From an uncultured bacterium (lineage in GTDB: Bacteria; Verrucomicrobiota; Lentisphaeria; Victivallales; UBA1829), in NCBI GenBank assembly GCA_902802585.1, contig CADCMR010000005.1:23022-87021 (forward strand): DNA of 64,000 bases, written 5' to 3'. Numbering within the stretch: position 1 is the first letter of the stretch; every line of letters begins with the position of its first letter. This document shows, piece after piece, positions 1 to 64,000 of the stretch. The position numbers were made by a program, and so were the translations under genes. A model generated the notes under the pieces. It had not been told where the DNA came from, did no database searches, and saw nothing but the letters and a program-made list of their open reading frames with translations.

Positions 1-106
1 GACGAATAAATAACACGGAATTACCGGTTTTTTCTTTAAAACCTATTGCAACCGCTTTTTTTTCCGGAAAACCCTGTTTTTTTCCGAGTTTTTGACGATT
101 TGCTAT

Positions 107-134
107 TTGCATTTCACAAGAAATCCGGTATAAT
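107..134 (+). promoter_or_regulatory. sigma70-like promoter (TTGCAT-N16-TATAAT) upstream of pilin-like gene
   Basis: The hexamers were read directly in an AT-rich intergenic region about 100 nt upstream of the ATG at 238. Confidence 0.4.
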
Positions 135-237
135 ATATAGTGCGTGTAGTTTCCCGCGCAGGGATGCACGCCCGAAACCCGACAACATACGACATAACAT
201 ACCAATAATACAAAACAAATCGAAAGGTAAGCTCAAA

Positions 238-1092
238 ATGAAACACCGCAACCAGGCGTTTACCCTCATCGAGCTGCTGGTCGTCATCTGCATCATCGCG
301 ATCCTGGCGTCCATGCTGCTGCCCGCTCTGCAGAGTGCACGAGAAAGCGCCAGCACCGCGACCTGCCTCAGCAACCTCGGTCAGTTCTCCAAGGCGTACC
401 AGATGTATGCAACGGGTTACAACGATTTCATGCCCGCGCTCACGACTCCGCAAACCGGATCTCAGTGCACCTGGGAAAACGCTTTGATTGACGCCCTCGG
501 ACAGGACAGAAACAATTCTCCGTTCAGAAACTCCTTCTTCTGCGACGCCGACGCCTCCAGCGAGACCGCCGCGGCGGGCGGCAACAAGAAGTCCTACAGC
601 CTCAACAACCTGCAGGAAGCCATCCATCCGCGCATCCCGAAGACGCTCGGTCCCAACGGCAAGGAAGCCACTGACGGCGGCAACAAGGGCTACATCAGCG
701 GCAACAAGACGACCGCCGTCCATACCGCCTCCGCCCTGATTATCATCGGCGAAAACGTTTCCGAAGGCAACAACATCGGCAACGCCAAGTTCTCCAAGAC
801 CGACTTCAACAGTCCCGGCTCCGCCAGCTCCGTCCACCAGCAGGTCGCCATCGTCAAGCGTTACACCTCCCACAATACCGCGGGCGAGCTCTATCTCGAC
901 GGCCATGCCAAGCATATGAAGCCGCAGCAGACCCTCCCGAGCAAGGAAGGTCTCCTCATCTCCAAGAAGACCTCCTACAGCGACACCAACCCGACTGGCT
1001 GCGCCACCCTCGGCATCGGCGACTGGACCGACTGCCCGAAGCGCAAAGTCGGTCAGGATTGCAGCGATCCGGATACCTGCCACAAGAAATAA
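238..1092 (+). CDS. prepilin-type N-terminal cleavage/methylation domain protein (type II secretion pseudopilin-like, DUF1559/H-X9-DG-like family)
   Basis: The internal ATG at 238 gives [31 protein letters not shown], a classic class III signal/methylation motif. A C-terminal [12 protein letters not shown] resembles the H-X9-DG motif but has 8 spacer residues. The track ORF from 46 is an upstream extension. Confidence 0.85.
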
Positions 1093-1122
1093 TCTTCCGG
1101 CATCATCCATACGCATCTTCAG

Positions 1123-1157
1123 GCGGTTCCGAGTCATCCTCGGAGCCGCTTTTTTTC
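1123..1157 (+). terminator. rho-independent terminator
   Basis: GCGGTTCCGAG-tcatc-CTCGGAGCCGC forms an 11-bp stem with one G-U pair, followed by TTTTTTT. Confidence 0.7.
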
Positions 1158-1309
1158 CCTTCATGGCGGGAGGGAAAGCCGGGCAGATAAAACCTCGGCC
1201 CCCCATGGATTCAGGCTGCGCGGGAAAGCTTCCGGACATACGCATCCGCGCTTTTTTCAGCGCACTCCTTCTATGAACAAAAAAGTTGAAAAATCATTGG
1301 AACTGTAGC

Positions 1310-1337
1310 TTGATTTTTATATTGCGTGTGATATAGT
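1310..1337 (+). promoter_or_regulatory. sigma70-like promoter (TTGATT-N16-TATAGT)
   Basis: The hexamers were read directly. The site lies about 135 nt upstream of the ATG at 1472. Confidence 0.5.
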
Positions 1338-1344
1338 ATAGCAA

Positions 1345-1471
1345 ATAAGAGAACCCGCGGCCGCATGAAGCGGCTGTAGGGGATGCAGAAGCATCCTGCC
1401 ACGGATTCTACAGCAACACTTGAACCAAGTTGCCTTAAGACGAGGCAACGATTCCATGAAAGGAACACAAA
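1345..1471 (+). promoter_or_regulatory. structured 5' leader (candidate cis-regulatory RNA)
   Basis: Consecutive hairpins are visible: GCCGC-atgaa-GCGGC (1360-1374), CTGTAG...CTACAG (1374-1413) enclosing GGATGC-agaa-GCATCC (1381-1396), and GTTGCC-ttaagacga-GGCAAC (1429-1449). An AGGA ribosome-binding site follows. Confidence 0.3.
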
Positions 1472-1825
1472 ATGGCTTGTTTCACCGCTCCCCTCGCCGC
1501 CGCAATCGCAGCCGGACTCGCCCGCCGCACCGTCAAGGACACCGGCTCCACGGACACCATCAGCTGGGCCACGAAGCTCGGCTGGCTCGAAAAACTTTCC
1601 TTCGGCGGATGCGCCCTGCTCGCGTTCGAGCACATCTGGCACGGCGAGATCATCTTCCAGTTCCCGTTCCTGACCGGCGTCCGCGACGGCAACACCGCGG
1701 AAGTCCTGCGCGAGATCGCCACGGTCGGCGGCGCCATGACGGCGCTGATTCTCGCCGTCTGGATCGGGATGCTGATCGTCAGCTCCGCCATCGTCAAGCG
1801 CAAAACCGCCGTTGCAGAAGGATAA
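1472..1825 (+). CDS. small hydrophobic membrane protein, function unknown
   Basis: 117-aa ORF with an AGGA ribosome-binding site 9 nt upstream. It has hydrophobic N- and C-terminal segments and sits co-directionally 55 nt upstream of the AKR gene. Confidence 0.55.
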   Translation: MACFTAPLAAAIAAGLARRTVKDTGSTDTISWATKLGWLEKLSFGGCALLAFEHIWHGEIIFQFPFLTGVRDGNTAEVLREIATVGGAMTALILAVWIGMLIVSSAIVKRKTAVAEG

Positions 1826-1880
1826 CATTCTCGTCGTTGTTCCAGGAACTTAAACTCCAATAACATCCGAGGTTTTGAAT

Positions 1881-3395
1881 ATGAATCGAAGAGAGTTTCT
1901 GAAAGGCGCGGCCGCGCTCACCACGCTCGGCGCCCTGTCCCATCTTGCGGCGCAGACCGGCATCGCTCCGGCGACCGATGCGAAGTCGTCCGAACCTGCG
2001 AAGGAAGGCGATGCCTCCACGAAGAAGATTACCCGCCGCAAATACAAGAAGACCGACCTTACCGTGCCCCTCCTCGGGTACGGCTTGATGCGCCTCCCGC
2101 AGAAGAACGGCAAGATCGACCGCGAGGAAGCGCAGAAACTCGTCGACACTGCCATGGCGGCCGGGCTGAACTACTTCGACACCGCCCAGCCGTACCACAA
2201 CGGCGAAAGCCAGCAGTTCATCGGCGAGGCGATGAAGAAGTACAAACGCGATTCCTACCTCCTCGCCACCAAGCTCCCGCTCTGGTCCCTCCGCAACGCG
2301 GCAGAAGCCGAGACCATCTTCAAGGGTCAGCTTGAGGCGTGCAAGACCGAGTATTTTGATTTCTATCTGATGCATGCGTTCAACGCGAACAGCTTCCGCA
2401 ACTACGAAAATCTCAAACTCTACGATTATTTCAAGAAGCAGAAAGACGCCGGAGTAATCAAGCATCTCGGTTTCTCTTTCCACGATTCCGCGCAGGCTCT
2501 TGAACCCATCGTCAACGCGCACGAATGGGATTTCGTTCAGATCCAGCTCAATTTCGTCGACTGGGACAACCAGACCAACGCCAAGCGCATGTATGAGTTC
2601 CTGACCTCGAAGGACATCCCCGTTGTCATCATGGAGCCCCTCCAGGGCGGTCGTCTCGCCAACCTCACACCCGCGGCCGTCGAGGTCCTCAAGAAAGCCG
2701 ATCCAAAGGCCACTCCTGCCTCCTGGGCGTTCCGTTATGCCGCCTCGCTCCCGAACGTGCTCACGGTCCTCAGCGGCATGACCACGATGGAAGTGCTGAA
2801 GGAAAACATTGAGACCTTCACGGATTTCAAGCCGCTGACCGACGCCGAGCGCAAGGTGCTCGACGAGGCGCGCGACGTGTATCTGGGGGTCTCCAAGAGC
2901 CGTGTCCCCTGCACGACCTGCAGATACTGCGTCAATGAATGTCCGGTCAAGATTGAGATTCCCGCGGTCTTCACCGCCTGGAACGACTTCTGCGAAAAGA
3001 AGGACGAGGCCGCGTTCAAGGAAGCCTATAACAAGCTTTCGGTCAAGGCAAGCGCCTGCATCGGATGCCGCCGCTGCGTCAGAAGATGCCCGCAGCAGAT
3101 CGACATCCCGACCGAACTCCGCAAGATCGCGCAGGCCGCGGGCGACAATGCCGGCGGCGGTCGCGGCGGTCGCGGCGGCGGCATGGGCGGCTTTGGCGGC
3201 GGTCAGCGTCCCGGCGGCCAGGGCGGCGGCATGGGCGGTTTCGGCGGCGGTCAGCGTCCCGGCGGCCAAGGAGGTATGGGCGGCTTTGGCGGCTTTGGCG
3301 GCGGTCAGCGTCCCGGCGGCCAGGGCGGCTTTGGCGGCATGGGCGGCGGTCAGCGTCCCGGCGGCCAAGGCGGCTTCGGCGGCGGCAACCGCTGA
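1881..3395 (+). CDS. Tat-exported aldo/keto reductase with C-terminal 2x[4Fe-4S] ferredoxin domain and Gly-rich repeat tail
   Basis: Twin-arginine signal MNRREFLKGAAAL. AKR-like core (GYGLMRLP, YLMHAF). Two CxxCxxCxxxCP motifs (CTTCRYCVNECP, CIGCRRCVRRCP). The tail carries 4 copies of GGGQRPGGQGG. Confidence 0.9.
   Translation: MNRREFLKGAAALTTLGALSHLAAQTGIAPATDAKSSEPAKEGDASTKKITRRKYKKTDLTVPLLGYGLMRLPQKNGKIDREEAQKLVDTAMAAGLNYFDTAQPYHNGESQQFIGEAMKKYKRDSYLLATKLPLWSLRNAAEAETIFKGQLEACKTEYFDFYLMHAFNANSFRNYENLKLYDYFKKQKDAGVIKHLGFSFHDSAQALEPIVNAHEWDFVQIQLNFVDWDNQTNAKRMYEFLTSKDIPVVIMEPLQGGRLANLTPAAVEVLKKADPKATPASWAFRYAASLPNVLTVLSGMTTMEVLKENIETFTDFKPLTDAERKVLDEARDVYLGVSKSRVPCTTCRYCVNECPVKIEIPAVFTAWNDFCEKKDEAAFKEAYNKLSVKASACIGCRRCVRRCPQQIDIPTELRKIAQAAGDNAGGGRGGRGGGMGGFGGGQRPGGQGGGMGGFGGGQRPGGQGGMGGFGGFGGGQRPGGQGGFGGMGGGQRPGGQGGFGGGNR
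3160..3392 (+). repeat. imperfect 45-54 bp coding tandem repeat (Gly-rich tail)
   Basis: The core ggtcagcgtcccggcggcca recurs at 3201, 3249, 3303 and 3348. Confidence 0.9.
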
Positions 3396-3546
3396 TTCGT
3401 CCTCCTCTTGTTGAAATTCCGTGCCGCACGCAATGCCGTCTGTCCCAGCGAGGCAAATCCAGGCTTCGCATCCTGACAGACGTATGTGGGTGCGGATTCC
3501 AAAATGGACTGTCTGATGTTCCGTGCACCGGACAGGTCCCAGAAAA

Positions 3547-3583
3547 AGCTCTCCGGCTCTTTTGCTGGCTGGAGGGCTTTTTC
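3547..3583 (+). terminator. rho-independent terminator
   Basis: AGCTCTCCGGCT-loop-GGCTGGAGGGCT forms a stem of about 12 bp (with G-U pairs), followed by TTTTCT. Confidence 0.55.
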
Positions 3584-3819
3584 TCATACTCTGTGTTCCT
3601 GCGACGAACGATGCGATAAAAAACGGACTTTCTTCGCCCCTCCGCTTGCTTTTCTTTCCTTAGAATGGTAAATTATTACGGTATTTTTTTCCATTCGTTG
3701 AACGAGAGGCGGAAAAAAGTATGAAAACGGGCTCTTTTGCGCGGGGCGTCGAACCGCGCAAACTGTGTTCCGCACCGGGGCGTCCCGGAATCCGCCTCTG
3801 CCCTGCAGATACGTGAAAG

Positions 3820-5403
3820 GTGGTCCGGGTGTTTCGTCATAAATTGTCCTCCGCGGAATGGATGCTGCTCGCCGCGATCTTGGTCGGTGTGTCCATTTCG
3901 CTGACGCATCTGATCTTTTTCAACGGGATCGCCTACCGCGACACTGCGAACGTGTATGCTGCGATGTTGCGCTCGCTCGTGTCCGGCGCGTACTCCGACG
4001 CGTTTCACCCGTCGATTCCGTCGCTGAACGTGCTTTTTGCGCGAATCTTCACGTTGTGCGGCATGGAACCGGAGAGGGCGTTGTCGGCGGTGTCGTGCGT
4101 CTTCTTCGTCGCGACGATCCCGTTCGTGTATCTTCTGCTGAAACAGTTCCTGCCTGCCGAACCCGCGGCGTTCGGGGCGATGCTTTTCACCTGCGCGCCG
4201 AAGGCTATCCGTTTCTTGTGCGCCGGACTGCTGGATTCCGGCAAAGTCTTCTTCCTGGTCGCCGCCCTGTTTTTCTCGTGCCGCCTGGTCCGGGAGAAAT
4301 TCCGTGCGTTCGGAATGGCGGTCGGATTCGGTCTGGCGCTGGGCGGGCTGTCTCTCGTCCGGAGCGAGGGGATCGGCAACGCGTGCGTTTTGTTCGGCTT
4401 CACTGCGCTCTTCTGGCTGTGGGACGCGTGGCGGGAAAAACGAGTTCTTCCGGTCCTGCCTCTGCTGGCGACGGTCGCGACGTGGACGCTCGCCCTGTTA
4501 AGCCGCGCCTGGATCAACTGGCATTTCCGCGGGCGGTTCATTTACGACGGACGCCTTCATGACGGTCTGAGCCAGTTGTTCGGGGCGGTCCCGCATCCTT
4601 CGGAACCGTCAACTGTCCCCTTGGAGGAGCAGGAAAGCGCGCTGTCCGGCTGGCTGGAGCTGATCCGCAAGAACATCGTCGGGAACTATGAACTCTACTT
4701 CGGATTCGCGGTCGCGGGCATGGTCCTGCTGGTCCTCGCCGTTTACGGACGGCGCCGCTCCGCTTCCCATGCGCAGGCGTCCGGCGCGCACAACCTGACG
4801 GACTATTTGTGGCCGGGGCGTGCCGTACCGGATTATCTGAAATGGGATCCCTTTTTCCTGGTCCTGGTCGCGAGCGTGATATGCAACGCTTTGATCTTCA
4901 AACTGTCGCATCTCGATACATACCGTTATTTCCTGCTGAACATCCCGCTGTTCATGGTGTTTACGGTCATTACCTGCTGGTGGTTCTGGAGCTGGGCTGT
5001 GAAACTCCTGCCGCGTCCGCTCCTCGGAATCGCGCTCGCCGCGGTCGTTTTCGTCCTGGCGCTGCAGGTCCGCAACGGCGTCGACAATCTTTTTTCCGGG
5101 GATACGCGCATGCCGGTCCGGTCCGGGCTTGCTGTGGGCGAAATCATGCGCGCGGAAAAGCCGGACGGCAGGGTTTTCTTCTGGTACGCGTGCATCGAAT
5201 GGTATTACTCCGGAATGAAACGTGCGATCCCGATCGAAACGCCGCCTCCGGATTGCCGGACCTTTGCCGATTTCGATTTTTTCCTGGTACGCAAGGACGA
5301 GGACGAAATCCTGCCCGTCATTGAGGCGCGCACCGATCTGCGGGAGATGCCGCTTCCGCTGGAAAGCACCGTCCGTCTGTTCCGTAAAGTCGAGGAGGAA
5401 TGA
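3820..5403 (+). CDS. polytopic membrane protein, GT-C fold glycosyltransferase-like (ArnT/PMT family 39/83-like)
   Basis: 527-aa ORF with many hydrophobic helices. The first loop, YRDTANVY...HPSIPSL, resembles the GT-C acidic loop/HPPL region. GTG start at 3820, alternative ATG at 3862. A GtrB/ArnC-like GT2 gene follows directly. Confidence 0.6.
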   Translation: MVRVFRHKLSSAEWMLLAAILVGVSISLTHLIFFNGIAYRDTANVYAAMLRSLVSGAYSDAFHPSIPSLNVLFARIFTLCGMEPERALSAVSCVFFVATIPFVYLLLKQFLPAEPAAFGAMLFTCAPKAIRFLCAGLLDSGKVFFLVAALFFSCRLVREKFRAFGMAVGFGLALGGLSLVRSEGIGNACVLFGFTALFWLWDAWREKRVLPVLPLLATVATWTLALLSRAWINWHFRGRFIYDGRLHDGLSQLFGAVPHPSEPSTVPLEEQESALSGWLELIRKNIVGNYELYFGFAVAGMVLLVLAVYGRRRSASHAQASGAHNLTDYLWPGRAVPDYLKWDPFFLVLVASVICNALIFKLSHLDTYRYFLLNIPLFMVFTVITCWWFWSWAVKLLPRPLLGIALAAVVFVLALQVRNGVDNLFSGDTRMPVRSGLAVGEIMRAEKPDGRVFFWYACIEWYYSGMKRAIPIETPPPDCRTFADFDFFLVRKDEDEILPVIEARTDLREMPLPLESTVRLFRKVEEE

Positions 5404-5406
5404 TCC

Positions 5407-6300
5407 ATGGATTCATCGCTGACAATCGTCGTGCCGTGCTACAACGAGGCGGAAAACATTCCCGCCGTCTTCCCGCCGCTGCTGGCGTTCGCGAAGGAGC
5501 GCGGCTGGCGCGTGATCGCGGTGGACGACGGTTCGCGCGACGACACGCATAATCTGCTCCTGAAAATGCAGGAAGCCGCGCCGCATCTGGCGGTGCTCCG
5601 CCATAAGCTCAACCGGGGCTACGGCGCCGCCACCAAGACCGGACTCCGCGCCGTGGAGACGGAATACGCGATTACGATCGACGCGGACGGACAGCACCGC
5701 CTGGAGGACGTGGAGAAGTGTTTCCGCCGGATCGTGGAGACCGATGCCGACCTGGTGGTCGGCGAGCGCGTCAACAACGAATCCGGCGGCTACCGCACGC
5801 TCGGCAAGTGGGTGATCCGTTCGTTCGCCTCCATGCTGCTGAGCCTGCCTGTCCGCGACCTCAATTCCGGCATGAAATGCTACCGGATGGGCGAGGCGGT
5901 CTCGTATCTGGACCTCTGCCCGGACACGATGGCGTTCAGTGACGTGATCCTGCTCCTGATGGTGAACGACCGGAAACTGGTCTCCCGGACGGAGATCGAA
6001 GTCGCGCCCCGCCTCGCCGGGAAGAGCTCGATCGGCACGCGGACCGCGCTGGTCACGCTGGCGGAGATCCTGAACCTGGCGATCCTGCTGCGTCCGATGA
6101 CGACGTTCTTCCGGATCGCCCTGACGTTCGTCCTGCTCGGGCTGGCGTGGGGCGTGTTCATCTACTGCAAATCGCGGACGGTCACGTCGGCGTCGGTCAT
6201 GCTGATCATGCTCGGCGCGGTGAGCTTCATTCTCGGGCTGCTGGGCGAACAGCTGGCGCAGATCCGGAAAACCCTGGCGAGACGGAACCATGGTCGCTGA
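5407..6300 (+). CDS. GT2 polyprenyl-phosphate glycosyltransferase (GtrB/ArnC/DPM1-like)
   Basis: Motifs VVPCYNEAENI, AVDDGSRDDT and TIDADGQH (DxD), plus two C-terminal TM helices typical of bactoprenol-phosphate sugar synthases. Confidence 0.85.
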   Translation: MDSSLTIVVPCYNEAENIPAVFPPLLAFAKERGWRVIAVDDGSRDDTHNLLLKMQEAAPHLAVLRHKLNRGYGAATKTGLRAVETEYAITIDADGQHRLEDVEKCFRRIVETDADLVVGERVNNESGGYRTLGKWVIRSFASMLLSLPVRDLNSGMKCYRMGEAVSYLDLCPDTMAFSDVILLLMVNDRKLVSRTEIEVAPRLAGKSSIGTRTALVTLAEILNLAILLRPMTTFFRIALTFVLLGLAWGVFIYCKSRTVTSASVMLIMLGAVSFILGLLGEQLAQIRKTLARRNHGR

Positions 6301-7132
6301 CCGGGACACCGCACCAAACGTCGCAATGGTCATGCCGGTGTACAACGCCGGACGGTTCCTGCGCGAATGCCTGGATTCTGTTTTCGCCCAGACGTTCCGC
6401 GACTTCATCCTGATCGTGTGCGACGACGGCAGCAGCGACGAAAGCCCGCGGATTCTGGCGGAGTACGCTGCGCGCGACAGCCGCCTGCGGATCCTGACCA
6501 ACCATGAAAACCTCGGGATCCCGTTGACCCGCAACAAACTTCTGGCGGCGGTCCCGCCGGAATGCGAATATATTGCGATCATGGATTCGGACGACATCTG
6601 CAAGCCGGACCGGCTGGAACGGCAGTTGAAGTTCCTGTCGGACCACCCGGAGCTCTGCGGAGTCGGTTCGTCGCTGGAGATCATCGACGAATATTCGCGT
6701 ACGACCGGATTCCGCTGCTACCCCGTTTCGCCGGAGGAGATCCGCCTCACCATGCCGGACCGCAACGTCATTTCGCAGTCGTCGCTGATGCTGCGCCGCG
6801 CCGCGATCGAAAGCGTGGGCGGTTACCGGACCGGATTCGACTGCTGCGAGGACTACGACTGCTGGCTCCGGATGCTCGAACAATACGACTTCGCGAACCT
6901 GCCGGACCCGGTGCTGAAATACAGGATGTCGCCGGCGCAGTCCAAGCAGCGCAAACTCCGCCTCACACTCCGCAATACGTTGAGGATACAACGCGACTAC
7001 CGGACCCGTACGCATTCCTGGACATTCCGGTCGAGGCTGCGGGCGTTCGCCGGGCATGTCCTGCTCTGTCTGCCGCCGCCGCTGGTCCTGAAACTGTTCG
7101 AGCTGATGACCTACCGGAAGGAGCAGGCATGA
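6290..7132 (+). CDS. GT2 family glycosyltransferase
   Basis: Motifs VMPVYNAGRFL, CDDGSSDES and MDSDDI. The start overlaps the previous stop by 11 nt. Confidence 0.85.
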   Translation: MVADRDTAPNVAMVMPVYNAGRFLRECLDSVFAQTFRDFILIVCDDGSSDESPRILAEYAARDSRLRILTNHENLGIPLTRNKLLAAVPPECEYIAIMDSDDICKPDRLERQLKFLSDHPELCGVGSSLEIIDEYSRTTGFRCYPVSPEEIRLTMPDRNVISQSSLMLRRAAIESVGGYRTGFDCCEDYDCWLRMLEQYDFANLPDPVLKYRMSPAQSKQRKLRLTLRNTLRIQRDYRTRTHSWTFRSRLRAFAGHVLLCLPPPLVLKLFELMTYRKEQA

Positions 7133-9489
7133 ACGGTTTCCGGCGCTATTTCTTCGGTAACGCGGCGTTCTCGCTGTTCTGTTCGTTCGTCATCGGTATC
7201 TGCGCCTATCTGACGCGCCGCTTCACGTCGAACGGGCTGCCCGGAGACGAATACGCTTTCTTCTTCAGCACGTTTTCGCTTATCAGCATGATGGTCGCGT
7301 TCGCCTCGCTCGGGATCCCGAACGCGTCCTTTTTCCGCATTCCCGACGCCCGCAACCGCGGACAGGACGATGCCGCGCACGGCGTCTATGCCTGGTGCGT
7401 GCGCTGGGTTTTCCTTGTCGGGGCGTTTCTGACTGTGGTCGGACTGCCCGCGGTTCTGCTGGCGGGGGACAGCATGGAACGGTACGGGATCGAATCCCGG
7501 CGCATCTTCTGGCTGCTCCTGCTTCTTCCATTACCGCTGAGCGTTTTCACCGCCACCACGATGCTGCTCAACGGGATGAAGGAGTTCGTCGTGTCGAATC
7601 TGCTGATGATGTGGAACACCTTCACGATCCTCGTCGGGATCCTGCTCTTTCAGGCGAGATGCGGACTGGACGCCGTCATACTTGCCTATGTCGTCGGCGC
7701 ATGGTGCGCCGGACTCGGCGGCATCTGGTGGGCAAAACGGAAACACGGGTTCACGGTCCTGCATCCGATCGCGCCGGACGCCCGCGGACAGCTTGTAAAG
7801 GCGGGCGGCTGGCTGCTCCTGTCCTGCACGGGTTATTATTACTTCGCCGAGCTCGGCAACGTGATGCTGTCCTACCTCGGGACGCCGGAGGAGACGCAGA
7901 AATTCAACATCGCCCTGCCGATCGCCCTGATGATCCGCCCGCTGAACGCCATTTCCGAGGTTTTTGCCCCGGTTTCCAACCAGATGTTTCAGGACGGCGA
8001 CACCCGTGCGCTGCGGCGCTCCGTGTGGAACATGCTTGGCGTCACGGCGCTGATGATGGTCGGTGCGGGCGTCGTATTCGGATTCCTGGGGCGATGGATC
8101 GTGACGCTGCTTTTCGGCGAGGATTTCGCCGATGCCGCGCCCTGCACGCTGATCCTGATCGAAGGCGCGCTGCTCTGGAATGCGGCGCGGTTCTACGCCG
8201 ACATGCTGAACTCCATGCGCCGCGAACGCTTCGCTGCCCTGATCGCCGCCGGCCTGGCTGTCCTGAGTATAGTGCTGTACTGGATCTTCTGTTCTCATCT
8301 CGGTGCCGACGGTACGGCATGGGCGGCCCTGATCGCCAGCGCGGCCTGGCTTGCCGCGGTGCTGTTTTCGGTCCTGTTTGTCCTGGGCATGGATGCCGCG
8401 CGAAGGAAAACGCCCCGGAAGATTCTGCTCTTTCACTCCGGCTCCATCGGCGACACGCTCATCTCGTTCCCGATCCTGAACATCATCCGCGGGAAATGGC
8501 GGGACGCCGAAATCGTGCTGTTTTCCTACTCCGCGTATACCGGGCTGGCGTGCGTCCGGGAGCTTCTGGGGCCGTCGGGGCTGGTCGACCGGGTCTCCGG
8601 CTTCACGACTTCCGGGAACGTCGTCGGGATCGTTCTGCGCCTGTTCGCCTCGGTCGGGCAGGTGCGGCGCGAGCATTTCGACCTCGCGATCAACATCAAC
8701 CAGACCGCGCCGAAATTCTACGCTATACGAATGAAGATGTGGCGCGTATGGTGCCTGCTCGGCGGGATCAAGTCCTGGATGGGCGACAGATCGCTGTTCA
8801 TCTTCCCGGCGGTCCGCCCCGGCGCCCCTGTGCCAGCCGTGCCGCATCACATGGACATGATCGCAGCCCGGCTTGAGGCGTCCGGCATCAAGGTCCCGGA
8901 CCGCCGCATCGATCTGAACCTGACGGACGGGGAACGCCTTCATGCCCGGAGCGTATGGGAGGAGAAAGCCGCCTCGGCGGTCGGAGACCGGATTCCGGTG
9001 GCGGTCGGCGTCGGCGGGAAAAAACTGCGCTGGCCGGTCGAACGTTTTGAAGAGGTCATCCGCCGTATCGCCGGACATGGAATCGTTCCCGTGTTCTTCG
9101 GCGGACGGGAAAACATCCCCGAGATCGAAGGGATGATCGCCCGCCTCGGATTCGGGTTCAATGCCGCAAACGCCGGACTCAATTCCCTGCGCGAAACGGT
9201 CGCGTTCATGGAGAATTGCAAGTTCTACGTCGGCAACGATACCGGGACGCTTCATATGGCGGTCGCCGCCGGGCTGAAATGCATCGGCATCTACTCCGCG
9301 CACAATTATCCCGGCGCATGGAATCCGTACGGCGAAGGACATATCGTCCTGCGGCACGATCCACCCTGCGCCGTGTGTCTCGCCACCGTCTGCCCGAAGG
9401 GACGGCCCGTGTGCATCGAGGACATCACCGTGGACGAGGTCGAGTTCGCCGTGAAACAGATGCTCCGGCATCTCGAAGAACAGAAGTGA
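7129..9489 (+). CDS. fusion protein: Wzx/MOP-type polysaccharide flippase (N-terminal, about 12 TM) plus GT9 heptosyltransferase-like domain (C-terminal)
   Basis: The ATG at 7129 overlaps the upstream stop (ATGA). The N-terminal ~440 aa are polytopic and Polysacc_synt-like. The C-terminal part has ILLFHSGSIGDTL and GNDTGTLHMAVAAG motifs typical of GT9. The track ORF from 6562 is an out-of-context upstream extension. Confidence 0.8.
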   Translation: MNGFRRYFFGNAAFSLFCSFVIGICAYLTRRFTSNGLPGDEYAFFFSTFSLISMMVAFASLGIPNASFFRIPDARNRGQDDAAHGVYAWCVRWVFLVGAFLTVVGLPAVLLAGDSMERYGIESRRIFWLLLLLPLPLSVFTATTMLLNGMKEFVVSNLLMMWNTFTILVGILLFQARCGLDAVILAYVVGAWCAGLGGIWWAKRKHGFTVLHPIAPDARGQLVKAGGWLLLSCTGYYYFAELGNVMLSYLGTPEETQKFNIALPIALMIRPLNAISEVFAPVSNQMFQDGDTRALRRSVWNMLGVTALMMVGAGVVFGFLGRWIVTLLFGEDFADAAPCTLILIEGALLWNAARFYADMLNSMRRERFAALIAAGLAVLSIVLYWIFCSHLGADGTAWAALIASAAWLAAVLFSVLFVLGMDAARRKTPRKILLFHSGSIGDTLISFPILNIIRGKWRDAEIVLFSYSAYTGLACVRELLGPSGLVDRVSGFTTSGNVVGIVLRLFASVGQVRREHFDLAININQTAPKFYAIRMKMWRVWCLLGGIKSWMGDRSLFIFPAVRPGAPVPAVPHHMDMIAARLEASGIKVPDRRIDLNLTDGERLHARSVWEEKAASAVGDRIPVAVGVGGKKLRWPVERFEEVIRRIAGHGIVPVFFGGRENIPEIEGMIARLGFGFNAANAGLNSLRETVAFMENCKFYVGNDTGTLHMAVAAGLKCIGIYSAHNYPGAWNPYGEGHIVLRHDPPCAVCLATVCPKGRPVCIEDITVDEVEFAVKQMLRHLEEQK

Positions 9490-9584
9490 GAGCGGAAAAA
9501 ATCCGCTTTCGATGCGGTCGGTCCGGTCGTCCCTGTTGGCACGCGGCAATTTCGCCGACAAGCGTATCTTATAATTATTCCAGT

Positions 9585-9612
9585 TTGACTTTTTGTTTTT
9601 ATGTGATATATT
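9585..9612 (+). promoter_or_regulatory. sigma70-like promoter (TTGACT-N16-TATATT)
   Basis: The hexamers were read directly, about 20 nt upstream of the ATG at 9631. Confidence 0.5.
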
Positions 9613-9630
9613 GTAACATAAATATCTAAT

Positions 9631-9984
9631 ATGAACATGGAAAAGCTGGAGAATCGGGGGGGTGTCCGCGGGAAAAAGCGTTTTTCTTCGCGAATCCGGC
9701 GGATTTTTTCCCTCAATCACAACCTGAAGAATGACGACGAAGCGCGGAGCAGTATTGCGCGTGCTGCCGAGCTTGGCGTTATCAATTCCTGCGACATTCT
9801 TCCGGTCTATCGTGAGTTCAAAAAGCCCTCGCACGAGGAGTTCGCAGAGCCGACCCGCTGGTCGCTGATGAACGCCCTGACGGAAACCGTCAAAAAGTAT
9901 TCACCTCAGCGCGTGGATCACAGCTACCTCGCGTTGAACCGTGCTTTTGGTCTGGACGGTCGTCCCGCCGAAATCTTCGCCTGA
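9631..9984 (+). CDS. hypothetical protein (117 aa), no domain recognised
   Basis: ORF lies in a lower-GC islet with its own promoter. It has a basic N-terminus. Confidence 0.5.
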   Translation: MNMEKLENRGGVRGKKRFSSRIRRIFSLNHNLKNDDEARSSIARAAELGVINSCDILPVYREFKKPSHEEFAEPTRWSLMNALTETVKKYSPQRVDHSYLALNRAFGLDGRPAEIFA

Positions 9985-10092
9985 AACAAGCTCATTTCGA
10001 GCACAACCCAGCAAAATCAAACCGAGGCGGGGCAATGTTGCTCCGCCTCATTCAATCTCAAATCAAACAAAACTTACATAAGGGACCAATCA

Positions 10093-10275
10093 ATGTCCGA
10101 AAACAAAAACAGCAATAACGTTCCCACACAGCCCGTCTACATCATGCAGCCGCCGCAGCCGCAGCAGAATGACAGCAGCATCTTCGACGGTCTCGGCAAC
10201 ATCGCTCTCAGCGTCCTCGCCGGGCTCGTCCTCGGCCAGATCGGAATCGGATTCCCGAAAATTCCGAAGCTGTGA
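10093..10275 (+). CDS. small hypothetical protein with Q/P-rich N-terminus and one C-terminal TM helix
   Basis: 60-aa ORF followed immediately by a strong terminator. Confidence 0.45.
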   Translation: MSENKNSNNVPTQPVYIMQPPQPQQNDSSIFDGLGNIALSVLAGLVLGQIGIGFPKIPKL

Positions 10276-10296
10276 TACCGGATATCAAAAAGCTGG

Positions 10297-10328
10297 AAGC
10301 CGTTGGTTTCATCGCCAACGGCTTTTTT
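10297..10328 (+). terminator. rho-independent terminator
   Basis: AAGCCGTTGG-tttcatcg-CCAACGGCTT forms a perfect 10-bp stem, followed by TTTT. Confidence 0.8.
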
Positions 10329-10562
10329 GGAGGTTCTCCCCCAAAAAGAGAAAATGGCCTTGAAAAAAACATCTCTATGGTACATTATTTGTGCCAGACG
10401 GTGAAAAGAGCGGTCGTGGTGACGGCTCGCTGTCCGGTGGCACATTGAAAACTCGAAGATTGTTTTTTTCATACTCCGGAAAGAAGCCGGAAAAATGCTG
10501 ACCTCAGTTTTTTCCCCATTTTTTCCCCATTTCCGTGGGAAAAACGTGATTCTTCTGTTCGG

Positions 10563-11987
10563 TCACCCGTAGACGGCGAGGGGAAATGACTTCGCGACGA
10601 GCGCGCGGGCTTCCGCGGCGTTTTTCAGGTCGCCGCTGGCGATCATCTGCCCGAGGATGTTTCCGATGGCGGTTGCCTCGGTCGGCCCGGCAAGCACGCG
10701 GCGTCCGGTCGTCTTCGCCACAAGCCGCATGAAGAACCTGTCGCGCGTGCCGCCGCCCAGGATGTTGAGTGTGTCGAATTGTTTGCCCGTGATGGATTCG
10801 AGCTGTTCGATGCGTTTTTTGAAGCAGTCGGCGAGGGAATCGTAGATGCAGCGGACCAGCGCGGCGTCGGTCGGGATTTCGCCCTGGCCATGCTTGCGGC
10901 AGAAACGCCGGATGCGCGTGGGCATGTCGCCCGGCGGGAAGAACGCCGCATCGTCCGGGTCGATGCGGAACGGCTGTCCGTCGAGCGGGGCGGCCATCGT
11001 CTCCATGTCGGCGAACGAGATGTCCTTGCCCTGTTCGGTCCATGTGCGGCGGGTCTCCTGCAGCAGCCACGTGCCCATGATGTTGCAGAGGAACCGGAAC
11101 GTATCCTCCACGCCGCGTTCGTTTGTGAAATGGCTTTCCAGCGCCTCCGGCGTGAGGATGGCATTGTTCAATTCCGCGCCGAGGAGAGCCCACGTGCCGA
11201 GGCTGATGTAGAGCGCCTTCTCCGGGTCGACGCACGGCATGGCGAGCACCGCGCTCGCGGTATCGTGCGAGGCGCATTTCACGGCGGGGATGCGAGGAAT
11301 GCCGAGGCGGGCCGCCGTTTCCGGTTTCAGGCATCCGGCGGGTGAACCGGGCGGCACCAGCTTGGTAAAGAGTCCGGCAGGCAGCCCTGCGAGTTTGTTT
11401 AAGGTGTCCGTGTTCCATTCCGCACTGCTTGCTTTCAGCAGCGCACCCGTGCTCGCGATGGTGACTTCGCTGGTAGCCGTTCCGGTCAGCATGAAGTGAA
11501 GCGCGTCCGGCATAAGAAACATCGTGGAGCCGTTCAGCGCGTCCGGATGGTCGCGCAGTTCGGCGCAGAGCTGGTAAATGGTGTTGAAAACGAGCGGCTG
11601 GATGCCGTTGCGCGCGTAGAAATCCGCCTTGGAAATCTTCTTGTGGAACGCCTCCATCGCGGCCTCCGTCCGTCCGTCGCGGTAGCAGTATGGATCGTGG
11701 ATGAGTTCGCCGTCGCGGAACAGCGCGTAATCGACGCCCCAGGTGTCGATGGAGAAACTTGCCAGACCGGGCGCGGCGGCGACGGCTTTTTTCAAACCGG
11801 TTTCGAGCTCACCGAGGAGCGCGCGGAAATCCCAGAAATAATGCCCGTCCTTTTCATACGGGTAGTTTTTGAAGCGATGGATTTCCTCAAGCTCAAGCCG
11901 TCCGTTGCGCACGGACCCGAGGATGGCGCGTCCGCTGCTCGCGCCGAGGTCAAAAGCCAGATACTGTCTGTTTTCTTCCATCTTCAC
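10563..11987 (-). CDS. rhaB: rhamnulokinase (FGGY family)
   Basis: YLAFDLGASSGRAILG N-terminal FGGY motif, 474 aa, directly downstream of rhaA. Confidence 0.9.
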   Translation of the reverse strand: MKMEENRQYLAFDLGASSGRAILGSVRNGRLELEEIHRFKNYPYEKDGHYFWDFRALLGELETGLKKAVAAAPGLASFSIDTWGVDYALFRDGELIHDPYCYRDGRTEAAMEAFHKKISKADFYARNGIQPLVFNTIYQLCAELRDHPDALNGSTMFLMPDALHFMLTGTATSEVTIASTGALLKASSAEWNTDTLNKLAGLPAGLFTKLVPPGSPAGCLKPETAARLGIPRIPAVKCASHDTASAVLAMPCVDPEKALYISLGTWALLGAELNNAILTPEALESHFTNERGVEDTFRFLCNIMGTWLLQETRRTWTEQGKDISFADMETMAAPLDGQPFRIDPDDAAFFPPGDMPTRIRRFCRKHGQGEIPTDAALVRCIYDSLADCFKKRIEQLESITGKQFDTLNILGGGTRDRFFMRLVAKTTGRRVLAGPTEATAIGNILGQMIASGDLKNAAEARALVAKSFPLAVYG

Positions 11988-12000
11988 GTCCTTTCACGTT

Positions 12001-13263
12001 TTACGCGCGTTTCGAGGTCACGTCCTGTTCGTATTCGCGGACGGCGTCCAGAACTCCGGCGGCTTCCGCCGGGACCCCATTCTTCAGGCAGAACCACGCG
12101 TAGACGGCTTCCCACGGCATCGACTTGATCTCCTCGCTCAAGATGAGTCGCCCGGTGTAGTCTCCGGCGGCCTCCATGCGCTTCAGGGCAGGGGGTTCGA
12201 GCAGGGCGCGGCACAAGGCTTTCTGCATGGCGCGCGTGCCGACAGTCCAGGCGGCGACGCGGTTGATCGTGGCGTCGAAGTAGTCCAGCGCGACGTTCAC
12301 GCGGTCGCGTCCGCAGCGCACGATTTCGTTCGCGATCATCTGGAGCTCGTCGTCCAGGATTACCACGTGGTCGCTGTCCCAGCGCACAGGACGGCTCACG
12401 TGGAGCAGGATTTCATCGAGGTAGAGCAACGCGGAGCTGATCTTGTCGCTGATTGCCTCGGTCGGGTGGAAATGCCCGGAATCAAGCGTGAGCATCACAT
12501 TGTTCTTCACGGCGTAGCCGAGGTAGAATTCGTGCGAGCCGACCGTGCAGCTCTCCAGACCGATGCCGAAGAGCTTGCTTTCCACAGCGTCGCGCATCTG
12601 CGCCGGGTCCATCGGCACGGAAAGAATCTCGTCGAGCGATTCCTTCAGCAGACGCCGCACCGCCATGCGGTCGACGGGGATGTCCTTGAACCCGTCCGGG
12701 ATCCAGATGTTCATCAACGAGCGTTTGCCGAGGGCGCGTCCGAACTCCGCCGCGATCCGCCGGCACGCCTGCACATGGCGGATCCAGTACGCGCGGACGG
12801 CGTCGTCGCGGCTTGAGAGCGTGAACCCGGAGGCGGCGTTCGGATGAGAGAAGCAGGTCGGATTGAAGTCGAGCGCGATGTCGCGTTCGCGCGCCCAGGA
12901 GATCCACGACCTGAAATGCTCCGGCGCGAGTTCGGCGCGGTCCACGAATCCGTCCGTCTCCGCGTAGATTGCGTGCAGGTTCACGCGCTTTGTGCCGGGG
13001 ATCATCGACATCGCCCGGTCCAGGTCCTGCCGCAGTTCGGCGGCGTTGCGGGCGCGACCCGGGTAATTCCCGGTCGTGAGGATGCCGCCGGATGCCCCGG
13101 ACGCGTCGCGCTCGAATCCGACCACGTCGTCGCCCTGCCAGCAGTGGATTGAGACTGGGATTTCCTGGAGCGCGTTGAGCGCGACCTCGGCGTCGACGCC
13201 GAAATCCTCATAATACTCCTTGGCAATCTTCCAGGCGTTTTCGATTCGGGCGGTGTTGTTCAT
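12001..13263 (-). CDS. rhaA: L-rhamnose isomerase
   Basis: Near-colinear with E. coli Rha[43 protein letters not shown]. The ATG at 13263 gives about 420 aa; the track ORF adds 27 codons. Confidence 0.95.
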
Positions 13264-13360
13264 GGCGTGTCTCCGTTTGGGTAGGGCGCATACTGGCGCC
13301 AATCCATGGTTTTGGACTGACTCCGGCAGGCGCAGGTAATTCATTTTAGATTCCGTCTTT

Positions 13361-13389
13361 ATTGTACCACTTCAACATGATGTTTTCAA
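13361..13389 (-). promoter_or_regulatory. sigma70-like promoter for rhaAB (TTGAAA-N17-TACAAT on minus strand)
   Basis: The hexamers were read on the reverse complement, about 90 nt upstream of the rhaA start. Confidence 0.45.
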
Positions 13390-13508
13390 GCTCCTTTCCG
13401 GCTTATTTCCCCGTTTTTTCCGCATCCGCCTTGATTTTTTCATTTTTTCGAGTATTTTATTGTACCTTCCGGAGCGTTCTTCCCGGAAACAGGGAACGCA
13501 TCCCGCGC

Positions 13509-13596
13509 GGAGAGATGGTCGAGCGGTTTAAGGCATCGGTCTTGAAAACCGACGAGGGGCAACCCTCCGGGGGTTCGAATCCCCCTCTCTCCGCCA
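13509..13596 (+). tRNA. tRNA-Ser (anticodon UGA)
   Basis: Cloverleaf read by eye. Acceptor GGAGAGA/TCTCTCC, anticodon stem TCGGT/ACCGA with loop CTTGAAA, long variable arm, T-arm GGGGG-TTCGAAT-CCCCC, encoded CCA. Confidence 0.9.
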
Positions 13597-13626
13597 GTTT
13601 TTTATAGAGAAAAAAGAAAAAACAGG

Positions 13627-13654
13627 TTGAAAGCGACCAAAAGTATGATATATT
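13627..13654 (+). promoter_or_regulatory. sigma70-like promoter (TTGAAA-N16-TATATT)
   Basis: The hexamers were read directly, about 80 nt upstream of the ATG at 13735. Confidence 0.45.
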
Positions 13655-13734
13655 TGCTCATGTGCATTTTTTTCAACAGAATAACATTCGGTGCGCCGCG
13701 CGCGTGCCCTGAAACACCGTAAAGGAGTCGAACC

Positions 13735-14580
13735 ATGATCTTAGCTGACATCGAACCCGCAGTCCTGGCCGTTTATATCGTGATGGCGGTGGGATTTATT
13801 GTAATGGTCTGGGGAATCAAGAACCTGAGCACGAAATCCAACGCCCGCATCATCATGGGGCTCGGCGCGCTCATCGTGTTCGGGGCCGTCGGCGCCAGCT
13901 TCTTCGTGTCCGGTGAAAAATCCGAGGACGCCCGTCTTGAAAAGAACGCCCGGATCTTCCGGACAGCGAAGGCGGAAAAGGCCGCCTCCTACATCGCGGA
14001 ACGGTTCCCGGACGGCGGCAGCGCCGCCTTTATCATCGACGACGAGTCCAACAGCAATTCCGCGTCTGAAAACTATATCGTCCTCCAGGAGCTTCAGAAC
14101 CGCCTTTCCGAAAAGGGCGTTTCCTGCGGCGACGTGATCATCGTGGGCGAGCTTACCACCGACAAGAAGACCGGCGAGGAAGTGCGTGAAGAGCCCACGG
14201 ATGCCGCGATCATGAAGAAAAAACTGGACCAGGTCTACGACAAGGTCGACATCGTCGTCAATTTCGCGGGTCTTCCCAGCTCCACCTCCGAACTCAAGAA
14301 GATCACGTTCCTCACGAAAAAGAACACCGCCAGCGGCAAGAACAACATGCTGCTCATGTGCGACAATGGTCTGCCCTACGTCGAGCAGGACATGCTGAAG
14401 AACGGTCGCGTGTGCGCCATCATCGACTACATCAGCGACGCCGGGTCCTCGTTTGACATGCAGAAGAACTCCGCGCCGAAGGATCTTTCCGTGGCGTTCG
14501 ATTTCTTCTACTACCTCATCTGTCCGGACACGCTCGAAAGCTATATCTCGAACAACGAGAACTACTTTATCACGAAATAA
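13735..14580 (+). CDS. membrane-anchored hypothetical protein (two N-terminal TM helices plus soluble domain)
   Basis: 281-aa ORF with typical coding composition. No motif recognised. Confidence 0.6.
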   Translation: MILADIEPAVLAVYIVMAVGFIVMVWGIKNLSTKSNARIIMGLGALIVFGAVGASFFVSGEKSEDARLEKNARIFRTAKAEKAASYIAERFPDGGSAAFIIDDESNSNSASENYIVLQELQNRLSEKGVSCGDVIIVGELTTDKKTGEEVREEPTDAAIMKKKLDQVYDKVDIVVNFAGLPSSTSELKKITFLTKKNTASGKNNMLLMCDNGLPYVEQDMLKNGRVCAIIDYISDAGSSFDMQKNSAPKDLSVAFDFFYYLICPDTLESYISNNENYFITK

Positions 14581-14765
14581 GCCCGCTGTGCCGCCCGGCG
14601 CCGCTTGCCGTGAGGCGGGATGCATTCCTGTCCTGTCCGGTTCGGGGCGCGGCATGGCATGAAGACCTGACGGGCGGGAGAATTGAAAGAGACAGACCGG
14701 GACGCGGCGACGCGTCCCGAATTATCTAGAGAAAGCTGAAAAAACGATTGCAGGGAGAAAACACT

Positions 14766-17312
14766 ATGTCGGAACAAGAAGAAGTCAATGCCGCATTGAA
14801 ACGGTTTACGCCGCGGGCGCGCCAGTCGCTCAATCTGGCGCAGAAGGACGCGGAGAAGGCGAACCACGACTGCATCTCCGTGGAGCACCTGCTGCGCGGC
14901 ATCTGTCTGCTGAAGGAGGGCGTCGCGGTCGAAGTCCTTCGCGCCATGAAGGTCGATTTCCAGGCTCTGCTGAACGACCTCGCGCGGAAGCTTCCGCAGT
15001 CCGGCTCGGAAATCCGCCAGATCGGCGCGCCGCCGTTCTCCGCCAGCCTCCGCAAGATCATCATCATGTCCGGCGACGAGGCGCGCGCGATGCGCTGCAA
15101 CTACATCGGCACGGAGCATCTGCTCCTCGCCATCCTCAACGACGGCGCAACGGCGGCGGCGGGTTTGCTCCGGGCGTCCAAGGTCGATCCGGCAAGGGCG
15201 CGTCAACGGATCCTCGCCACGCTCGACCCGGACTACCTGCCGGATTCCGACGACGATGACGACCTCGACAGAAACGACGATGAAGATGACGACAACGACG
15301 AATTAGACGATTTGGACGGGAAGCTCTTCAGCGACGGCGATGATGACGACATTGGCGAACACTCCGCTCTGAACGCGTTCGGACGCGACCTCACTTCGCT
15401 CGCGAAGAAGAACAAGCTCGACCCGGTCATCGGTCGCCATAACGAGATCGAACGCGTCATCCAGATCCTCTGCCGCCGCACGAAGAACAATCCCGTGCTC
15501 ATTGGCGAGGCGGGCGTCGGCAAAACGGCGATCGTCGAGGGGCTGGCGCGGAAGATCGCCGCGGACGATGTGCCGGAGCTCCTGCACGGGAAACGCCTCA
15601 TCGTGCTCGACCTGGCGCTGATGGTCGCCGGCACGAAATACCGCGGTCAGTTCGAGGAACGCATCAAGGCGGTCCTCGACGAGGTGCGCTCGTCCAAAAA
15701 GACCATCCTCTTCATCGACGAACTCCACACGCTCGTCGGGGCGGGCGGCGCCGAGGGCGCCATGGACGCCGCCAACATCATCAAGCCTGCGCTCTCCCGG
15801 GGCGAACTCCAGTGCATCGGCGCGACCACGCTCGACGAATACCGCAAGGGCATTGAGAAGGACGCCGCGCTGGAACGCCGGTTCCAGCCGGTCATGGTCG
15901 AGCCGCCCTGCATCGCCGACGCGATCAAGATCCTGTACGGACTGAAGCCCGCCTACGAGGCGCATCACAAGGTGCGCTACGCCGACGATGCCATTGAGGC
16001 CGCCGTGAAGCTCTCCGACCGGTTCATCAACGGGCGGTTCCTGCCCGACAAGGCGATCGACCTCATGGACGAGGCGGGCGCGTGCGTCCGGATCGCCAAC
16101 ACGCCGAAGCATCCCGACCTCCGGGAGACCGAGGACGCCATCCAGCAGATGGTGCGCGAGAAGGAGAAGGCGATCGCCGACCAGCGTTTCGAGGACGCCG
16201 CGAAATTCCGCAACCGCGAACGCGAACTCCGCGAAGAGCTCGACTCCGCGCGCAAGGCGTGGGAGGACGCCCGCGGCGAAACCTCGCCGGAAGTCACCCG
16301 AGAGGACATCCACCGCGTGCTTTCCAAGCTCACCGGCATCCCGCTGGAACAGCTCCAGGACACCGAGTCCAAGCGCCTGCTCCAGATGGAGGCGGAGCTC
16401 GAAAAGAGCGTGATCGGGCAAAGCGATGCCGTGCACGCCGTGGCGCGCGCACTCCGCCGCGCCCGCGCCGACCTGAAGGACCCGAACCGGCCCATCGGCT
16501 CGTTCATCTTCCTCGGTCCGACCGGCGTCGGCAAGACCCTGCTCGCGAAATCGCTTGCCGAATTCATGTTCGGCGACGCCGACTCCCTGATCCAGATCGA
16601 CATGTCCGAGTTCATGGAGAAGTTCAACGTGAGCCGTCTCGTCGGCTCCCCGCCCGGCTACGTCGGGCACGGCGAGGGCGGCGAGCTGACCGAACGCGTC
16701 CGCCGCCATCCGTACAGCGTGGTGCTGTTCGACGAGATCGAAAAGGCGCATCCGGATGTGACCCACATGCTGCTCCAGATCATGGAGGAGGGCCGCCTCA
16801 CCGACACGCTCGGACGCAATATCGACTTCCGCAATACGATCATCATCATGACCGCGAACGTCGGGGCGGAACGCGCCGCGAACGGGGCGCCGCTCGGATT
16901 CGCGACCGGGACGGGCGTGAACGACGACTACGACAAGCTCCGCGACAGCCTGCTTGAGGCCGCCCGCAAGGCGTTCAAGCCCGAGTTCATCAACCGTCTC
17001 GACGAGCTGATCGTGTTCCGCAAGCTCGGACCCGAGGAACTCCGGAAGATTGTCCGCCTGGAACTCTCCAAGCTCGTCGCACGGCTCGCCGACCAGGGTC
17101 GCAAGCTCGAAATCGACGATGACGTCATCGAATGCCTGGTCAACTCCGGCGCGAACCCGGAACACGGCGCACGCCCGATCCGCCGCGCCGTCGGCACGCT
17201 CATCGAGGATCCGCTCGCCGACGAAATCCTGCGCGGAACGTTCCACGGCTGCACGAAAATCCATGTCTCCATGGCGGACGGCAAACCGGCGTTCTTCCCG
17301 GAAAATGATTAA
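14766..17312 (+). CDS. clpC: ATP-dependent Clp protease ATP-binding subunit ClpC (class III stress AAA+ chaperone)
   Basis: Double Clp_N repeat. Walker A motifs [15 protein letters not shown] and [18 protein letters not shown]-like [23 protein letters not shown] at 14766 is preceded by GGGAGA. Confidence 0.93.
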
Positions 17313-17330
17313 CCTCAACTGAAACCCAAG

Positions 17331-18593
17331 ATGGAACGGCTGGCAGAACAGAACGAACAGGTGCAAGCTCAGGCTCAGTTTCAGGCGCAGGATCAGGCGA
17401 GCGTTTCCGTCGAAGAGACGGATTCCACGGCGTACCTGACGCCCGGTCAGCTCATGGTCCGCAGGTTTTTCCACGAGAAGACCGCGGTCTGCGGCCTCGT
17501 CTTCGTGATCCTGCTGATCCTGTCCGCCGTCGCCGCGCCGCTCTTCGTGAACGGCAAGCCGCTGCTGATCGTGGCGGCGGACGGCGCGCTGTCGAGTCCG
17601 GCGCTGCGCGATTTCTTCGCCCCGGACGCGCAGGAAGTCTTCGTGGAAAAGATGTTCAACTGGCTGTTCCTGGCGATCCCGGCGGCGCTGATCCTGTACG
17701 GGTGTTTCCGGAAACGCAAACGCATCTTCTGGCCTGTGCTTGCCGTGACCCTGATCCTGCTCACGATACCGTTCTGCGTCTCGAAGTCGCAGATGACGCA
17801 GGTCGACTGGCGGAAAGTCGCCGCCGAGGACAACGCGTCGAAGTATTATTTTGCGGCGGTCCCTTACGGTCCCTTCGAGACATCCCCCGACACCTATGCG
17901 ATGCCCTCCAAAAAGCACCCGTTCGGCACGGACAACGTCGGGAGAGACGTCTTCGCGCGCATGACGTACGGGGCGCGCGTGTCGCTGGCGGTCGGATTCC
18001 TCGCGACCGCGATCGAGCTTGTGCTCGGCACGATGATCGGGCTCTTCTCGGGGTACCGCGGCGGCCGCGTCGACCTCGCCGTGCAGCGTCTGGTCGAGAT
18101 CGTGATCTGCTTCCCGACGTTCCTGCTGCTCCTGATCCTGATGTCGATCATGCTGGACTACGGCACGCGCCAGTCGATCCTGCTGGTGATCTTCGTGCTG
18201 GGGATGACGGGCTGGCCCGGCCTCTCACGCCTGGTGCGCGGCGAGGTGCTGAAGGCGCGCCAGATGGCGTACATCCAGAGCTGCGAAAGCCTCGGCGTGC
18301 CCCTGCACAGCATCCTGTTCAAACACCTGCTGCCGAACGTCTCCGGGCCCATCTTCGTCTCGTTCGCGTTCAGCATCGCCGGCGCGATCCTGTCGGAAAA
18401 CAGCCTGAGCTTCCTCGGATTCGGGGTGCAGGCTCCCTCCGCCAGCTGGGGCGAGCTGCTGAAACAGGCATTCGCCGATCCGCTGAGCTACTGGAACCTG
18501 ATGCTGTGGCCCGGCCTCGCCATTTTCCTGTGCGTGACCGCGTTCAATTTCATCGCGGACGGCATCCGCCGTTCCATCGACCTGAAGAGCTGA
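17331..18593 (+). CDS. ABC transporter permease, OppC/DppC-like, with extended N-terminus
   Basis: GTDNVGRDVFARMTYGARVSL and a BPD_transp_1-type EAA region. 420 aa with extra N-terminal TM segments. Confidence 0.8.
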   Translation: MERLAEQNEQVQAQAQFQAQDQASVSVEETDSTAYLTPGQLMVRRFFHEKTAVCGLVFVILLILSAVAAPLFVNGKPLLIVAADGALSSPALRDFFAPDAQEVFVEKMFNWLFLAIPAALILYGCFRKRKRIFWPVLAVTLILLTIPFCVSKSQMTQVDWRKVAAEDNASKYYFAAVPYGPFETSPDTYAMPSKKHPFGTDNVGRDVFARMTYGARVSLAVGFLATAIELVLGTMIGLFSGYRGGRVDLAVQRLVEIVICFPTFLLLLILMSIMLDYGTRQSILLVIFVLGMTGWPGLSRLVRGEVLKARQMAYIQSCESLGVPLHSILFKHLLPNVSGPIFVSFAFSIAGAILSENSLSFLGFGVQAPSASWGELLKQAFADPLSYWNLMLWPGLAIFLCVTAFNFIADGIRRSIDLKS

Positions 18594-18618
18594 CCCATAA
18601 CCCGGAAGGAGGCTTCCC

Positions 18619-19059
18619 ATGCCGATCACAGTCCGATTCAAAATGCAGGAGGGCGCGGAAGACCTCGCCCCGAAGAAAGCCCACGAGGACGACGCCGCCT
18701 GGGACCTGAAAAGCCGCGTGGACGTCGATGCCGCGCCCGGCAAAGTCACGCTCATCCCCACCGGGCTTTTCCTGGAGTTGCCTGCCGGATACGAGGCGCA
18801 GATTCGCCCGCGCAGCGGGCTCGCGCTCAAACACGCTGTGACCCTGCTCAATACGCCCGGCACCATCGACGCCGGATACCGCGGCGAAGTCTGCGTAATC
18901 CTGTTCAACGCCGGGGAAACCGTGTTCCCGGTGCATCGCGGCGACCGCATCGCCCAGATGGTGATCGCGGCGCTCCCGGAGGTCGTCCTGACGCCCGCCG
19001 TCGAGCTGAACGAGACCGACCGGAACGCCGGCGGATTCGGTTCGACCGGCATCCACTGA
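18619..19059 (+). CDS. dut: dUTP diphosphatase
   Basis: Motifs RSGLALKH, GTIDAGYRGEV and C-terminal GGFGSTG. Confidence 0.93.
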   Translation: MPITVRFKMQEGAEDLAPKKAHEDDAAWDLKSRVDVDAAPGKVTLIPTGLFLELPAGYEAQIRPRSGLALKHAVTLLNTPGTIDAGYRGEVCVILFNAGETVFPVHRGDRIAQMVIAALPEVVLTPAVELNETDRNAGGFGSTGIH

Positions 19060-19146
19060 GCCGTTGCGACCGATGAGAGCTTGCCGAACAGGAATCCGAT
19101 CCATCGGCTACACCTTGATTTTTTGTTATTTATAAAGAAAATGGAC

Positions 19147-19174
19147 TTGAAAAAACGGAATTGTCGGCTAATTT
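19147..19174 (+). promoter_or_regulatory. sigma70-like promoter (TTGAAA-N16-TAATTT)
   Basis: The hexamers were read directly. The -10 element overlaps the palindrome at 19170-19192. Confidence 0.4.
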
Positions 19175-19192
19175 GGAATTGAATTCCAAATT
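19170..19192. promoter_or_regulatory. perfect 23-bp palindrome, candidate operator
   Basis: AATTTGGAATT-G-AATTCCAAATT has 11-bp arms with no mismatch. It lies 47 nt upstream of the ATG at 19239. Confidence 0.5.
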
Positions 19193-19238
19193 GGACGAGA
19201 TTTGAGCTAAGTACATAACGCAGAAAGGACCTGAAACC

Positions 19239-19694
19239 ATGTCGAACACGAAAACGCGCAGAAGCATTGTTTTCGCCATCGTCGCGGTCATCCTCTGCAT
19301 CCTCGCCATCATCGCGGGAATAGCCTGTATGATCGGAGGGGACGATAAGGGATATCATCCTGATCCTGATTCCTGGATTGGATTAACAAGGGAAGATTTT
19401 CTTGATTTGGCATTCAGGGAATTCCCCAGTTGCCGCAGAGGAGGACTGCATACCTGGGCATGGAATACGGATGGCATGGGAAATGAAGGATCGTATTCCA
19501 GCCACTACTTCAGGACACCCGAAGATGCGAAGGCAGATTCCGAATTCATGAAATATGATTGCTGGATGGCAGATATCCAGATCATGTCTTTCCTGTCTTC
19601 TTTCTCTTTTCCCCGAAAAAAGGAATGCGTTGTTTTATATTTTTTCGAGGGGAAGGTCGTAAAAACGGAAATGAGATATCCATTGAACGAATGA
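19239..19694 (+). CDS. membrane-anchored hypothetical protein
   Basis: 151-aa ORF with an N-terminal TM helix (IVFAIVAVILCILAIIAGIACMI). The sequence is visibly AT-richer than its neighbours. Confidence 0.55.
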   Translation: MSNTKTRRSIVFAIVAVILCILAIIAGIACMIGGDDKGYHPDPDSWIGLTREDFLDLAFREFPSCRRGGLHTWAWNTDGMGNEGSYSSHYFRTPEDAKADSEFMKYDCWMADIQIMSFLSSFSFPRKKECVVLYFFEGKVVKTEMRYPLNE

Positions 19695-19713
19695 ACGATA
19701 GAAACAAAACCCT

Positions 19714-20220
19714 ATGAAAACGTTCCAACTCCCCTCGAAACTGCTGAAAACGCTGGCGCTGGCGGCGTTGCTCGCGGCGTTCGCGTGCGCGGCGGCGGAA
19801 GTCGGGGCGGGACAACCGGTGAAGAAGCAGCCGAAGGAGCAGCCGGAGAAGTCCGCCGTGACCGTGACGAAGAACGATGTGCCGGTCAAAATGGAGTCCG
19901 CGCCGGAGCCCGATCCGGGGTGGATCGGAGATTGCTACTACTATGCGGACGGCGGGTATTACCACAAGGACGGGGTGTACTGGCGCGCGGACATGAAGAC
20001 GCACTACGTGTATGAAGAGGAATGCTGGCACCTCGCGAACGGAGGCATCCTGACGGGTACGGGCGTCTATTTCCCGCCGGTCGTCGCGCCGGAGGGCGCG
20101 CTCGGCATCCCGTGGCGTCTGGCGGCCGTGACCGTGTCGCTGATTGCCGGTCCGCCGGAGGATCCGGGGAAACCGCCCGCGAAACCGCCTGTCCGGGTGG
20201 TTATCGAAAAACGGAATTGA
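19714..20220 (+). CDS. secreted hypothetical protein
   Basis: Signal peptide LALAALLAAFACAAA, an aromatic-rich core (DCYYYADGGYYHKDGVYW) and a Pro-rich C-terminus. Confidence 0.55.
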   Translation: MKTFQLPSKLLKTLALAALLAAFACAAAEVGAGQPVKKQPKEQPEKSAVTVTKNDVPVKMESAPEPDPGWIGDCYYYADGGYYHKDGVYWRADMKTHYVYEEECWHLANGGILTGTGVYFPPVVAPEGALGIPWRLAAVTVSLIAGPPEDPGKPPAKPPVRVVIEKRN

Positions 20221-20226
20221 GCTGTT

Positions 20227-21897
20227 TTACAGAAGCTCGCCCGTCTTCGGGTCGATGAGGCGGAATTCCTCGACGTGGATCGCCGGATCCGCGCGGAATT
20301 CGAGATCGCGGCCGTACTTGCTTTCCATTTCGTAGAGGATCTTCGCATCGTCGTTTTTGAGGCGCGCGAGCACGGCAGGGTTCAGGATGACCCGGACGGT
20401 CGTGGATTTCTTCGATTTCGTGCGCTGCTTGAGGATTTCGAGCAGGCGGCGCTGAATCTCCACGCTCATGCTTATGGCGGATTTCACGTGGCCGGAGCCG
20501 CCGCAGTACGGGCACGGGTCGAACAGCGAATCCTGCACGCTCTCGCTCTCGCGCTGGCGCGTCATCTCCATGAGTCCGAATTTGCTGATCGGGAGGATCT
20601 TCGTGCGTGCGCGGTCGAGGTCGGCGAGCTTGTTCATCGTGCGGTTGACCTGTTCGCGGTCGGAGCTGTTCGCCATGTCGATGAAGTCGATGACGATCTG
20701 TCCGCCGATGTTGCGAAGGCGGATTTGGCGCGCGATTTCCTTCGCGGCCTCGAGATTGGTGTTCAGGATGAGCTCGCGCTGAGCCTTGCCCGCCTTGGAT
20801 TTTCCGGTGTTGATGTCGATGGCGACGAGCGCCTCGGTCTCGTCAATGCAGAGGTAGCCGCCGCCGGGGAGGTTTACGATGCGGTTGTAGATTTCGGCAA
20901 CCTGCGGCGTGACCTTGTAGCGGTCGAACACGGATTCGGCGCGTTTGTGGCGCGTGATCTGCGTGTTGAAATCGTTTCCGACGAATTTTTTGAGCGCTTC
21001 GACCAGAAAATCGTATTTGTCCTTGTCGTCGACCACGATCTCGTCGATGTCGTCCGTCAGCAGGTCGCGCACGGTGCGTTCCAGCAGGTCGGGTTCGGCG
21101 TAGACGAGCGCGGGCGCTTTCGGCTTCAGCAGGGCGTTGTCGACCTTCGCCCAGAGGTCCAGCAGCATTTCCAGATCGCGCTGGAAAAAGACCGCCTTGC
21201 GGTGTTCGCCGACGGTGCGGCAGATGAGGCCCATTCCGTCCGGGAGCTTCAGCCCGAGCAGGATCTTGCGGAGACGGTCGCGTTCCTTTTTGTCTTCAAT
21301 GCGCGAGGAGAGGCCGATGTGCTTGGAGTAGGGGAGCAGGACCAGGTAGCGGCCGGGAATGGTGATGTTGGTCGTGACGCGTGCGCCCTTGGTGCCGATG
21401 GGACCTTTCGTGACCTGCACGAGGAGCTCGGACCCGGCGGGGAAGACGCGCGGGATGTCCTCAATGGTGATCTTGCCGGTGTGGATGCGCTCCTCCATCT
21501 CCTTCAGGCGTTTGGCGCGGTCGCCGCCGGTCACGAGGTTGCGGAATTTCTCGCTGAGGATGGAGATGATACGTTTTTTCTTCTTCGGGGAGGCGTCGGT
21601 CTCCTTGATGCGTTCGCGCTCCTCGCCGATCTTCTTGATGTTGTCGAGGATGTCGTAGGACGCCGGGAGCATGTCGCGGAAGTGCATGAACGCGTTCTTC
21701 TCCGCGCCGATGTCGACGAAGCAGGCTTCCAGACCCGGTTCGATGCGGACGATCTTGCCGAGGTAGATGGACCCGGCGACGATGTCGTCGCCCTTTCGCT
21801 CGATCTGGTAGTCCTCCAGATGTCCGTTGATGAGCAGCGCCGAGCGGGTCTCAAGTTCCTCGCAGTTCAGGATGATCTGTTTTTTCTCTTGAGGCAT
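20227..21897 (-). CDS. rng: ribonuclease E/G family endoribonuclease (RNase G-like)
   Basis: S1 domain GSIYLGKIVRIEPGLEACFVDIG, catalytic-domain motifs VAIDINTGK and QIVIDFIDM, and a C-terminal Zn-link CPYCGGSG. Confidence 0.92.
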   Translation of the reverse strand: MPQEKKQIILNCEELETRSALLINGHLEDYQIERKGDDIVAGSIYLGKIVRIEPGLEACFVDIGAEKNAFMHFRDMLPASYDILDNIKKIGEERERIKETDASPKKKKRIISILSEKFRNLVTGGDRAKRLKEMEERIHTGKITIEDIPRVFPAGSELLVQVTKGPIGTKGARVTTNITIPGRYLVLLPYSKHIGLSSRIEDKKERDRLRKILLGLKLPDGMGLICRTVGEHRKAVFFQRDLEMLLDLWAKVDNALLKPKAPALVYAEPDLLERTVRDLLTDDIDEIVVDDKDKYDFLVEALKKFVGNDFNTQITRHKRAESVFDRYKVTPQVAEIYNRIVNLPGGGYLCIDETEALVAIDINTGKSKAGKAQRELILNTNLEAAKEIARQIRLRNIGGQIVIDFIDMANSSDREQVNRTMNKLADLDRARTKILPISKFGLMEMTRQRESESVQDSLFDPCPYCGGSGHVKSAISMSVEIQRRLLEILKQRTKSKKSTTVRVILNPAVLARLKNDDAKILYEMESKYGRDLEFRADPAIHVEEFRLIDPKTGELL

Positions 21898-21913
21898 GAG
21901 TTGGAAAAATCTT

Positions 21914-22903
21914 TCACGGGGTTGGCTGCTGTTCGGGCTGGCCGTTCAGCAGGACGTCGCCGACTTCGAGGCGGGCGCCGTTCAGGAAATCGGCGACGGG
22001 CATTTCCTTTTTTCCTTCGGGCACGATGCGGTCGAGCAGCAGGGAACCGGAGCCGCAGGACACCATGATCCTGTTGTCGGCGAGCGCAGTGATCTTCCCC
22101 GGTTCCGCACCGGCGGCTTTGAAGGATGTGTACGACGCTTTCGTGATCTTGACCGACATGACGCGTCCGCGCACCATGACGCGGAATGACATCGACGGCC
22201 AGTTATGGTAAGCCCTCACCTTTCGTTCCAGGACGGCGGCGTCTTCGTTCCATTCGACGAACCCGTCCGATTTTCGGATTTTGACCGCCACGGTGACCCC
22301 TTCGGGGGGCTGCGGACACGGCGTGATTTCGCCGCGCGCGATGCGGCCTACGCAGTCGCAGATGCGGCTCCCCGCCATCGCGGCGAGCGAGCGTTCCAGC
22401 TCGTCCGCGTTGATCCCGGGCGGGACGGGCATCCGGTGCATCTCGTAGATCGGTCCCGAGTCCAGTCCCCGCTCCATCCGCATAAACGTTACTCCGGTCA
22501 TTTCGTCTCCGTTCAATACGCAGGTGGTGATGGGCGACGCCCCGCGGTATTTCGGGAGAAGGGACGCATGGACGTTCAGGCAGCCGAGCGGCGGGAGATT
22601 CAGGATCGGTTCCCGCAGGATCTGTCCGAACGACACCACCACGATCATGTCCGGCTCCAGCCGTCTCGCATGCTCCAGAAACTCCGGAGTGTTCACGGAC
22701 TGAACGCGCTCGCACGGGATTCCCGCCTCGTCCGCATACCGTCCGAGCGGACTCGGCGTGAGGATGCGTTTGCGTCCTGCCTCGCGGTCCGGCTGGGTCA
22801 CGGCAACAGCGAGCGTGAGGTCATGGCTGTTCGCCAGGGCCTCCAGGATCGGGATGGCGAAAACGCCGGCTCCCATGAACAAAATGCGCGGGTTGCTTAT
22901 CAT
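21914..22903 (-). CDS. fmt: methionyl-tRNA formyltransferase
   Basis: ILFMGAG, SFGQIL and HASLLPKYRGASPI motifs. ATG at 22903; the track ORF begins 4 codons earlier at a GTG. Confidence 0.92.
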   Translation of the reverse strand: MISNPRILFMGAGVFAIPILEALANSHDLTLAVAVTQPDREAGRKRILTPSPLGRYADEAGIPCERVQSVNTPEFLEHARRLEPDMIVVVSFGQILREPILNLPPLGCLNVHASLLPKYRGASPITTCVLNGDEMTGVTFMRMERGLDSGPIYEMHRMPVPPGINADELERSLAAMAGSRICDCVGRIARGEITPCPQPPEGVTVAVKIRKSDGFVEWNEDAAVLERKVRAYHNWPSMSFRVMVRGRVMSVKITKASYTSFKAAGAEPGKITALADNRIMVSCGSGSLLLDRIVPEGKKEMPVADFLNGARLEVGDVLLNGQPEQQPTP

Positions 22904-23061
22904 GATGTCTTTCACGTCCGAAAAAAATTTTAAACTTTAATATATCATAGAACCGCGCCATTTTCAAATGCTATTTGCTGAAAAAACATGCAAAGACAAG
23001 TCTTCTCCCCCCGTGCGCAAGCGAAGCTGAGCGCACTACTGCAGTCCAGGGCTTGCCCTGG

Positions 23062-24735
23062 TTATTCCGCCTGCGTTTCAGGCGCGGCTGCGGCGGTTTC
23101 GGGCAGGATCACGCGCATGGAGACGTGGAACAGTTTTGGGGTGCCGCGCAGTTTCTGATACCATGCCGGGACGGCGCGCGGAATCTGCATTTCATGGAGT
23201 TCGCCGAGCTTATTCTCCGGGATCGACTTCATGTAATCGAAAAGGCTCTGTTCGTCGGTCTTCTCGTCCCAGATCAGGACGCCGCCGCGTTTCATGATGT
23301 CGTCCGGGGCGATCCACTGGCTCTGCGTGACGTCGGCGTCGAAGAATGCTTCCGGCGCTTCGGGTGAGTACACCGCCACGTTGCACGAGCCCTTGCGGTC
23401 GGAGATCACGTATGGCATCGGCTGGTCCGAGACTTCATGCCATAATGCGGTCGCCGCCGCGGTCACGGCGTGTCCGGGGTAGTTCTCGTAGTCGCAGCCG
23501 CGTTTCTTGTAGCCCTGGTGTTCCAGCGACCTGATCACGAAGATCACGCCGAAGATGAATCCCATCAGCAGGATGGCGCTCAGGTAGAAATTCGCCTTGA
23601 TCCGCGTGATACGCGGCGACCAGACCATGAAGAGCCATACGCCCATGAACGGGAAGCACGGCACAACCCACGAATAGTTGATCTTGCCGCCGGTCACGAG
23701 CGAGAAGAGCAGCGCCGAGCCGAACGAGCCCCAGCAGCAGGACCACACGAACGCCTTGTCGAACGCGGAGTATTGCGGGCGGTCGGCGCGTTTGCGTCGC
23801 CACGGGAAGAACAGCGCGAAGAAGATGACCGCCACGCCGAACACCTGTGAAGCGCGATCCAGCGCTTTCAGCGGGCGCGTGAAATGGTCCGAAAGCGCTA
23901 CTGCCTCGCCTTCCGACAGCGCCGCGCGGCCCGCCGCGTACTGGAACGGCTTGAAGTCGTTGGAGACCAGCCAGAGGATGTTCGGCAGGACCACGAGGAT
24001 GAACGGGATCGCCGCCAGGTAGAACTGCGGCTTGCGGAAGACGGCGCGGCCTTCCTTCGTGAACAGCAGCGGGATGATCAGGCACACGTACATCGCCGGC
24101 GCGAAATACTTCACCATCATGGCGAGCCCGGCGAAGAATCCGGCGCACAGCCAGTACAGCCAGCCGTATTTCCGATCGCCTTTCACGCCGAGGTAGAAAA
24201 ACAGCATGGTCAGAGGCCAAACCGCCAGCTCCATCACGTCGTCGCACAGTTCCGCCGCCTTGATGCCGTAGAAATTGATGAGCAGGAGCGTGGCGGCGGC
24301 GAGGAACGCCGTGCGGAGCGGCAGGATGCGTTTCGCCACCTGGAACACGCAGAAGATGCCCGTGAACACGCAGACCTGGCTCGCGAGGAAGCTCGAGAAG
24401 AACGCTTTTCCGCTCAGATACCACACAGCCGCGCCGAAGAAAGGTCCGGCGTACGGATTCTTGTCGAATCCGAACTGGAAATGGCGGCCCCACACGATGT
24501 TTTCCAGCACGTCGATGAAGTCGTTCGCGAGCGAGATGCACGGCAGCACGGTCCAGAAGACCAGCCAGCCGGACAGGATGATGAGGAGGATGCGCGTGAA
24601 GTTCACGCCGTCCGCGCCGTGGTCATCTTCATCGTCGAAAAGATAGTGGCGGAAGAAACTGACGATCGGGTTCGTCTTCTGCGTTTCCGCGGAGGACGCG
24701 GTTTTATCCGGTTGTGCTGTCTGCTCGTTGTTCAT
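23062..24735 (-). CDS. GT-C fold glycosyltransferase, family 39/83-like (ArnT/PMT-like)
   Basis: Polytopic, 557 aa. The first periplasmic loop DVLENIVWGRHFQFGFDKNPYAGPF resembles the ArnT/PMT DE...PPL loop. Confidence 0.75.
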   Translation of the reverse strand: MNNEQTAQPDKTASSAETQKTNPIVSFFRHYLFDDEDDHGADGVNFTRILLIILSGWLVFWTVLPCISLANDFIDVLENIVWGRHFQFGFDKNPYAGPFFGAAVWYLSGKAFFSSFLASQVCVFTGIFCVFQVAKRILPLRTAFLAAATLLLINFYGIKAAELCDDVMELAVWPLTMLFFYLGVKGDRKYGWLYWLCAGFFAGLAMMVKYFAPAMYVCLIIPLLFTKEGRAVFRKPQFYLAAIPFILVVLPNILWLVSNDFKPFQYAAGRAALSEGEAVALSDHFTRPLKALDRASQVFGVAVIFFALFFPWRRKRADRPQYSAFDKAFVWSCCWGSFGSALLFSLVTGGKINYSWVVPCFPFMGVWLFMVWSPRITRIKANFYLSAILLMGFIFGVIFVIRSLEHQGYKKRGCDYENYPGHAVTAAATALWHEVSDQPMPYVISDRKGSCNVAVYSPEAPEAFFDADVTQSQWIAPDDIMKRGGVLIWDEKTDEQSLFDYMKSIPENKLGELHEMQIPRAVPAWYQKLRGTPKLFHVSMRVILPETAAAAPETQAE

Positions 24736-24879
24736 GTGCTGAAAACGTCCTATATTTGAGGAGAAAATGCGTGTGCTGATCTGGGCGGAAAACCGTCTTT
24801 TCCACTGAAAAAGTTCTAAATAACCAATATAGCATCATTTTACGGACAATTCAAACGGATGATGCAAAAAGCCTGCCGT

Positions 24880-25149
24880 TCAGATCGGGGAATGTCCGCC
24901 GCTCATTGCCCCAAAACAGAAGTGGGCGATATAAAACGGAAGCAGCAGGACATCCTTCTTTCTGCATGTATAAATGAACTCGCTCCCGTCCTCGGAATAC
25001 TCGAAATACCGGTCGTCGAGCGTTACCGTTCTCTCTCCGATGCTCCACGCGTTGCGCAAACAGCATCCGGTTCCGCACAGGCAGACGGAAAGAAGCGCGA
25101 ATACAAAAAGCAGCCGGCATTTCCAAACATTGATCCTGTTCTGCTTCAT
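24880..25149 (-). CDS. small Cys-rich membrane/exported protein
   Basis: 89-aa ORF with an AGGAAA ribosome-binding site 8 nt upstream. It has a signal-anchor LLFVFALLSVCLCGTGCC and a C-terminal hydrophobic segment. Confidence 0.5.
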   Translation of the reverse strand: MKQNRINVWKCRLLFVFALLSVCLCGTGCCLRNAWSIGERTVTLDDRYFEYSEDGSEFIYTCRKKDVLLLPFYIAHFCFGAMSGGHSPI

Positions 25150-25204
25150 TTGCGATCTTTCCTTATCGAAAATGATTTACCTCCAAGCCGAAGATAACGG
25201 AATG

Positions 25205-25405
25205 TCAGGAAGCGGATTTTTTTGCGGCGGCAAGCTCCGCGCGGCGTTTCCTGACGAGGTATTTTGCGGAAACTGCTTTGGGGCGACCATGCTTATCGGC
25301 GATGACGGCCTTATAGCCGAGTTTCGCCTTGCGCTCCATTTCTTCGTCCACGGCTTCCTGCATGGCTTCGACGGCTTTTCTCATTTCATCACTCATGGTA
25401 GCCAT
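25205..25405 (-). CDS. small charged helical protein (66 aa), function unknown
   Basis: The ATG at 25405 is preceded by AAGGAG 9 nt upstream. The 180-aa track ORF is an extension overlapping the upstream gene. Confidence 0.5.
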   Translation of the reverse strand: MATMSDEMRKAVEAMQEAVDEEMERKAKLGYKAVIADKHGRPKAVSAKYLVRKRRAELAAAKKSAS

Positions 25406-25467
25406 AGTGTAAAACTCCTTGTGATTTGAATAATTGGTTATTAACAAAAGAGTCGTAAAACAGTCAT

Positions 25468-27801
25468 TCACTGGCGGGCGCCGCGACCGGTGCGTCCGTC
25501 GCGGTTGCCGGGCATCCTGCGTCCGGGACCGAAGTTCTGCCCCTGCGCGGGCTGCTGTTGTCCCCGGCGACCGGGCTGGAGCTGAGACTGGGGCTGTGCC
25601 TGCTGATTCTGCTGTTGCGCTTGCGGCTGCGGCTGCGCCTGCTGGCGCGGCCTGGGGTTCTTCGGATCGGGGCCGATCGTAACGATGAGGTCGCGGCCGT
25701 CGACTTCGATGTTGCTGATGTCGAGCCCGGAGGGGGTGCCGTCCCACCAGAGGCTGTCCGGCTTCGAGGTGTCGTTGAAGACGACGCGGTCCGGCGGGTA
25801 GAAATAATCCGTGGCGATGCCGTTGCAGTCCCTGCCGTGCTGCTGATGTCCGAACGTGCCGGGGCAGGGCTTTTCGAGGAGCGGTTCTCCGCCCGCCTGT
25901 TCGAGCGAGATTTCGTAGTGCTTTTCCTTCGTCATCTCCTCGTCCTCCTCCATGTCGGTCACTGCGTCGTCGACGTGCCAGATGGCGAGCCCGTGCGAGG
26001 GAAGCGCGCGGTAGAACGACGTGTCGGCGTTGCGGTTTTCGAGGAGGAAATACTCGTCCGGGTTGTTGGGGTTGCGGTAGATGTAGCCGTACTCGCTGGT
26101 GGCGGGGATCCTGACTTTGCCTTTGGTTGGCAGGGGGAGCGCCTTCAGCCAGCCGAGGCGGTAGCGGAACGCCCCGGCGAGGGCGGTCGGGTTGGTCTGG
26201 AGCCCGGTGATGCGGTCGTACATGCCGATGCCCATGATGCAGTGGTTGCCGAGACCGTGCGAGACCTTCTGTTCGTTCTTCGGCGTCTTGTCGCTCTTCT
26301 CGCCGTAGTCGACGTAGTCCAGGATGTCGAACGTCTGGTGCATGATCTCGTGGATCAGGATGCTGACCGTGGGGCTGTCCTGGATGCCGCAGATCAGCAC
26401 CTGCATGCTGTGAAGCCCGCCGGGCAGCCGGATCTGGTCCATCGGCGTGAACCAGTGCGCCTGCGGCCAGAGGCCGTCGAACGAGCTGTTGCGGGAGTAG
26501 AGCACGCAGGCGGACCGGATGGTTCCGTCGGGTTCCTTTGAGACGGTCGAGAGGTCGAAATCTTTCGGGAGCTTCGCCATCGCCTCCTTGATGAGCATGT
26601 CCGCGCCGCGATAGTTCAGCGCCTTCTGGTAGTAGTCGCGGTTATGGTCTGCCACGATGTAGTCGGAGACGAGGTATTTGAGGTCGCACCTGCCGAAGGA
26701 CTGGTTGTCGACGAAATCGTGGATCGAACAGGAATTGCCGTATCCGCGGTAGTTCTTCTCGTTCAGGAAGAACTCCACCTTCTCCTTCGGGATGATCACC
26801 TCCGGCGGATCGTCCGGGAACTTCACGAGTACGGCGAGCCCGGTGATATGGTCCTGATGAAGCGGCGTCTGCGCGTACTGCTGCGGCGTTTTCGGGATAT
26901 TCGCGGCGGGTTTCAGCGCGAGGCGGAATCCGGCGTCGAACACGGGGATTGCCGCGTCGACGGGTCTGCACGCGGTTGAGGTGCAGTCCTCAGGCGAACA
27001 ATGCCAGGAGCCGCCGCGCATGGCGCAGAGGTCGCCCTTGTACGCGGCGGAGAAATCGCGCATGAACCAGTCGAGGCAGAGTTCCTGTACGTTCCCGTGC
27101 ATGTCGTAGAGCCCCCATGCGTTGGGCGCTTTCAGCCCCTTTGCGGACACGGACGGCATGGAGATGAACGAATTGCCGCGGTACCATGCGACTTCGCTGA
27201 GCGCATTGGAGACGTTGTCGCGGGCACGCAGCTCGCGGCCGTTGTTGAGTTCGGTCGTCGTCCCGGCTCGGCACGCGTATTCCCATTCCGCCTCGTTCGG
27301 GAGCGTGAACCGGTAGCGGAACGAGCTCGGCAGCGACTTGTTCAGGCGGTCGCAGAATTCCTTCGCCTGTTCCGCTGAAACGTCGTACACGGGAAGGTCC
27401 GGACCGATCCCATAATCTTTGCCCCCGGGGCGCGCCGCCTCGGAAAGCTGTTTCTGCGTGGTCCGCATGACCGCCTGCCACTGCGCCTGCGTTACCTCGA
27501 ATTTCCCCACGGACAGCTCGTTTTCCTTGAACTTGTAGACCACGCGTCCGTCCTTGTCGACCGTTTCGTTCGGCTGCGGCTTGCGGTTCACCTCCATCGC
27601 GATGGACCCGGCGGGCAGCGTGACGAGTTCGAGCGGAATGTCGCCGGAAAGCATGAACTTGACGGACGGCAGCGCGCCTTCTTTCCGTTCGTAGACGGGC
27701 GTGATGGCGGACGCGCAGGAGGCGTTGAAAAAGGCAACGGCGCAGAGGATGCCGGAGAGCAGGGCGGAACGGAGACCGGTCGGGCGGATTGGGAACGTCA
27801 T
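25468..27801 (-). CDS. secreted fusion protein: FGE-sulfatase (SUMF1/EgtB-like) domain plus M6-like metalloprotease domain plus Q/G/R-rich tail
   Basis: Signal peptide from the ATG at 27801 (MTFPIRPTGLRSALLSGILCAVAFFNASCASA). FGE-type motifs LPNEAEWEYACRAG, WGLYDMHGNVQE, RGGSW and GFRLAL. HExxH (LIHEIMHQ), EYFLLENR and GLAIWHVDD are typical of the M6/InhA-like domain. Confidence 0.85.
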   Translation of the reverse strand: MTFPIRPTGLRSALLSGILCAVAFFNASCASAITPVYERKEGALPSVKFMLSGDIPLELVTLPAGSIAMEVNRKPQPNETVDKDGRVVYKFKENELSVGKFEVTQAQWQAVMRTTQKQLSEAARPGGKDYGIGPDLPVYDVSAEQAKEFCDRLNKSLPSSFRYRFTLPNEAEWEYACRAGTTTELNNGRELRARDNVSNALSEVAWYRGNSFISMPSVSAKGLKAPNAWGLYDMHGNVQELCLDWFMRDFSAAYKGDLCAMRGGSWHCSPEDCTSTACRPVDAAIPVFDAGFRLALKPAANIPKTPQQYAQTPLHQDHITGLAVLVKFPDDPPEVIIPKEKVEFFLNEKNYRGYGNSCSIHDFVDNQSFGRCDLKYLVSDYIVADHNRDYYQKALNYRGADMLIKEAMAKLPKDFDLSTVSKEPDGTIRSACVLYSRNSSFDGLWPQAHWFTPMDQIRLPGGLHSMQVLICGIQDSPTVSILIHEIMHQTFDILDYVDYGEKSDKTPKNEQKVSHGLGNHCIMGIGMYDRITGLQTNPTALAGAFRYRLGWLKALPLPTKGKVRIPATSEYGYIYRNPNNPDEYFLLENRNADTSFYRALPSHGLAIWHVDDAVTDMEEDEEMTKEKHYEISLEQAGGEPLLEKPCPGTFGHQQHGRDCNGIATDYFYPPDRVVFNDTSKPDSLWWDGTPSGLDISNIEVDGRDLIVTIGPDPKNPRPRQQAQPQPQAQQQNQQAQPQSQLQPGRRGQQQPAQGQNFGPGRRMPGNRDGRTGRGARQ

Positions 27802-27891
27802 GAGGCGGAAATCCTTATTGTTCGGGAAAAGAGCTGAATGTTTTAGACAGTCAATTATTATAGCATGGACGCGCGGATTTGTCAAGGGTAT

Positions 27892-27927
27892 GAAAACACT
27901 GTTTTCCGGTGTTTTCTCCGAGAAAAC
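27892..27927. promoter_or_regulatory. array of four GAAAACA/TGTTTTC half-sites (two adjacent inverted repeats), candidate operator
   Basis: GAAAACA-c-TGTTTTC (27892-27906) and GTTTTCT-ccg-AGAAAAC (27911-27927), in the divergent region between the lexA-like gene and the FGE::M6 gene. Confidence 0.45.
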
Positions 27928-28144
27928 GTGCCATCGTGTTTCGCGCCGAAACTTGACTAGCAAATCTGACCAGGTTGCGTTTTCCTGCGGTTTCCCCGGA
28001 AAAAGTGTTTGCCGCGCAGGAAAAGACGCTGGAAAAAAACTGCGCGGGCAATTATAGTAAACGGAAACAGGGCGCTGTCTCCGCCGCAAGGGGGTGCGGA
28101 GCATTGAGCGTCCCGGACCAAACCAAAACAGGAGGGAACTATCC

Positions 28145-28729
28145 ATGAAAGGTCTGACCCAGAAGCAGAAAAACATCATCGAATTCATCAACGAATTCAT
28201 GACCACGCAGGAAATGGCGCCGACCATCTACGAGATCGCGGAGCATTTCCACATCAAGACTTCGACCGTCTTCGCCCACATTCGGGCGCTGCAGAAGAAA
28301 AACTACCTCACGCGCAGCTCGAAAGCCCGAAGCATCAGCCTGTCCCATCCGAAGAAGCGCTCGCGGTTTCCCGCCGGCGTCCAGTCCATCCCGTTCCACT
28401 GCATCGGCGAGGCGTCCGCGGGGGAACCAGGCGAAAAGACGCTGGTGTGCGACGTGACGCGTCTGCTGGACAGTCCCGCGAAGGAGGACCTCTATGCCGT
28501 GCACGTTCACGGTTCGGACCTGAACGGCAGCGGCATCTTCGACGGCGACATCCTGATCGTGAAGAGCAACCCGGCGGCCGTCAGCGGCGAGGACATCGTC
28601 GTGGCGGAGGAGAACGGACGCGAAATCCTGAAACAGGCGAAGGACGCGATCCTCAATGACACGGCGTCCGATGCACCGACCGTAAAGGGGGTTGTCATCG
28701 GGCTCCAGCGACGGATTGCCAGAACATAA
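28145..28729 (+). CDS. lexA: LexA-like transcriptional repressor (winged-helix N-domain plus S24-like C-domain)
   Basis: MKGLTQKQKNIIEFI...PTIYEIAEHF...HIRALQKKNYL aligns with the LexA N-domain. SAGEP matches the AAGEP cleavage region. GIFDGDILIV and IVVAE..ILKQ match S24 motifs. Confidence 0.8.
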   Translation: MKGLTQKQKNIIEFINEFMTTQEMAPTIYEIAEHFHIKTSTVFAHIRALQKKNYLTRSSKARSISLSHPKKRSRFPAGVQSIPFHCIGEASAGEPGEKTLVCDVTRLLDSPAKEDLYAVHVHGSDLNGSGIFDGDILIVKSNPAAVSGEDIVVAEENGREILKQAKDAILNDTASDAPTVKGVVIGLQRRIART

Positions 28730-28780
28730 CGTATCCTGTCCTGTCCCCCGTTTTCCTGAATCTCCCGTCTTGTTCCTTTC

Positions 28781-28813
28781 ACCCGTCAGTCTGTACGGAC
28801 CGGCGGGTTTTTT
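28781..28813 (+). terminator. rho-independent terminator
   Basis: ACCCGTC-14 nt loop-GGCGGGT is followed by TTTTTT. Confidence 0.5.
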
Positions 28814-28835
28814 ATGCAAAAAACGCGGTTTTCAT

Positions 28836-28864
28836 TTGACTTTGAGCTGGAAAGGTGCTATATT
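28836..28864 (+). promoter_or_regulatory. sigma70-like promoter (TTGACT-N17-TATATT) for the efflux operon
   Basis: The hexamers were read directly, about 70 nt upstream of the ATG at 28936. Confidence 0.5.
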
Positions 28865-28935
28865 GATTAGCAGGTAAGCTTTTTTAAGACTGAAAACATT
28901 AGTTTGCATTCTTTTTTGAAACGAACGAGGCGATC

Positions 28936-30099
28936 ATGAAACATCCTTCTTCTTTCCTTCTCCTTGCGGCAGGCTTCCTCTGCCTCGCCGCCTCCTGCTC
29001 CAAGCCCGAACAGGACGACGCGCAGGCCGGGACCGTCTACCAGGTCAAAGTCCAGACCGCCCAGGCGCAGCAGCGCCATTTCCGCAAGCAGATCCGCGTG
29101 CAGGGCACGATCCAGGCGTATATCTTCGCGAATGTCGCAGCGCGCGCGGCCGGGAACATGGAACTGAAGGTCGACGACGGCGACACGATCAAAAAGGGGC
29201 AGACGCTGTTCCTGATCGACCAGGACAACCTGAAAAACCGCGTGGCGATGGCGGAACAGGCTCTGAAGGTGGTCGAGGAGACGTACCGTTCGACGCAGCT
29301 GGACATCGGGATCGCGGAGACCCAGCTCGAAAAAGCGCAGAAGGACTTTGACCGCAACCGGATGCTTCATGAAGGGCACGCCGTGTCCGACAACGCGTTC
29401 GAGACCTACGAGGTCGCGCTCGACAAGGCGAAGAAATCCTACGAAAAGGCCGAGGCGGCGCTCCGCAACGACGCGGCGAAAGTCGACCTGGTGAAGCTCG
29501 AACTTGAAATCGCCAAAAAGAACCTCAGCGATGCCACGGAAAAGGCTCCCTACGACGGCGTGGTCGCGGTCAAATACCGTGAGAACGGCGAATTCGTCGG
29601 AACCGGCGTCAGCATCATCCGCATCAACGACCCGAAGAAGCTCCGTGCCTCCTGCCTCATCAGCGCCGTGTATTTCGAGGTGATCAAGCCCGGCGTGACC
29701 CCGGTTACCGTAAGTTTCCACGGCAAGACGATCGAAGCGAAAGCCGACTGGTGCAGCCCCGTCATCGATCCCCTCAGCCGCACGTTCACGATGCGGTCGT
29801 ACCTGCCGGAGGGGACGCCGCTCATGGACGGTATGCTGGTCGACGTCGACATCATGCTTGCCGAACGCGACGGCCTGGGTATGCCGCGCGACGCTGTAAT
29901 TCTGAAGAAGGGCGGCAAGAGCGCGGTCTTCGCCGTTCAGGACGGCAAGGCGCAGGAGATCGAAGTCGAGACAGGCATCACATCCGACGGGTTTACGGAA
30001 ATCCTGAACCCCGAAGCGATCGCGGGGAAGGATATCATCGTTTCCGGGCAGTATTTCGTGAACGACGGTTCCCTCGTGAACGTCACGAACTCGAAGTGA
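28936..30099 (+). CDS. RND efflux periplasmic adaptor (membrane fusion protein) lipoprotein
   Basis: Lipobox LAASCSKP, a coiled-coil hairpin region and HlyD_D23-type beta-barrel motifs. Confidence 0.88.
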   Translation: MKHPSSFLLLAAGFLCLAASCSKPEQDDAQAGTVYQVKVQTAQAQQRHFRKQIRVQGTIQAYIFANVAARAAGNMELKVDDGDTIKKGQTLFLIDQDNLKNRVAMAEQALKVVEETYRSTQLDIGIAETQLEKAQKDFDRNRMLHEGHAVSDNAFETYEVALDKAKKSYEKAEAALRNDAAKVDLVKLELEIAKKNLSDATEKAPYDGVVAVKYRENGEFVGTGVSIIRINDPKKLRASCLISAVYFEVIKPGVTPVTVSFHGKTIEAKADWCSPVIDPLSRTFTMRSYLPEGTPLMDGMLVDVDIMLAERDGLGMPRDAVILKKGGKSAVFAVQDGKAQEIEVETGITSDGFTEILNPEAIAGKDIIVSGQYFVNDGSLVNVTNSK

Positions 30100-30115
30100 G
30101 CACGGAGGCCGCCCC

Positions 30116-33100
30116 ATGACTCTCAGCCAGCTGTCTATTCACCGGAAGGTCGCCATGACCTGCATCATCCTGATGCTGGTCATCCTCGGTCTCTTCGCCT
30201 ACCAGAAGATCGGCATCGACCTGCTGCCGAAGTTCGACGTGCCGTACGTGCAGGTCACGGCAATCTATCCGGGTGCATCGCCGGAAGAAATCGAGGTCGA
30301 TGTGGCCAGACGCATCGAAGACGCGATCGCCTCGATCGAGGGCTTGAAGCACATCACGACAGTCTGCATGGAGAACGCCGCCGCGCTCACGCTCGAATTC
30401 GAGCTCGGTACCGATGTCGACGTCATGATCCACCAGGTCCGCGAGAAGATCAACACCATCATGGACGACTTCCCGTCCGCCGTGAAGACGCCGCAGCTCA
30501 GCAAGATCAACGTCAACGCCATCCCGGTCGTCACGCTATTCCTCACGGGTACGCGCACGCTCGACGAGATGTACGACTACGTGGACGACAAGCTCTCCGA
30601 CCAGTTCTCTTCGATCCCCGGCGTCGGCGAGGTCCGCGTCCACGGCGGAAACGAGGTCCAGCTGCACATCGTCCTGGACCGTGAGAAGATGGCCGCCGCC
30701 AACCTCACGGTCGCCGAGGTGGTCCAGCGCGTCGCGAAGAACAACGTGAAGCTCCCGGTCGGCCGCGTCCGCGAATCCGGTCGCGAGATCAGCCTCACCT
30801 ACAATGCCGAGTTCCGGGACGCCGAGGACGTGAAGAGCCTTGAGGTCGGCACGCAGGCGGGGAAGCGCCTCTATCTCGGCGATATCGCCGACGTCAAGCT
30901 GGTCTCCCAGGAAATCCGCCAGGAAGGCTACTACGGTGACGAGCTCGGCGTCTGCATCGAGATCATCAAGCGGAGCGACGCCAACGCCGTGAAGGTCATC
31001 GACGGCATCCGCAAAAAATACGACATGCTGAACAAGGGCGGCATGCTCCCCGGCGGAATGCGTCTGACCTGGTTCAAGGACACCGGCGGTTTCATCCGGG
31101 CGTCCGTGGCGGATTCGTGGCAGAGCGTGCTGCTTGGCATCCTGCTGACCGCCGTCCTGATCTTCCTCTTCCTGCACGAGGTGCGCCCCACATTCATTAT
31201 CTCCATCACCATGCCGGTCTCGGTCGTGATCACGTTCGCCGCCATGGACCTGATGCACTATACGTTCGACATGATGACGCTCGTGGCGATCGGGTGTTCC
31301 GCCGGCATCCTCGTGGCGAACTCTGTGGTGGTGATCGAAAACATCATCAAGAAACAGCACGAGGGGCTGCCGCCCGCCGAAGCCGCCGCGAAGGGCGCGG
31401 ACGAGGTGCTCGTGGCGGTGGCGGCGTCCGCACTGACCAACGTCGTGGTGTTCGTGCCCGTGGCGCTGATGAAATCGGTCGTCGGTCTCCTGATCGCCCC
31501 GTTCGCGGGCGTGATGGTGATCGCCACGGTCGTTTCCCTGTTCGTGAGCTTCACTCTGACCCCGCTGCTGGCGTCCATCCTGCTGAAGGATACGTCCGGA
31601 CCGCGCGCGTGGCAGAAGGCGCTGTTCTGGTTGTGGGACAAAGTGTACGACATGATCACCGCGGCATACGGGCATACGCTCGGCGTGATCCGCAGGTTCA
31701 GCGGCGTCGTGATCATATTGGTTTTCGCTGGCTGTTTCCTCATCATGCGCGCGGTCCTGCCGAACGTGAGCATGTCGTTCATCCCGGACAACGACAAGGG
31801 CGAGATTTCGATCGAACTGGAATTTCCCGCCAACTACAGCATTGATGAAACGCGCGCCCGCACGCTGGATGTTCTCAGGGACGTCCAGGCGCTGCCGTGG
31901 GTCGTGAAGACCGGCGTGACCGTCGGCTACCGCAACGTGATGCCCGGGCAGGTGCCGGAGGGCGTCCACCTGGCGGAGATCGCGATCATCGGCAAACAGA
32001 AGGGCGAACGCGAGCCGATGCAGGAACTCGTGGCGCAGATCCACAATCTCCTGAATACCAAATACGAAAACGTGCTGTATTCCCTGACGCTCCCGAAAGC
32101 GACCGGCGTTTCCGGCGTGGATATGACGGCGTTCGTCTCCGGCGACGACTTCGAAAAGCTGGAGGAGTACGCCCTGCTCGGCGCGGAGATTCTGCGCGAA
32201 TCCGGCATGGCGCAGGACATCGATACCAGCGTCCGCACGCGCAAGCCTCGCATCGTGCTGAAGCCGAACCGCACCGTCATCAAGGACCTCGGCGTGGACG
32301 CCGCCACGCTCGGCACCTCGCTGGTCGGCTACTATGAGGGTATCGAGTCCGGTACGTTCAAGGTCGGCGGACGAAGCTACGACATCCGCGTGAAGACCGA
32401 GGACGTCCCCGGTTTCGACCAGGCCGCGAACATCGTCGCCGGATCCGTCAACGGCAAGCCGATCGACCTGGACGTGGTGGCGTCGCTCGAAGCCGACCCG
32501 GTCTCCATCGCGCTGATGCGCGAGGACAAGATGCGCGGCGGGTGGATTTACGCGAACCCGGCGCCCGGCTACACCATGAACGACGTGATGCAGCTGCTGG
32601 AACGCAAGCTGGCGCCGCAGCTGGACCAGGGGTACGAGCTGAAATTCTTCGGACAGGCGGAAATGATGCGCGACGGCGCAAACGAATTCGTCTCCGTCTT
32701 CGCCATCGCCATCATCATGACCTACCTCCTGATCGCCGCCCTGCTCGAATCCTGGACGCGCCCGATCCTCATCATGTTCACTGTGCCGCTCGGATTCGTC
32801 GGCCTCTTCCTGATCATCTTTCTGGCGCACTCCTCTCTCTCCATGGTCGGCATGCTCGGCGCGGTCATGATGATCGGCATCGTGGTGAACAACGCCATCC
32901 TGATCCTGGACGAGACGCGTATGCTGGAGCTGTCCGGCGTGACCTCGCACGAAGCCATGACGCAGGCGGCGAAGAACAAGTTCCGGCCCGTCGTGATGAC
33001 CTCCATCGCGAGCGTCGCCGGCATGCTCCCGATGGCGTTCGGACGCGGGCTCGGCTCCGAACTCCGGTCCAGCTGCGGACTCGGCGTGGTCGGCGGACTT

Positions 33101-33232
33101 GCCTTCGCATCCGTCCTCACGGTCTACCTGATCCCCGCGCTGTTCTACAAGTTCGTCTACGACACCGCGCTGCCGAAGGCGACCCTCGGACGCCGCCTGA
33201 TGTGCTTCTTCGGATTCCGTCCGAAAGCATGA
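30116..33232 (+). CDS. RND efflux transporter permease (AcrB/HAE1-like)
   Basis: 1038 aa with 12-TM/two-large-loop architecture. N-terminal SIHRKVAMTCIILMLVILG. ACR_tran-type sequence throughout. Confidence 0.93.
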   Translation: MTLSQLSIHRKVAMTCIILMLVILGLFAYQKIGIDLLPKFDVPYVQVTAIYPGASPEEIEVDVARRIEDAIASIEGLKHITTVCMENAAALTLEFELGTDVDVMIHQVREKINTIMDDFPSAVKTPQLSKINVNAIPVVTLFLTGTRTLDEMYDYVDDKLSDQFSSIPGVGEVRVHGGNEVQLHIVLDREKMAAANLTVAEVVQRVAKNNVKLPVGRVRESGREISLTYNAEFRDAEDVKSLEVGTQAGKRLYLGDIADVKLVSQEIRQEGYYGDELGVCIEIIKRSDANAVKVIDGIRKKYDMLNKGGMLPGGMRLTWFKDTGGFIRASVADSWQSVLLGILLTAVLIFLFLHEVRPTFIISITMPVSVVITFAAMDLMHYTFDMMTLVAIGCSAGILVANSVVVIENIIKKQHEGLPPAEAAAKGADEVLVAVAASALTNVVVFVPVALMKSVVGLLIAPFAGVMVIATVVSLFVSFTLTPLLASILLKDTSGPRAWQKALFWLWDKVYDMITAAYGHTLGVIRRFSGVVIILVFAGCFLIMRAVLPNVSMSFIPDNDKGEISIELEFPANYSIDETRARTLDVLRDVQALPWVVKTGVTVGYRNVMPGQVPEGVHLAEIAIIGKQKGEREPMQELVAQIHNLLNTKYENVLYSLTLPKATGVSGVDMTAFVSGDDFEKLEEYALLGAEILRESGMAQDIDTSVRTRKPRIVLKPNRTVIKDLGVDAATLGTSLVGYYEGIESGTFKVGGRSYDIRVKTEDVPGFDQAANIVAGSVNGKPIDLDVVASLEADPVSIALMREDKMRGGWIYANPAPGYTMNDVMQLLERKLAPQLDQGYELKFFGQAEMMRDGANEFVSVFAIAIIMTYLLIAALLESWTRPILIMFTVPLGFVGLFLIIFLAHSSLSMVGMLGAVMMIGIVVNNAILILDETRMLELSGVTSHEAMTQAAKNKFRPVVMTSIASVAGMLPMAFGRGLGSELRSSCGLGVVGGLAFASVLTVYLIPALFYKFVYDTALPKATLGRRLMCFFGFRPKA

Positions 33233-33296
33233 CGGCACGCGGAAAGCGGATCCGCCTGAAAAACAGTCGAAAGCACAAAAAAAACGCGAAACCGGC

Positions 33297-33324
33297 TTGA
33301 AAGAGGCGGATTTTGGTGTATATT
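33297..33324 (+). promoter_or_regulatory. sigma70-like promoter (TTGAAA-N16-TATATT) for rpmB
   Basis: The hexamers were read directly, about 60 nt upstream of the ATG at 33387. Confidence 0.5.
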
Positions 33325-33386
33325 ATATTTTGCGTTTATCGAAAAATCATACAAACAATACTCAATATAGCTCGGAGGAACCCATC

Positions 33387-33617
33387 ATGAGCAACGTTTG
33401 CGAAATCTGCGGAAAGCACAAAGTCCAGGGCGGACACATCATCCGCCGTGGTCTCGCCAAGAAAAAAGGCGGTATCGGTATGCACGTCGTGAAAAACACC
33501 ACCCGTACCTTCACGCCGAACATCCAGACCATCCGCGTGGTCGAGAACGGCAACACCGTCCGGAAAAAAGTCTGCACGGCTTGCATCCGGAGCGGAAAAG
33601 TCCAGAAAGCCTGCTGA
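33387..33617 (+). CDS. rpmB: 50S ribosomal protein L28
   Basis: MSNVCEICGKHKVQGGHI...RTFTPNIQ is a typical L28 sequence. GGAGGA ribosome-binding site at 33375-33380. The track ORF adds 30 upstream codons. Confidence 0.9.
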   Translation: MSNVCEICGKHKVQGGHIIRRGLAKKKGGIGMHVVKNTTRTFTPNIQTIRVVENGNTVRKKVCTACIRSGKVQKAC

Positions 33618-33666
33618 GGAAACTTCCCCCGCGCTTTATGGCCTTTGCCTGATCGCACACAGAAAG

Positions 33667-33709
33667 CCGCTTCGGACGCAAGCCGCGTCCCGGAGCGGTT
33701 TTGTTTTTT
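33667..33709 (+). terminator. rho-independent terminator
   Basis: An imperfect GC-rich stem CCGCTTCGGACGC/GCGTCCCGGAGCGG is followed by TTTTGTTTTTT. Confidence 0.6.
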
Positions 33710-33795
33710 AAATGCATTAAAACTCATTTCCACAATTTCATGTCGGTCGGAACCCCGAAACGTTCCGCCGCCTCCAACCAGAAGGAGAAACCATC

Positions 33796-34647
33796 ATGGC
33801 CAAGAGTAAAACCGGTCTGATCGTCAAAATCATCCTCGGCATCCTCGTCGTCCTCATCATCCTCGTCGTCGCGGTCCTTATCTTCATTGATCCGATCGCG
33901 AAGAACGCGCTGGAAAAGGGCGCGCCGCTGGTCCTCGGCACCAACGTCTCCGTGGAACGCCTCCACATCGAACCGCTCAAGGGACGCGTGGAGATCACGA
34001 ACCTGATCGTCGACAATCCGCAGGGATCCTATTCCTCCAAATACGCGATCAAGCTCGGCGACATCATCGCCGACGTCGACATCAATACCGTGATGAACCA
34101 TAAGATCCGCATTGAGGAGATGTTCCTGAAAGACGTCGACATCGTTTATGAAACGAACGTGATCAACAGCAACCTGCAGGAGATCCTCGACAACGTGAAG
34201 AAGCTCGATACCGCCGAGAAGAAGGAACAGCAGGAGGATGAGGCCAAGGGCGAAAAGGACGATGACAAGACGCTCCAGGTCGACCTCATTGAGCTCAGCA
34301 GCGTCGGCGTTACGGTCCAGGCAAAGGGCGCCGACGCCGGACTCCCGATCAAGGTCACCATCGACCCGATGACCAACCTCGGCATGGACGAGGAGGGCAT
34401 CACGCCCGTCGGACTCACGCTTCGCATCCTCGGCGCCATCGTGACGACCGCCATCAAGACCGCCGGCGGTTCCGTCGGCGACGCCGCCGCCGCGATCGGA
34501 GATGCCACCAGTGCCGCCGTCGCGGGCGCCACCAGCGCCGCGGTCGATGCCGGCAAGAACGTCGTGAACGACGCCGCCGGCGCCATCAAGGGCCTGTTTG
34601 GCGGAAAGAAGGACGATGCCGCTGAAGCCCAGCCGCAAGGCAACTGA
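33796..34647 (+). CDS. membrane-anchored hypothetical protein (possibly AsmA/DUF748-like N-terminal region; Ala-rich C-terminus)
   Basis: N-terminal TM helix IVKIILGILVVLIILVVAVLIFI. The family assignment is tentative. Confidence 0.6.
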   Translation: MAKSKTGLIVKIILGILVVLIILVVAVLIFIDPIAKNALEKGAPLVLGTNVSVERLHIEPLKGRVEITNLIVDNPQGSYSSKYAIKLGDIIADVDINTVMNHKIRIEEMFLKDVDIVYETNVINSNLQEILDNVKKLDTAEKKEQQEDEAKGEKDDDKTLQVDLIELSSVGVTVQAKGADAGLPIKVTIDPMTNLGMDEEGITPVGLTLRILGAIVTTAIKTAGGSVGDAAAAIGDATSAAVAGATSAAVDAGKNVVNDAAGAIKGLFGGKKDDAAEAQPQGN

Positions 34648-34717
34648 TTGCTGTTTGAAAAACTATTGAATCCGCCTGTCCGCTGCACGGGACGGCGGGG
34701 AAGAAAGGAAAACACTC

Positions 34718-37672
34718 ATGCGCAAATCATTTTGCTGTCTGCTGTTCTTTTTGCTGACTGCCCTGCCGTTCCTCTGCGGAGCCTGGGAGACCAAACAGGC
34801 CGTCGACAAGGACGGGTTCTCCTACGAATACATTCCCGACGATCCGTTCTCCACGCGAGCCTACGTGCTGGAGAACGGTCTGAAGGTCTTCCTCTCGCGC
34901 AACACCATCGAGCCGCGCATCACATCTCTGATCTCCGTGCGCACGGGCGGAGCCGACGACCCGGAAGCATCGACCGGTCTGGCGCACTACTTCGAGCACA
35001 TGATGTTCAAGGGCAACGGCGTGTTGGCGTCGCTGGATTGGGAAAAGGAGGCTCCGCTGCTGGACAAGCTCGCGGAGCTGTTCGACCAGTACCGCAAGGA
35101 GACTGATTCCGACAAGCGCGCCGCCATCTACCGCGAGATCGACAAGGTCTCCGGCGAGGCGGCAAAGTATTCCAATGATGAATATTGGACGCTCGTGCGC
35201 GGCCTCGGCGCGACCGACACCAACGCCTGGACCGGATACGACGAGACCGTCTACATCAACAACATCCCGTCCAACGCGCTCGACAAGTATCTCTACCTCG
35301 AATCCGTCCGGTTCTCCTCCATCGCGCTCCGCAGGTTCCACACCGAGCTCGAAGCCGTCTACGAGGAGTTCAACCGCTCCCAGAACAACGACGGACGCCG
35401 CGCCTCCACAGCGCTCCGCAAGCAGCTCTTCCAGTCGCATCCCTACGGCCGCGACATCCTCGGTCTGCCGGAACACCTGAAGAGTCCGTCCATGAGCGAC
35501 ATCTCGCTCTTCTTCTTCGAGTATTACCAGCCTTCGAACATGGCGGTCATCCTCGCAGGCGACCTCGATTATGAAGACGCCATGCGTTCCATCCGCAAGT
35601 ATTTCGGCGTCTTCCGCACCGACAAGGTCAAGCAGGAGGAAGCCCGCAAGACCCTCGGCGAAAGCGGACGCGTCCGCCGCGAACAGCCCATCGAATCCGT
35701 TCGCACCGCGGAGGTCTTCGGCCCCGACGCCGAAAGCATCCAGATGGCGTTCCGGTTCGAGGCGGACCGCGACACCGAGGTCATGCTGGAGATGATCAAC
35801 AGCATCCTGAACAACAACCTGTGCGGCATCATGGAGCTGAATCTGGAGCTGCCGCGCAAGGTAATGTCCGAATCCAGCGGCGTCCACGCCATGCGCGACT
35901 ACCTGCTGCACGTGTTCGCGGCGGAACCGGCGCAGGGCAAGACGCTTGAGGAGACGCGCGACCTGATCCTCGGCGAACTCGAAAAGCTCAAACGCGGCGA
36001 GTTCCCCGACTGGCTCCCCGGTGCGATCGTGAACAACCAGCGCATGGCGCTTATCACGGTCTCCGAGGACGCCTCCACCGCCGCGCACGTGCTGAACGAT
36101 GCGTTTATCCAGGGGCGTCCGCTGGTTGACCAGCTGAACGACATCGACGCGATGGAAAAGATTACCAAGGAGCAGATCGTCGAGTTCGCGAAGAAGCACT
36201 ACCGCGACAACTACGTGATCGTCTACAAGCGCCAGGGCGAGGCGAAGGACATCGTGAAGGCGGTGAAGCCGCCGATCACGCCCGTGCCCGTCCACGAGGA
36301 ACTTTCCGAGTTCGGACGCAATTTCGAGCTCCTGCCCGTCGAACCCGAAAACGGTCCCGTCTACGCCGATCTCGAAAAAGACCTGCACATCACCCCGATT
36401 GCCGACGGCGTCACCCTCTTTACCTCCAAAAACGACATCAACGAGCGCTTCTCCCTCTCGCTGCAGTTCCCCGTCGGTACGCGCATGGACAAGGAACTCG
36501 CCCTCGCGCTCGGCTGGATCGACGAACTCGGTACTGACAAATACACCGCCGAGGAGCTCCGCCAGGAGTGGTTCAAGCTCGCCGCCCGCATGGGCACGTT
36601 CGTGGAGACCGACCGCTGCGGCTTCACGCTGAGCGGACTCCAGCGCAATTTCAAGGAATCCCTCGCGCTCTTCAACCATGTGATTTCCAACGTGAAGGCG
36701 GACGCGGCTTCGTACAAGACGCTGGTCGATGCCGTCGAGAAGAGCCGCGCCGACCGCCGCACGAACCGGAGTTCGCTGCTTTCCGCCGCGTCCGGATTCG
36801 CGATCTACGGCGGCCCGGAGAACTATTCCGCCGACATTCTGCCGGTGAAGAAAATGCGCGAAATCGACCCGGAAAAGCTGATCGGACGCATCCACGGACT
36901 GCGCGGATTCACGCACGACGTGGTGTACTACGGTCCCGCGGACGACAAGGAAGTCAGGGAGCTGCTGGCGGGCGTCATCGACAAGAATGGCGCGCCCGGC
37001 ACGTTCCCGAAGACGAAGTTCTTCCAGGCGGTCGAACCGGATGAAGATGTGGTCTACGTGGTGGATTACCCCGGCGCGGCGCAGGCGGAGATTGAGGTCG
37101 TCCGCCTCGATGGAAAGTACCAGGACAAGCCATACGCGTTCGAGGACATCTACTCCACGCTCGAATCCCGTACGTTCATGAACGAACTGCGCGAACGCCA
37201 GGCGCTTGCGTATTCGGTCGGAGCAGGATACTCCAACCCCGGACGCGATCCAAACGGCTACTCCATGTCCTACGGCGCGATCGGCACACAGCATGACAAG
37301 TTCTACACCTCGCTCGACGGCGTGATCGGTTTGCTGAACAATCCGGAGACCGGAGCCGCCGCGGCGTTCGAGTCCTCGCGCCAGAACCTGCTGTCCCAGT
37401 ACCGCAACGTCCGCGTGCAGAAGGAAAACTACTACGGCGTCCGCCGCACGATGAAGAAGTTCAACCTGACGGAAGAATCGCGGAAGACCGCCTACGAGGG
37501 GCTGCTCAAGATGAGCATGGAGCAGTATCTTGACGAGGCTAAGAAGCGCGTCGCCGGGAAGAAGAACATCATCCTCATTCTTGCCGACCTGAAGCAGATC
37601 GACCAGGAAGCCCTCAGGAAATACGGCAAGGTCCGCATCCTGAAGACGGACGAACTCTTCCCGAACGACTGA
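34718..37672 (+). CDS. M16 family (pitrilysin/insulinase-like) zinc peptidase, long single-chain form
   Basis: Signal peptide. Inverted zinc motif HYFEHMMFKG (HxxEH). 984 aa with duplicated M16 halves. Confidence 0.9.
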   Translation: MRKSFCCLLFFLLTALPFLCGAWETKQAVDKDGFSYEYIPDDPFSTRAYVLENGLKVFLSRNTIEPRITSLISVRTGGADDPEASTGLAHYFEHMMFKGNGVLASLDWEKEAPLLDKLAELFDQYRKETDSDKRAAIYREIDKVSGEAAKYSNDEYWTLVRGLGATDTNAWTGYDETVYINNIPSNALDKYLYLESVRFSSIALRRFHTELEAVYEEFNRSQNNDGRRASTALRKQLFQSHPYGRDILGLPEHLKSPSMSDISLFFFEYYQPSNMAVILAGDLDYEDAMRSIRKYFGVFRTDKVKQEEARKTLGESGRVRREQPIESVRTAEVFGPDAESIQMAFRFEADRDTEVMLEMINSILNNNLCGIMELNLELPRKVMSESSGVHAMRDYLLHVFAAEPAQGKTLEETRDLILGELEKLKRGEFPDWLPGAIVNNQRMALITVSEDASTAAHVLNDAFIQGRPLVDQLNDIDAMEKITKEQIVEFAKKHYRDNYVIVYKRQGEAKDIVKAVKPPITPVPVHEELSEFGRNFELLPVEPENGPVYADLEKDLHITPIADGVTLFTSKNDINERFSLSLQFPVGTRMDKELALALGWIDELGTDKYTAEELRQEWFKLAARMGTFVETDRCGFTLSGLQRNFKESLALFNHVISNVKADAASYKTLVDAVEKSRADRRTNRSSLLSAASGFAIYGGPENYSADILPVKKMREIDPEKLIGRIHGLRGFTHDVVYYGPADDKEVRELLAGVIDKNGAPGTFPKTKFFQAVEPDEDVVYVVDYPGAAQAEIEVVRLDGKYQDKPYAFEDIYSTLESRTFMNELRERQALAYSVGAGYSNPGRDPNGYSMSYGAIGTQHDKFYTSLDGVIGLLNNPETGAAAAFESSRQNLLSQYRNVRVQKENYYGVRRTMKKFNLTEESRKTAYEGLLKMSMEQYLDEAKKRVAGKKNIILILADLKQIDQEALRKYGKVRILKTDELFPND

Positions 37673-37677
37673 CCTGG

Positions 37678-38298
37678 GTGACGATGAATTCCGCTTTCAA
37701 AGCCGTTGTCCTGCTCGCTGTGGCGGCGCTCCTCTGTGCCGCCACGTTCATCCTTGTGCCCCGGCTGCGGTCCTTTTCCACCGTCTCCGACGGCTATGGA
37801 TCCGTGGAGGGGGAAGAGGCGACGGAAGAGGAAACCGGGGTGGATGTTTCTTCCCCGGCGGGTGCTTCCGATACAGGCTCCTCCCGAACGAAACAGCCAA
37901 GCCGGAACCGTTCATCCGATCCGGTAAGCAACCGGGAGCAATCCAAGTTTGACGTCGGGGAGATGCGGAACGAGGTCGAAGAGATGGTCCGGAAATTCCG
38001 CGGCACGCCCGAGGAACGCCAGGAGGTGATCGAGGAGTGCGAAGGCGGAAAAGAACTGATCCGGCTGTTCGCCGACCTCAGCGAGTCGTCCATCGATAAG
38101 ATGTCGCCCGAGGAGCTGGAAAAGGAACGCGAGAATTTCGAGAAGGAATACCGCGCGCAGCTCGATTTCATCCAGACCGGACAGCTTCAGCGCATGCTCA
38201 AAACGCCCGAGGAAGAGGAAGTCATCGGCAGTACCATCGAAGCGGTGCAGGAGTTCCTGGAACGGATCGACGGCGCGTTGCATTCCGCCGGTTATTGA
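37678..38298 (+). CDS. secreted acidic hypothetical protein
   Basis: Signal-like AVVLLAVAALLCAATF and a Glu-rich helical C-terminal part. GTG start at 37678, alternative ATG at 37684. Confidence 0.55.
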   Translation: MTMNSAFKAVVLLAVAALLCAATFILVPRLRSFSTVSDGYGSVEGEEATEEETGVDVSSPAGASDTGSSRTKQPSRNRSSDPVSNREQSKFDVGEMRNEVEEMVRKFRGTPEERQEVIEECEGGKELIRLFADLSESSIDKMSPEELEKERENFEKEYRAQLDFIQTGQLQRMLKTPEEEEVIGSTIEAVQEFLERIDGALHSAGY

Positions 38299-38328
38299 GT
38301 GTATCCTGTCCTTTGACCAGGCTTTTTT

Positions 38329-38370
38329 GCCGCCTTTCGGGATGAATCGCCGAGGCGGCTTTCTTTTTGT
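38329..38370 (+). terminator. rho-independent terminator
   Basis: GCCGCCT-17 nt loop-AGGCGGC is followed by TTTCTTTTTGT. Confidence 0.6.
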
Positions 38371-38672
38371 TTCGCCCATGAACTCAAGACCGGGATACAC
38401 TGCTGAAACAATCAATCCTTTTGCGGAGAGAATATGTTTCTGTTTCAGAAAGGACATCATTCTCATGATATATGAGTAGATAAATTTCGGGATGGATACT
38501 TCGTTCTTTTCTGTTGCATAATATGTTTATTCTTATCAAGTTAAAAATGTGCTATATGAAACAAAGATAGAACTTGGATGTAAAAATGAAAAGTGTGTTT
38601 TTCCTCTGATTCATGCATGATCCGAATAAAAGAAAAAAACAGACAAAAAGGTCCCAAAATAAAAAAAACAGG

Positions 38673-38700
38673 TTGATTTTTTCTGAGAGCAGTATATATT
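38673..38700 (+). promoter_or_regulatory. sigma70-like promoter (TTGATT-N16-TATATT) for the EPS locus
   Basis: The hexamers were read directly at the end of a ~390-bp AT-rich spacer, 60 nt upstream of the ATG at 38761. Confidence 0.5.
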
Positions 38701-38760
38701 ATATATTAAACACGGCATGTGCCGAAATCAGAAAAACGGTGAACCGGAAGAGAAAAACAC

Positions 38761-39099
38761 ATGGAACTTTCCAACTTTGAAAACGATGGAATTGAAGTCA
38801 TCCAAATCAAAGGACATCTTTCCGCCGAGAATGCGGAAACATTGCGGTCAAAATTTCTTGAGCTGTTTGCTACTCAGCGGAAATTTGTGTTTGATCTGTC
38901 TGAGATGGAGAATCTGGACAGCACCGGGCTCGGAACGCTGGTGTTCTGCCTGAAAAGCTGTACGGAATTCAACGGGACGATGAAGCTGGCGAACTTGACG
39001 CAGCGGGCACGGATGATTTTCGAAATCACGAAAGCCTACCGGATTTTCGATATTTACGACGAACTGGACGAGGCGATCAAGGCCGCCCGCGAGGCGTAA
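38761..39099 (+). CDS. STAS domain protein (anti-sigma-factor antagonist, SpoIIAA/RsbV-like)
   Basis: 112 aa. The LDSTGLGTLV motif carries the conserved phosphorylatable Ser position. Overall STAS pattern. Confidence 0.85.
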   Translation: MELSNFENDGIEVIQIKGHLSAENAETLRSKFLELFATQRKFVFDLSEMENLDSTGLGTLVFCLKSCTEFNGTMKLANLTQRARMIFEITKAYRIFDIYDELDEAIKAAREA

Positions 39100-39153
39100 A
39101 TGCACGGTAAGTCGTATGCCGGAGACGGCGGATAAACAGGCGGAGGCGCGGAA

Positions 39154-39960
39154 ATGGGGCTGGGTTTGAACGGCTCGAAATCAACGGAACGGGAAAAGAT
39201 TAAAGCTCCCGGGAAGGGGTTTCGCATGTTCGGTCCGGATATTTCCCCTGGCATGGACGAACTGCCGTTCCTGTCCGGATCGTTTTCCTCTCATGCCAAA
39301 ACGTATGCGAAGCTCCGTACATGTGCTATCAAGCGCATCCGCGTTCTTTCCGTGGACGGGAGCCCCGTTATCAAGCGATGGCTGGATATTTTCGGCAGTT
39401 TATTCGCGATTGTTCTGTTGCTGCCAGTATTCCTGGTTGTCGCGGTCTGGCTGAAACTTGATTCGCCGGGACCGCTCATATATCGGCAGATTCGCATCGG
39501 GCTGCACGGCCGCCCGTTTTATTTTTACAAATTCCGCTCCATGTACATCGACTCCGATGCTCGGCGGGCGGCGCTGCTGCAGGCGAACGAATCCAAGGAC
39601 GGCGTGATTTTCAAGATGAAAAACGATCCCCGCATCACGAGGTGCGGTCGGTTCATCCGGAAATACAGCATTGATGAATTCCCCCAGTTTTTCAATGTCC
39701 TGCTTGGCGACATGAGCCTGGTCGGGCCGCGTCCGCCTCTTCCGTCCGAGGTGGCTCAGTATTCGCTCGACGACTGGAAGCGGCTTGCCATTCTGCCGGG
39801 CATCACCTGCATCTGGCAGATTTCCGGGCGCAGCGACATCCCGTTCCGGGAACAGGTCGTGCTCGACAAGGAATACATACGGGGGCAGGGCTTCTGGAAG
39901 GACGTGCTGATCCTGTTCAAGACCATTCCGGCGGTCCTTGCCGGGAAAGGGGCGTACTGA
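39154..39960 (+). CDS. phosphoglycosyl transferase (bacterial sugar transferase, WbaP/PglC-type, initiating enzyme)
   Basis: Motifs GPLIYRQIRIG, YKFRSM, SIDEFPQFFNVLLGDMSLVGPRPP and PGITCIWQISGRSD. GGAGG ribosome-binding site 7 nt before the ATG at 39154; later in-frame ATGs at 39226 and 39253 are possible. Confidence 0.88.
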   Translation: MGLGLNGSKSTEREKIKAPGKGFRMFGPDISPGMDELPFLSGSFSSHAKTYAKLRTCAIKRIRVLSVDGSPVIKRWLDIFGSLFAIVLLLPVFLVVAVWLKLDSPGPLIYRQIRIGLHGRPFYFYKFRSMYIDSDARRAALLQANESKDGVIFKMKNDPRITRCGRFIRKYSIDEFPQFFNVLLGDMSLVGPRPPLPSEVAQYSLDDWKRLAILPGITCIWQISGRSDIPFREQVVLDKEYIRGQGFWKDVLILFKTIPAVLAGKGAY

Positions 39961-39961
39961 A

Positions 39962-41380
39962 ATGATGAAAGCGCTGCTTTTCTGCCCTGTCCATGGCAAC
40001 GCCGAACTGAAACGCTATTTCCCCGGCTATCCGGTCTACCTGCTTCCGTTCGCGAACAAACCGGCGATTGAGTTTGAGCTTGATTTCTGTTTCCTGAGCG
40101 GGATACGGGATGTCCTGATCGTGTCAGACGAGGAATCCGAGATCCTGCGCACGCAGTACCGGAGCGGCGAAACGCTCGGGTTGAACATCCGTTGTGAAGG
40201 AACCGGCCCTTCCATTCCACTGAAGCGGATCATCCAGCGGAACAAATCGTTTTTCTGCGGATGCGACCTTCTGGTTTTCTCCGGGCTTTTCCTGCCGGAA
40301 TACGACAAGCGGAATCCGCATGAGCTGAATATCGGCGCGGATGAAGTGAAGGGGTGTTCCTACGGCGGGGCGGCCTGGTACCTGATCGGACGCGACCGGC
40401 TGGACGAGCTCCCGGACGACTGGAGCGGATTCCGCGACGAAGCGCCGGTGAACGGTTTCGCGGTTCCCGGCATCCGCGATTACTACAGGCACAACATGCG
40501 TCTTGCCGGAAGCGACATAGAGAAATACAACCTGCCCGGTTTCAGTGAGGGGAAGAACAGTTTCGTGGGGCGCGACGTGCGGATTCCCGGAACGGCGCGC
40601 GTGAGGCCGCCTGTGATCCTCGGGAACGGGATCCAGTTCGGACGCGGCGTCCATGCCGGACCGAACATCATCGTGGGCGACAACTGCGTGATCGACAACG
40701 GAACGGCGATCAGGAATTCGATCGTCCTGGGCAACACGTATGTCGGCAGGAACCTTGAAATCGAAGGGAAAGTGTGCAGCGGGAACCGCATGGTTGATCC
40801 TGAATCCGGGATCGTGATCAATGTCGTGAACGAATCCGTCCTGTCCGAAATCGAACCGGATGAATACGGCAGGTGTCCGCTGTATCAGCGCGCACTGGCA
40901 TGTCTTCTTCTTTTTCTCCAGACGCTGCCGTATGTTCTGCTCCGGCCGTTCCTGGAACACCACTCCACGCTTGTGGAGTGCATGCTTGAAAACGGGGCGA
41001 GGCGCACGATGTCCTTGAACGCGTATGTGCTGCCCCGGAGGAGTGCCGCGGGAAGGCTGTTCCGCAGGCTGACGCTGAACAAGTATCATCTGCTGCCGTA
41101 TGCGGCGGCGGGGAAGGTGCGCCTTGTCGGGAACTGTCTGCTGGAAGCGAACGAACGGAACGAGGCGTTTGTCGGGAACCTGCCCGGCTATGCTCCCGGC
41201 ATTTTTTCCTACAGCGAATTTCTCGGCCATGAAAATGAGCCGTATCAACTTGAACTCGACGAGCAGTACTATGCGTATGCCATGAACTGCTGGTTCAACA
41301 TCAAAATACTGACGGGGATTCTGCGGCGCAATTTCAGAGCGGAAGGGCGTCCGTTGCAGCAGAGAGGAGTTATGGAATGA
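39962..41380 (+). CDS. three-part fusion: degenerate nucleotidyltransferase-like domain, left-handed beta-helix (hexapeptide) domain, catalytically degenerate sugar-transferase (PGT-like) domain
   Basis: The N-terminus aligns with the NTP_transferase fold (LLPFANKPAIEF...IRDVLIV) but GGxGTRL is replaced by PVHGNAEL. Hexapeptide repeats span VILGNGIQFGRGVHAGPNIIVGDNCVIDNGTAIRNSIVLGNTYVG. The C-terminus aligns with the PGT core (KVRLVGNCLL, PGYAPGIFSY, WFNIKILTGIL) but lacks KFRxM and the Asp-Glu dyad (LNKYHLLP versus SIDEFPQ). Confidence 0.75.
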   Translation: MMKALLFCPVHGNAELKRYFPGYPVYLLPFANKPAIEFELDFCFLSGIRDVLIVSDEESEILRTQYRSGETLGLNIRCEGTGPSIPLKRIIQRNKSFFCGCDLLVFSGLFLPEYDKRNPHELNIGADEVKGCSYGGAAWYLIGRDRLDELPDDWSGFRDEAPVNGFAVPGIRDYYRHNMRLAGSDIEKYNLPGFSEGKNSFVGRDVRIPGTARVRPPVILGNGIQFGRGVHAGPNIIVGDNCVIDNGTAIRNSIVLGNTYVGRNLEIEGKVCSGNRMVDPESGIVINVVNESVLSEIEPDEYGRCPLYQRALACLLLFLQTLPYVLLRPFLEHHSTLVECMLENGARRTMSLNAYVLPRRSAAGRLFRRLTLNKYHLLPYAAAGKVRLVGNCLLEANERNEAFVGNLPGYAPGIFSYSEFLGHENEPYQLELDEQYYAYAMNCWFNIKILTGILRRNFRAEGRPLQQRGVME

Positions 41381-43473
41381 TTTTATCTGATAACGGCACT
41401 ATTGACGTTCCGGTTCCGGCGTCCGCATCCGGGACGGAAGGCATGGGGCAGGATGCGAACTTGCCTGCCATTTTCCGGTTTTTACGTCTGTTCAAACGCG
41501 ACCTCTGGTGCTGGCTCAACGCCTTGCAGAAAATGTGGTGGCTTTTCCTCATTTTCCCGTTCCTTTTCGCCATCGGCCTGTTCATGGTCCGGACGATGAC
41601 GACGACGAACGTGTATGTGGCGAACTGCGGAATGATCCGCCAGTCGATTTCTGACACACACCACGAGGTTCTTCCGCCCGGGTATGTGAACATCCAGAAG
41701 TCCGTCATCATGACGCTGTTCAAGAGCCGTGCCGTGCTGGAGGAGACCGTGAAACGTCTCAGCCTTCCCTACACAGCGGAACAGCTTTTCCGCAACATCG
41801 ACGTCAAATCGGAAAAGAATTCGGACTATTACTATGTGTCCGCATCGTCCAAGGACCCGACGATCGCCGCCACGCTTGCCAATACGCTTGCCGACGTGTT
41901 CATCGAGGAATACAAGAAACTGATCCGGAAGAACCTTGAGGATCTGAACGACAGTTATGTCCGGACCCAGAATGACTTGGAAAAACAGATTGAGGAACAG
42001 GGCGAAAAATTGAAAGACCTGTGCGCCGAGAACAATCTGACGATGATCGAGAGCGATATTGCGTTCAACAATCAGCGGCTGCTCCAGGTCGAAGACCGGT
42101 TGACGCAAGCCGCATCCACCCTGGATTCCGCGAAACAGGCGTTGTATGAACTGCAGGGTGAGCTTGCCAACACGCAGGAAAACGTTGTGACGCACAGGGA
42201 AAAAAGCACTGTCGTGGAGGACAACCTCAGGCAGGAAGAATCCGTATTGGCAAGGTATGAAGAAGTTTATGCGAGGAACAATCCCATCCTGATTCAACAG
42301 CGTGAGGTCGTTAGAAAGTTAAGGGCTGAAGTTGAGAAAAGTCAGCAGGAGGATGAGACGTCGGAGAATGAACTGGACAGGAAAATCATCATTTCCCGAA
42401 ATCCCGCCTATACTCAAATTCTGGTCTCCATTGCCGCAAGGAAAGCCGAGATTTCGTCTTTGACGAACGATATCAAGCTCAACAATGAAATCGCGGTTCA
42501 GCTGCGTGCCAGACGCGAGCTGCTGGCATCGATCCAGCCGGTCATCCGGCAGATGGAGATGGACCTCGCGCAGTACAAGGAACAGCTCAATAAAAACAAG
42601 CTTCAGATTGCCACAATCCGCAACTTCCTGGACCGTTCCTTTTCCGACATATCCATTCAGGAACTGGCGAAGCCCCCGAACAGACCGCTGGGACGCAAAC
42701 GCAGCGTCTGGGGGATCATCGGTTTCATTCTGGGAACGTTCATCTCGCTCTCGATCATTTTCGGGTGCGAACTCTTCAACCTGACGGTTCGTTCCAGCAT
42801 CGATATCGAACAGGCGCTCCAGATCAAGGCGTTGGGGCTGATTCCGGTCCTGGACCAGGCTCACCGTGCCAATTACTACAGCGCCCTTCAGACGATTCTA
42901 AGCAACGGGGAAGAGTATTTCTCCAAGTTGTCGCCGGACCATCCCCTTCTGGTCGTGTTCGCTCCGAACAAGCGCGCTGACCTGGACGGGAAGATCCGGG
43001 AGGAGTTCTGTGAGACTTTGAAGATCCGCCTCGGGTGCAAGTACGTCGTGATTTCGCCGCTGGTCGGGGAAGAGGAAGCTCCGTCGAATCAGACTCCGGT
43101 ATTGATCAACGATTACCTGTATCAGTTCACCGATGAAGCGCCGAAGCCGGACAAGGATCACTGCGTCTACTTCAAACTGGATGACCTTTCATTCATTTCG
43201 CCTCTGACCGGCGACCAGATCCAGCGTATCAAGACGGCATACAAGTCCGTCTCCCTGATCGTGTGGGACCTTTTCGATTTTGAGCTGCACCGCCAGCTGT
43301 TTGCTGAAATCGCCCACAATGCCGACCTGACGATTATTCCGATGAAATATGCGCAGACTTCAAAACTGAGCATCTACAGGATCCTTCAGTTCCTGAAGGC
43401 GTTCCATGTCAACAATGTCGTCGGATTCCTCTACAACATCAACAACAAGCACTACAGCAAGGCGAGTTTATGA
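41377..43473 (+). CDS. polysaccharide co-polymerase (Wzz/GumC/Wzc-like, PCP-2a architecture) with degenerate C-terminal kinase-like domain
   Basis: ATGA overlap with the upstream gene. Two TM helices flank a long coiled-coil periplasmic region. The C-terminal ~230 aa have a MinD/BY-kinase-like layout (LLVVFAP..., SLIVWDLFD, ADLTIIPM..VVGFLYN) but no GxxGxGK[ST] Walker A and no Tyr cluster. Confidence 0.75.
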   Translation: MILSDNGTIDVPVPASASGTEGMGQDANLPAIFRFLRLFKRDLWCWLNALQKMWWLFLIFPFLFAIGLFMVRTMTTTNVYVANCGMIRQSISDTHHEVLPPGYVNIQKSVIMTLFKSRAVLEETVKRLSLPYTAEQLFRNIDVKSEKNSDYYYVSASSKDPTIAATLANTLADVFIEEYKKLIRKNLEDLNDSYVRTQNDLEKQIEEQGEKLKDLCAENNLTMIESDIAFNNQRLLQVEDRLTQAASTLDSAKQALYELQGELANTQENVVTHREKSTVVEDNLRQEESVLARYEEVYARNNPILIQQREVVRKLRAEVEKSQQEDETSENELDRKIIISRNPAYTQILVSIAARKAEISSLTNDIKLNNEIAVQLRARRELLASIQPVIRQMEMDLAQYKEQLNKNKLQIATIRNFLDRSFSDISIQELAKPPNRPLGRKRSVWGIIGFILGTFISLSIIFGCELFNLTVRSSIDIEQALQIKALGLIPVLDQAHRANYYSALQTILSNGEEYFSKLSPDHPLLVVFAPNKRADLDGKIREEFCETLKIRLGCKYVVISPLVGEEEAPSNQTPVLINDYLYQFTDEAPKPDKDHCVYFKLDDLSFISPLTGDQIQRIKTAYKSVSLIVWDLFDFELHRQLFAEIAHNADLTIIPMKYAQTSKLSIYRILQFLKAFHVNNVVGFLYNINNKHYSKASL

Positions 43474-44528
43474 TTTCCAAATTCCATCATCGGTTGGCGC
43501 TTTCCCTTCTGTCCGTTCTTTCTCTTGTCGCAACCTCCTGCAACAATACGCCGTTTGGAGGCATTGCCATTCCCGGAATGACGTCCGTTGTCCCGAGGCA
43601 GGACAAAGATTCCTATTCGATTCAGGAAGAACTGAAAGCTCTTCATGTGGTGAATCCTGTTCCATACGAAATCCGTCCCGGCGACCAGTTCCAGATGTCG
43701 GTGTACAATCAGCCTTCTCTTACAACCGGTATCCTGGTCGCTCCTGACGGAACGGTCAGTCTGCCGCTGGTCGGAATCGTCAAGCTTTCCGGGATGAATT
43801 TGGAGGATGCCACAGAACTGGTCGAAGAGAAACTTTCCAAGTATCTGAAATCTCCGATTGTCACATTGGCTCCCCAGGCTGTGAGCGGTTTCTATTTCAC
43901 GATCGCAGGACGTGTCAATAAGCCCGGCAACTATTCCGTTTCGGTCGGACAGACCCATCTTCTTGATGCGATTTCCCTTGCCTCCGGGTTTGCGACGGGG
44001 CAGTTCCACGGCGATACCGTGGAGCTTGCCGACCTTGACAATGCCTATGTCAAACGGAACGGCAAACAGTTGCCCGTGGATTTCAAGAAGGTGGTTTACG
44101 AAGGGGACGACCTGAACAACATTCCCCTCATGAACGGGGATTACATCTATGTGCCGTCCACCATGAGCGGATATATTATTTTCCTGGGTGAAGTCGGAAG
44201 CAATACCTATGTCGGGTTTACCGAAGGGATGACGCTTCTGCAGGGATTGTCCTATGTGAATGGATTGAAGACGGAAACGTACAGTTCGAATGTCCGCGTC
44301 ATCCGCGGCGGCATGAACAATACGGTCGTCTACACGGTCAACGTTGACAAGATTCTGAATGGAAAAATGAAGGATTTCGCCTTGAATGCGAATGATATCA
44401 TTTATGTCCCGCAGGATGGATTCTCCAAATGGAACACCATGATCCGGAAAATGCTGCCGACCCTTCAGCTTGTCAACCTTCTCGCCGGACCGTTCGGATC
44501 GACCATTCTCGGGTATTTCAGCCTCTGA
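43470..44528 (+). CDS. wza: polysaccharide export outer-membrane lipoprotein (Wza-like; Poly_export plus SLBB domains)
   Basis: ATGA overlap. Lipobox LVATSCNN. Motifs IRPGDQFQMSVY, PDGTVSLPLVG and GRVNKPGNY. Confidence 0.88.
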   Translation: MISKFHHRLALSLLSVLSLVATSCNNTPFGGIAIPGMTSVVPRQDKDSYSIQEELKALHVVNPVPYEIRPGDQFQMSVYNQPSLTTGILVAPDGTVSLPLVGIVKLSGMNLEDATELVEEKLSKYLKSPIVTLAPQAVSGFYFTIAGRVNKPGNYSVSVGQTHLLDAISLASGFATGQFHGDTVELADLDNAYVKRNGKQLPVDFKKVVYEGDDLNNIPLMNGDYIYVPSTMSGYIIFLGEVGSNTYVGFTEGMTLLQGLSYVNGLKTETYSSNVRVIRGGMNNTVVYTVNVDKILNGKMKDFALNANDIIYVPQDGFSKWNTMIRKMLPTLQLVNLLAGPFGSTILGYFSL

Positions 44529-44558
44529 CGCATTCTCTCCCCCGGAACTGGTGCGGAT

Positions 44559-45953
44559 ATGTCTATCCTGAAGATCATTGAATTTTCGTTTCTGTTTTTA
44601 TATTTGCTTCCGTTCATGACGGCATTGTGCTGTCTTTTTCCGGGTTTCCGGCATATCTGTTTCGCGGGAATGGTTTATTTCACCAGCAACGAGATCTCAA
44701 TCAATTTCGTGCCGATGCCGGACTGGAGAGGCACGGCACGTGGATATGCGTTTACAGGCGTGTCCCTTTTTGCCGTTCCGGTTCTGCTGAGCACGTTTTT
44801 TATGCCGCAGTATAAAGTGAAGCTGTTTCCACCGGGAACTTTTTTCTATTTCCTATACTATCTGGTGGTCCTGCTTTCCGGCATGAACGCGATCCACAGG
44901 CATCAATGGGGGTTTGAAGTTTACAAGATGTTCTGGATGTATGTCACATTTCTCACCACATTCAATTATCTGAACAACTGCAAGAATCTCAACTATTTCA
45001 TTTGTGTGGTGTGCTTTGTTCTGATCATCCTGTTTATAATCGGATTCAAACAGAAATACCTGGAGTCACGATTCCAGATCAGTTCGACCTTCCCGCACCA
45101 GAATTCGCTTGCGCTCTATCTGGAGGCTTTCGGGCTTCTTTCTCTGGGCGTCCTGATGAACGAACAGATGAACAAGTTGATGTTCGTGATCGTCCTCGGT
45201 GCGTTCGTCAGCTCCCTACTTCTTATCCTTTTTACATTTTCACGAGGCGGTTTCGTGATCTTTTTCGGCGGCATCGCCATTGTCTGCGCCCTGTCCAACC
45301 TGTGCAACGGTTTCTCGCTCAGGCGGCTGCTTCTGATGCTGATCGGACTGACATTCGTGCTGTGCGCCGTGGGATATGCGCTGCCGCGTATCATTCTGCG
45401 TTTCACGAAAGCCCCTGAATCCTCCAAGAACACCCGAATCGCGTTTGCTCTCGCTGCCAAGAGAATGGCAAACGATTATACGTTTGGCGTCGGTGCAAAC
45501 AATTTCAGCGAGTATTCCGGCGGGGACGGGAAATATGAATACGCAAGAGAGCTTTATCCCGTCGTATATCCAAAGTACGGAGGAATCGTCGAAACGATCT
45601 ATCTGCTTGTCGCCGCGGAATGCGGCTGGACCGGACTGGTCATTCTCCTCCTGTGGTTCATGTATTATTATATCTCGTCCATAATAAGTGTCGTTGTCCT
45701 CCGGAAAAAACCATGTTCCGGCATAGCGATCGGGGTGTTTGCCGGACTGACCTGCTGGTATTGGCATTCCTCGCTGGAATGGAGCCTGAAGCAATTCAAC
45801 AATTTTGCACAGCAAATGATCATATATGCCCTCATCGGAGTAATCGCCGTCAACCGGAAGAACATCAAGGCGGCCTATGCACGGATGTTGGCAAGACAGG
45901 CGGCGAGCCTTAATCAGGCAAAAGCGCTTCCCGCTTCGAATCCGCAACATTGA
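44559..45953 (+). CDS. O-antigen ligase/polymerase family membrane protein (Wzy-like)
   Basis: Polytopic and AT-richer. It has a Wzy_C-like FSRGGF...loop region and 464 aa. Confidence 0.75.
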   Translation: MSILKIIEFSFLFLYLLPFMTALCCLFPGFRHICFAGMVYFTSNEISINFVPMPDWRGTARGYAFTGVSLFAVPVLLSTFFMPQYKVKLFPPGTFFYFLYYLVVLLSGMNAIHRHQWGFEVYKMFWMYVTFLTTFNYLNNCKNLNYFICVVCFVLIILFIIGFKQKYLESRFQISSTFPHQNSLALYLEAFGLLSLGVLMNEQMNKLMFVIVLGAFVSSLLLILFTFSRGGFVIFFGGIAIVCALSNLCNGFSLRRLLLMLIGLTFVLCAVGYALPRIILRFTKAPESSKNTRIAFALAAKRMANDYTFGVGANNFSEYSGGDGKYEYARELYPVVYPKYGGIVETIYLLVAAECGWTGLVILLLWFMYYYISSIISVVVLRKKPCSGIAIGVFAGLTCWYWHSSLEWSLKQFNNFAQQMIIYALIGVIAVNRKNIKAAYARMLARQAASLNQAKALPASNPQH

Positions 45954-46048
45954 ACCTGGGATTTCCCGCAACACGCCTGATGTCTGCGCGGACAGTTTTT
46001 GATGCGGTGGTTCTGTTGGGCGGGATCCGTGCCGGACGCCGCTGGCTG

Positions 46049-48316
46049 TCAATGCGGAACCTTCATGCCGCGGATTTTCAGGGACGATCCTGCCTCCGGC
46101 TCCAGCACGATGCGGATCGGCCAAATGGCTTCGGCGTGGTAAATGGTGCCGGAGGATCCCGGATTCGGGGCGGGGATCAGCTTGGCAGGACTGTTCTTCA
46201 CCGGGATCAGGTAATCCTTCATGTCTTCGGAATCAACCTGGACGGATCCGATCTCCATTTCCTCCCAGGGGGCTTCCACAGACGATCTCCGTTCCGGAAT
46301 AATAGTCCGCATTGGCTCCGGTGAAGGCCGTGGTGCCGGCGGCGCTTCGCATGTGCCGGACAGGTCTTCCTCCCCGACCGTGCAGGAAGCCGTGCCGCTG
46401 AGTGCCGTGACCCTGGCATGGACCGTGCCCCGGCACAGGCGCAGGACAATCCGCCCCTTTCCTGATGCCCGGACGGTGATGCCCGCACCGCCGTTATCCC
46501 GGAAAACCACCCTGCTGAAGAGAAGCCATCGCCGTTCTTTTGCCTCGAACGCCTCCGTCCAGGACGCCGCGTCATGGATGCCGGTTCCGATGCGGGAGGT
46601 GTTCGGCCACTTCAGGTAGAGGTTCGGCGGCGCATTCCGGTCGGTCACCCACACAAACGCGGGCTTCGACATGTCCTGATAGGCGTCGCAGAGCTGGGCG
46701 TGGTAGGTGTTCCGGTCGGGCGAGGTGTATTCTTTCCGTTTCGTTTTGAACTCGTCGAAATCCGCATGCCCGCCGGTTTCCTTCTGGGCGCAGCAGAAAA
46801 TGCAATAGCGGAGCGCGAGCCAGTCGGAGAAGAACTCGCACGGCATTCCGAGCGGTTTGCCCAGCTTGATGAAGTGCTCCCCGCCGTCCGTGCTGTAGGA
46901 ATACTGCACGGCGTACTGGAGGAACGGGACGTCCGCTCGGACCACGACCTGCGTTTTTTCGCCGGATTCGAGCGGAACGGACGTAATTTCCTCCGTGGTG
47001 TATTTTCCGTCTTTGTTGAGCTGGCGCATCACGGCGAGCCGAGTTTTGCCGTTCTCTCGGACGGCGGCGACGAATGTGCAGTGCTGGGAGAAGAGTCCGA
47101 TCCCCGCCATGTCTCCGTCCTTCAGTCCGGAGTAGTCCAGCACGGTCTGCGCGGAGTCGCCCGGTCCGAAGATCTGCTGGACGAGCACGTTCTGCGTTTC
47201 ACGGATCGCGGAGGACGTGCGCTGCGGCTTCAGGCGGAGCCAGCCGGGACGTTCCGTGAGCGACCAGCCGTCCTCCGCTGGATGGTGGTTCCACTGCCAC
47301 TGCAAACCGAGTTCGTTTGAGCCGAAACGGTCGCTTCGCCAATGGTCGGGATTGATGGCGGGGCTTTTCGTATCGACGGCGGGCTTTTGGTATGTGAGGA
47401 CGGGTTTCACCTCGGGCCAGCCGTCCTTCCATTCCACGGGCAGCAGGAACGGGATGCGCCCGAGCTTGCCGTGGTCCTGGAAGATGATCGACCACCAGTC
47501 GCCGTTTTTGAGCTGCACGAGGCCGCCCTGGTGCAGTCCGGACCCCTCGTAGGTCAGCTGGGAATCGCACACGACCTTGTGTTCGTACGGTCCATAGACG
47601 CTGTCCGAGCGAAAACAGTGCTGCTTGCCGCCGCCGGGGTTGAAGATGTAGTATTTGCCGTCGATCCTGTAGACGTGCGAGCCCTCGCAGATCGTCCCGC
47701 GGATGACCGTCTTCTCCGGCGTGACGACCTTCGTCAGGTCGGCGTCGAGTTCGGTTACCTTCAGCTCGTTCTGCCCGTGGAACACGTAGACGCGGCCGTT
47801 GTCATCGAAGAACAGCCCCGGGTCGTACATCTTCGCCCGGATCGCGTTCATTTTCCACGGTCCCGCCACGTCTTTCGCGCGCGACACCAGGAACACGCCG
47901 TCCACGCCGGTCTTGTTTTCCGGTCGGTTGTCCCACACATAGCACACGGAGTAGAACATGCCGTCGTGGTAGCGCAATGAGGGCGCCCAGCTACCCGCCC
48001 CGTATGCGTTCCCGTGCTTGCCGTCGAGGTCGTAGCGCGGGTCTTCAAGGATTTTGTAATCGGGAATGGAGAACCCCGCCGGCTCTCAGTTCACCAGGTC
48101 GCGCGAATGCATGACCGGATTGCCGGGCACGAGGTGGAACGACGAGGACTGATAGTAGAAATCGTCGCCCACACGGATCACCTCGGAATCGGGGTAGTCG
48201 GCGAACAGGACCGGGTTGGAGTACGTGCCGTCGCCGTTGTCCGCCCCGAACGAGATCGAGGCGGAAACGGCGGACCATATCGCCAGTGCGATGACCGCGG
48301 CGGTGAACTTCTTTAT
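46049..48316 (-). pseudogene. GH43 beta-xylosidase/alpha-L-arabinofuranosidase with C-terminal lectin-like domains, apparently disrupted (ATA at start position; in-frame TGA at 48086-48088)
   Basis: The same frame reads (I)KKFTAAVIALAIWSAVSASISFG...NPVLFADYPDSEVIRVGDDFYYQSSSFHLVPGNPVMHSRDLVN-TGA-EPAGF...SWAPSLRYHDGMFY and continues into the 642-aa track ORF. The TGA sits where the conserved DLVNW Trp is expected. Confidence 0.75.
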
Positions 48317-48346
48317 GGCGGAGTTTGTTTCCTTTCCCCTGCTGGC

Positions 48347-50248
48347 TTACTTGTCCAGCGGGAGATACGCGGAGTAGTGCTCGTGGTAGACGTTGAAGAG
48401 CGGCATCAGCGTGAATTCGCCGTTCTTGCCCTGCGCGACGAACTCGCCGAAGTTCTTGCCTGGCTTGAACGCCTTGATCGCGGTCTCGGCGTCGGCTGCC
48501 GCCACGGTCGGGATCGGCTCATGCGTTTCGGGGCCCCACTGGTCCCTGTAGCGACGGAGCGCGGGGTCGTCGCCGGCCTTCGGCGGGATCACGGCGGCGA
48601 GGAGCAGCGGACCGTAGAAGAAGGCGACGTGCTTGCCGTCGGGGAGTGATTCGCTGTAGAGCGGGAAGTCGAATTCGATCTGGACCTTGTCGCCGTCCTT
48701 CCAGTTGCGGTAGATGGCGATGTAGCCGCGTTCGTCGGCGTCAGCCTTGACGGTGGAGCCGTTGACCTTCACGGTCATCTGCTTCGCCCAGACGGGCTTG
48801 CGGAGGTCGAGCGCGAACTTTTTCGCACTCTTGAGACCGAGCTTGATCTCGGCGGTCTTCGAGAGCGGGAAGGCGGACTTGAGCTCAAGATCGAGACCGA
48901 GCTTTTCGTCCTTCAGTTCGGCTGCCCAGTACTGGTTCACCGCCACGGTGCCAGCGCCGTCGGTGGCGAAGCTGATCTCGGTGTAGCGTTCCGGGTTCTC
49001 CATGCCGGACCCGACGCAGCACCACCAGGAGTTGAACTCGGTGGAGAAGACTTTGTAGTGCGGCGAACCGAGGGAGAGGAAGTAGCCGTATTCGCCCGGC
49101 TCCTTGCCGATGTTTGCGGCGATGTGGTTCAGCGTCACGCGTTCGGCGAAGTCCATCGGCTTCGTATTCTGGTTCCACTCGAAGACATGCGAGGCAATCT
49201 TGACCATGTTGAAGGAGTTGCAGGTCTCGGCGGTGTTCGGCTTCAGCGTGCGCGCCACGTCGTTCATGTCGTAGAAATGCTCGCTTTCGCTATGACCGCC
49301 ATTCGCGTAGGAGCGCTTCGTGGAGACTTCGTTGAAGAAGTATTCTGCGCCGGTGCGCGCCTTTTCGTCGCCCTCGACCTCATACAGGCGGGCGAGACCG
49401 GCGATCTTCGGAATCTGCGTGTTCGCGTGAATGCCGTTGAAGATATCGCGCTGTTCCTCCATCGCGCCGAGGATGCGGTTGTCGAAGAAGAAACGGCGTC
49501 CGGCTTCGGAATACTTCTTGTCGCCGGTGTCCGTGGTGAGGTCGACCATGACCTCAAGCATGCCGCCGTGCTCGGCGCGGAGCATGTTCTGCACCTGGTC
49601 GGGGCTGAGGTTGCTCAGTGCGGCGATCACGCGGTCCGCGAGCTTCTTCTCCACGTCGAGCGCCTTCTTGTTGCCGGTCAGGCGGTACGCGTCGCGGAGA
49701 CCGGCGAAGACTTTGTGGATGGAGTAGAACGGCACCCAGACGCCGTTCAGGTTGAACGGCTGCGGGCGCACCGTGCCGCGTTCGAGGTCGTTCAGCCAGC
49801 GTTCGTCCTCGGCGTGGACGTAGCCGGTGCCGAGCTTGTCCTGGCATTTCGCCAGTTCGTCGACGATATAGTCGGAGCGTTCCTTCGCCTTCTTGTTGCC
49901 GCCGTGCGCATACGCCATGCCGAGCGCGGAGAGGTAGTGACCAAGCGAATGGCCCGCGATGTCGCGCGCTTCCCAGCCGCCGTACGGGCGCGCCTTCGCC
50001 TCAAGTCCAGCCACCGTCAGGAATTTCGACAGCAGGGCGTCGGGGTTCAGCGTTTCCGTCAGGAAGACTTCGTTCACTTTCTTGCGGTCCGCCATCGGGC
50101 CGTCCTCAAGGTCCGTCGCATTGGACGGGTAGAACGTGAGTTTTCCGGGGGCGGGGGCGGGCTGGTCGTCGGCGGAGGCGCAGCTCACGGCTGCGGTTGC
50201 GGCGGCCGCGCAGATCGCGGCGGCGGCAATGACTGCTGCATGTTTCAT
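48347..50248 (-). CDS. GH127 beta-L-arabinofuranosidase-like (DUF1680) lipoprotein
   Basis: Motifs GHSLGHYLSALGMAY, NGGHSE and CCVGSGMENPERY. AGGAGA ribosome-binding site before the ATG at 50248 (MKHAAV...AVSC); alternative ATG at 50269. Confidence 0.88.
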   Translation of the reverse strand: MKHAAVIAAAAICAAAATAAVSCASADDQPAPAPGKLTFYPSNATDLEDGPMADRKKVNEVFLTETLNPDALLSKFLTVAGLEAKARPYGGWEARDIAGHSLGHYLSALGMAYAHGGNKKAKERSDYIVDELAKCQDKLGTGYVHAEDERWLNDLERGTVRPQPFNLNGVWVPFYSIHKVFAGLRDAYRLTGNKKALDVEKKLADRVIAALSNLSPDQVQNMLRAEHGGMLEVMVDLTTDTGDKKYSEAGRRFFFDNRILGAMEEQRDIFNGIHANTQIPKIAGLARLYEVEGDEKARTGAEYFFNEVSTKRSYANGGHSESEHFYDMNDVARTLKPNTAETCNSFNMVKIASHVFEWNQNTKPMDFAERVTLNHIAANIGKEPGEYGYFLSLGSPHYKVFSTEFNSWWCCVGSGMENPERYTEISFATDGAGTVAVNQYWAAELKDEKLGLDLELKSAFPLSKTAEIKLGLKSAKKFALDLRKPVWAKQMTVKVNGSTVKADADERGYIAIYRNWKDGDKVQIEFDFPLYSESLPDGKHVAFFYGPLLLAAVIPPKAGDDPALRRYRDQWGPETHEPIPTVAAADAETAIKAFKPGKNFGEFVAQGKNGEFTLMPLFNVYHEHYSAYLPLDK

Positions 50249-50519
50249 GTCTTGTTTCTCCTGATTCATGTGTGGTTGGGTTGTATGGAAACGAGTTCAG
50301 ATTCTGTTCGGAAACGGACGGCGAACGCGTGCGCGTTATGAGGCGCGCGGCATCCTCCGTCGGAAGATTTATATTCCGTCAATGCTTAATATACTATAGA
50401 AACGAAATTATGCTATTCCTTTTTCAAAGAAAAGCATACATTTTTTGATCATTTTGCCCGGAAGATGTTAATATAATCGTTATGTTAACGGTACATAACG
50501 GAAAAACTGTCTATCGAGT

Positions 50520-51488
50520 TCAGAACAGGTCGGGGTGGTCAGCGGAGGAGGAGGCTTTTTTCCGGGTGGAGGAGGTGAAGGCGAGGAAGGATTTCTGCGC
50601 GCCGGGTGTGATGGTATCATCGGGGCGGAGGTGACCGAGCAGGAGCGGAGACTTCGGGTCATGGTATTTGAAGTTCTCGAACGCCTTGCGCGGGTTCTGA
50701 TTGGCGTAACAGTATTTGCAGCCGTTGAGGCAGGTGTCGTACGCGCCGATGTCATGCGTTTCGATGCAGTGGCAGCCCGCGCGGATGCCATTGTGCTTGA
50801 GCTTGCGGAACTGCACGCCGTTTGCGCGGCCGAGGATGTCGAGCGTCATGCAGCCGGATGAGCTGATGCCGAAACGCGTGTAATCGCCGTCCGTGCCGCA
50901 GATCTGGATCGGGAATCCGAACCGGGCGGCGGTCGCGCCGAGGGATTCCGCGAGCTCGTTCCGGTAGGCGTCGTTCAGCGGGACCAACTCCGGCATGTTC
51001 GATTCGACCTTTCTGTACATCTCCACGAAGCTGAAGACGCAGCGGTCGATGTGGGATGCGAGGCGTTCCGCCATGCGCGCGAACGTGTTTTTGTGGCGTT
51101 CGATGGTGTAGGTCTTCGTGAGCAGGACGGGGGCGTAGCGCCATGCGACGCGCTCCCGCCCGACGATGGAAGCGAGTTCGTCGAGCGTCTCCATGCTTTC
51201 GGTGATGGACGGTACGCCCGGCTCCACGTCGCGTCCATAGGCGGTGATCGTGTAGAAACAATACGTGCGGAAGCGGTCCGTGATCTCGCGGATGCGCGGC
51301 AGGATCGGGCGGTAGTTCTTCGAGCAGAACACCACGCAGTCGACGACCTCCGGATCCAGCTCCCAGCGCGTAACCTTGTCCGGGAAGAGCGGATTCCGGG
51401 ACAGGACATAGCCCTCCGCGAACCGGTTCAGCAGCCAGTCCGTGAAATACTGGACCGTGTCGGTCCGTCCGCCCGTGTTGATGATCAT
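50520..51488 (-). CDS. DUF1848 domain protein
   Basis: N-terminus MIINTGGRTDTVQYF and C-terminal Cys cluster CHCIETHDIGAYDTCLNGCKYCYAN are typical of DUF1848. Confidence 0.8.
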   Translation of the reverse strand: MIINTGGRTDTVQYFTDWLLNRFAEGYVLSRNPLFPDKVTRWELDPEVVDCVVFCSKNYRPILPRIREITDRFRTYCFYTITAYGRDVEPGVPSITESMETLDELASIVGRERVAWRYAPVLLTKTYTIERHKNTFARMAERLASHIDRCVFSFVEMYRKVESNMPELVPLNDAYRNELAESLGATAARFGFPIQICGTDGDYTRFGISSSGCMTLDILGRANGVQFRKLKHNGIRAGCHCIETHDIGAYDTCLNGCKYCYANQNPRKAFENFKYHDPKSPLLLGHLRPDDTITPGAQKSFLAFTSSTRKKASSSADHPDLF

Positions 51489-51548
51489 GGGAAGTTCCGC
51501 ATGTTCCCGCGCACAGGATGAAATGACGCGGGGACGGATGGCGGTCCG

Positions 51549-54500
51549 TTACTGGTTGTCTTCGAGCTTCTTGTACTCGGCGTACTTCATCGCGGCGAGC
51601 TGTCTGCCGGTCTCGAAGAGCGTGGCGGCGTTCTCGGGGAAGGTACGTTCGAGCGCGGCGAAGCGGACTTCGCCCTTCAGGAAGTCGCGGTAATCCTTGG
51701 TCGGGGCGGGGGAATCCAGCGTGAATGGCTTCGTTTTCGACGGGTTGTAGCGGTAGAGGAACCAGTACCCGGCGTCGACGGCGGCTTTCATCTCCTGCTG
51801 GACGTTGCACATACCGCACTTCAGACCGTGGGTCATGCAGGGGGCGTAGGCGATCACGACGGACGGTCCGGGGAATGCCTCGGCCTCCTGGAGCGCCTTC
51901 ATGAGCTGGTTCGGGTCGGCGCCCATTGCGACGGACGCGACGTAGACGTTTCCGTAGGTCATGAAGATGCGTCCGAGGTCCTTCTTCGGGCTGCGCTTGC
52001 CGGAGCTGGCGAACTGCGCCACCGCGCCGATCTGCGTTGCCTTGGAGGACTGGCCGCCGGTGTTCGAGTAGACTTCGGTGTCCACGATCAGGGCGTTGAT
52101 GTTCTCGCCGCTGGCGATTACGTGGTCGAGGCCGCCGAACCCGATGTCGTACGCCCAGCCGTCGCCGCCGTACATCCAGAATGTCTTCTTGGCGAGCTGA
52201 TCGCGGTGCAGGAGGATGGCGTCGGCAAGTTCGGAAACCTCCTTGTCCGCCGCGAGGTCGGCGCGGGCGGATTCGAGCGCGGCGCAGAGGGCGTCGGTCG
52301 CGGTGCGCGAGGCGTCGAAATCGTCGAACGCGTCGAGCCACGCCTGAAGCGCGTTTTTGACGGATTCGGGCACGGATTTTTCAAGCAGAGCCTTCACGCG
52401 GATGACCTGCATCTCGCGCTGTTTCTTGGAAGAAAGCAGCATGCCGAGCGCGAACTCGGCGTTGTTCTCGAACAGCGAATTGGTCCACGCCGGACCGAAT
52501 CCGCGCTGGTTGACCGTGTACGGGATGCCGGGCATGGGCGAGCCCCACGCCTGTGAACACCCGGTGGCGTTCGCCCAGTACACGCGGTCGCCGAAGAGCT
52601 GGGTCAGCAGCTTGGCGTAGGGCGTTTCGCCGCATCCGGCGCAGGCGGCGGAGAACTCGAGGAGCGGACGGCGGAACTGGCTGCCCTTGACCGTGTAGGG
52701 GTTGAAGACGTCGGACTTGGCGGGGAGCGACAGCAGGTAGTTCCAGTTCGCCAGTTCGTGGTCGGTCTCGGCGTTCGGGGTCATGGCGAGCGCCTTTTCC
52801 TTCGCCGGGCAGACGGACGCGCAGACGCCGCATCCGGTGCAGTCGGCGGCGCTGATCTGGAGCGTGAAGACGTAGCCGGGCTTGCCGGTGGCGGGGATCG
52901 TGCGGAGCGGGGCGGGCGCGGCGGCGGCCTCCTCGGCGGTCAGCAGGTACGGACGCACCACGGCGTGCGGGCAGGAGAACGCGCACCGGTTGCACTGGAA
53001 GCACTTCGCGGGATCCCAGACGGGCACGTGGACCGCGATGTCGCGTTTCTCGTAGGCGGTCAGACCCATGTCGATCACGCCGTCCTCGTAGCCCTTGAAC
53101 GCGCTCACGGGCAGGTCATCACCCTTCTGGGCGTTGATCGGCTCCAGCAGGTTCGTGACAACGGCGGGGAGACCGGGACGCGCGGCGGGCGCGGGATCGG
53201 CAGCGTTCAGCCAGGATTCGGGCACGGGCGCCTCCACGAGGCTCTTCACGCCCTCGTCGATGGCGGCGAGGTTTCGGTTCACCACGTCGTCGCCCTTGGC
53301 GAAATAGGTCTTCTTCGCGGCGGCTTTCATGAACCCGACGGCGTCCTCCACGGGGATGACGTTCGCGAGGCGGAAGAAAGCGGCCTGCAGGACCATGTTG
53401 ATGTGGCTGCCGAGTCCGAGGCGCTCCGCGATGGCGACGGCATCGATCAGGTAGAGTTTCGCGTGGCGTTCGGCGAGCGTGCGCTTCACATGCGCCGGGA
53501 GCTTTTCGTCGAGCTCGGCGGGTGTCCACGGGCAGTTCAGCAGCAGCGTGCCGTTGGGCTTGAGCTCGCCCGCGACGTCGTACTTGGAGATGTACGTGGC
53601 GTTGTGGCAGCCGATGAAGTCGGCGGCTTTCACGTAGTAGGAGGAACGGATCGGGCTGTCGCCGAACCGGAGATGCGATTTTGTCACGCCGAACGATTTC
53701 TTCGCGTCGTACTCGAAATACGCCTGGGCGTACTTGGAGGTGTGGGCGTTGATGATGTTGACCGTGTTCTTGTTCGCGCCGACCGTGCCGTCTGAACCGA
53801 GACCCCAGAACTTGCAGCAGACGATGTGCTCGTCGTCGGGATAGAGCGGCGCTTCAATTGGGAGCGAACGGTGCGTCACATCGTCCACGATGCCGATGGT
53901 GAAGCTGTTCATCGGGGATTCGGACGCGAGGTTGCGGAAGACGGCTTCGATCTGCGCCGGGTCGGTGTCCTTCGAGGAAAGGCCGTAACGGCCGCCGTAA
54001 ACGGAGAGTGCGGCGGGATGCTTCGCCTCCGCCAGCACGGAGCGCACGTCCAGGTACAGTGGATCGCCTGCTGCGCCCATTTCCTTGCAGCGGTCGAGCA
54101 CGGCGATGCGCCTGACGGTGGCGGGCAGCGCGGCGAGGAAGTGTTCGGCGGAGAACGGGCGGTAGAGGTGGACCTGGAGGAAGCCGGTTTTGCCGCCGCG
54201 TGCGTTCAGCCAGTCGACGGTCTCGCGGATGGTTCCGGAGACGGAGCCCATGGCGACCACAACGTATTCGGCGTCGGGCGTGCCATAGTAGTCGAAGAGG
54301 TGGTACTGTCTGCCCGTCACGGACGCGATCTTGTCCATGCAGGACTGCACGATGCCGGGCAGCGCGTCGTAGAACGCGTTGTTCGCCTCGCGCACCTGGA
54401 AGAAAATGTCCGGGTTCTGCACGGTCGCGCGGAGCATCGGGTGTTCCGGGTTCAGCGCGTGGGCGCGGAACGCCTCAAGCGCCTTCAAGTCGACGAGCGG

Positions 54501-55082
54501 CTTCAGGTCGGCGTAGTCGATGGGCTCGACCTTGCTGAGTTCATGTGAGGTGCGGAATCCGTCGAAGAAGTGCAGGAACGGGATCAGCCCCTCGATGGCG
54601 GCGAGGTGCGCCACGGGCGCCAGGTCCATCACTTCCTGTGCGTTCGCGCTGGAGAGCATCGCGAATCCGGTCTGGCGGCAGTTCATCACGTCCGAATGGT
54701 CGCCGAAGATGGAGAGCGCGTGCGTGCCGACCGTGCGGGAGGCGACGTGCAGGACGCCGGGGAGGCGTTCGCCGGAGATGCGGTGCATGACCGGGATCAT
54801 GAGCATGAGCCCCTGGGACGAGGTGAAGGATGTGGAGAGCGCGCCTGCCTCGAGCGAACCGTGGATCGCGCCGATCGCGCCCGCTTCGGACTGCATTTCC
54901 ACCAGCGTCACGGTCTGTCCGAACACGTTCTTGCGGCCTTTCGCCGCCCATTCGTCGGTTTTTCCCGCCATCGGGGAGGACGGGGTGATCGGGTAAATGG
55001 CGGCGACTTCGGAAAACGCGTAAGCGGCGTAGGCGCACGCCTCGTTGCCGTCCATCGTGACAAACTGTTTCGCGGAACTCAT
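51549..55082 (-). CDS. nifJ: pyruvate:ferredoxin (flavodoxin) oxidoreductase, single-chain
   Basis: 1177 aa. Two ferredoxin motifs (CFQCNRCAFSCP, CTGCGVCASVCP) and a TPP-binding GDGWAYDIGFGGLDH...NTGGQ. Confidence 0.95.
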   Translation of the reverse strand: MSSAKQFVTMDGNEACAYAAYAFSEVAAIYPITPSSPMAGKTDEWAAKGRKNVFGQTVTLVEMQSEAGAIGAIHGSLEAGALSTSFTSSQGLMLMIPVMHRISGERLPGVLHVASRTVGTHALSIFGDHSDVMNCRQTGFAMLSSANAQEVMDLAPVAHLAAIEGLIPFLHFFDGFRTSHELSKVEPIDYADLKPLVDLKALEAFRAHALNPEHPMLRATVQNPDIFFQVREANNAFYDALPGIVQSCMDKIASVTGRQYHLFDYYGTPDAEYVVVAMGSVSGTIRETVDWLNARGGKTGFLQVHLYRPFSAEHFLAALPATVRRIAVLDRCKEMGAAGDPLYLDVRSVLAEAKHPAALSVYGGRYGLSSKDTDPAQIEAVFRNLASESPMNSFTIGIVDDVTHRSLPIEAPLYPDDEHIVCCKFWGLGSDGTVGANKNTVNIINAHTSKYAQAYFEYDAKKSFGVTKSHLRFGDSPIRSSYYVKAADFIGCHNATYISKYDVAGELKPNGTLLLNCPWTPAELDEKLPAHVKRTLAERHAKLYLIDAVAIAERLGLGSHINMVLQAAFFRLANVIPVEDAVGFMKAAAKKTYFAKGDDVVNRNLAAIDEGVKSLVEAPVPESWLNAADPAPAARPGLPAVVTNLLEPINAQKGDDLPVSAFKGYEDGVIDMGLTAYEKRDIAVHVPVWDPAKCFQCNRCAFSCPHAVVRPYLLTAEEAAAAPAPLRTIPATGKPGYVFTLQISAADCTGCGVCASVCPAKEKALAMTPNAETDHELANWNYLLSLPAKSDVFNPYTVKGSQFRRPLLEFSAACAGCGETPYAKLLTQLFGDRVYWANATGCSQAWGSPMPGIPYTVNQRGFGPAWTNSLFENNAEFALGMLLSSKKQREMQVIRVKALLEKSVPESVKNALQAWLDAFDDFDASRTATDALCAALESARADLAADKEVSELADAILLHRDQLAKKTFWMYGGDGWAYDIGFGGLDHVIASGENINALIVDTEVYSNTGGQSSKATQIGAVAQFASSGKRSPKKDLGRIFMTYGNVYVASVAMGADPNQLMKALQEAEAFPGPSVVIAYAPCMTHGLKCGMCNVQQEMKAAVDAGYWFLYRYNPSKTKPFTLDSPAPTKDYRDFLKGEVRFAALERTFPENAATLFETGRQLAAMKYAEYKKLEDNQ

Positions 55083-55214
55083 CGGATCGGGTCTCCTTGT
55101 TCGGTGTCAGTTCAGTTCAAGTCCAGATATTTTTCAGGTTGTCGCACGGATGCGGAAACCCGGCGGAAGCGCGATGTCCTCCGCCGGGAAACGCCGTCCG
55201 CGCGGCGGGAAAGT

Positions 55215-57707
55215 TCACTCGGCGACGATGCCGTCGACCTTCTTGATCTTGAGGCGGTTCACGGCATCCTCGCGCATCTTGTATTTGAGGATTTTGCCGG
55301 CGGCGTTCATGGGGAACTCCTTCACGAAGTCGACGTAACGCGGGACCTTGTACTTCGCCATGTGGGAGCGCACGAAGTCCTTCATTTCCTCCTCGGTCAT
55401 GGTCTCGCCTTCCTTCAGGATCACGCACGCCACGATCTCCTCGCCGTACTGCTCGTCCGGGATGCCGATCACCTGCACGTCGGAGACTTTCGGGTGCGTG
55501 TAGATGAATTCCTCGATCTCCTTCGGGTAGATGTTCTCGCCGCCGCGGATGATCATGTCCTTCAGGCGGCCGGTGATGCGGTAGTTGCCCTCGGGTGTGC
55601 GGAGCGCGAGGTCGCCGGTGTGGAGCCAGCCGTCGGCGTCGATGGCTGCGGCGGTCTCAAGCGGCATCTTGTAGTAGCCCTTCATGATGTTGTAGCCGCG
55701 AGCGAGGAATTCGCCGGGGACGTTGTCCGGGAGGTCTTTTCCGGTCGCGGGGTCCACGATGCGGCATTCGATTTCCGGCATGGCGCAGCCGACGGTCTCC
55801 ACGCGGACTTCGAGCGGGTCGTTGGTGCGGCTCATGGTGCAGCCGGGGGACGCCTCGGTCTGACCGTACACGATTACGATCTCGGTCATGTTCATCTTGT
55901 TCACGACGTCCTGCATGACCGCCACGGGGCAGGGCGAACCCGCCATGATCCCGGTGCGCATGTAGGAGAAATCGGTCTTCGGGAAATCCGCGTGCTCCAG
56001 CATGGCGATGAACATGGTGGGCACGCCGTGGAACGCGGTGATCTTCTCCTGGTTGATGCAGGCGAGGGCGGATTTCGGGGAGAAATAAGGCAGGGGGCAG
56101 AGGGTGGTGCCGTGCGTCATGGACGCGGTCATCGCCAGGACCATGCCGAAGCAGTGGAACATGGGGACCTGGACCATCATGCGGTCGGCGGTGGAGAGGT
56201 CCATGCTGTCGCCGATGCACTTGCCGTTGTTCACGACGTTGTAGTGGGTGAGCATGACGCCCTTCGGGAAACCGGTGGTGCCGGAGGTGTACTGCATGTT
56301 GCAGACGTCGTGGATGTCCACGGCGTCTGCGCGGCGGCGAAGCTCCTCCATCGGCACCTTGTGGGCATATTCCAGGGCTTCCTCCCAGGTCAGGCTGCCG
56401 GGCTGGCGGAATCCGACCGAGATGATGTTGCGGAGGAAGGGCAGGCGCTTTGCGTGGAGCGGTTCGCCCGCCTTTGTTTGCGCGAGCTCGGGGCAGAGCT
56501 CGTTCATGATGCCCGCATAGTCGGAATCGCGGTAGCCCTCGATCATCACGAGCGTGTGGGTGTCGGACTGGCGGAGCAGGTATTCCGCCTCCTGGATCTT
56601 GTACGCGGTGTTTACCGTGACGAGCGCGGCGCCGATCTTCGTGGTCGCCCAGAACGTGATGTACCACTGCGGCACGTTCGTCGCCCAGATGGCGACCTTT
56701 GCGCCGGGCTTCACGCCGAGCGCGATCAGCGCGCGGGCGAAGGTGTCCACGTCGTCGCGGAACTCGGAGTAGGTGCGCGTGTAGTCGAGCGTGGTGTACT
56801 TGAACGCGTACTGGTCGGGGAATTCGCGGACCATGGCGTCGAGCACCTGGGAGAACGTCTTTTCGATCAGGACGTCCTTCTTCCAGATGAACTTGCCGGT
56901 ATGGCGGTTGTTTTCGTAGAGGGTCGCCTTGGCGCGCGCCAGCTCGAACCGGCTCATGTAGCTTACGAACTGCGCGAAGATCACGTCGGGCGAGCTGATC
57001 TCCGCCTCCCACTTCGGGTCCCATTCGATGGAGATAAACCCGTCGTAGTTCACGGAGCGGAGGGCGTTCATCACGCGGTCGAGCGGGAGCGAGCCTTCGC
57101 CGACGATCGCGTGGACCTCGGCGCTCTCGGAGTCCTTCAGATGGACGTGCTTGATGTATGCGCCCAGGTTCTTGACCGTGGTCTCGGGCGTCTCGCCGCA
57201 GACGCGGTAGGGATAATGCAGGTCCCACAGCGCGGCGAGGTTGTCCGTCATGAAGCTCGCGAGCAGGTCGCCGAGCTTCAGCGTGTCGGCGTAGCAGCCG
57301 ACCGTCTCCACGAGCAGGACCACGCGGGACTGTTCGGCGAGCGGGAGGGCGCGGCCGATGAATTCACGGGCGGCGGCATCGTCGTCGTCGGTGTTTCCGC
57401 CTGCTTTCAGGCGGATGTAGGGCACATGCAGGCGGCGCGCGGTCTCCAGGCAGCGTTTAAGCTCGTCGAACGCGGCTTCCGGCTTCGCGGCGATGTCGTT
57501 CACGAGGTCGAGGCAGGAGATGCACAGGCCGTAGTTGCGGATTTTATGCTGGACGCCCGCGAGGCGTTCCGGCTGGAAATCGTTCCGGAGCTTCGGCGTG
57601 TCGATGCTGTGGATCTCGATCCCGTTGAACTTGTATTCCCGGGCGATCCGGACAAAATCGTCGAAGCTGTAGGATTCCCAACGATTGGTCGAGAACGACA
57701 GTTTCAT
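55215..57707 (-). CDS. fusion protein: xylose-isomerase-like TIM barrel (sugar phosphate isomerase/epimerase, AP_endonuc_2) plus AMP-forming acyl-CoA synthetase
   Basis: The ATG at 57707 overlaps the upstream stop (ATGA). The N-terminal ~260 aa read MKLSFSTNRW...GIEIH...YIRLKAGG...HLKD...ISIEWD. The C-terminal part has YTSGTTGFPKGVMLTH, YGQTEASP, GWLHTGDLA, GRLKDMIIRGGENIYP and AGKILK. Confidence 0.85.
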   Translation of the reverse strand: MKLSFSTNRWESYSFDDFVRIAREYKFNGIEIHSIDTPKLRNDFQPERLAGVQHKIRNYGLCISCLDLVNDIAAKPEAAFDELKRCLETARRLHVPYIRLKAGGNTDDDDAAAREFIGRALPLAEQSRVVLLVETVGCYADTLKLGDLLASFMTDNLAALWDLHYPYRVCGETPETTVKNLGAYIKHVHLKDSESAEVHAIVGEGSLPLDRVMNALRSVNYDGFISIEWDPKWEAEISSPDVIFAQFVSYMSRFELARAKATLYENNRHTGKFIWKKDVLIEKTFSQVLDAMVREFPDQYAFKYTTLDYTRTYSEFRDDVDTFARALIALGVKPGAKVAIWATNVPQWYITFWATTKIGAALVTVNTAYKIQEAEYLLRQSDTHTLVMIEGYRDSDYAGIMNELCPELAQTKAGEPLHAKRLPFLRNIISVGFRQPGSLTWEEALEYAHKVPMEELRRRADAVDIHDVCNMQYTSGTTGFPKGVMLTHYNVVNNGKCIGDSMDLSTADRMMVQVPMFHCFGMVLAMTASMTHGTTLCPLPYFSPKSALACINQEKITAFHGVPTMFIAMLEHADFPKTDFSYMRTGIMAGSPCPVAVMQDVVNKMNMTEIVIVYGQTEASPGCTMSRTNDPLEVRVETVGCAMPEIECRIVDPATGKDLPDNVPGEFLARGYNIMKGYYKMPLETAAAIDADGWLHTGDLALRTPEGNYRITGRLKDMIIRGGENIYPKEIEEFIYTHPKVSDVQVIGIPDEQYGEEIVACVILKEGETMTEEEMKDFVRSHMAKYKVPRYVDFVKEFPMNAAGKILKYKMREDAVNRLKIKKVDGIVAE

Positions 57708-59122
57708 TTGACACCTGCCTCGAAACAGATCTTGTTCACGGCGTCTATGTACGCACGGATGCCCGCGCCGACCACGTCGGTGGAGACGCCCTTGCCCGCG
57801 TACACCTTGTTCTCGTAGCGGAGCTTCACGATGGTCGTGCCCATAGCGGACGCGCCGCCGGTCACGGACTGGATCTGGAAGTCGTCGAGCTCGAAGTGGT
57901 GCTCGAGAATTTCCTCGATGGCGAGGAACGCGGCGTCGATCGGACCGTCGCCCGTGCCGTAGCCCTTCACCTCGGCGCCGTCGCGTTCGAGGATGACATG
58001 GGCGTAGGACGTGATTTCGTTGCCGGAGGTGATGACGAAGGATTTGAGGCGGTAGGTGGGCGGCACCTGGAGGGAGACCGTGGCGATGATGGCTTCCAGT
58101 TCCTTCGGACCGACCGCCTCCGTCTTCTTCTGCACAATGCGCTGGACGGAATCGTAGACGGAATCCAGCGCGAAATCGTCGAGGTCGTAGCCCATTTGGC
58201 GGACGGCTTCGGCGACGGCGTCGCGGGAATCGGACTTGGAGAGGCTGAAATTGAGCTCGCCGGCGGCAGGCTGATCGAAGCATTCGTCCTGTTCGGCGCG
58301 ACCGCTCAGGATTTGGCGGATCTGCTCGTAGGACTTTTCCAGTACGGTCATGTTGATGCCGCAGGACACGCCGAGGGCGTCGCCTTTCGCGCGGAAGACG
58401 TGCGCGATGCTGCGGAGGCTGGGTTCGTTCACGCCCGCGCAGGTGGTTTTGACCTGGGCGAATCCGGTGTCCACGCTGGCGAAGATGCACGCCGCCGCCA
58501 TGTGCAGGGCGTTGGAATACGCGAAGGAAAGCTTCACGTTTTTGAGCTCGGGCACGGCTTCGCTCAGCGAGGCGACGAACTTGTTGAATTCGTCGGGAAG
58601 CATGACGCCCGCGGTGTCGCAGACGGTGATGACGCCCGCACCGGATTCGATGCCGGCGCGGATGACCTGCGCCAGGAAGTCGGCTTCGGCGCGTGTGGCG
58701 TCCTGCAGCGAGAGCTCGACGTCCTCGCAGAGTTCGCGGCAGGCTTTCACCTGGGCGCGGATCATGTCGAGCACGACCGGCGGCTTCTTGTGGAACTGGT
58801 ACTCCATCTGCACCGTGGAAACGGGCGCGACCACGTTCAGGCGCGGGTGTTTCGCGGTGCGAAGCGCCTCCCAGGTATCCGGAAGAAGTTCCGGATCAAG
58901 GCCGACCGGGCAGGCAAGAACGCAGCGCGTCATAAGGGGAGCAAGCGTGTGAAGGAAAACAATGTCATTTTTCCCGTTCACGACCGGAGCCGTTTCAATG
59001 GCATCCACGTTCAGCTTGTCAAGCTGACGCGCCACCTCGATCTTTTCCTTAAAACTCAAGGAACTGCCATTGCACGCGGCTTGTTCGCGCAACGACACAT
59101 CGACGATTTCTATCTTTCTCAT
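57704..59122 (-). CDS. 2-isopropylmalate/citramalate synthase-like protein (HMGL-like TIM barrel plus LeuA_dimer domain) with degenerate active-site motifs
   Basis: Colinear with LeuA. The N-terminal DVSLREQAA stands in for DTTLRDGEQ, QDATR for EDAGR, and DTAG is retained. SFAYSNALHMAAA stands in for SVHTHDDLGLAVGN. The C-terminal GDGPIDAAFLAI...VSTDVVGAGIRAYIDAVN is conserved. Confidence 0.8.
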   Translation of the reverse strand: MRKIEIVDVSLREQAACNGSSLSFKEKIEVARQLDKLNVDAIETAPVVNGKNDIVFLHTLAPLMTRCVLACPVGLDPELLPDTWEALRTAKHPRLNVVAPVSTVQMEYQFHKKPPVVLDMIRAQVKACRELCEDVELSLQDATRAEADFLAQVIRAGIESGAGVITVCDTAGVMLPDEFNKFVASLSEAVPELKNVKLSFAYSNALHMAAACIFASVDTGFAQVKTTCAGVNEPSLRSIAHVFRAKGDALGVSCGINMTVLEKSYEQIRQILSGRAEQDECFDQPAAGELNFSLSKSDSRDAVAEAVRQMGYDLDDFALDSVYDSVQRIVQKKTEAVGPKELEAIIATVSLQVPPTYRLKSFVITSGNEITSYAHVILERDGAEVKGYGTGDGPIDAAFLAIEEILEHHFELDDFQIQSVTGGASAMGTTIVKLRYENKVYAGKGVSTDVVGAGIRAYIDAVNKICFEAGVK

Positions 59123-59201
59123 GGGCGTCTCCTTACGACGTTCGCCGCCCCTGTCCCGGCACCGCGCCGGACCATCGCGGCGGAAATGATTATAAACAAT
59201 T

Positions 59202-59230
59202 AATATACCACATCCTTATTGAAAATTCAA
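59202..59230 (-). promoter_or_regulatory. sigma70-like promoter (TTGAAT-N17-TATATT on minus strand) for the IPMS-like operon
   Basis: The hexamers were read on the reverse complement, about 75 nt upstream of the ATG at 59122. Confidence 0.5.
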
Positions 59231-59482
59231 GGCGAAACATGACCTCCGGTCTCATCTTTTTCCGTTTTGGACGACTGAAAAAGCTGAGGCAATTTTCAAC
59301 CGGTCCGGCACGGCATGTTTCCCCGGATTCAATTGTTTTTTCCCCTGCCGTCGGCTGTTCCCGCGACAGATCCGGAAACGCGAACCGGAATAATCTTTTT
59401 TGTCAGGGAAGAACCGAAGGCAAATAAGCTGTAGACAGCCACATCCGCGGCCCGTCCGGTGCTTTGCGGCTGTTTGGTTTCC

Positions 59483-60994
59483 TCAGCGGAGGAAGGACCC
59501 GTATCCGGCGAGTCCGGCGAGGATGCCTGAGACGATCTTGTTCTGATAGTCCGGCGAAGCGATTTTCTTGACCTCGGCGGCGTTGGAGAGGTAGCCGACT
59601 TCGACGAGGACTGCCGGGCAGGTCGCGTTTCCGATCACGTAGATCGCCTGGTGGCGTGTGCCGCGGTCGGTTCCGCCGGTCGCCGTGAGCATGCCCTTGT
59701 GGATTTCGTATGCCAGGCGCGAGCTGTTGGCGTCGAACTCGTTCGCGGACTGTTTTTCGATCTTGACCTTGGAGCCTTTCGTCTCGGTGCCGCCGACTGG
59801 GACAGCTCGGTAGGTCTCAATTCCGGCGGGGGTCTTGTTCGTGGAGGAATTGCAATGGATGGAGAGGTAGAGGTCGGGCTTGTACTTCTTGCAGAGCGCG
59901 GCGCGTTCCTGAAGCGTGGGATAGGTGTCCCCGGTGCGCGTCATGATCACGCGGAACCCGAGTTTTTCGAGCTGAGCCTGAAGGCGTTTCGCGATCTGGA
60001 GCGTGTAGACCTTCTCCTTGTGCGCGCCGTTGATCGCGCCGGGGTCGGTGCCGCCGTGTCCGGCGTCGATCATGATGGTCTTCATGCCGAGCTTGACGGG
60101 CGTCTTGTAGCGCAGGAGCGGGTCGAGGCAGGTCAGGAAATCGACCTCGGAGATGTACGGCTCGTTGTTCTTGAGGATCATCGGGTAGAGGAAATAGACC
60201 TGGACGCCGTTGACCGTGCCGTCGCGGTGCGCGGTGGAGAAGACCGCTTTGCGCGTCTTGTCGTAGATGGTCGCGCCGGAGACCTTGTTTGCGCTTTTCG
60301 TGTAGGCGAACGTGAGTCCGTAGTTGACGGCGACGTCCCGCAGGTGCACGTAACGGACCTTGTTCTGTGTGATTTTGCGGAGCTTCATGGTCGCGACGTC
60401 CTTGTCTTTCGGCGAGGTCGTCGCGGGCGCCGATGCCGCCGCGGCTGCTTTTTTCTTCGCGTCGGCTGCCTTTTGCGTCGCGACCGCCTTTTCGATCGCC
60501 TTCGCGCGTTCGATCGCCAGCTGGCGCTGCCGCTGAAGCTCCTCCGGGGAGAGGGTCTTTGCAGAGACGGGGTCTTCCTTCGCGGGCGGCGGGATGGATG
60601 CCGCGGGACCGGCGGCTTTCTGTGCGGCGGCTTTCTGTGCGGCAGCCTTTATGTCCTCCTCGACTTTCGCTTTTGCGGCGGCCGCGGCGGCTTCCTGCTG
60701 ACGACGGACGAGGTCAGCCTTGTACTGCTCCAGCGCGGCGCGTTCCGCGGCAAGCGCGGCGCGCATCCGTTCGAGGCGGGCGCGTTCGGCGGCGATCTCC
60801 TCGGCGGTCGGGAGCTTTGTTGCTGCCCCGGATGATGCATTCTGAACCGCGGTCTGCGCAGTGTTCTGCGCAGCCGTCTTGATTTTGACATCGGCGTCGG
60901 AAAGCGGGACGTCCGTGACGGTCTGCGCCATGACGGAAACGGATGCGAGAAGGGCGCAGGCGGCGAGGAAAGACGGGAGCAGGTATTTCGGCAT
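59483..60994 (-). CDS. N-acetylmuramoyl-L-alanine amidase (Amidase_3, AmiC-like) with long Ala/Lys/Gln-rich N-terminal region
   Basis: Signal peptide. IMIDAGHGGTDPGA, LSIHCNSS and VEVGYLSN motifs. Low-complexity coiled-coil-like N-terminal half. Confidence 0.88.
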   Translation of the reverse strand: MPKYLLPSFLAACALLASVSVMAQTVTDVPLSDADVKIKTAAQNTAQTAVQNASSGAATKLPTAEEIAAERARLERMRAALAAERAALEQYKADLVRRQQEAAAAAAKAKVEEDIKAAAQKAAAQKAAGPAASIPPPAKEDPVSAKTLSPEELQRQRQLAIERAKAIEKAVATQKAADAKKKAAAAASAPATTSPKDKDVATMKLRKITQNKVRYVHLRDVAVNYGLTFAYTKSANKVSGATIYDKTRKAVFSTAHRDGTVNGVQVYFLYPMILKNNEPYISEVDFLTCLDPLLRYKTPVKLGMKTIMIDAGHGGTDPGAINGAHKEKVYTLQIAKRLQAQLEKLGFRVIMTRTGDTYPTLQERAALCKKYKPDLYLSIHCNSSTNKTPAGIETYRAVPVGGTETKGSKVKIEKQSANEFDANSSRLAYEIHKGMLTATGGTDRGTRHQAIYVIGNATCPAVLVEVGYLSNAAEVKKIASPDYQNKIVSGILAGLAGYGSFLR

Positions 60995-60996
60995 GG

Positions 60997-62259
60997 TTAT
61001 TCTTCCTTTTTCGCGGCGGACGAGGACGAAGTGTTCGTTGTTGCGGACGAGTTTGCTGCGGACGAGTTTGTTGCGGACGAAGTGCGCTGGGCGGCGGTTT
61101 TCAAAGTCTTGACAGGCGGCTGCGCCAGAAGCTCCAGCAGCCCGTTTTTCAGCAGGAAAACGTGTCCGTTTGCGGTGCGTTTTTCGTATTCGGCGCGGGC
61201 GGCAAGCTGTTTCTTGCGACGCTCGAATGCGTCATCGGGTTCGCCGATGAGACGATGCACGTTTTCGGGATCGAACGAGACGGTCAGGCGTCCGGCGTAG
61301 ACGTCGGCATCGGCGTCCCCGGCAGCGCCCTCGACCTCGACTTTTGCGAACTCCAGCAGATACGCGAATCCGTCGCCCATGACCGTCTGGAACGCATCGT
61401 TGAACTGCAGTTCCTTCGGCGGGTTGTTCACGAGATCGACGGAGAACGGCGCGGCGAGCGCGGCGTATTTCTGCGAGAACGCCTCCAGGTCAAACTCGCC
61501 CGAAGGGACGAGCAACTGGAATTTGTCCTTCGCCGTGTTCACGAACCAAACGACCGTGGGAGTCTCCGAGCCGGGACGCTTTCGCTGGAACCGGGCGTAC
61601 ACCGGGTTTTCCGGCTTGGAGAGGAACAGCGGTTCGATCCACTGGCGCGGATTCGGCACGCACTTCTCGAAGACGCGCGAAATGAGGAAGACGCGGCTGG
61701 TTTTGTCAGGGTACCAGACGCGGATGTAACGGCCGTCGTAGCCCTGCACGGCGAGGTTGCCGATGCGGTCGGCGGCGAGACGTGTGTGGCCGCGTCCGAG
61801 CATGATGCGGAGCAGTTCCGCGCCGTTTCCGTCGCGCAGGACGGCGAGGATGCCCTCGGAGTTTTTCAGTGTGGGTTTCGCTCCGGGCGCGGCGATCTCC
61901 TCCTTCGAGACCAGGTTCAGGTCGCCGAGGTCGTCCATGCCGGAGATTTCCAGCTCCTTGAGAGGCGCGGCTTTCGCAAGACCCTCCAGCAGGTCGGCTA
62001 CCTGCGCGGAAGCCGCCTGCGCTCCGGCGCGTTCCTTCACAGCCCAGTATCCGCCGTCCTGAACGAAGTCCAGCGTGCTTTTCTGCGTGCGCCAGGAGAT
62101 TTCGAGGGAGCGGACGTCCTCCGGGCGGAATTCCGGCAGGGCGAGGCGCGCGGAGGTCGTGGCCGAGGCGGATTCACGGCGGAGACGCAGTTCGGACACC
62201 ACGGCGAGCGCCGTGACGGCCGCGAGGAAAATGAAGATGAGGGCTCTGCGCTTTTTCAT
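60997..62259 (-). CDS. DUF4340 domain protein (accessory component of GldG-type ABC system)
   Basis: The ATG at 62259 overlaps the upstream stop (ATGA). It has an N-terminal TM anchor. The position after a GldG-like gene is typical for DUF4340. Ser/Thr/Ala/Asn-rich tail. Confidence 0.7.
   Translation of the reverse strand: MKKRRALIFIFLAAVTALAVVSELRLRRESASATTSARLALPEFRPEDVRSLEISWRTQKSTLDFVQDGGYWAVKERAGAQAASAQVADLLEGLAKAAPLKELEISGMDDLGDLNLVSKEEIAAPGAKPTLKNSEGILAVLRDGNGAELLRIMLGRGHTRLAADRIGNLAVQGYDGRYIRVWYPDKTSRVFLISRVFEKCVPNPRQWIEPLFLSKPENPVYARFQRKRPGSETPTVVWFVNTAKDKFQLLVPSGEFDLEAFSQKYAALAAPFSVDLVNNPPKELQFNDAFQTVMGDGFAYLLEFAKVEVEGAAGDADADVYAGRLTVSFDPENVHRLIGEPDDAFERRKKQLAARAEYEKRTANGHVFLLKNGLLELLAQPPVKTLKTAAQRTSSATNSSAANSSATTNTSSSSAAKKEE
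61036..61080. repeat. three tandem copies of a 15-bp coding repeat
   Basis: GTTTGYTGCGGACGA occurs three times and encodes the S/A/T/N-rich C-terminal tail of the DUF4340 protein. Confidence 0.8.
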
Positions 62260-64000
62260 ACGGTGTGCCGTTTCCATTTGAGTTTGCGGGCAATGCTCCA
62301 GACGATGCCGCAGAGGACGACAAGCGCGGGAATCAGGACGATGTTGATGAGGCGGACCGTGTTGTTGATGCGGTCGAGGTCCTGCCGCAGCTGGAGGCGG
62401 ATTTCGCGGATTTCACGTTTGAGCGCGGCGTCCTTCTGTTCGTATGTGTTCAGCAGCTCGCGCTGCTCCTGCGTCAGGCGTGCCGTGCCGCCGCTCACGA
62501 TCAGCTGCTTGCGGATGGACTCCACGCGGTCTTCCAGGCGCATGGATTCCTCGGCGAGCGCGAGGATACGGTCCTTGAACGCGAGGTCGGCGCGCATTTG
62601 GCTTTCATTGATGCGCGTGAGCGGGCGGGACATGGGGATGCGACTGCGGAGCGAGGAGAGGCGGCCGCCTCCGCAGAGGGATTCCACCACGTTCTCCATG
62701 AGCGTGATGTTGTCGTTGCTGCGGACCACGATGGTCTGCCCGAATTCGTCTTTCGCCTGCGCGACGCAGGCGTCGTGGAACAGCATGTCGGCGTCGCCGA
62801 AGAGGTAGACCTCGCCGGGCTTGCCGGTTATTTCCGAATCGTATGCGCTCGGGAATTGTCCCGTGATGTGCATGAGGAGGTTGAGCTTTTCACCGGAATG
62901 CTTCCCGGGGGCGGCGAAGTCCGCGAGGATCTTTTCCGGCTGGTCCGCCACGTCCGCGGCCATGGAGTAGTCAGTCGTGTAGACGAGAGGCTCGAACGTC
63001 AGCGTGCGCGCCGGATTCCGCAGGTCGAAGAACCCGGCGTAGTTCATGCGAAGCGAGGTCAGTCCGCCTGTGACCGGGTTGCCGCGGTCGATGCCCGCTT
63101 CGTTGATGAGGAGTGCGGTCGGGATCGTGCGTCGGACGCCGTTGCGGTCCAGCTGGTCGTACTTGAAATTCATGTCGGCGGCGAGGCGCGAGGGGGAATA
63201 CGCCACGCCCCATTTCGCGAGGAGCGGCTCCAGCGTGGAGTCGGTCATGTTCACATAGGTGTAGTCCTTCTGCGCCGAGGCGAGCGCGTAGGCGGACATC
63301 GGGTCCACGAACACCGCCATGCGGCCGCCCTTCACCAGGTAGGCGTCGATTGCCTCAAGCGTCCGGCGGTCGAACTCGTGCGGATGCACCACCAGCAGGG
63401 CATCCAGCCCGTCCGGTATTTCCTTCAGGTCCGTCGGCAGGTCCGTCAGCGTGTAGTCCTTGTTCAGCTCCGTGAAGAGATACCACGCCGCCGCGCCGGA
63501 GCTCCCGGTCTGTGGCGACGGGGCGCGTCCGAGCACGGGGAATGGGCTCATGACGCCGACCACGGGCCGTTTCGGATTCTGCGCGTGCATCACGCGGCGC
63601 AGAAGCTCGTATTCGAGCATGGATTCGTTTTTCGGGGAGAGGAAAGGCGCGGCGAGGCAGAGCTGTCCGGCGGAAACGGTCATGCCGAGGAAGAAGCGGT
63701 CGCCGCCGGCGTTCTTCGCGGGCTGGAGCCCCTCGATGATTGCGGCCTCTTCCTCGCGGGTGTCCGGACCGGGCGAGATGACCTCGAGCGTGACCTTGCC
63801 GCCCGCCTCCTTGCTGAATTCGCGCAGGAGCCATTTTACGCGTTCGGCGTAGCCCAGCAGGTCTTTCGGTGTGTCAGCACCGGGCGGCGAGACGTACAGG
63901 CGCACGGTCACATGGCGGTCCAGCGAACGCGCGAGCGAACGCGCCTCCGGCGAGAGCGAATACGCCCGGTCGGCGGTGCAGTCGACGCGGATGCGGAACG
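62256..64000 (-). CDS. GldG-like ABC-transport auxiliary protein (ABC-type uncharacterized transport system), 5'-partial at window edge
   Basis: The frame stays open to the window end (…FRIRVDCTADRAYSLSPEARSL…VTVRLYVSPPG…). It has a C-terminal TM helix and coiled coil. GldG-type motifs are present, including the YVS repeat-unit layout. Confidence 0.75.
   Translation of the reverse strand, partial: FRIRVDCTADRAYSLSPEARSLARSLDRHVTVRLYVSPPGADTPKDLLGYAERVKWLLREFSKEAGGKVTLEVISPGPDTREEEAAIIEGLQPAKNAGGDRFFLGMTVSAGQLCLAAPFLSPKNESMLEYELLRRVMHAQNPKRPVVGVMSPFPVLGRAPSPQTGSSGAAAWYLFTELNKDYTLTDLPTDLKEIPDGLDALLVVHPHEFDRRTLEAIDAYLVKGGRMAVFVDPMSAYALASAQKDYTYVNMTDSTLEPLLAKWGVAYSPSRLAADMNFKYDQLDRNGVRRTIPTALLINEAGIDRGNPVTGGLTSLRMNYAGFFDLRNPARTLTFEPLVYTTDYSMAADVADQPEKILADFAAPGKHSGEKLNLLMHITGQFPSAYDSEITGKPGEVYLFGDADMLFHDACVAQAKDEFGQTIVVRSNDNITLMENVVESLCGGGRLSSLRSRIPMSRPLTRINESQMRADLAFKDRILALAEESMRLEDRVESIRKQLIVSGGTARLTQEQRELLNTYEQKDAALKREIREIRLQLRQDLDRINNTVRLINIVLIPALVVLCGIVWSIARKLKWKRHTV

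Follow-up and report, generated by a model that had tools for sequence, protein, structure and literature searches.

Does a flippase that carries its own glycosyltransferase finish a lipid-linked glycan before moving it across the membrane? The question is raised by one gene in a 64,000-nucleotide stretch of DNA (the window) from an uncultured rumen Lentisphaeria/Victivallales bacterium. The gene and its start are:

7129-9489, plus strand: Wzx::GT9 fusion gene, 786 aa plus stop (translation, Pfam, AlphaFold2, Foldseek)
7116-7132, plus strand: translational-coupling junction (direct sequence reading)

The gene encodes a bifunctional inner-membrane protein, a flippase followed by a GT9 domain, and is the translationally coupled final member of a four-gene operon. 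Its reading frame is open 5'-wards to 6562, but the Met at 7129 is the start shared by all homologues in the alignment. A Shine-Dalgarno-like GGAAGGAG (7116-7123) lies 5' of the ATG, and the ATG (7129-7131) overlaps, as ATGA, the TGA (7130-7132) that ends the preceding GT2 gene (6290-7132). The same 4-nt overlap is seen in the related loci L007, L008, L009, L011, L013 and L015. Translation of 7129-9489 is free of stops and yields 786 aa, so the single ORF with an ATGA-coupled start proposed in an earlier sequence-only reading is borne out. The two halves of the protein meet at a short basic segment:

8392-8421, plus strand: basic linker DAARRKTPRK, aa 422-431, between TM12 and strand beta-1 of the GT9 domain (homologue alignment)

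A fused ORF could arise if two neighbouring genes were merged by a frameshift introduced in assembly or sequencing. One related MAG (L018) lends this some colour: a 1-base deletion in the GGG run at 8385-8387, just 5' of the linker, separates two ORFs there. However, at least five contigs, assembled separately from at least three samples and with differing assemblers (ERZ28613049, ERZ1029116 and Logan ERR3201418 among them), carry the identical 786-aa protein, hence the junction is not an artefact. This agreement between assemblies stands in for the read-level check of the junction that the earlier reading had asked for. The junction DNA of L004 is identical to that of the window. Clustering at 90% identity gave 14 fused clusters, 45–100% identical to the window protein and without a stop, in line with the suggestion that Polysacc_synt plus Glyco_transf_9 fusions be sought. 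Moreover, the GT9 half is not preceded by a start codon that has a ribosome-binding site, and both halves are under purifying selection (dN/dS 0.125–0.25 for the N-terminal and 0.15–0.27 for the C-terminal half, five comparisons). The independent contigs and the stop-free clusters effectively refute a merging artefact, to which we assign next to no probability.

The N-terminal half is a transporter:

7129-8391, plus strand: flippase domain, aa 1-421, 12 TM, PST/Wzx family of the MOP superfamily (hydropathy/charge map, Pfam, Foldseek)

For the window protein itself the Pfam match is borderline (Polysacc_synt_3, PF13440, aa 157-338, 23.8 bits versus a cut-off of 23). In relatives Polysacc_synt (PF01943) scores above its cut-off, as precomputed for most of them; the fused orthologue P0022 reaches 33.3 versus 28.2. 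In an AlphaFold2 model of the fusion (pLDDT 83, pTM 0.73), Foldseek matched the N-terminal half to the E. coli lipid III flippase WzxE (9g9o) with a TM-score of 0.81 over ~424 columns, and to MATE and MurJ structures. The lipid II flippase MurJ was rejected as an identity (TIGR01695, 22.3 bits versus 235.55; 12 TM helices instead of 14; TM-score 0.6–0.7, below WzxE or MATE). The half was earlier called Wzx-like and ~440 aa long; the Pfam and WzxE matches uphold the family, and the length is corrected to ~421 aa. Standalone flippase relatives of 432-440 aa stop where the GT9 half would begin.

Hydropathy gives 12 hydrophobic segments, and basic residues (K+R) are distributed 22 inside versus 7 outside (16 versus 1 in the C-terminal half); across 30 relatives the counts are 18–24 versus 5–9. 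DSSP on the model joins TM5/6 and TM11/12 each into one long helix, so the twelve helices are counted from hydropathy and charge bias and from superposition on WzxE. The predicted flippase has twelve TM helices, six in each of two lobes, and both termini in the cytoplasm. A GT2::Wzx fusion (P0174) likewise implies a cytoplasmic flippase N-terminus. TM12 is followed by a basic RRKTPRK tail; WzxE has 12 TM helices, and the C-terminus of Wzx(O157) is described as cytoplasmic and arginine-rich (PMC11706664). The window protein therefore shares with WzxE-type PST flippases the two-lobe 12-TM fold, Polysacc_synt matches, a basic tail after TM12 and a place in a glycan operon, at a sequence identity of ~15%. 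Unlike them, it adds a covalently attached glycosyltransferase of 355 aa, which the predicted topology would place on the cytoplasmic side, as the earlier reading had wanted checked. Its operon partners differ too, a GtrB/ArnC-like enzyme and a GT-C taking the place of a phosphoglycosyltransferase, Wzy and Wzz.

The features of this second half are:

8422-9486, plus strand: GT9 glycosyltransferase domain of GT-B type, aa 432-786 (PF01075, profile alignment, Foldseek)
8440-8457, plus strand: GSIGDT motif, aa 438-443 (invariant in 14 fused proteins and 26 GT9-domain relatives)
9232-9255, plus strand: GNDTGTLH motif, aa 702-709 (invariant; aligned to WaaC VDTGLSH)
9367-9414, plus strand: Cys4 cluster, C747-x2-C750-x4-C755-x6-C762 (alignment of fused and standalone members)

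Its family is GT9: Glyco_transf_9 (PF01075) matches aa 632-756 with 57.1 bits versus 22 (E 2e-15), the domain profile aligns end-to-end with 3tov (E 1.6e-33), WaaF 1psw (7e-22) and WaaC 2gt1 (2e-9), and Foldseek returned the GT9 structures 3tov, 1psw and WaaC. Standalone relatives of ~350-380 aa align to aa 430-780 at 30–40% identity. The domain spans ~355 aa where ~340 aa had been estimated. The motifs quoted from the sequence are exact: GSIGDTL at aa 438-444, GNDTGTLHMA at aa 702-711 and CAVCLATVCPKGRPVC at aa 747-762. In WaaC, Asp13 is the catalytic base and Asp261/His266 bind donor-sugar hydroxyls (bioRxiv 10.1101/2021.06.16.448588). GSIGDT aligns to WaaC SSMGD, which makes D442 the equivalent of Asp13; D704 and H709 are equivalents of Asp261 and His266. 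The catalytic residues D442, D704 and H709 are intact, and activity is predicted on these alignments.

One donor contact differs. The equivalent of WaaC Lys192 is Leu633 (in KK-LRWP), and no donor-sugar genes lie nearby in the 64-kb window. Both facts would fit a catalytically dead GT9 domain that, from the cytoplasmic side, recognises substrate for the flippase or gates it. We regard this as very improbable, because no fused or standalone relative departs from the base Asp or the DTG...H residues, dN/dS stays at the low level of the flippase half, and the Leu633 column varies throughout the GT9 subfamily, standalone enzymes included.

The term heptosyltransferase-like, used before, is apt at the level of the GT9 family, but all NCBIfam cut-offs for heptosyltransferases I, II and III are missed. 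The best of them, TIGR02195, scores 47 bits versus 134.6, and TIGR02193 and TIGR02201 reach 29.7 versus 185.3 and 16.2 versus 170.2. No ADP-heptose genes (GmhA, HldE or GmhB type) were found within the 64-kb window, and heptose is not established as the donor sugar. The domain belongs to a Cys4-bearing GT9 subfamily and is not of the WaaC/WaaF type. With WaaC, WaaF and the uncharacterised Veillonella GT9 3tov it shares the GT-B fold and the equivalents of D13 and D261/H266; it differs from WaaC/WaaF in the extra Cys4 cluster, the transporter tether, the missing Lys192 equivalent and a context that is not an LPS-core locus. All four Cys are kept without exception by fused proteins and standalone members of the subfamily alike, yet alignment finds no counterpart in 3tov, WaaF or WaaC, so they do not serve as the general GT9 signature they had been taken for. 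The cluster is probably a structural metal site; pLDDT is low at 748-761 in the metal-free model. A four-Cys finger sits in roughly the same place, judged from alignment offset only, in the BAHT enzyme TibC. This WaaC-related GT-B enzyme carries an iron finger of Cys339/342/358/370 in its C-lobe (PMC4358343). TibC has an N-terminal beta-barrel, forms a dodecamer and has a protein as its acceptor. Membership of BAHT (TibC/AAH) was rejected: the match to TibC 4rap has E=1, the spacing differs (C-x2-C-x15-C-x11-C versus C-x2-C-x4-C-x6-C) and a beta-barrel is missing, since the GT9 domain begins directly after TM12.

What the flippase carries is indicated by the three genes upstream, in the order PMT_2 GT-C, ArnC/GtrB/AglJ-like GT2, EpsE/WcaA-like GT2, Wzx::GT9:

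3820-5403, plus strand: probable polytopic GT-C of PMT_2/ArnT type, the operon's first gene (Pfam PMT_2, orthologue annotation)
5407-6300, plus strand: 297-aa GT2 polyprenyl-monophosphate glycosyltransferase of ArnC/GtrB/AglJ/DPMS type, with TM helices at its C-terminus (Pfam Glycos_transf_2)
6290-7132, plus strand: a further GT2 (280 aa); its type, EpsE/TuaG/WcaA, lengthens lipid-linked glycans (Pfam, NCBIfam models)

The GT-C protein has 527 aa from GTG 3820 (gene callers on identical contigs begin at 3862, giving 513 aa). Its PMT_2 score of 25.6 bits is just below the 26.1 cut-off; its orthologues are annotated PMT_2, and a sequence comparison with the PDB returned zero matches. The 297-aa GT2 (aa 5-290) aligns full-length to ArnC (9bhc, 8vxh) and to the GtrB sll0501 (5ekp), and also to the NCBIfam models AglJ, ArnC, PgfS and PpgS, all below their equivalog cut-offs. 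The 280-aa GT2 gene overlaps both neighbours (11 nt upstream, ATGA downstream). It is present in all fused contexts and some unfused ones and absent from L001-3. The operon is kept in L004-6, L008, L009/10 and L015/16. The two GT2 enzymes and the GT-C support a putative lipid-linked glycan as the flippase substrate.

A GtrB/ArnC-type GT2, a probable GT-C and a flippase in one operon recall GtrA/GtrB/GtrC, ArnC/ArnEF/ArnT and CsbB/GtcA/YfhO, and the L001-3 relatives hold exactly these three. The difference is that a 12-TM MOP/Wzx protein takes the place of a small GtrA or ArnE/F flippase; neither small type was found in the operon, where the Wzx-type domain is the sole candidate. The number of cytoplasmic glycosyltransferases beside the flippase is 1 in L001-3, 2 in L011-14 and 3 in the window and its fused relatives. 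Up to two extra enzymes (GT2 and GT9) imply an oligosaccharide rather than a monosaccharide.

Our preferred reading, which we hold at a probability of about 55%, is that the Wzx::GT9 protein finishes a lipid-linked glycan and then flips it within a GtrB/GT-C operon. The GtrB-like enzyme would charge polyprenyl phosphate with a sugar, to be lengthened on the cytoplasmic face first by the second GT2 and next by the GT9 domain. The fusion would hold the acceptor-binding N-lobe of the GT9 domain at the membrane, next to the cytoplasmic mouth of the flippase. The flippase domain would then move the completed lipid-linked oligosaccharide across the membrane, and the GT-C enzyme would hand it to a periplasmic acceptor. 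We infer that the GT9 domain makes the last cytoplasmic transfer, which would couple completion to translocation: the covalent link would raise the local concentration of the transferase at the flippase, and incomplete intermediates would be finished before flipping. Such finish-then-flip channelling is plausible, if unproven. Two points of general background count against the pathway. Extension of sugars linked to Und-P (the monophosphate) is unusual in bacteria, and ArnC/GtrB products are usually flipped as monosaccharides. A precedent for its logic is found in Haloferax volcanii, where the GtrB-like AglJ charges polyprenyl monophosphate, further enzymes such as AglG extend the sugar, and the Wzx-like AglR is implicated in flipping the Dol-P-sugar used by the membrane transferase AglS (PMC3871713). 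The window GT2s match the AglJ and AglG models weakly. The Agl system is archaeal, uses a dolichol carrier and has neither a GT9 nor a fusion of a glycosyltransferase to a flippase; what the two have in common is the logic of the pathway, and no orthology is implied. The idea of a checkpoint or channelling is current in the field (PMC11759038).

The same genes can be divided differently. The fusion and the 280-aa GT2 may serve exopolysaccharide production by an ordinary Und-PP-linked Wzx/Wzy route, with the GtrB-like and GT-C enzymes forming a separate decoration system that shares the operon and with the initiating phosphoglycosyltransferase (PGT), co-polymerase, Wza and Wzy-like genes located elsewhere, for example in a lower-GC island at 39154-45953. 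That island does hold a WbaP-type PGT, a chain-length determinant, Wza and Wzy_C but no flippase or glycosyltransferase, and the 280-aa GT2 resembles EpsE, TuaG and WcaA, enzymes whose substrates are Und-PP-linked units. In the P0022 context the genes are GT2, Wzx::GT9, GT4 and sulfatase, with the GT4 in place of GtrB-like and GT-C genes, and another fusion family (P0031) sits in Wzi/Wzc/Wza capsule clusters; together these contexts mean that the fusion does not depend on a GT-C/GtrB setting. Against this, the order PMT_2, GtrB-like, (GT2), Wzx is tight, with genes overlapping or nearly abutting in all G1-G3 contexts examined. The GtrB-like and GT-C enzymes of L001-3 have the flippase as their sole partner, and a GtrA-type flippase is missing there. 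The island lies 30 kb off and differs in GC. We consider a Wzx/Wzy role unlikely, while keeping it in view.

The history of the two halves bears on the finish-then-flip reading. Among the fused relatives the two domains diverge in step (r=0.95 between their distances); both halves are inherited together under similar purifying selection. The domain order, the ~10-residue linker and its basicity are kept down to 45% identity. Relatives with a 65–81% identical flippase, however, carry no GT9. The unfused proteins were monophyletic in 0/300 bootstraps and fall in a mixed clade with 100% support, and there have been at least two independent, exact in-frame GT9 deletions. Mapping of L009 against L011 places this indel at the linker (1111 bp versus 16 bp, flanks 89% identical, C-terminal tail kept). 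The best full-length match to a standalone GT9 has at most 41% identity, so the GT9 was lost and not split off. Taken with the L018 frameshift, the GT9-less relatives indicate that the coupling is dispensable and not needed for the flippase to work. They speak against a tight mechanistic link, and against a flippase that strictly recognises the sugar added by GT9.

Such deletions, which leave the flippase gene in place, are also what one would expect if the flippase only anchored a GT9 enzyme acting on another acceptor (lipid A-core or a glycolipid) with no hand-over. The Cys4 GT9 subfamily is moreover fused to AsnB-like, GT4, acyltransferase-3, PGA_cap and sulfotransferase partners, and so many unrelated partners suggest opportunistic fusions within the same pathway rather than a specific mechanism. 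The conserved domain order and linker and the co-divergence of the halves speak against mere anchoring, and the pTM of the model hints, weakly, at a defined arrangement of the domains. On balance we think anchoring improbable.

Fusions of glycosyltransferases to flippases recur, as the P0174 (GT2::Wzx) and P0031 (GT9) proteins illustrate. The latter family (P0031, P0185-P0188), auto-named by JGI 'ADP-heptose:LPS heptosyltransferase/O-antigen/teichoic acid export membrane protein', has the same order (Polysacc_synt N-terminal, Glyco_transf_9 C-terminal) and a polysaccharide-biosynthesis context. Its proteins are 1007-1094 aa long with a far longer inter-domain region, match the window protein at 26% identity over 45% of the query, lie in Wzi/Wzc/Wza capsule loci and probably stem from an independent fusion event. 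The architecture had been put forward as undescribed. A search of full-text literature for a description of a Wzx-GT9 fusion found none, but the existence of this second family qualifies the novelty; the Wzx::GT9 fusion is rare and apparently undescribed.

Operons with one to three glycosyltransferases, together with the GT9 deletions, suggest that the fusion is gained and lost as a module by which a surface glycan varies between strains, and that the flippase mechanism does not require it. The GT9-less relatives offer a natural test of how completion of a sugar chain is linked to its export.

The Wzx::GT9 gene is the last of four tightly packed genes in a lipid-linked-glycan operon.

Features of the operon (window coordinates)
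3820-5403 (+): putative PMT_2-type GT-C, operon gene 1
5407-6300 (+): 297-aa GT2, aligned over its full length with the ArnC and GtrB structures and the AglJ model
6290-7132 (+): 280-aa GT2, EpsE/TuaG/WcaA-like, operon gene 3
7116-7123 (+): GGAAGGAG ahead of the Wzx::GT9 start, from reading of the sequence
7129-7131 (+): ATG start codon of Wzx::GT9, overlapping the TGA (7130-7132) of the 280-aa GT2 gene
7129-9489 (+): Wzx::GT9
9367-9414 (+): cysteine cluster C747/C750/C755/C762 (C-x2-C-x4-C-x6-C, aa 747-762) of the GT9 half, from alignments

The Wzx::GT9 frame runs through 786 codons (7129-9489) with no internal stop. This bears out the sequence-only reading, which had described a single 786-aa ORF with an ATGA-coupled start and had quoted three motifs, all of them found exactly as quoted. 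Upstream of 7129 the frame is open to 6562, yet the methionine at 7129 is the start in every homologue. Since the identical 786-aa protein occurs on five or more contigs, drawn from three or more samples and built with different assemblers, and since the junction DNA of the related locus L004 is identical to that of the window, the fusion is real.

Both domains belong to known families (PST/Wzx and GT9). In the N-terminal half, Pfam Polysacc_synt_3 matches aa 157-338 (23.8 bits versus a cut-off of 23). A confident AlphaFold2 model built from 30 homologues (mean pLDDT 83.4, pTM 0.73) was compared with known structures by Foldseek, and its N-terminal half matched the lipid III flippase WzxE (TM 0.81), MATE transporters and MurJ. 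Identity as MurJ was rejected. Hydropathy and charge mapping gave 12 TM segments, from aa 8-28 through aa 396-420, with 22 K+R residues on the predicted cytoplasmic side versus 7 on the periplasmic side (16 versus 1 in the C-terminal half of the flippase; 18-24 versus 5-9 over all 30 relatives). TM12 is followed by the basic linker DAARRKTPRK (aa 422-431) and then directly by strand beta-1 and the Gly-loop of GT9 (KILLFHSGSIGDT). In this arrangement the GT9 domain would lie in the cytoplasm and keep its acceptor-binding N-lobe against the membrane beside the flippase entrance.

The C-terminal half was matched by Pfam Glyco_transf_9 (aa 632-756, 57 bits) and, in the Foldseek comparison, by the GT9 structures 3tov, WaaF (1psw) and WaaC. 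A profile of the domain and its standalone relatives aligned end to end with the same three proteins (3tov, E 1.6e-33; WaaF, 7e-22; WaaC, 2e-9). In the alignment, D442 falls on the WaaC catalytic base Asp13, and D704 and H709 correspond to Asp261 and His266, whose role in WaaC is to bind heptose hydroxyls (bioRxiv 10.1101/2021.06.16.448588). All three residues are invariant; the equivalent of WaaC Lys192 is Leu. The active site of the GT9 half is intact. The earlier description of this half as GT9 heptosyltransferase-like holds at the level of the family and fails at that of the equivalog: the domain falls far short of every NCBIfam heptosyltransferase cut-off, WaaC, WaaF and WaaQ are excluded at equivalog level by the same scores, and no ADP-heptose biosynthesis genes were found within the 64-kb window.

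The four cysteines are invariant across this GT9 subfamily, fused and standalone proteins alike, and they have no counterpart in the solved GT9 structures aligned (3tov, WaaF, WaaC). They probably form a structural metal site, in a region where model confidence is low (pLDDT <50 at 748-761). Their position resembles that of the TibC iron-finger (PMC4358343), an analogy of position only, as similarity to TibC is not significant (E=1). Membership in the TibC/BAHT group, which the motif had suggested, was rejected on that value. Close relatives of the GT9 domain are also found fused to asparagine-synthase-like amidotransferases, GT4, an acyltransferase-3 membrane domain, PGA_cap and sulfotransferase (clusters P0045, P0133, P0145, P0163, P0092, P0170, P0150, P0108, P0112 and P0125). 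Judged from these protein sequences, the subfamily is unusually fusion-prone.

Among 5.8 billion proteins, the fused architecture forms 14 clusters (778-804 aa, at 45-100% identity), and a further 16 clusters consist of flippases alone (432-440 aa), with 65-81% identity to the N-terminal half. When 1.84 billion 50%-identity representatives were searched exhaustively with HMMER, the fused orthologue P0022 was the single full-length match; the other strong matches were standalone GT9s, standalone flippases, or GT9 domains fused to other enzymes. Full-length matches to standalone GT9s show 29-41% identity over aa 430-780. The hosts are rumen and gut Lentisphaeria and Victivallales MAGs. In a second Wzx+GT9 family (1007-1094 aa) the domains follow the same order but identity is only 26%, and its genes lie in Wzi/Wzc/Wza capsule loci. 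The representative library also holds P0174 (701 aa), a GT2::Wzx fusion with the GT at the N-terminus, whose flippase part is ~30% identical to that of the window and whose arrangement mirrors the window's ATGA-coupled GT2/Wzx gene pair.

Full-text literature searches turned up no published account of a natural Wzx-GT fusion; the fusions in PMC3412221 are reporter fusions. The suggestion that the architecture had not been described is consistent with this result, and needs qualifying in one respect: JGI automatic annotation names both functions in the second family. The architecture is therefore visible in databases, yet apparently unstudied.

Wzx::GT9 is a bifunctional membrane protein with both halves conserved and constrained. 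The halves co-diverge among fused proteins (r=0.95; mean identity 69% and 67%), and dN/dS values lie at 0.125-0.25 in the flippase half and 0.15-0.27 in the GT9 half. In the flippase tree, P0022 and then an all-fused clade (100% bootstrap) branch at the base, and unfused forms are nested among the fused ones. Monophyly of the unfused forms was recovered in 0/300 bootstraps, while a clade mixing fused P0005-7 with unfused P0025-29 received 100%. On this tree the fusion is ancestral in the group and GT9 was lost at least twice, because the fused forms are basal and the unfused ones nested and non-monophyletic; a single loss of GT9 is ruled out by the bootstrap.

Comparison of fused L009 with unfused L011 resolves one such loss to the base pair. 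Flanking gene order is the same in the two loci and their DNA is 89% identical; they differ by an exact in-frame indel of the whole GT9 domain, 1111 bp (L009 7284-8394) versus 16 bp (L011 7272-7287). The flippase C-terminal tail RDENDLTH* is kept after GT9 in L009, and the GT9 segment is bordered on each side by short AG(E)NA repeats, a pattern that suggests a microhomology-mediated deletion or insertion. Fission, with GT9 kept as a separate gene in the unfused genomes, was rejected: the closest full-length standalone GT9 is at most 41% identical, and the gene after the unfused flippase begins 10 nt beyond the flippase stop, with L018 as one possible exception. At L018 7240-7340 (JAGCTY010000010.1, MAG Lentisphaeria bacterium RGIG10120) there is a 1-base deletion, corresponding to window 8385-8391, in a GGG run 3 nt ahead of the Met421 codon and exactly at the domain junction. 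It leaves two overlapping ORFs, one of 443 aa for Wzx and one of 366 aa for GT9 that starts MDAARKKPPRR, and could represent natural fission, a pseudogene, or a MAG consensus or assembly error.

No flippase residue perfectly separates fused from unfused proteins; TM1 positions 16 and 17 (window 7174-7179) are partial correlates, being mostly L16/F17 in fused forms and I/M/L16 with S17 in 15/15 unfused forms. The pattern tracks GT9 presence even though the unfused forms are polyphyletic, and may stem from adaptation of the flippase to its substrate or from recombination at the 5' end.

The operon itself varies among related loci.

Operon states in related loci
GT-C, GtrB-like, Wzx: L001-3
GT-C, GtrB-like, GT2, Wzx: L011-14
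GT-C, GtrB-like, GT2, Wzx::GT9: window, L004-6, L008-10, L015-16
GT2, Wzx::GT9, GT4, sulfatase: L007

The series of one, two and three GTs suggests strain-level variation in glycan length. Its GtrB-like member is the 297-aa GT2, whose full-length alignment with the ArnC and GtrB structures and the AglJ model marks it as a predicted polyprenyl-monophosphate glycosyltransferase. The GT-C partner had no match in the PDB sequence search, and a phosphoglycosyl transferase is absent from the four-gene operon. The operon resembles Gtr/Arn three-component systems but differs from them in its MOP flippase and extra cytoplasmic GTs, which suggests that a MOP-type flippase can serve GtrB/GT-C-type periplasmic glycosylation in bacteria. 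Elsewhere in the window, a second PMT_2 GT-C (557 aa, 80.7 bits; 23065-24735, - strand) adjoins a formyltransferase-like gene (21917-22915). Two conserved hypothetical ORFs flank the rhamnose-catabolism pair rhaA/rhaB (9631-9984, +, 117 aa, also called on the independent contigs L004-L006; and 13735-14580, +, 281 aa), and neither has Pfam or NCBIfam matches.

We propose a pathway built on the same logic as the Haloferax Agl system (PMC3871713). The GtrB-like enzyme would start a polyprenyl-P-linked sugar, the 280-aa GT2 and GT9 would extend it, the Wzx domain would flip the extended lipid-linked glycan, and GT-C would move it to a periplasmic acceptor. In the main alternative, Wzx::GT9 and the 280-aa GT2 could serve an Und-PP-linked Wzx/Wzy pathway, a possibility supported by the contexts of P0022 and of the P0031 family (the second Wzx+GT9 family). 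A candidate client is the lower-GC island at 39154-45953 (+; 49-56% versus ~60%), a partial Wzx/Wzy-type EPS locus encoding a WbaP-type PGT, a nucleotidyl/hexapeptide (acetyl)transferase, a 698-aa chain-length determinant, Wza and a Wzy_C protein, within which neither a flippase nor a GT was found.

In the proposed polyprenyl-P pathway, fusion would favour glycan completion ahead of flipping, an idea of completion and channelling already discussed for pneumococcal capsule flippases (PMC11759038). The earlier claim that fusion couples completion to translocation is plausible, though not as an obligatory step, GT9 being dispensable in relatives. Because close flippases (65-81% identical) occur without GT9, the coupling amounts to an optimisation by a variable module and is neither an obligatory mechanism nor a new mode of transport. 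We consider a stronger version unlikely, at roughly one chance in seven: a covalent 'finish-then-flip' machine, with Agl-like archaeal logic inside a bacterium, in which GT9 would dock on the inward-open flippase, add the last sugar of a polyprenyl-monophosphate oligosaccharide and hand the product to the cavity, so that completion would gate translocation. GT-C would then transfer the glycan en bloc to a periplasmic acceptor, and the repeated in-frame losses of GT9, together with those of the second GT2, would work as a domain-level switch by which phage or host pressure shortens a surface glycan.

How Wzx/MOP flippases avoid export of unfinished lipid-linked glycans is an open question; flippase specificity has been invoked as a "checkpoint", and metabolic channelling between GT and flippase is more speculative (PMC11759038). 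The host organisms are uncultured rumen Lentisphaeria, and GT9 is dispensable. The lineage carries its own controls, namely near-isogenic operons with and without GT9 (L009 and L011, 89% identical at the nucleotide level), operons whose cytoplasmic GTs number one, two or three, and the possibly split L018, and these natural variants make the question of completion and flipping directly testable by heterologous expression. Overall, that GT and flippase are joined covalently in nature points, by Rosetta-stone logic, to the last GT working next to the flippase.

Follow-up and report, generated by a model that had tools for sequence, protein, structure and literature searches.

Polysaccharide co-polymerases (PCPs) without an active kinase form a class that has already been published. 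In Pseudomonas aeruginosa, PslE has neither the catalytic Lys nor the Tyr cluster, is devoid of kinase activity and lacks a Wzb partner (PMC13434223), and in Myxococcus xanthus the BY pseudokinase EcpK serves as a scaffold (PMC12004946). In the latter bacterium, phosphorylated EpsW activates the phosphoglycosyl transferase (PGT) EpsZ through promoting the EpsZ dimer (PMC12802240). Control of PGTs by STAS proteins has been published as well: in All4160, STAS is fused to Bac_transf, and phosphorylation of the STAS part regulates the protein's function negatively (bioRxiv 10.64898/2026.04.08.717354), and SypA is a STAS protein encoded within the syp polysaccharide locus (PMC4517449).

The locus described here is part of a window of 64,000 nucleotides (the whole stretch of DNA that was analyzed) from an uncultured bacterium. 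Six co-directional genes occupy positions 38761-45953, downstream of tandem terminators, a spacer with 36% GC and a single promoter. The following features were identified:

38305-38372, + strand: two tandem intrinsic-terminator-like hairpins with T-runs (ViennaRNA fold of 38299-38380, -22.2 kcal/mol)
38403-38448, no strand assigned: inverted repeat CTGAAACA-N24-TGTTTC-TGTTTCAG, seen in the sequence ~270 nt upstream of the promoter
38673-38700, + strand: sigma-70-type promoter, TTGATT-N16-TATATT (consensus scan), with an A-tract in front
38761-39099, + strand: single-domain STAS protein, 112 aa (Pfam STAS, 7e-18)
39154-39960, + strand: small monotopic PGT, 268 aa (Pfam Bac_transf, 1.4e-63; TIGR03025, 4e-84)
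39962-41380, + strand: predicted three-domain pseudoenzyme (the fusion), 472 aa (profile against PDB, AF2/Foldseek, motif alignment)
41377-43473, + strand: PCP-2-type polysaccharide co-polymerase, 698 aa (profile against PDB, TM prediction, hhalign)
43470-44528, + strand: Wza-type outer-membrane polysaccharide export (OPX) protein, 352 aa (Pfam Poly_export, 6e-19; SLBB_2; SLBB)
44559-45953, + strand: polytopic Wzy_C-domain membrane protein, 464 aa (Pfam Wzy_C, 2.4e-8)

The locus is probably a lineage-specific, vertically inherited operon of the Victivallales (Lentisphaeria), in which a core for the initiation, polymerisation and export of a Wzy-dependent surface polysaccharide or exopolysaccharide is combined with non-catalytic regulatory or scaffold parts. 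The same gene set, located behind a terminator, an AT-rich spacer and a single promoter-like element, had been proposed in an earlier note on this DNA, and was confirmed by Pfam matches and reading of the sequence. Two ATGA overlaps, which it also mentioned, were read directly at 41377-41380 and 43470-43473. The fusion starts in the database at ATG 39962 (472 aa) and not at TTG 39938, so that the PGT stop codon and the start of the fusion are 1 nt apart. Upstream, the AcrB-M16-206aa gene string ends at the two hairpins, each of which is followed by a T-run, and these tandem terminators form the 5' boundary of the locus. The leader from the promoter to the STAS ATG has a length of ~55 nt. In 13/13 rumen-clade orthologous loci, a TTGA(T/C)TTTT ... 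TAT element precedes the STAS ATG by 85-98 nt; the -35 element and its position are kept in all 13 of them, and the strict -10 pattern in nine.

The locus was also said to be AT-richer than its flanks, and comparison of GC and GC3 showed that the drop is real. The GC content of the cassette is 0.529 vs 0.609 for the rest of the window, and that of the spacer (38299-38760) is 36.4%. GC3 is 0.63-0.73 in the cassette vs 0.74-0.89 in the flanking genes (0.81-0.89 except for the 206-aa gene, 0.74), and both measures fall with sharp borders at the cassette. The AT-richness relative to the flanks recurs in 18 of the 18 orthologous loci having flanks, which indicates a conserved property and gives no evidence of recent acquisition. 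The gene order is identical in all 19 Victivallales GTDB species genomes with the fusion, as far as the contigs reach, and likewise in the metagenomic loci L001-L008; since related loci were sought by a pattern-based scan with the fusion as seed, these counts describe the cassette where the fusion exists, and not the share of Victivallales genomes without the cassette. The upstream AcrB-DUF748-M16-206aa synteny is common to L009, L010, L011, L012, L015 and L018 (at least six species). The conserved order, the shared site, the grouping of cassettes by genomic context and the recurring GC dip largely speak for core and not accessory status, and the AT-richness, taken earlier as consistent with horizontal acquisition, is no sign of recent import. 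Gut and rumen Lentisphaeria probably inherit the six-gene operon as a unit; it is neither a recently imported nor a decaying island.

All six cassette genes are under purifying selection (dN/dS 0.017-0.18, up to 0.23 in the dead domains), and the dead motif states are kept family-wide, across orthologues that are 39-86% identical. The two enzyme copies in the operon that are predicted to be inactive are therefore kept by selection. The enzymes had been called degenerate, which is correct in that their catalytic motifs are gone; decay is not what is observed, given dN/dS of 0.09-0.23 in the dead domains and conserved motif states.

The low GC and GC3 would then be a long-standing trait of the cassette, which may stem from weak codon bias or from recombinational exchange within the order. 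A stronger version of the latter is that the cassette, although long present in the order, is swapped among Victivallales lineages by homologous recombination via conserved sequences on either side, comparable to capsule or O-antigen switching, with exchange and relaxed codon bias keeping GC low and divergence fast. For the same genome pair, cassette dS is 0.45-0.71 vs 0.27-0.30 for the flanking AcrB and M16 genes (about twice). Flank proteins are 92-96% identical vs 74-86% for cassette proteins. In addition, the loci fall into {window, L009, L015} and {L011, L012} by AcrB, but into {window, L009, L010} and {L012, L015, L018} by the cassette; together with the dS ratio, this makes some cassette exchange between lineages possible. 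Accessory genes downstream of the cassette, which would also fit such swapping, differ between loci (pyruvyl transferase, PP-loop-like protein, 455-aa protein). However, cassettes from the two genomic contexts (AcrB/M16 and YidC/Jag) form separate similarity groups, and weak codon bias alone predicts higher dS. The groupings are based on identities and not on phylogenies, and AcrB, being 92-96% identical, is near saturation, which leaves few sites behind the discordance. Regular swapping is, for these reasons, a rather doubtful account.

As for the vertically inherited operon and its protein parts, the PCP contains TM helices at residues 53-71 and 444-462 on either side of a coiled-coil periplasmic domain. 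It has no Pfam match, and its matches to TIGR03007 and TIGR01006 are sub-threshold; the best match among solved structures was PslE (2.8e-7 over positions 133-468). The earlier description of a Wzc-like PCP without a P-loop was borne out by comparison with sister clusters that keep GK[ST]. Among ~57 full-length clusters of the family that were aligned, 35 retain GSDxxxTGKSF and 22, including that of the window, do not have GK[ST]. The Walker A position reads VFAPNKRADLDGK, and GK[ST] is missing in 22/22 members of this subgroup. KYVVISP replaces Walker A' (DxDxR), IVWDLF replaces Walker B (hhhhDTPP), and in place of the Tyr cluster at the C-terminus only one Tyr (Y693) is conserved close to the end of the protein. 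According to hhalign, the dead subgroup matches the GK[ST]-bearing subgroup with a probability of 100 (E 6e-45), the latter matches BY-kinase domains with 98.3% (E 1.9e-14), and the dead subgroup matches BY-kinase directly with 94% (E 1e-7). The AF2 model of the C-terminal domain was unusable (pLDDT 41), so the fold is assigned from profile-profile homology alone. The dN/dS of this domain is 0.09-0.15. These data identify the cytoplasmic domain as a BY-kinase homologue that lost the Walker A P-loop. The loss of Walker A, A' and B and of the Tyr cluster sets it apart from the BY-kinases Wzc and Etk.

Judged by its motif losses and by the absent phosphatase, the PCP fits the phosphorylation-independent PCP-2 subclass (PslE, EpsV-EcpK); neither the locus nor its related loci contain Wzb or a PHP phosphatase. 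Like PslE/PslD (PDB 9v75, 9v6l), it is a PCP-2 protein that combines a pair of TM helices and an extended coiled-coil in the periplasm with a tyrosine-kinase-like cytoplasmic domain without the catalytic Walker Lys or C-terminal Tyr cluster, and it is paired with a Wza-family channel without a Wzb phosphatase. In contrast to PslE, which it matches in sequence over the periplasmic part only, its cytoplasmic domain belongs to a family of its own (the ~57 aligned clusters) with a GK[ST]-bearing sister subgroup. The psl operon also holds glycosyltransferases, Wzx and sugar-nucleotide genes, whereas the cassette holds none. M. xanthus EcpK with the PCP EpsV (PMC12004946) is a further likeness, as a BY pseudokinase acting as a scaffold without a phosphorylation cycle; here, however, the pseudokinase is fused to the PCP. 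It may be that the PCP acts independently of phosphorylation, like PslE, and this would account for the absent kinase/phosphatase pair.

The STAS protein scores 57.7 bits against TIGR00377 (cutoff 53.45) and is of the anti-sigma-antagonist type. The phosphorylatable Ser lies in the motif DSTGLG, which is invariant in five orthologues. Its identity is 96-99% between species whose other cassette proteins share 70-86%, and its dN/dS is 0.017-0.025. The adjacent small PGT has intact motifs in translation (KR..D, KFRSM, the Asp-Glu dyad in SIDEFPQ, VGPRP and PGIT) and one hydrophobic re-entrant-type helix (residues 79-97); it is the predicted initiating enzyme of the pathway. The STAS protein is proposed to be a phospho-switch regulator of the pathway, and could act directly on the PGT step, for which Anabaena All4160 gives a precedent. 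All4160 (with HenR and Alr3423) likewise has a STAS domain with a phosphorylatable Ser, fused to the enzyme family that adjoins STAS here, and in Vibrio fischeri (SypA/SypE; PMC4517449, PMC10120452) the STAS gene sypA also belongs to a polysaccharide locus. Unlike in these systems, STAS and PGT are separate adjacent genes here, and neither the locus nor the scanned window ORFs include a kinase or phosphatase (for STAS, neither an RsbW-type kinase nor a PP2C phosphatase); both partners of STAS may be encoded outside the locus. A comparable arrangement would be Myxococcus EpsW/EpsZ (PMC12802240), where the initiating PGT is controlled after translation, via its dimerisation, by a small single-domain protein that is itself phospho-regulated. 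The regulator in the present locus is, however, STAS and not a receiver domain, the monoPGT is small and not large, and the pseudo-PGT has no Myxococcus counterpart.

The fusion consists of a nucleotidyltransferase-like (NT) domain (residues 1-160), a left-handed beta-helix (LbH; 160-305) and a monoPGT-like membrane domain (306-472). The family profile matched the NT-LbH enzyme 8x7s (1.7e-21), eIF2B epsilon (1.5e-16) and PglC (7e-6) in PDB, and the C-terminal profile matched PglC (2e-5) and WbaP (2e-3); for this domain, P0093 has a precomputed PF02397 match. The AF2 model (pLDDT 69.8) had 8x7s, GDP-mannose pyrophosphorylases and RmlA as top Foldseek matches. The NT-like domain scores 16.2 against Pfam NTP_transferase, below the cutoff of 21.2, and is devoid of GxGxRL and the catalytic Lys: LFCPVHGNAEL stands opposite LAAGSGERL or LAAGKGTRV, and YPV opposite RPK/IPK. 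That the PGT of the fusion is dead, as already suspected, was confirmed by the motif alignment, in which Asn-Lys stands in place of the Asp-Glu dyad of PglC ((N/D)-(K/R) across the family) and GNCL in place of GPRP; the GxGxRL loop is gone from the NT-like domain as well. The dN/dS values over the three domains are 0.12-0.23 (pseudo-PGT 0.18-0.23, pseudo-NT 0.14-0.17, LbH 0.12-0.13). Taken together, the alignments and profiles argue for a membrane-anchored pseudoenzyme with NT-like, LbH and PGT-like domains. No description of such a pseudo-PGT fusion was found in the literature.

The C-terminal 165 residues of the fusion align with the catalytic core of PglC/WbaP (PDB 8g1n, 8e37, 8t53) and share with it a single hydrophobic helix kinked by Pro (TLP; residues 312-330) as well as the motifs PGI(T/F) and LD..Y, but the Asp-Glu dyad and GPRP are replaced in every fusion-family member examined. 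Bifunctional PGT fusions exist, e.g., Neisseria PglB. Compared with monotopic PGTs, the domain order NT-LbH-PGT is different, and there is no intact catalytic partner domain. The NT-LbH part resembles eIF2B epsilon/gamma and GMPPA (PDB 6i3m, 5b04, 7d72; profile E 1.5e-16 to 3.8e-9), in which the same folds with a degenerate nucleotide-binding loop are used as a regulatory or scaffolding subunit; these proteins are, however, soluble and eukaryotic and have no membrane PGT-like domain, and the NT domain of the fusion is short (~160 residues). By this analogy, the NT-LbH part may be an oligomerisation or sensing module, while the pseudo-PGT domain could dock beside the active PGT in the membrane or dimerise with it. 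It can tentatively be suggested, as a possibility that falls clearly short of an even chance, that STAS, the active PGT and the fusion together gate the first committed polysaccharide step, as a complex of three parts that has not been described before, in which the dead PGT paralogue heterodimerises with the active PGT as a regulatory subunit and the nearly invariant STAS brings a partner-switching phospho-signal. If true, no pseudo-PGT would have been known as a regulatory subunit before, and the cyanobacterial STAS-PGT fusion would have a counterpart here that is divided over separate genes.

Alternatively, the fusion may retain an activity, e.g., membrane sugar acetylation by the LbH or by a remodelled NT site, with the pseudo-PGT as an anchor only. 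The LbH segment is indeed the best-conserved part (dN/dS 0.12-0.13), with invariant G/P/D/Y columns, and in the related NT-LbH proteins ST0452 and GlmU the acetyltransferase resides in the LbH domain. However, LbH acyltransferases (LpxA, GlmU, PglD) normally rely on a catalytic His, and no invariant His was found in the LbH columns of the fusion family. The closest profile matches are moreover to the LbH of the eIF2B epsilon/GDP-mannose pyrophosphorylase type, which is structural, and the NT loop varies within the family. Residual activity is, accordingly, considered unlikely, and the non-catalytic reading of the fusion is preferred.

The remaining two genes complete the export core. The OPX protein matches PRK15078 (7e-30, model positions 82-369 of 380) and is probably a lipoprotein, judging from an N-terminal signal with ...LVATSC. 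The Wzy_C protein, always the sixth gene of the cassette, scores just over the Pfam cutoff (34.3 bits vs 31.7) for a domain common to ligases too, and has at least eight TM segments by hydropathy. It is most likely a Wzy polymerase, with a WaaL-type ligase as the alternative. In the latter case, no capsule or exopolysaccharide would be made, and a WaaL/PglL-type ligase would move an Und-PP-linked glycan onto lipid A-core or proteins. According to the Pfam family definition, Wzy_C is common to Wzy polymerases, WaaL ligases and PglL O-oligosaccharyltransferases; besides, the score is marginal, and neither glycosyltransferases nor a flippase adjoin. Against this, PCP-2 and the Wza-type OPX are always directly upstream of Wzy_C, with genes overlapping or tightly spaced, and such a pairing is a hallmark of an exported high-molecular-weight polymer (PslD-PslE, Wza-Wzc; PMC13434223). 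The ligase version is thus quite improbable, and export of a polymer is retained as the role of the locus. For the PCP and the exporter, and weakly for the PGT, the best NCBIfam matches are to XrtA/PEP-CTERM models (TIGR03007, TIGR03013, TIGR03027), but the scores are far under the curated cutoffs (e.g., 69 vs 279 bits). Neither exosortase, EpsI nor a tyrosine autokinase gene is found in the locus or related loci, and membership in XrtA/PEP-CTERM EPS systems was ruled out by these scores and by the missing exosortase.

The Wzx/Wzy-type export core named in the earlier note is recovered by family matches to initiation, polymerisation and export genes: the parts found are the initiating PGT, the PCP-2 co-polymerase and the OPX channel. 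Its list of absent functions (additional glycosyltransferases, flippase, active kinase/phosphatase pair) also holds for the locus. The ORF and family scan gave no further ORF with a family match there, and hence the locus lacks a glycosyltransferase, a flippase and a phosphatase; in particular, neither a Wzx (MOP) flippase nor repeat-unit glycosyltransferases were found within 38299-45953. No flippase or glycosyltransferase adjoins any related locus examined, except for one faint GT1_4 match in L003, and the pathway is therefore incomplete as seen. The glycosyltransferases, flippase and sugar-nucleotide genes may be located elsewhere in the genome. A Polysacc_synt_3/GT9 ORF is present at 6562-9489, 29 kb from the locus.

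The reading as a recently acquired AT-rich accessory exopolysaccharide island with degenerating enzymes, although in line with the real and sharply bounded GC/GC3 drop, the missing glycosyltransferases and flippase and the catalytic motifs lost from two proteins, is already largely refuted and very improbable in view of the same order in 19/19 fusion-bearing species genomes, an insertion site shared by at least six species, the GC dip in 18/18 orthologous loci, the dead-domain dN/dS of 0.09-0.23 with identical dead-state motifs over 39-86% identical orthologues, and the grouping of cassettes by genomic context.

The inverted repeat in the spacer (CTGAAACA...TGTTTCAG) is present as had been noted, but its supposed echo of the half-sites next to the lexA-like gene is unsupported, the sole common part being the GAAACA hexamer. 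The GAAAC/GTTTC pair occurs otherwise only in the closest relative (L009), where the spacing of 3 nt differs from that in the window, and is missing from the other 17 orthologous spacers examined; the repeat is probably no conserved operator. Compact GAAAC-N(0-12)-GTTTC sites occur at chance level, with one site in the window. CTGAAACA is found in eight copies in the window, of which six are located elsewhere and flank no palindrome; four of these six are in frame as CTG-AAA-CAG.

Judged by its gene content, the cassette of six genes at 38761-45953 is a conserved Victivallales operon that encodes the putative core of a polysaccharide pathway of the Wzy type, covering initiation, polymerisation and export. 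The description of genes, terminators and promoter in the earlier note, made from the sequence alone, was accurate: six plus-strand ORFs with family support, two terminators, a promoter-like site and ATGA overlaps (at 41377 and 43470) were found.

38305-38372: two terminators, each a hairpin with a T-run, closing the upstream AcrB-DUF748-M16-206aa gene string
38673-38700: promoter-like element TTGATT-N16-TATATT
38761-39099, + strand: STAS protein, 112 aa (Pfam STAS 7e-18; TIGR00377 score above cutoff)
39154-39960, + strand: small monotopic phosphoglycosyl transferase (PGT), 268 aa (Bac_transf 1.4e-63)
39962-41380, + strand: third protein (the fusion), 472 aa (NTP_transferase, Hexapep and LbH_EIF2B matches, all weak)
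41377-43473, + strand: fourth protein, a polysaccharide co-polymerase (PCP), 698 aa (no Pfam match; chain-length-determinant matches sub-threshold)
43470-44528, + strand: Wza-type exporter (Poly_export and SLBB)
44559-45953, + strand: polytopic Wzy_C protein (34.3 bits against a cutoff of 31.7)

The third gene starts at ATG 39962 in the database, as opposed to TTG 39938, and is separated by 1 base from the PGT stop. The spacer between the terminators and the cassette has a GC content of 36%. The promoter-like element, 85-98 nt 5' of the STAS ATG, is kept in 13 of 13 rumen-clade loci, which supports a single promoter for the whole operon. GH43 and GH127 genes lie downstream and converge on the locus. 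A search of Rfam over 37500-46500 revealed no RNA family, the sole match (E 0.39) being noise. A conserved 5'-leader hairpin was also considered and rejected, as RNAalifold gave no consensus and single-sequence z-scores (-2.6 to +1.0) were not significant. Small GC-rich hairpins of differing sequence are present just 3' of the promoter (38700-38760 and orthologous leaders) in about 8 of 13 loci; one such hairpin in the window is CGGCATGTGCCG at 38722-38733.

As for the interpretation in the earlier note, the pathway type, the missing partners and the dead domains stand, while horizontal acquisition, decay and an echo of lexA-like half-sites do not. No flippase or glycosyltransferase adjoins the cassette in any locus examined, apart from one faint GT1_4 match in L003; for the locus of the window itself, the earlier note had already stated this. 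Elsewhere in the window there are a GT2, two PMT_2 proteins and a 975-aa Polysacc_synt_3/GT9 ORF, and nothing ties them to the cassette. Part of this set forms a separate glycan cluster at 3820-9489, which includes a PMT_2/ArnT-like gene (3820-5403), the GT2 gene (5407-6300) and the 975-aa ORF (6562-9489) with Polysacc_synt_3 (flippase-type) and GT9 matches; this cluster could be a candidate source of the flippase or glycosyltransferases that the cassette lacks. Assignment of the cassette to the XrtA/PEP-CTERM system was another option that was rejected.

The fusion protein, annotated at NCBI as hypothetical, has three recognisable parts: a nucleotidyltransferase (NT)-like domain, an LbH domain and a PGT-like domain. 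A profile built from 13 family members and run against solved structures matched the NT-LbH enzyme tlr0611 (8x7s, 1.7e-21), eIF2B epsilon (1.5e-16), ST0452 (2.6e-13) and RmlA (about 1e-12), and also the monotopic PGT PglC (8g1n, 7e-6) at positions 326-462. With a profile of their own, the last 165 residues matched PglC (2e-5) and WbaP (2e-3). In the profile alignment, the C-terminal FRkLTL(d/n)k(y/f)hlLp...lrLvGn stands opposite IRSLSLDELPQLF...MSFIGPRP of PglC. The claim of a dead PGT was borne out: the Asp-Glu dyad is Asn-Lys in the window, (Asn/Asp)-(Lys/Arg) in Victivallales orthologues and replaced otherwise in the two most distant family members, and GNCL is found where PGTs have GPRP. 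In the N-terminal domain, the loop and the Lys motif are replaced as well, LFCPVHGNAEL...YPV standing opposite LAAGSGERL...RPK of active enzymes, with the loop variable within the family. The family alignment contains no invariant His in the LbH columns.

The AlphaFold2 model of the fusion has a mean pLDDT of 69.8 (80-93 in the NT domain). Its Foldseek matches are 8x7s, GDP-mannose pyrophosphorylases (the GMPPA/GMPPB complex included) and RmlA, that is, NT-LbH enzymes only, and the assignment of the PGT-like domain therefore comes from the HMM evidence. The fusion has one hydrophobic helix, at 312-330 and kinked by a Pro, that parallels the re-entrant helix 79-97 of the small PGT. Comparisons with the orthologous loci L005 and L001 gave dN/dS values of 0.14-0.17 for the NT, 0.12-0.13 for the LbH and 0.18-0.23 for the pseudo-PGT domain. 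By these sequence measures, the fusion is a conserved three-domain pseudoenzyme, evidently kept by selection in a dead state. A literature search revealed no description of such a pseudo-PGT fusion, and its occurrence beside an active PGT is, as far as we found, undescribed.

In the PCP, transmembrane helices at 53-71 and 444-462 lie on either side of a coiled-coil region that matches Pseudomonas aeruginosa PslE (2.8e-7). The C-terminal 200 residues showed no direct match in the PDB sequence-profile search, and AlphaFold2 with a 21-sequence alignment gave an unusable model (pLDDT 41); in place of a model, this domain was assigned by profile-profile comparison via sister clusters. When 1.84 billion representatives were searched with a profile, 186 proteins matched at E <= 1e-10, and 56 full-length clusters (636-696 aa) were aligned with the window protein. 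GK[ST] is absent at the Walker A position in 22 aligned PCPs, including that of the window (VFAPNKRADLDGK), and 35 have GSDxxxTGKSF there, resembling the Walker A motif of Wzc, GxSPSxGKTF. The dead subgroup matched the GK[ST]-bearing subgroup with 100% probability (E 6e-45), and the latter matched BY-kinase domains of ordinary PCP-2a proteins with the Walker A motifs aligned (98.3%, E 1.9e-14); the direct match of the dead subgroup with BY-kinases was 94% (E 1e-7). The Walker A' and B motifs are likewise replaced, and there is only one conserved Tyr near the C-terminus. Thus the fourth protein is, by profile homology, a PCP with a P-loop-less BY-kinase-like domain, in agreement with the earlier note. 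The dN/dS of this domain is 0.09-0.15, and the range of 0.09-0.23 over the dead-state domains of both proteins indicates selection and refutes the decay of the locus.

A kinase-dead PCP of this kind is already known from PslE, which is devoid of the catalytic Lys and the Tyr cluster, is inactive as a kinase and works without a Wzb partner (PMC13434223). In a PslE-type class, the missing kinase/phosphatase pair is to be expected. The cassette PCP adds to the recently recognised kinase-independent PCP-2 class a fused P-loop-less case whose sisters still hold GK[ST]. The sister subgroup (P0241-P0356, clusters without genomic context) keeps the Walker A-like GSDxxxTGKSF but reads WELF where Walker B would have DTPP, which indicates a graded loss of kinase motifs in the family. 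P0274 (GRRGTGKS) is the sole family member examined that matches the strict [AG]xxxxGK[ST].

STAS is the most conserved protein of the cassette according to the comparison of 38761-39099 with the orthologues in L001, L003, L005 and L007: it is 96-99% identical where the others are 70-86%, and 74% where the others are 39%. The motif with its phospho-Ser, DSTGLG, is invariant, and dN/dS is 0.017-0.025. The GC and GC3 of the STAS gene are among the lowest in the cassette (equal with those of the Wzy and Wza genes) despite the protein conservation.

Precedents exist for the STAS regulator as well as for a kinase-dead PCP of the PslE type, and those published for STAS proteins connect them with polysaccharide initiation. 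In All4160 of Anabaena, STAS is fused to Bac_transf, and phosphorylation of Ser74 turns the function off (bioRxiv 10.64898/2026.04.08.717354). SypA is a STAS protein of the Vibrio fischeri syp locus (PMC4517449), and EpsW~P, a small phospho-protein of Myxococcus, favours the dimer of the PGT EpsZ and thereby activates it (PMC12802240). Whereas All4160 is a single protein, STAS and PGT of the cassette are encoded by adjacent genes; with All4160 as a guide, the cassette STAS would act on the adjacent PGT. We infer that the pseudo-PGT fusion may be a partner of the active small PGT. The window ORFs scanned included no kinase or phosphatase for STAS. Post-translational control of the first, substrate-limited step of glycan assembly is an active question in bacteria, EpsW-EpsZ (2025) and All4160 (2026) being its first worked cases. 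In the cassette, an intact small PGT lies between a STAS switch and an inactive PGT copy that is anchored in the membrane and joined to an eIF2B/GMPPA-like module; as a tightly conserved operon, the cassette offers a compact natural system for asking if pseudo-PGTs serve as regulatory partners.

The cassette is indeed AT-richer than its flanks, as the earlier note had claimed: its GC content is 52.9% versus 60.9% in the remaining window, GC3 is 0.63-0.73 versus 0.74-0.89 in flanking genes (0.81-0.89 without the 206-aa gene), and it is the sole multi-kilobase low-GC stretch within the 64 kb. The same note took this as consistent with horizontal acquisition. This reading fails, as the dip is present in all 18 orthologous loci having flanks (difference 0.017-0.125; 0.05-0.125 in the rumen clade) and gene order is conserved. 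The per-gene GC3 dip is also seen in L001, L005 and L007, and more weakly in L003. Since the dip persists across lineages with proteins at 32-43% identity, recent acquisition by the window genome cannot be inferred. Uniform composition had been named together with conserved synteny as the mark of a core locus; core rather than accessory status is largely borne out, although the composition is not uniform. For genome annotation, the cassette shows that a surface-polysaccharide locus can have a sharp GC dip that is stable and inherited, and that such a dip need not signal recent transfer.

Fusion homologues form about 90 clusters, 62-86% identical and all of about 472 aa, with a few more at 23-39%; all those with a source name come from Lentisphaeria MAGs. 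GTDB species, each represented by one genome, were scanned with the fusion protein as seed, so that the result describes the cassette only where the fusion exists; 19 species, mostly of rumen and gut origin, encode the fusion. Their records are labelled Lentisphaeria, Lentisphaerae, Victivallales or Victivallaceae in 17 cases and only "uncultured bacterium" in two. The six-gene order is identical in every locus as far as the contig extends, and the same on metagenomic contigs. The cassette follows AcrB-DUF748-M16-206aa, as in the window, in six species (L009, L010, L011, L012, L015, L018), yidC-jag in another clade, and a hybrid histidine kinase gene in a 39%-identical relative. By concatenated fusion and PCP identity, the loci cluster by genomic context (74-88% within and 68-75% between groups), which fits vertical descent with one relocation. 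Over 30116-45953, compared with the relatives L005 and L009-L018, dS within the same genome pair is 0.45-0.71 in the cassette versus 0.27-0.30 in the flanking AcrB and M16 genes, about twofold, and species grouping by AcrB identity differs from that by cassette identity. It is possible that the cassette is exchanged between related lineages by recombination, which could help to keep its composition.

In most relatives, the Wzy gene is followed by genes for a polysaccharide pyruvyl transferase, an SGGxDS protein (441 or 391 aa), read as PP-loop-like from its motif, and a 455-aa coiled-coil membrane protein (L001, 16158-18774; L007, 16103-20097; L003, 15808-18344; also L011-L019). The accessory genes of the relatives (pyruvyl transferase, 441-aa and 455-aa proteins, PGM, LbH299) had no tblastn match in the window, which indicates that the window lineage has a shortened locus.

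An inverted repeat is present in the spacer at 38403-38448, and its supposed echo of half-sites next to the lexA-like gene (28146-28729; LexA_DNA_bind and Peptidase_S24) proved unsupported. The likeness is limited to a shared hexamer, GAAACA, and the spacing differs; the repeat is not conserved, a GAAAC/GTTTC pair occurring, among the orthologous spacers examined, only in that of the closest relative, L009, with other spacing. The window contains no second TGAAAC...GTTTCA pair. CTGAAACA occurs in 8 copies versus 1.3 expected; this excess was rejected as a mark of operator sites, since none of the six copies outside the spacer adjoins a palindrome, and four are in frame as CTG-AAA-CAG. A candidate autoregulatory box is the imperfect palindrome GGAAACAG-GGCG-CTGTCTCC at 28063-28082, which precedes the lexA-like gene.

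GH43 directly follows the cassette in the window and its nearest relatives (L005, L009). This gene (46049-48316, minus strand), which converges on the cassette, has been inactivated in the window genome by two G-to-A changes on the coding strand: the start codon at 48316-48314 reads ATA, not ATG, and a conserved Trp codon, TGG, has become TGA at 48088-48086. L005 and L009 have intact orthologues of 764-766 aa.

Follow-up and report, generated by a model that had tools for sequence, protein, structure and literature searches.

Does the GH43 gene at this locus still encode a working enzyme? The gene is located on the minus strand of the window (the whole stretch of DNA analysed here, 64,000 nucleotides), which is derived from an uncultured cattle-rumen bacterium (Lentisphaeria/Victivallales); its reading frame is interrupted by a TGA, and no canonical start codon precedes its signal peptide. 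The answer depends on whether the lesions are present in the DNA of the organism, whether the gene could be translated in spite of them, and how long ago they arose. We conclude that this is very probably a real, recently inactivated GH43 gene, that is, a pseudogene or loss-of-function allele of an ordinary kind, carried by a rumen Lentisphaeria.

A single frame with one interruption

When the minus strand is translated from the stop codon of the upstream GH127 gene, one frame runs through a signal peptide, a GH43 domain and a GH43_C2 domain to position 46049 (stop-ASRGKETNSA-I-KKFTAAVIALAIWSAVSASISFGADNGDGTYSNPVLFADYPD...SRDLVN-stop-EPAGF...). The sole interruption of the GH43 frame is the TGA at 48086–48088, immediately 3' of the SRDLVN codons. 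Counted from the ATA (48314–48316) that precedes the signal peptide, the gene body has 755 sense codons, one internal TGA and a terminal TGA (46049–46051); the ATA is 30 nt from the GH127 stop (TAA, 48347–48349). An earlier note on this DNA had placed the TAA, the ATA and the internal TGA at these same positions, and we confirm all three. The gene order on the minus strand is PFOR–DUF1848–GH127–GH43, and this array converges on a polysaccharide-export/Wzy cluster with lower GC. The product reported by gene callers for this contig is P0001 (636 aa), which starts within the GH43 gene (Table 1).

Table 1. Positions of the features of the disrupted GH43 gene and its surroundings in the window.
Feature	Position	Strand	Basis
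GH127 beta-L-arabinofuranosidase gene, intact, 5' neighbour	48347–50269	-	Pfam, synteny
Disrupted GH43 gene body	46049–48316	-	Translation, Pfam, full-length orthologue alignment
SD-like AAGGA core, 13 nt before ATA	48330–48334	-	Sequence
ACA at the orthologous start-codon position, probable site of start loss	48326–48328	-	DNA alignments, ORF translations, P0002 N-terminus
ATA before KKF of the signal peptide, best remaining near-cognate start	48314–48316	-	Alignments
Sec-type signal peptide, intact	48242–48316	-	Translation, alignments; common to the L083 group
GH43 five-bladed propeller (PF04616), spans the TGA	47414–48223	-	Pfam
D43 codon (YPD), predicted general base	48188–48190	-	Alignment to 3zxj
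Premature stop TGA, codon 77, replaces Trp of DLVNW	48086–48088	-	Orthologue alignments
Internal TTG (47975–47977) and ATG (47957–47959)	47957–47977	-	Residual 642-aa ORF and 636-aa P0001 start here
D165 codon (YDPG), predicted pKa modulator	47822–47824	-	Alignment to 3zxj
E211 codon (CEGSH), predicted general acid	47684–47686	-	Alignment to 3zxj
GH43_C2 beta-sandwich (PF17851)	46742–47335	-	Pfam
C-terminal region, ~230 aa	46052–46741	-	Conserved across Lentisphaeria orthologues

For the domain searches, Trp was substituted for the TGA, giving a bridged protein of 755 residues. The Glyco_hydro_43 family (PF04616) is matched over its entire profile (1–288 of 288; 159.7 bits against a gathering cut-off of 32.2; E = 1.3e-46), and GH43_C2 (PF17851) is matched by residues 328–525 (111.1 bits against a cut-off of 22.7; E = 7.5e-32); the Pfam search gave no match for the C-terminal ~230 residues. 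The signal peptide was assigned by inspection (KK, a hydrophobic core, and SFG/AD). Residues 21–524 align with PDB 6mly, a bifunctional GH43-CE protein (E = 2e-84), and the C-terminal region extends beyond the aligned part.

The predicted catalytic residues D43, D165 and E211 are all present and align with conserved residues of both 6mly and 3zxj (Humicola insolens AXHd3); the Asp/Asp/Glu set and the DLVNW motif are kept. We take the catalytic residues of 3zxj (HiAXHd3) to be D43, D167 and E216, and their spacing is consistent with our alignment. Among the homologues that cover each position, conservation is complete (D43, 116/116; D165, 118/118; E211, 118/118). D43 is encoded 5' of the TGA, and D165 and E211 are encoded 3' of it. 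By domain and catalytic residues the gene belongs to GH43; in contrast to enzymes with GH43 and GH43_C2 domains, its frame is broken by a TGA and has no canonical start, so an uninterrupted, translatable coding sequence is missing.

Intact orthologues (RUG555, L003; RGIG3616, L004; RUG12414, L005; P0002; and others) have the same domain order and share 77–80% amino acid identity with the window protein over the full length and 91–94% over the N-terminal 314 residues; by comparison with them, the window gene has shorter linkers through in-frame deletions. From these comparisons, the ancestral gene would have encoded a Sec-secreted, xylosidase/arabinofuranosidase-type GH43 enzyme that carried a GH43_C2 domain and, at its C-terminus, an uncharacterised domain of ~230 aa, and the gene would have been transcribed after the gene for the GH127 beta-L-arabinofuranosidase.

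A stop codon in place of a conserved tryptophan

The earlier note had proposed that the TGA arose from the TGG codon of the Trp in the DLVNW motif, and the comparison with homologues bears this out. Trp77 is invariant in all of the homologues that cover the position (116/116, at 35–100% identity), and its codon is TGG in each of the 10 orthologue DNAs compared (10/10; rumen Lentisphaeria/Victivallales MAGs and metagenome contigs); in the structures, the DLVNW of the bridged protein aligns with DLVNW of 6mly and DLVHW of 3zxj. With the TGG-to-TGA change at Trp77, translation from the 5' end halts after 76 residues.

In the 64-kb window, this TGA is the only stop codon that has coding signal on both sides and is not the boundary of two genes. 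Three further abutting in-frame ORF pairs (at 5401, 17310 and 51549) were considered as split genes and rejected, as Pfam assigns the members of each pair to different genes.

The start codon

The claim that the gene has no usable canonical start holds up in an in-frame scan of its 5' region. ATG, GTG and TTG are absent between the GH127 TAA and the ATA; the in-frame initiator-like codons from the TAA to the TGA are ATA, ATC, CTG, ATA, ATC and CTG, and no canonical start occurs earlier than the GTG at 48179–48181, which is downstream of both the signal peptide and D43.

The specific lesion that had been suggested, a change of ATG to ATA at 48314–48316, is not supported by comparison with the orthologues (Table 2). 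Their starts (ATG, GTG or TTG) are located 5–10 nt after an SD motif and 4–5 codons upstream of the ATA position, and the codon that aligns with the window ATA is GTG, ATG, a Lys codon (P0002) or, in the intact L005, an ATA that encodes an internal Ile. In the window, the position of the orthologous start is occupied by ACA, the spacer in this region has 7 nt fewer than that of the closest relatives, and no start-like codon is found 4–10 nt after the AAGGA core. The GTG start of L083/L084 is one codon further upstream than the window ACA.

Table 2. Start regions of the window gene and its orthologues.
Gene	Start region	N-terminus
L083/L084/L085/L092 (closest; same signal peptide ...TAAVIALAIW)	GAAGGAAAGGAATACT-GTG-AAG-AAC-TCC-GCC-GTG-AAG-ATA-TTC	(M)KNSAVKIF
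L005	AGGAGG + 10 nt, TTG-AAC-TCC-GCC-ATA-AGG-AAG	(M)NSAIRKF
L003	AGGAGG + 9 nt, TTG-ATC-TCC-GCC-GTG	(M)ISAV...
L004	ATG-CCC-ATG-AAG-AAG-AGC-TCC-GCC-ATG	MPMKKSSAM...
P0002 (protein only)		MNSAKKKF; Met at the window ACA position
Window	GGAAAGGAA-ACA-AAC-TCC-GCC-ATA-AAG-AAG	No canonical start

The start was probably lost, on the evidence of these alignments, through changes at or around 48326–48328. The SD-proximal start would have disappeared, with ACA now in place of the TTG or ATG of relatives and 7 nt missing from the spacer; as a start codon, the near-cognate ATA alone would then be left, 13 nt past the SD-like core. The window gene, then, has neither the TGG at Trp77 nor the SD-proximal start that its intact orthologues have, and these two independent lesions are expected to block expression.

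Could the gene still be translated?

UGA is the one stop codon that tRNA-Trp can misread. An alternative to inactivation is low expression by recoding, in which initiation at the ATA is combined with read-through of the UGA by tRNA-Trp, restoring the ancestral Trp; we consider this very improbable. The stop is indeed a UGA at a Trp codon, and the remainder of the gene shows no decay. However, TGA is the usual stop in the window and also its commonest one: ORFs with a clear coding signature end in TGA in ~20 cases, in TAA in ~11 and in TAG in none. Because TGA terminates so many of these ORFs, the organism uses it as a stop, and genome-wide reassignment of UGA, either to Trp (code 4) or to Gly (code 25), was rejected on the same ~20 ORFs.

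The search for local signals was also negative. RNA 3' of the TGA folds no better than shuffled sequence does (z = 0.58), and the Rfam/tRNA search of the window identified one tRNA-Ser only and no suppressor tRNA. Selenocysteine recoding was rejected as well: the fold that follows the TGA does not stand out from shuffled sequence as a SECIS stem-loop would, Rfam gives no match there, and the position is that of an invariant Trp.

Initiation at the ATA would be a second obstacle. ATA is listed among the table-11 starts, and AUA initiation in E. coli reaches 0.02–3% of that from AUG (bioRxiv 10.1101/063800); however, the ATA is 13 nt from the SD-like core, whereas in several other genes of the window an SD-like motif precedes the first in-frame ATG by ~7–10 nt. 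Initiation at no more than 3%, multiplied by an assumed read-through of no more than ~1%, would give ~1e-4 of normal output or lower, and all of the orthologues keep both the TGG and a canonical start.

A variant of recoding, to which we assign a still lower probability, is that selection has kept the allele as a doubly leaky gene, with AUA initiation and tRNA-Trp read-through of the UGA giving low and possibly regulated expression; if so, the absence of further decay would reflect continued selection. That nothing beyond the two lesions has decayed leaves room for a very young or polymorphic allele, or for some residual function, and to this extent it argues against full inactivation.

The least credible of the alternatives is a functional truncated protein, initiated internally at the TTG (47977) or the ATG (47959). 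An ORF of 636–642 aa does remain, and gene callers report it as P0001, but its product is missing the signal peptide, the first blade of the propeller and D43, the invariant catalytic base, and the full N-terminus is encoded by all of the orthologues. Because the products started downstream have neither the signal peptide nor D43, no active secreted enzyme is expected by standard decoding. From the two lesions we infer that expression of the enzyme has been lost.

Are the lesions present in the organism?

The sequence is known only from Illumina-based metagenome assemblies. The earlier note had named a sequencing or consensus error as one explanation, in which case the gene would be intact in the cells. 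Three assemblies carry the locus. The ENA scaffold STEW19-1_SAMEA5384029_METAG-scaffold_68 (L001; IDBA-UD, single-sample) is identical to the window, as is a contig from the Logan assembly of ERR3201418, a run of PRJEB31266 (L164), with the same TGA; k87_30046907 of ERZ1029116 (L002; MEGAHIT-style) has the same TGA and ATA, and five SNPs in the 3' end of the GH127 gene set it apart from the window. The cattle rumen compendium was built from single-sample IDBA-UD assemblies and from MEGAHIT co-assemblies with a k-list up to 87 (PMC6785717); the contig names match these methods, and by its naming ERZ1029116 may belong to that project.

Identical lesions in assemblies from different assemblers exclude an assembler artefact; since the reads behind the three assemblies are probably in part or wholly the same, this agreement bears on assembler artefact and not on allele frequency. 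Errors in the consensus are, in our judgement, extremely unlikely. Shared reads would favour them, but the three assemblers agree at both sites, including the contig with five nearby SNPs; the start region differs from that of the relatives by a 7-nt length change and substitutions rather than by one miscalled base; and no other split gene is found in the 64 kb.

A second possibility is that the lesions belong to one strain of a mixed population, in which intact alleles coexist and the majority variant was assembled. We regard this as possible, although on balance unlikely; it is compatible with inactivation of the gene and is no true rival to it. Strain variation exists, as the SNPs beside the gene in L002 demonstrate, and a sister species provides a parallel, with L085 carrying a nonsense codon and L084 intact at 99.7% nucleotide identity. 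However, no intact allele was found. In the protein search, P0001 was recovered at 100% identity and the next match was at 77%; in a clustering of ~15 billion proteins at 90% identity, P0001 stands alone in its cluster. Look-ups with P0001, the 633-aa GH127 and a 464-aa neighbour returned only contigs bearing the same lesions. Over the N-terminal 314 residues, a scan of GTDB representatives gave nothing closer than 93%, and a scan of JGI metagenomes gave nothing closer than 94%.

How old is the inactivation?

Except for the two lesions the gene is undamaged, as had been described. Its alignment with the orthologues is full-length and free of frameshifts, its length changes are in-frame and confined to linkers that vary among intact genes too, the codons for D43, D165 and E211 are present, and dN/dS is ~0.28. 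In pairwise comparisons, dN/dS between the window gene and its orthologues is 0.27–0.30, within the range for pairs of intact orthologues (0.17–0.33; mostly 0.27–0.33, with 0.17 for the closest pair). In a three-taxon comparison, it is ~0.29 on the window branch and ~0.27 on that of L003, estimates for the window lineage thus being ~0.28–0.29, and the ratio of the GH43 rate to the GH127 rate is equal in the two lineages.

Relaxed selection on the window lineage was, therefore, rejected, as neither the pairwise nor the three-taxon comparison shows an excess of dN/dS, with the qualification that such a test is insensitive to a recent event; the nearest relatives are ~82% identical in DNA, so it dates the inactivation only loosely. 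Since dN/dS shows no excess, purifying selection would have acted on the gene for the greater part of its separate history, and we infer that its inactivation is recent. With the catalytic residues intact and dN/dS not raised, the inactivation looks recent from the sequence comparisons, and of the explanations that the earlier note had offered, very recent inactivation is the best reading; sequencing error finds no support in the three assemblies.

The earlier note had also paired the two lesions as G-to-A transitions. G-to-A is the commonest lineage-specific change in every lineage compared, at ~25% (35/141 in the window, 16/60 in L083 and 19/73 in L004), so a special mutational signature was rejected, and the change at the start cannot be reduced to one G-to-A substitution; the pairing, thus, has no particular meaning. 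There are 69 ways in which a single transition would create a stop codon in the GH43 gene; given this number and the prevalence of G-to-A in all lineages, TGG to TGA is a knock-out of the expected kind.

Discussion

Ordinary bacterial pseudogenes likewise arise by nonsense mutations that need a single transition and by loss of the initiation codon, and have intact orthologues in related genomes. The window gene differs in having as yet no frameshift, no rise in dN/dS and no loss of catalytic residues, and this places it at the very young end of the spectrum: a disabling lesion is present in the DNA, and a raised dN/dS is not observed.

The relatives of the gene provide a context for its loss. 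GH127 is located directly upstream of GH43 in 7/9 of the relatives compared, and L004 additionally shares the downstream Wzy and export genes. In the L083–L085/L092 lineage, only the last ~55 GH127 codons are left upstream of an intact GH43, and L085 has acquired a nonsense codon of its own (CAG to TAG at codon 437), which is derived relative to L084 and L083; the remaining 13/15 related GH43 loci are uninterrupted. From these comparisons, several populations of rumen Lentisphaeria seem to be losing the GH127–GH43 pair independently of one another.

For annotation, the consequence is that the "GH43" listed as P0001 in public catalogues is a fragment of a disrupted gene and ought to be left out of counts of the active CAZymes of this organism. 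Beyond annotation the finding has little import; it is a small data point on the strain-level turnover of carbohydrate-active genes. Taken together, the lesions in the window, the nonsense allele of the sister species and the truncated GH127 gene suggest that the GH127–GH43 pair is dispensable and has been lost repeatedly in rumen Lentisphaeria.

Genes and composition around the GH43 gene

The 8 kb next to the disrupted GH43 gene (38001-46000) have a GC content of 0.49-0.56 versus ~0.60-0.65 elsewhere in the window, and two genes of an export cluster converge on GH43 (see table). In L004, a rumen Lentisphaeria MAG with an intact GH43 orthologue, Wzy_C-like and Poly_export/SLBB genes likewise follow GH43, with 83-87% amino acid identity to those in the window.

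Within the GH43 protein, the C-terminal region without a Pfam match is conserved among the Lentisphaeria orthologues; in more distant homologues (~50% identity), CBM6 (PF03422) is found beside GH43 and GH43_C2, a comparison of domain content only.

Farther along the window, a long open frame encodes an AP_endonuc_2 domain (a xylose isomerase-like TIM barrel; residues 415-626) and an AMP-binding enzyme (residues 688-1201). Its boundaries are provisional because its first ~400 codons overlap a coding-signature ORF (57704-59215). TAG does not serve as a terminator in any ORF whose coding signature is clear across the window (1-64000): of these ~31 ORFs, ~20 stop at TGA and ~11 at TAA.

Features of the window discussed in the text
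Feature	Coordinates	Strand	Remarks
Poly_export/SLBB gene	43470-44528		converges on GH43
Wzy_C/O-antigen-ligase-like gene	44559-45953		converges on GH43
GH43 C-terminal ~230 aa	46052-46741	-	no Pfam match
Long open frame	55218-58895	-	AP_endonuc_2 + AMP-binding enzyme

GH43 and GH127 in related genomes

When the window (46049-50269) is compared with L003, L004 and a further relative, L006, the synonymous divergence (dS) of GH43 exceeds that of its neighbour GH127 by a factor of ~2-2.5 in the same genome pairs (e.g., 0.49 vs 0.20 for window-L003); this excess is also found in pairs of intact orthologues.

In the sister-species contig L084 (1-1970), GH127 is reduced to its last ~55 codons upstream of an intact GH43; the same remnant occurs in L083, L085 and L092. 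Farther upstream are only short ORFs without similarity to GH127, which points to truncation by a rearrangement or insertion in this lineage.

L085 (JAEEGJ010114120.1), 99.7% identical to the intact L084, has TAG in place of CAG at codon 437 of the orthologous GH43 (2213-2215); L083 also has CAG at this site. Judged from these sequences, the nonsense mutation is derived and independent of the lesion in the window. Because L085 carries its own derived CAG to TAG change, the comparison suggests that the same GH43 gene is undergoing repeated inactivation in rumen Lentisphaeria.
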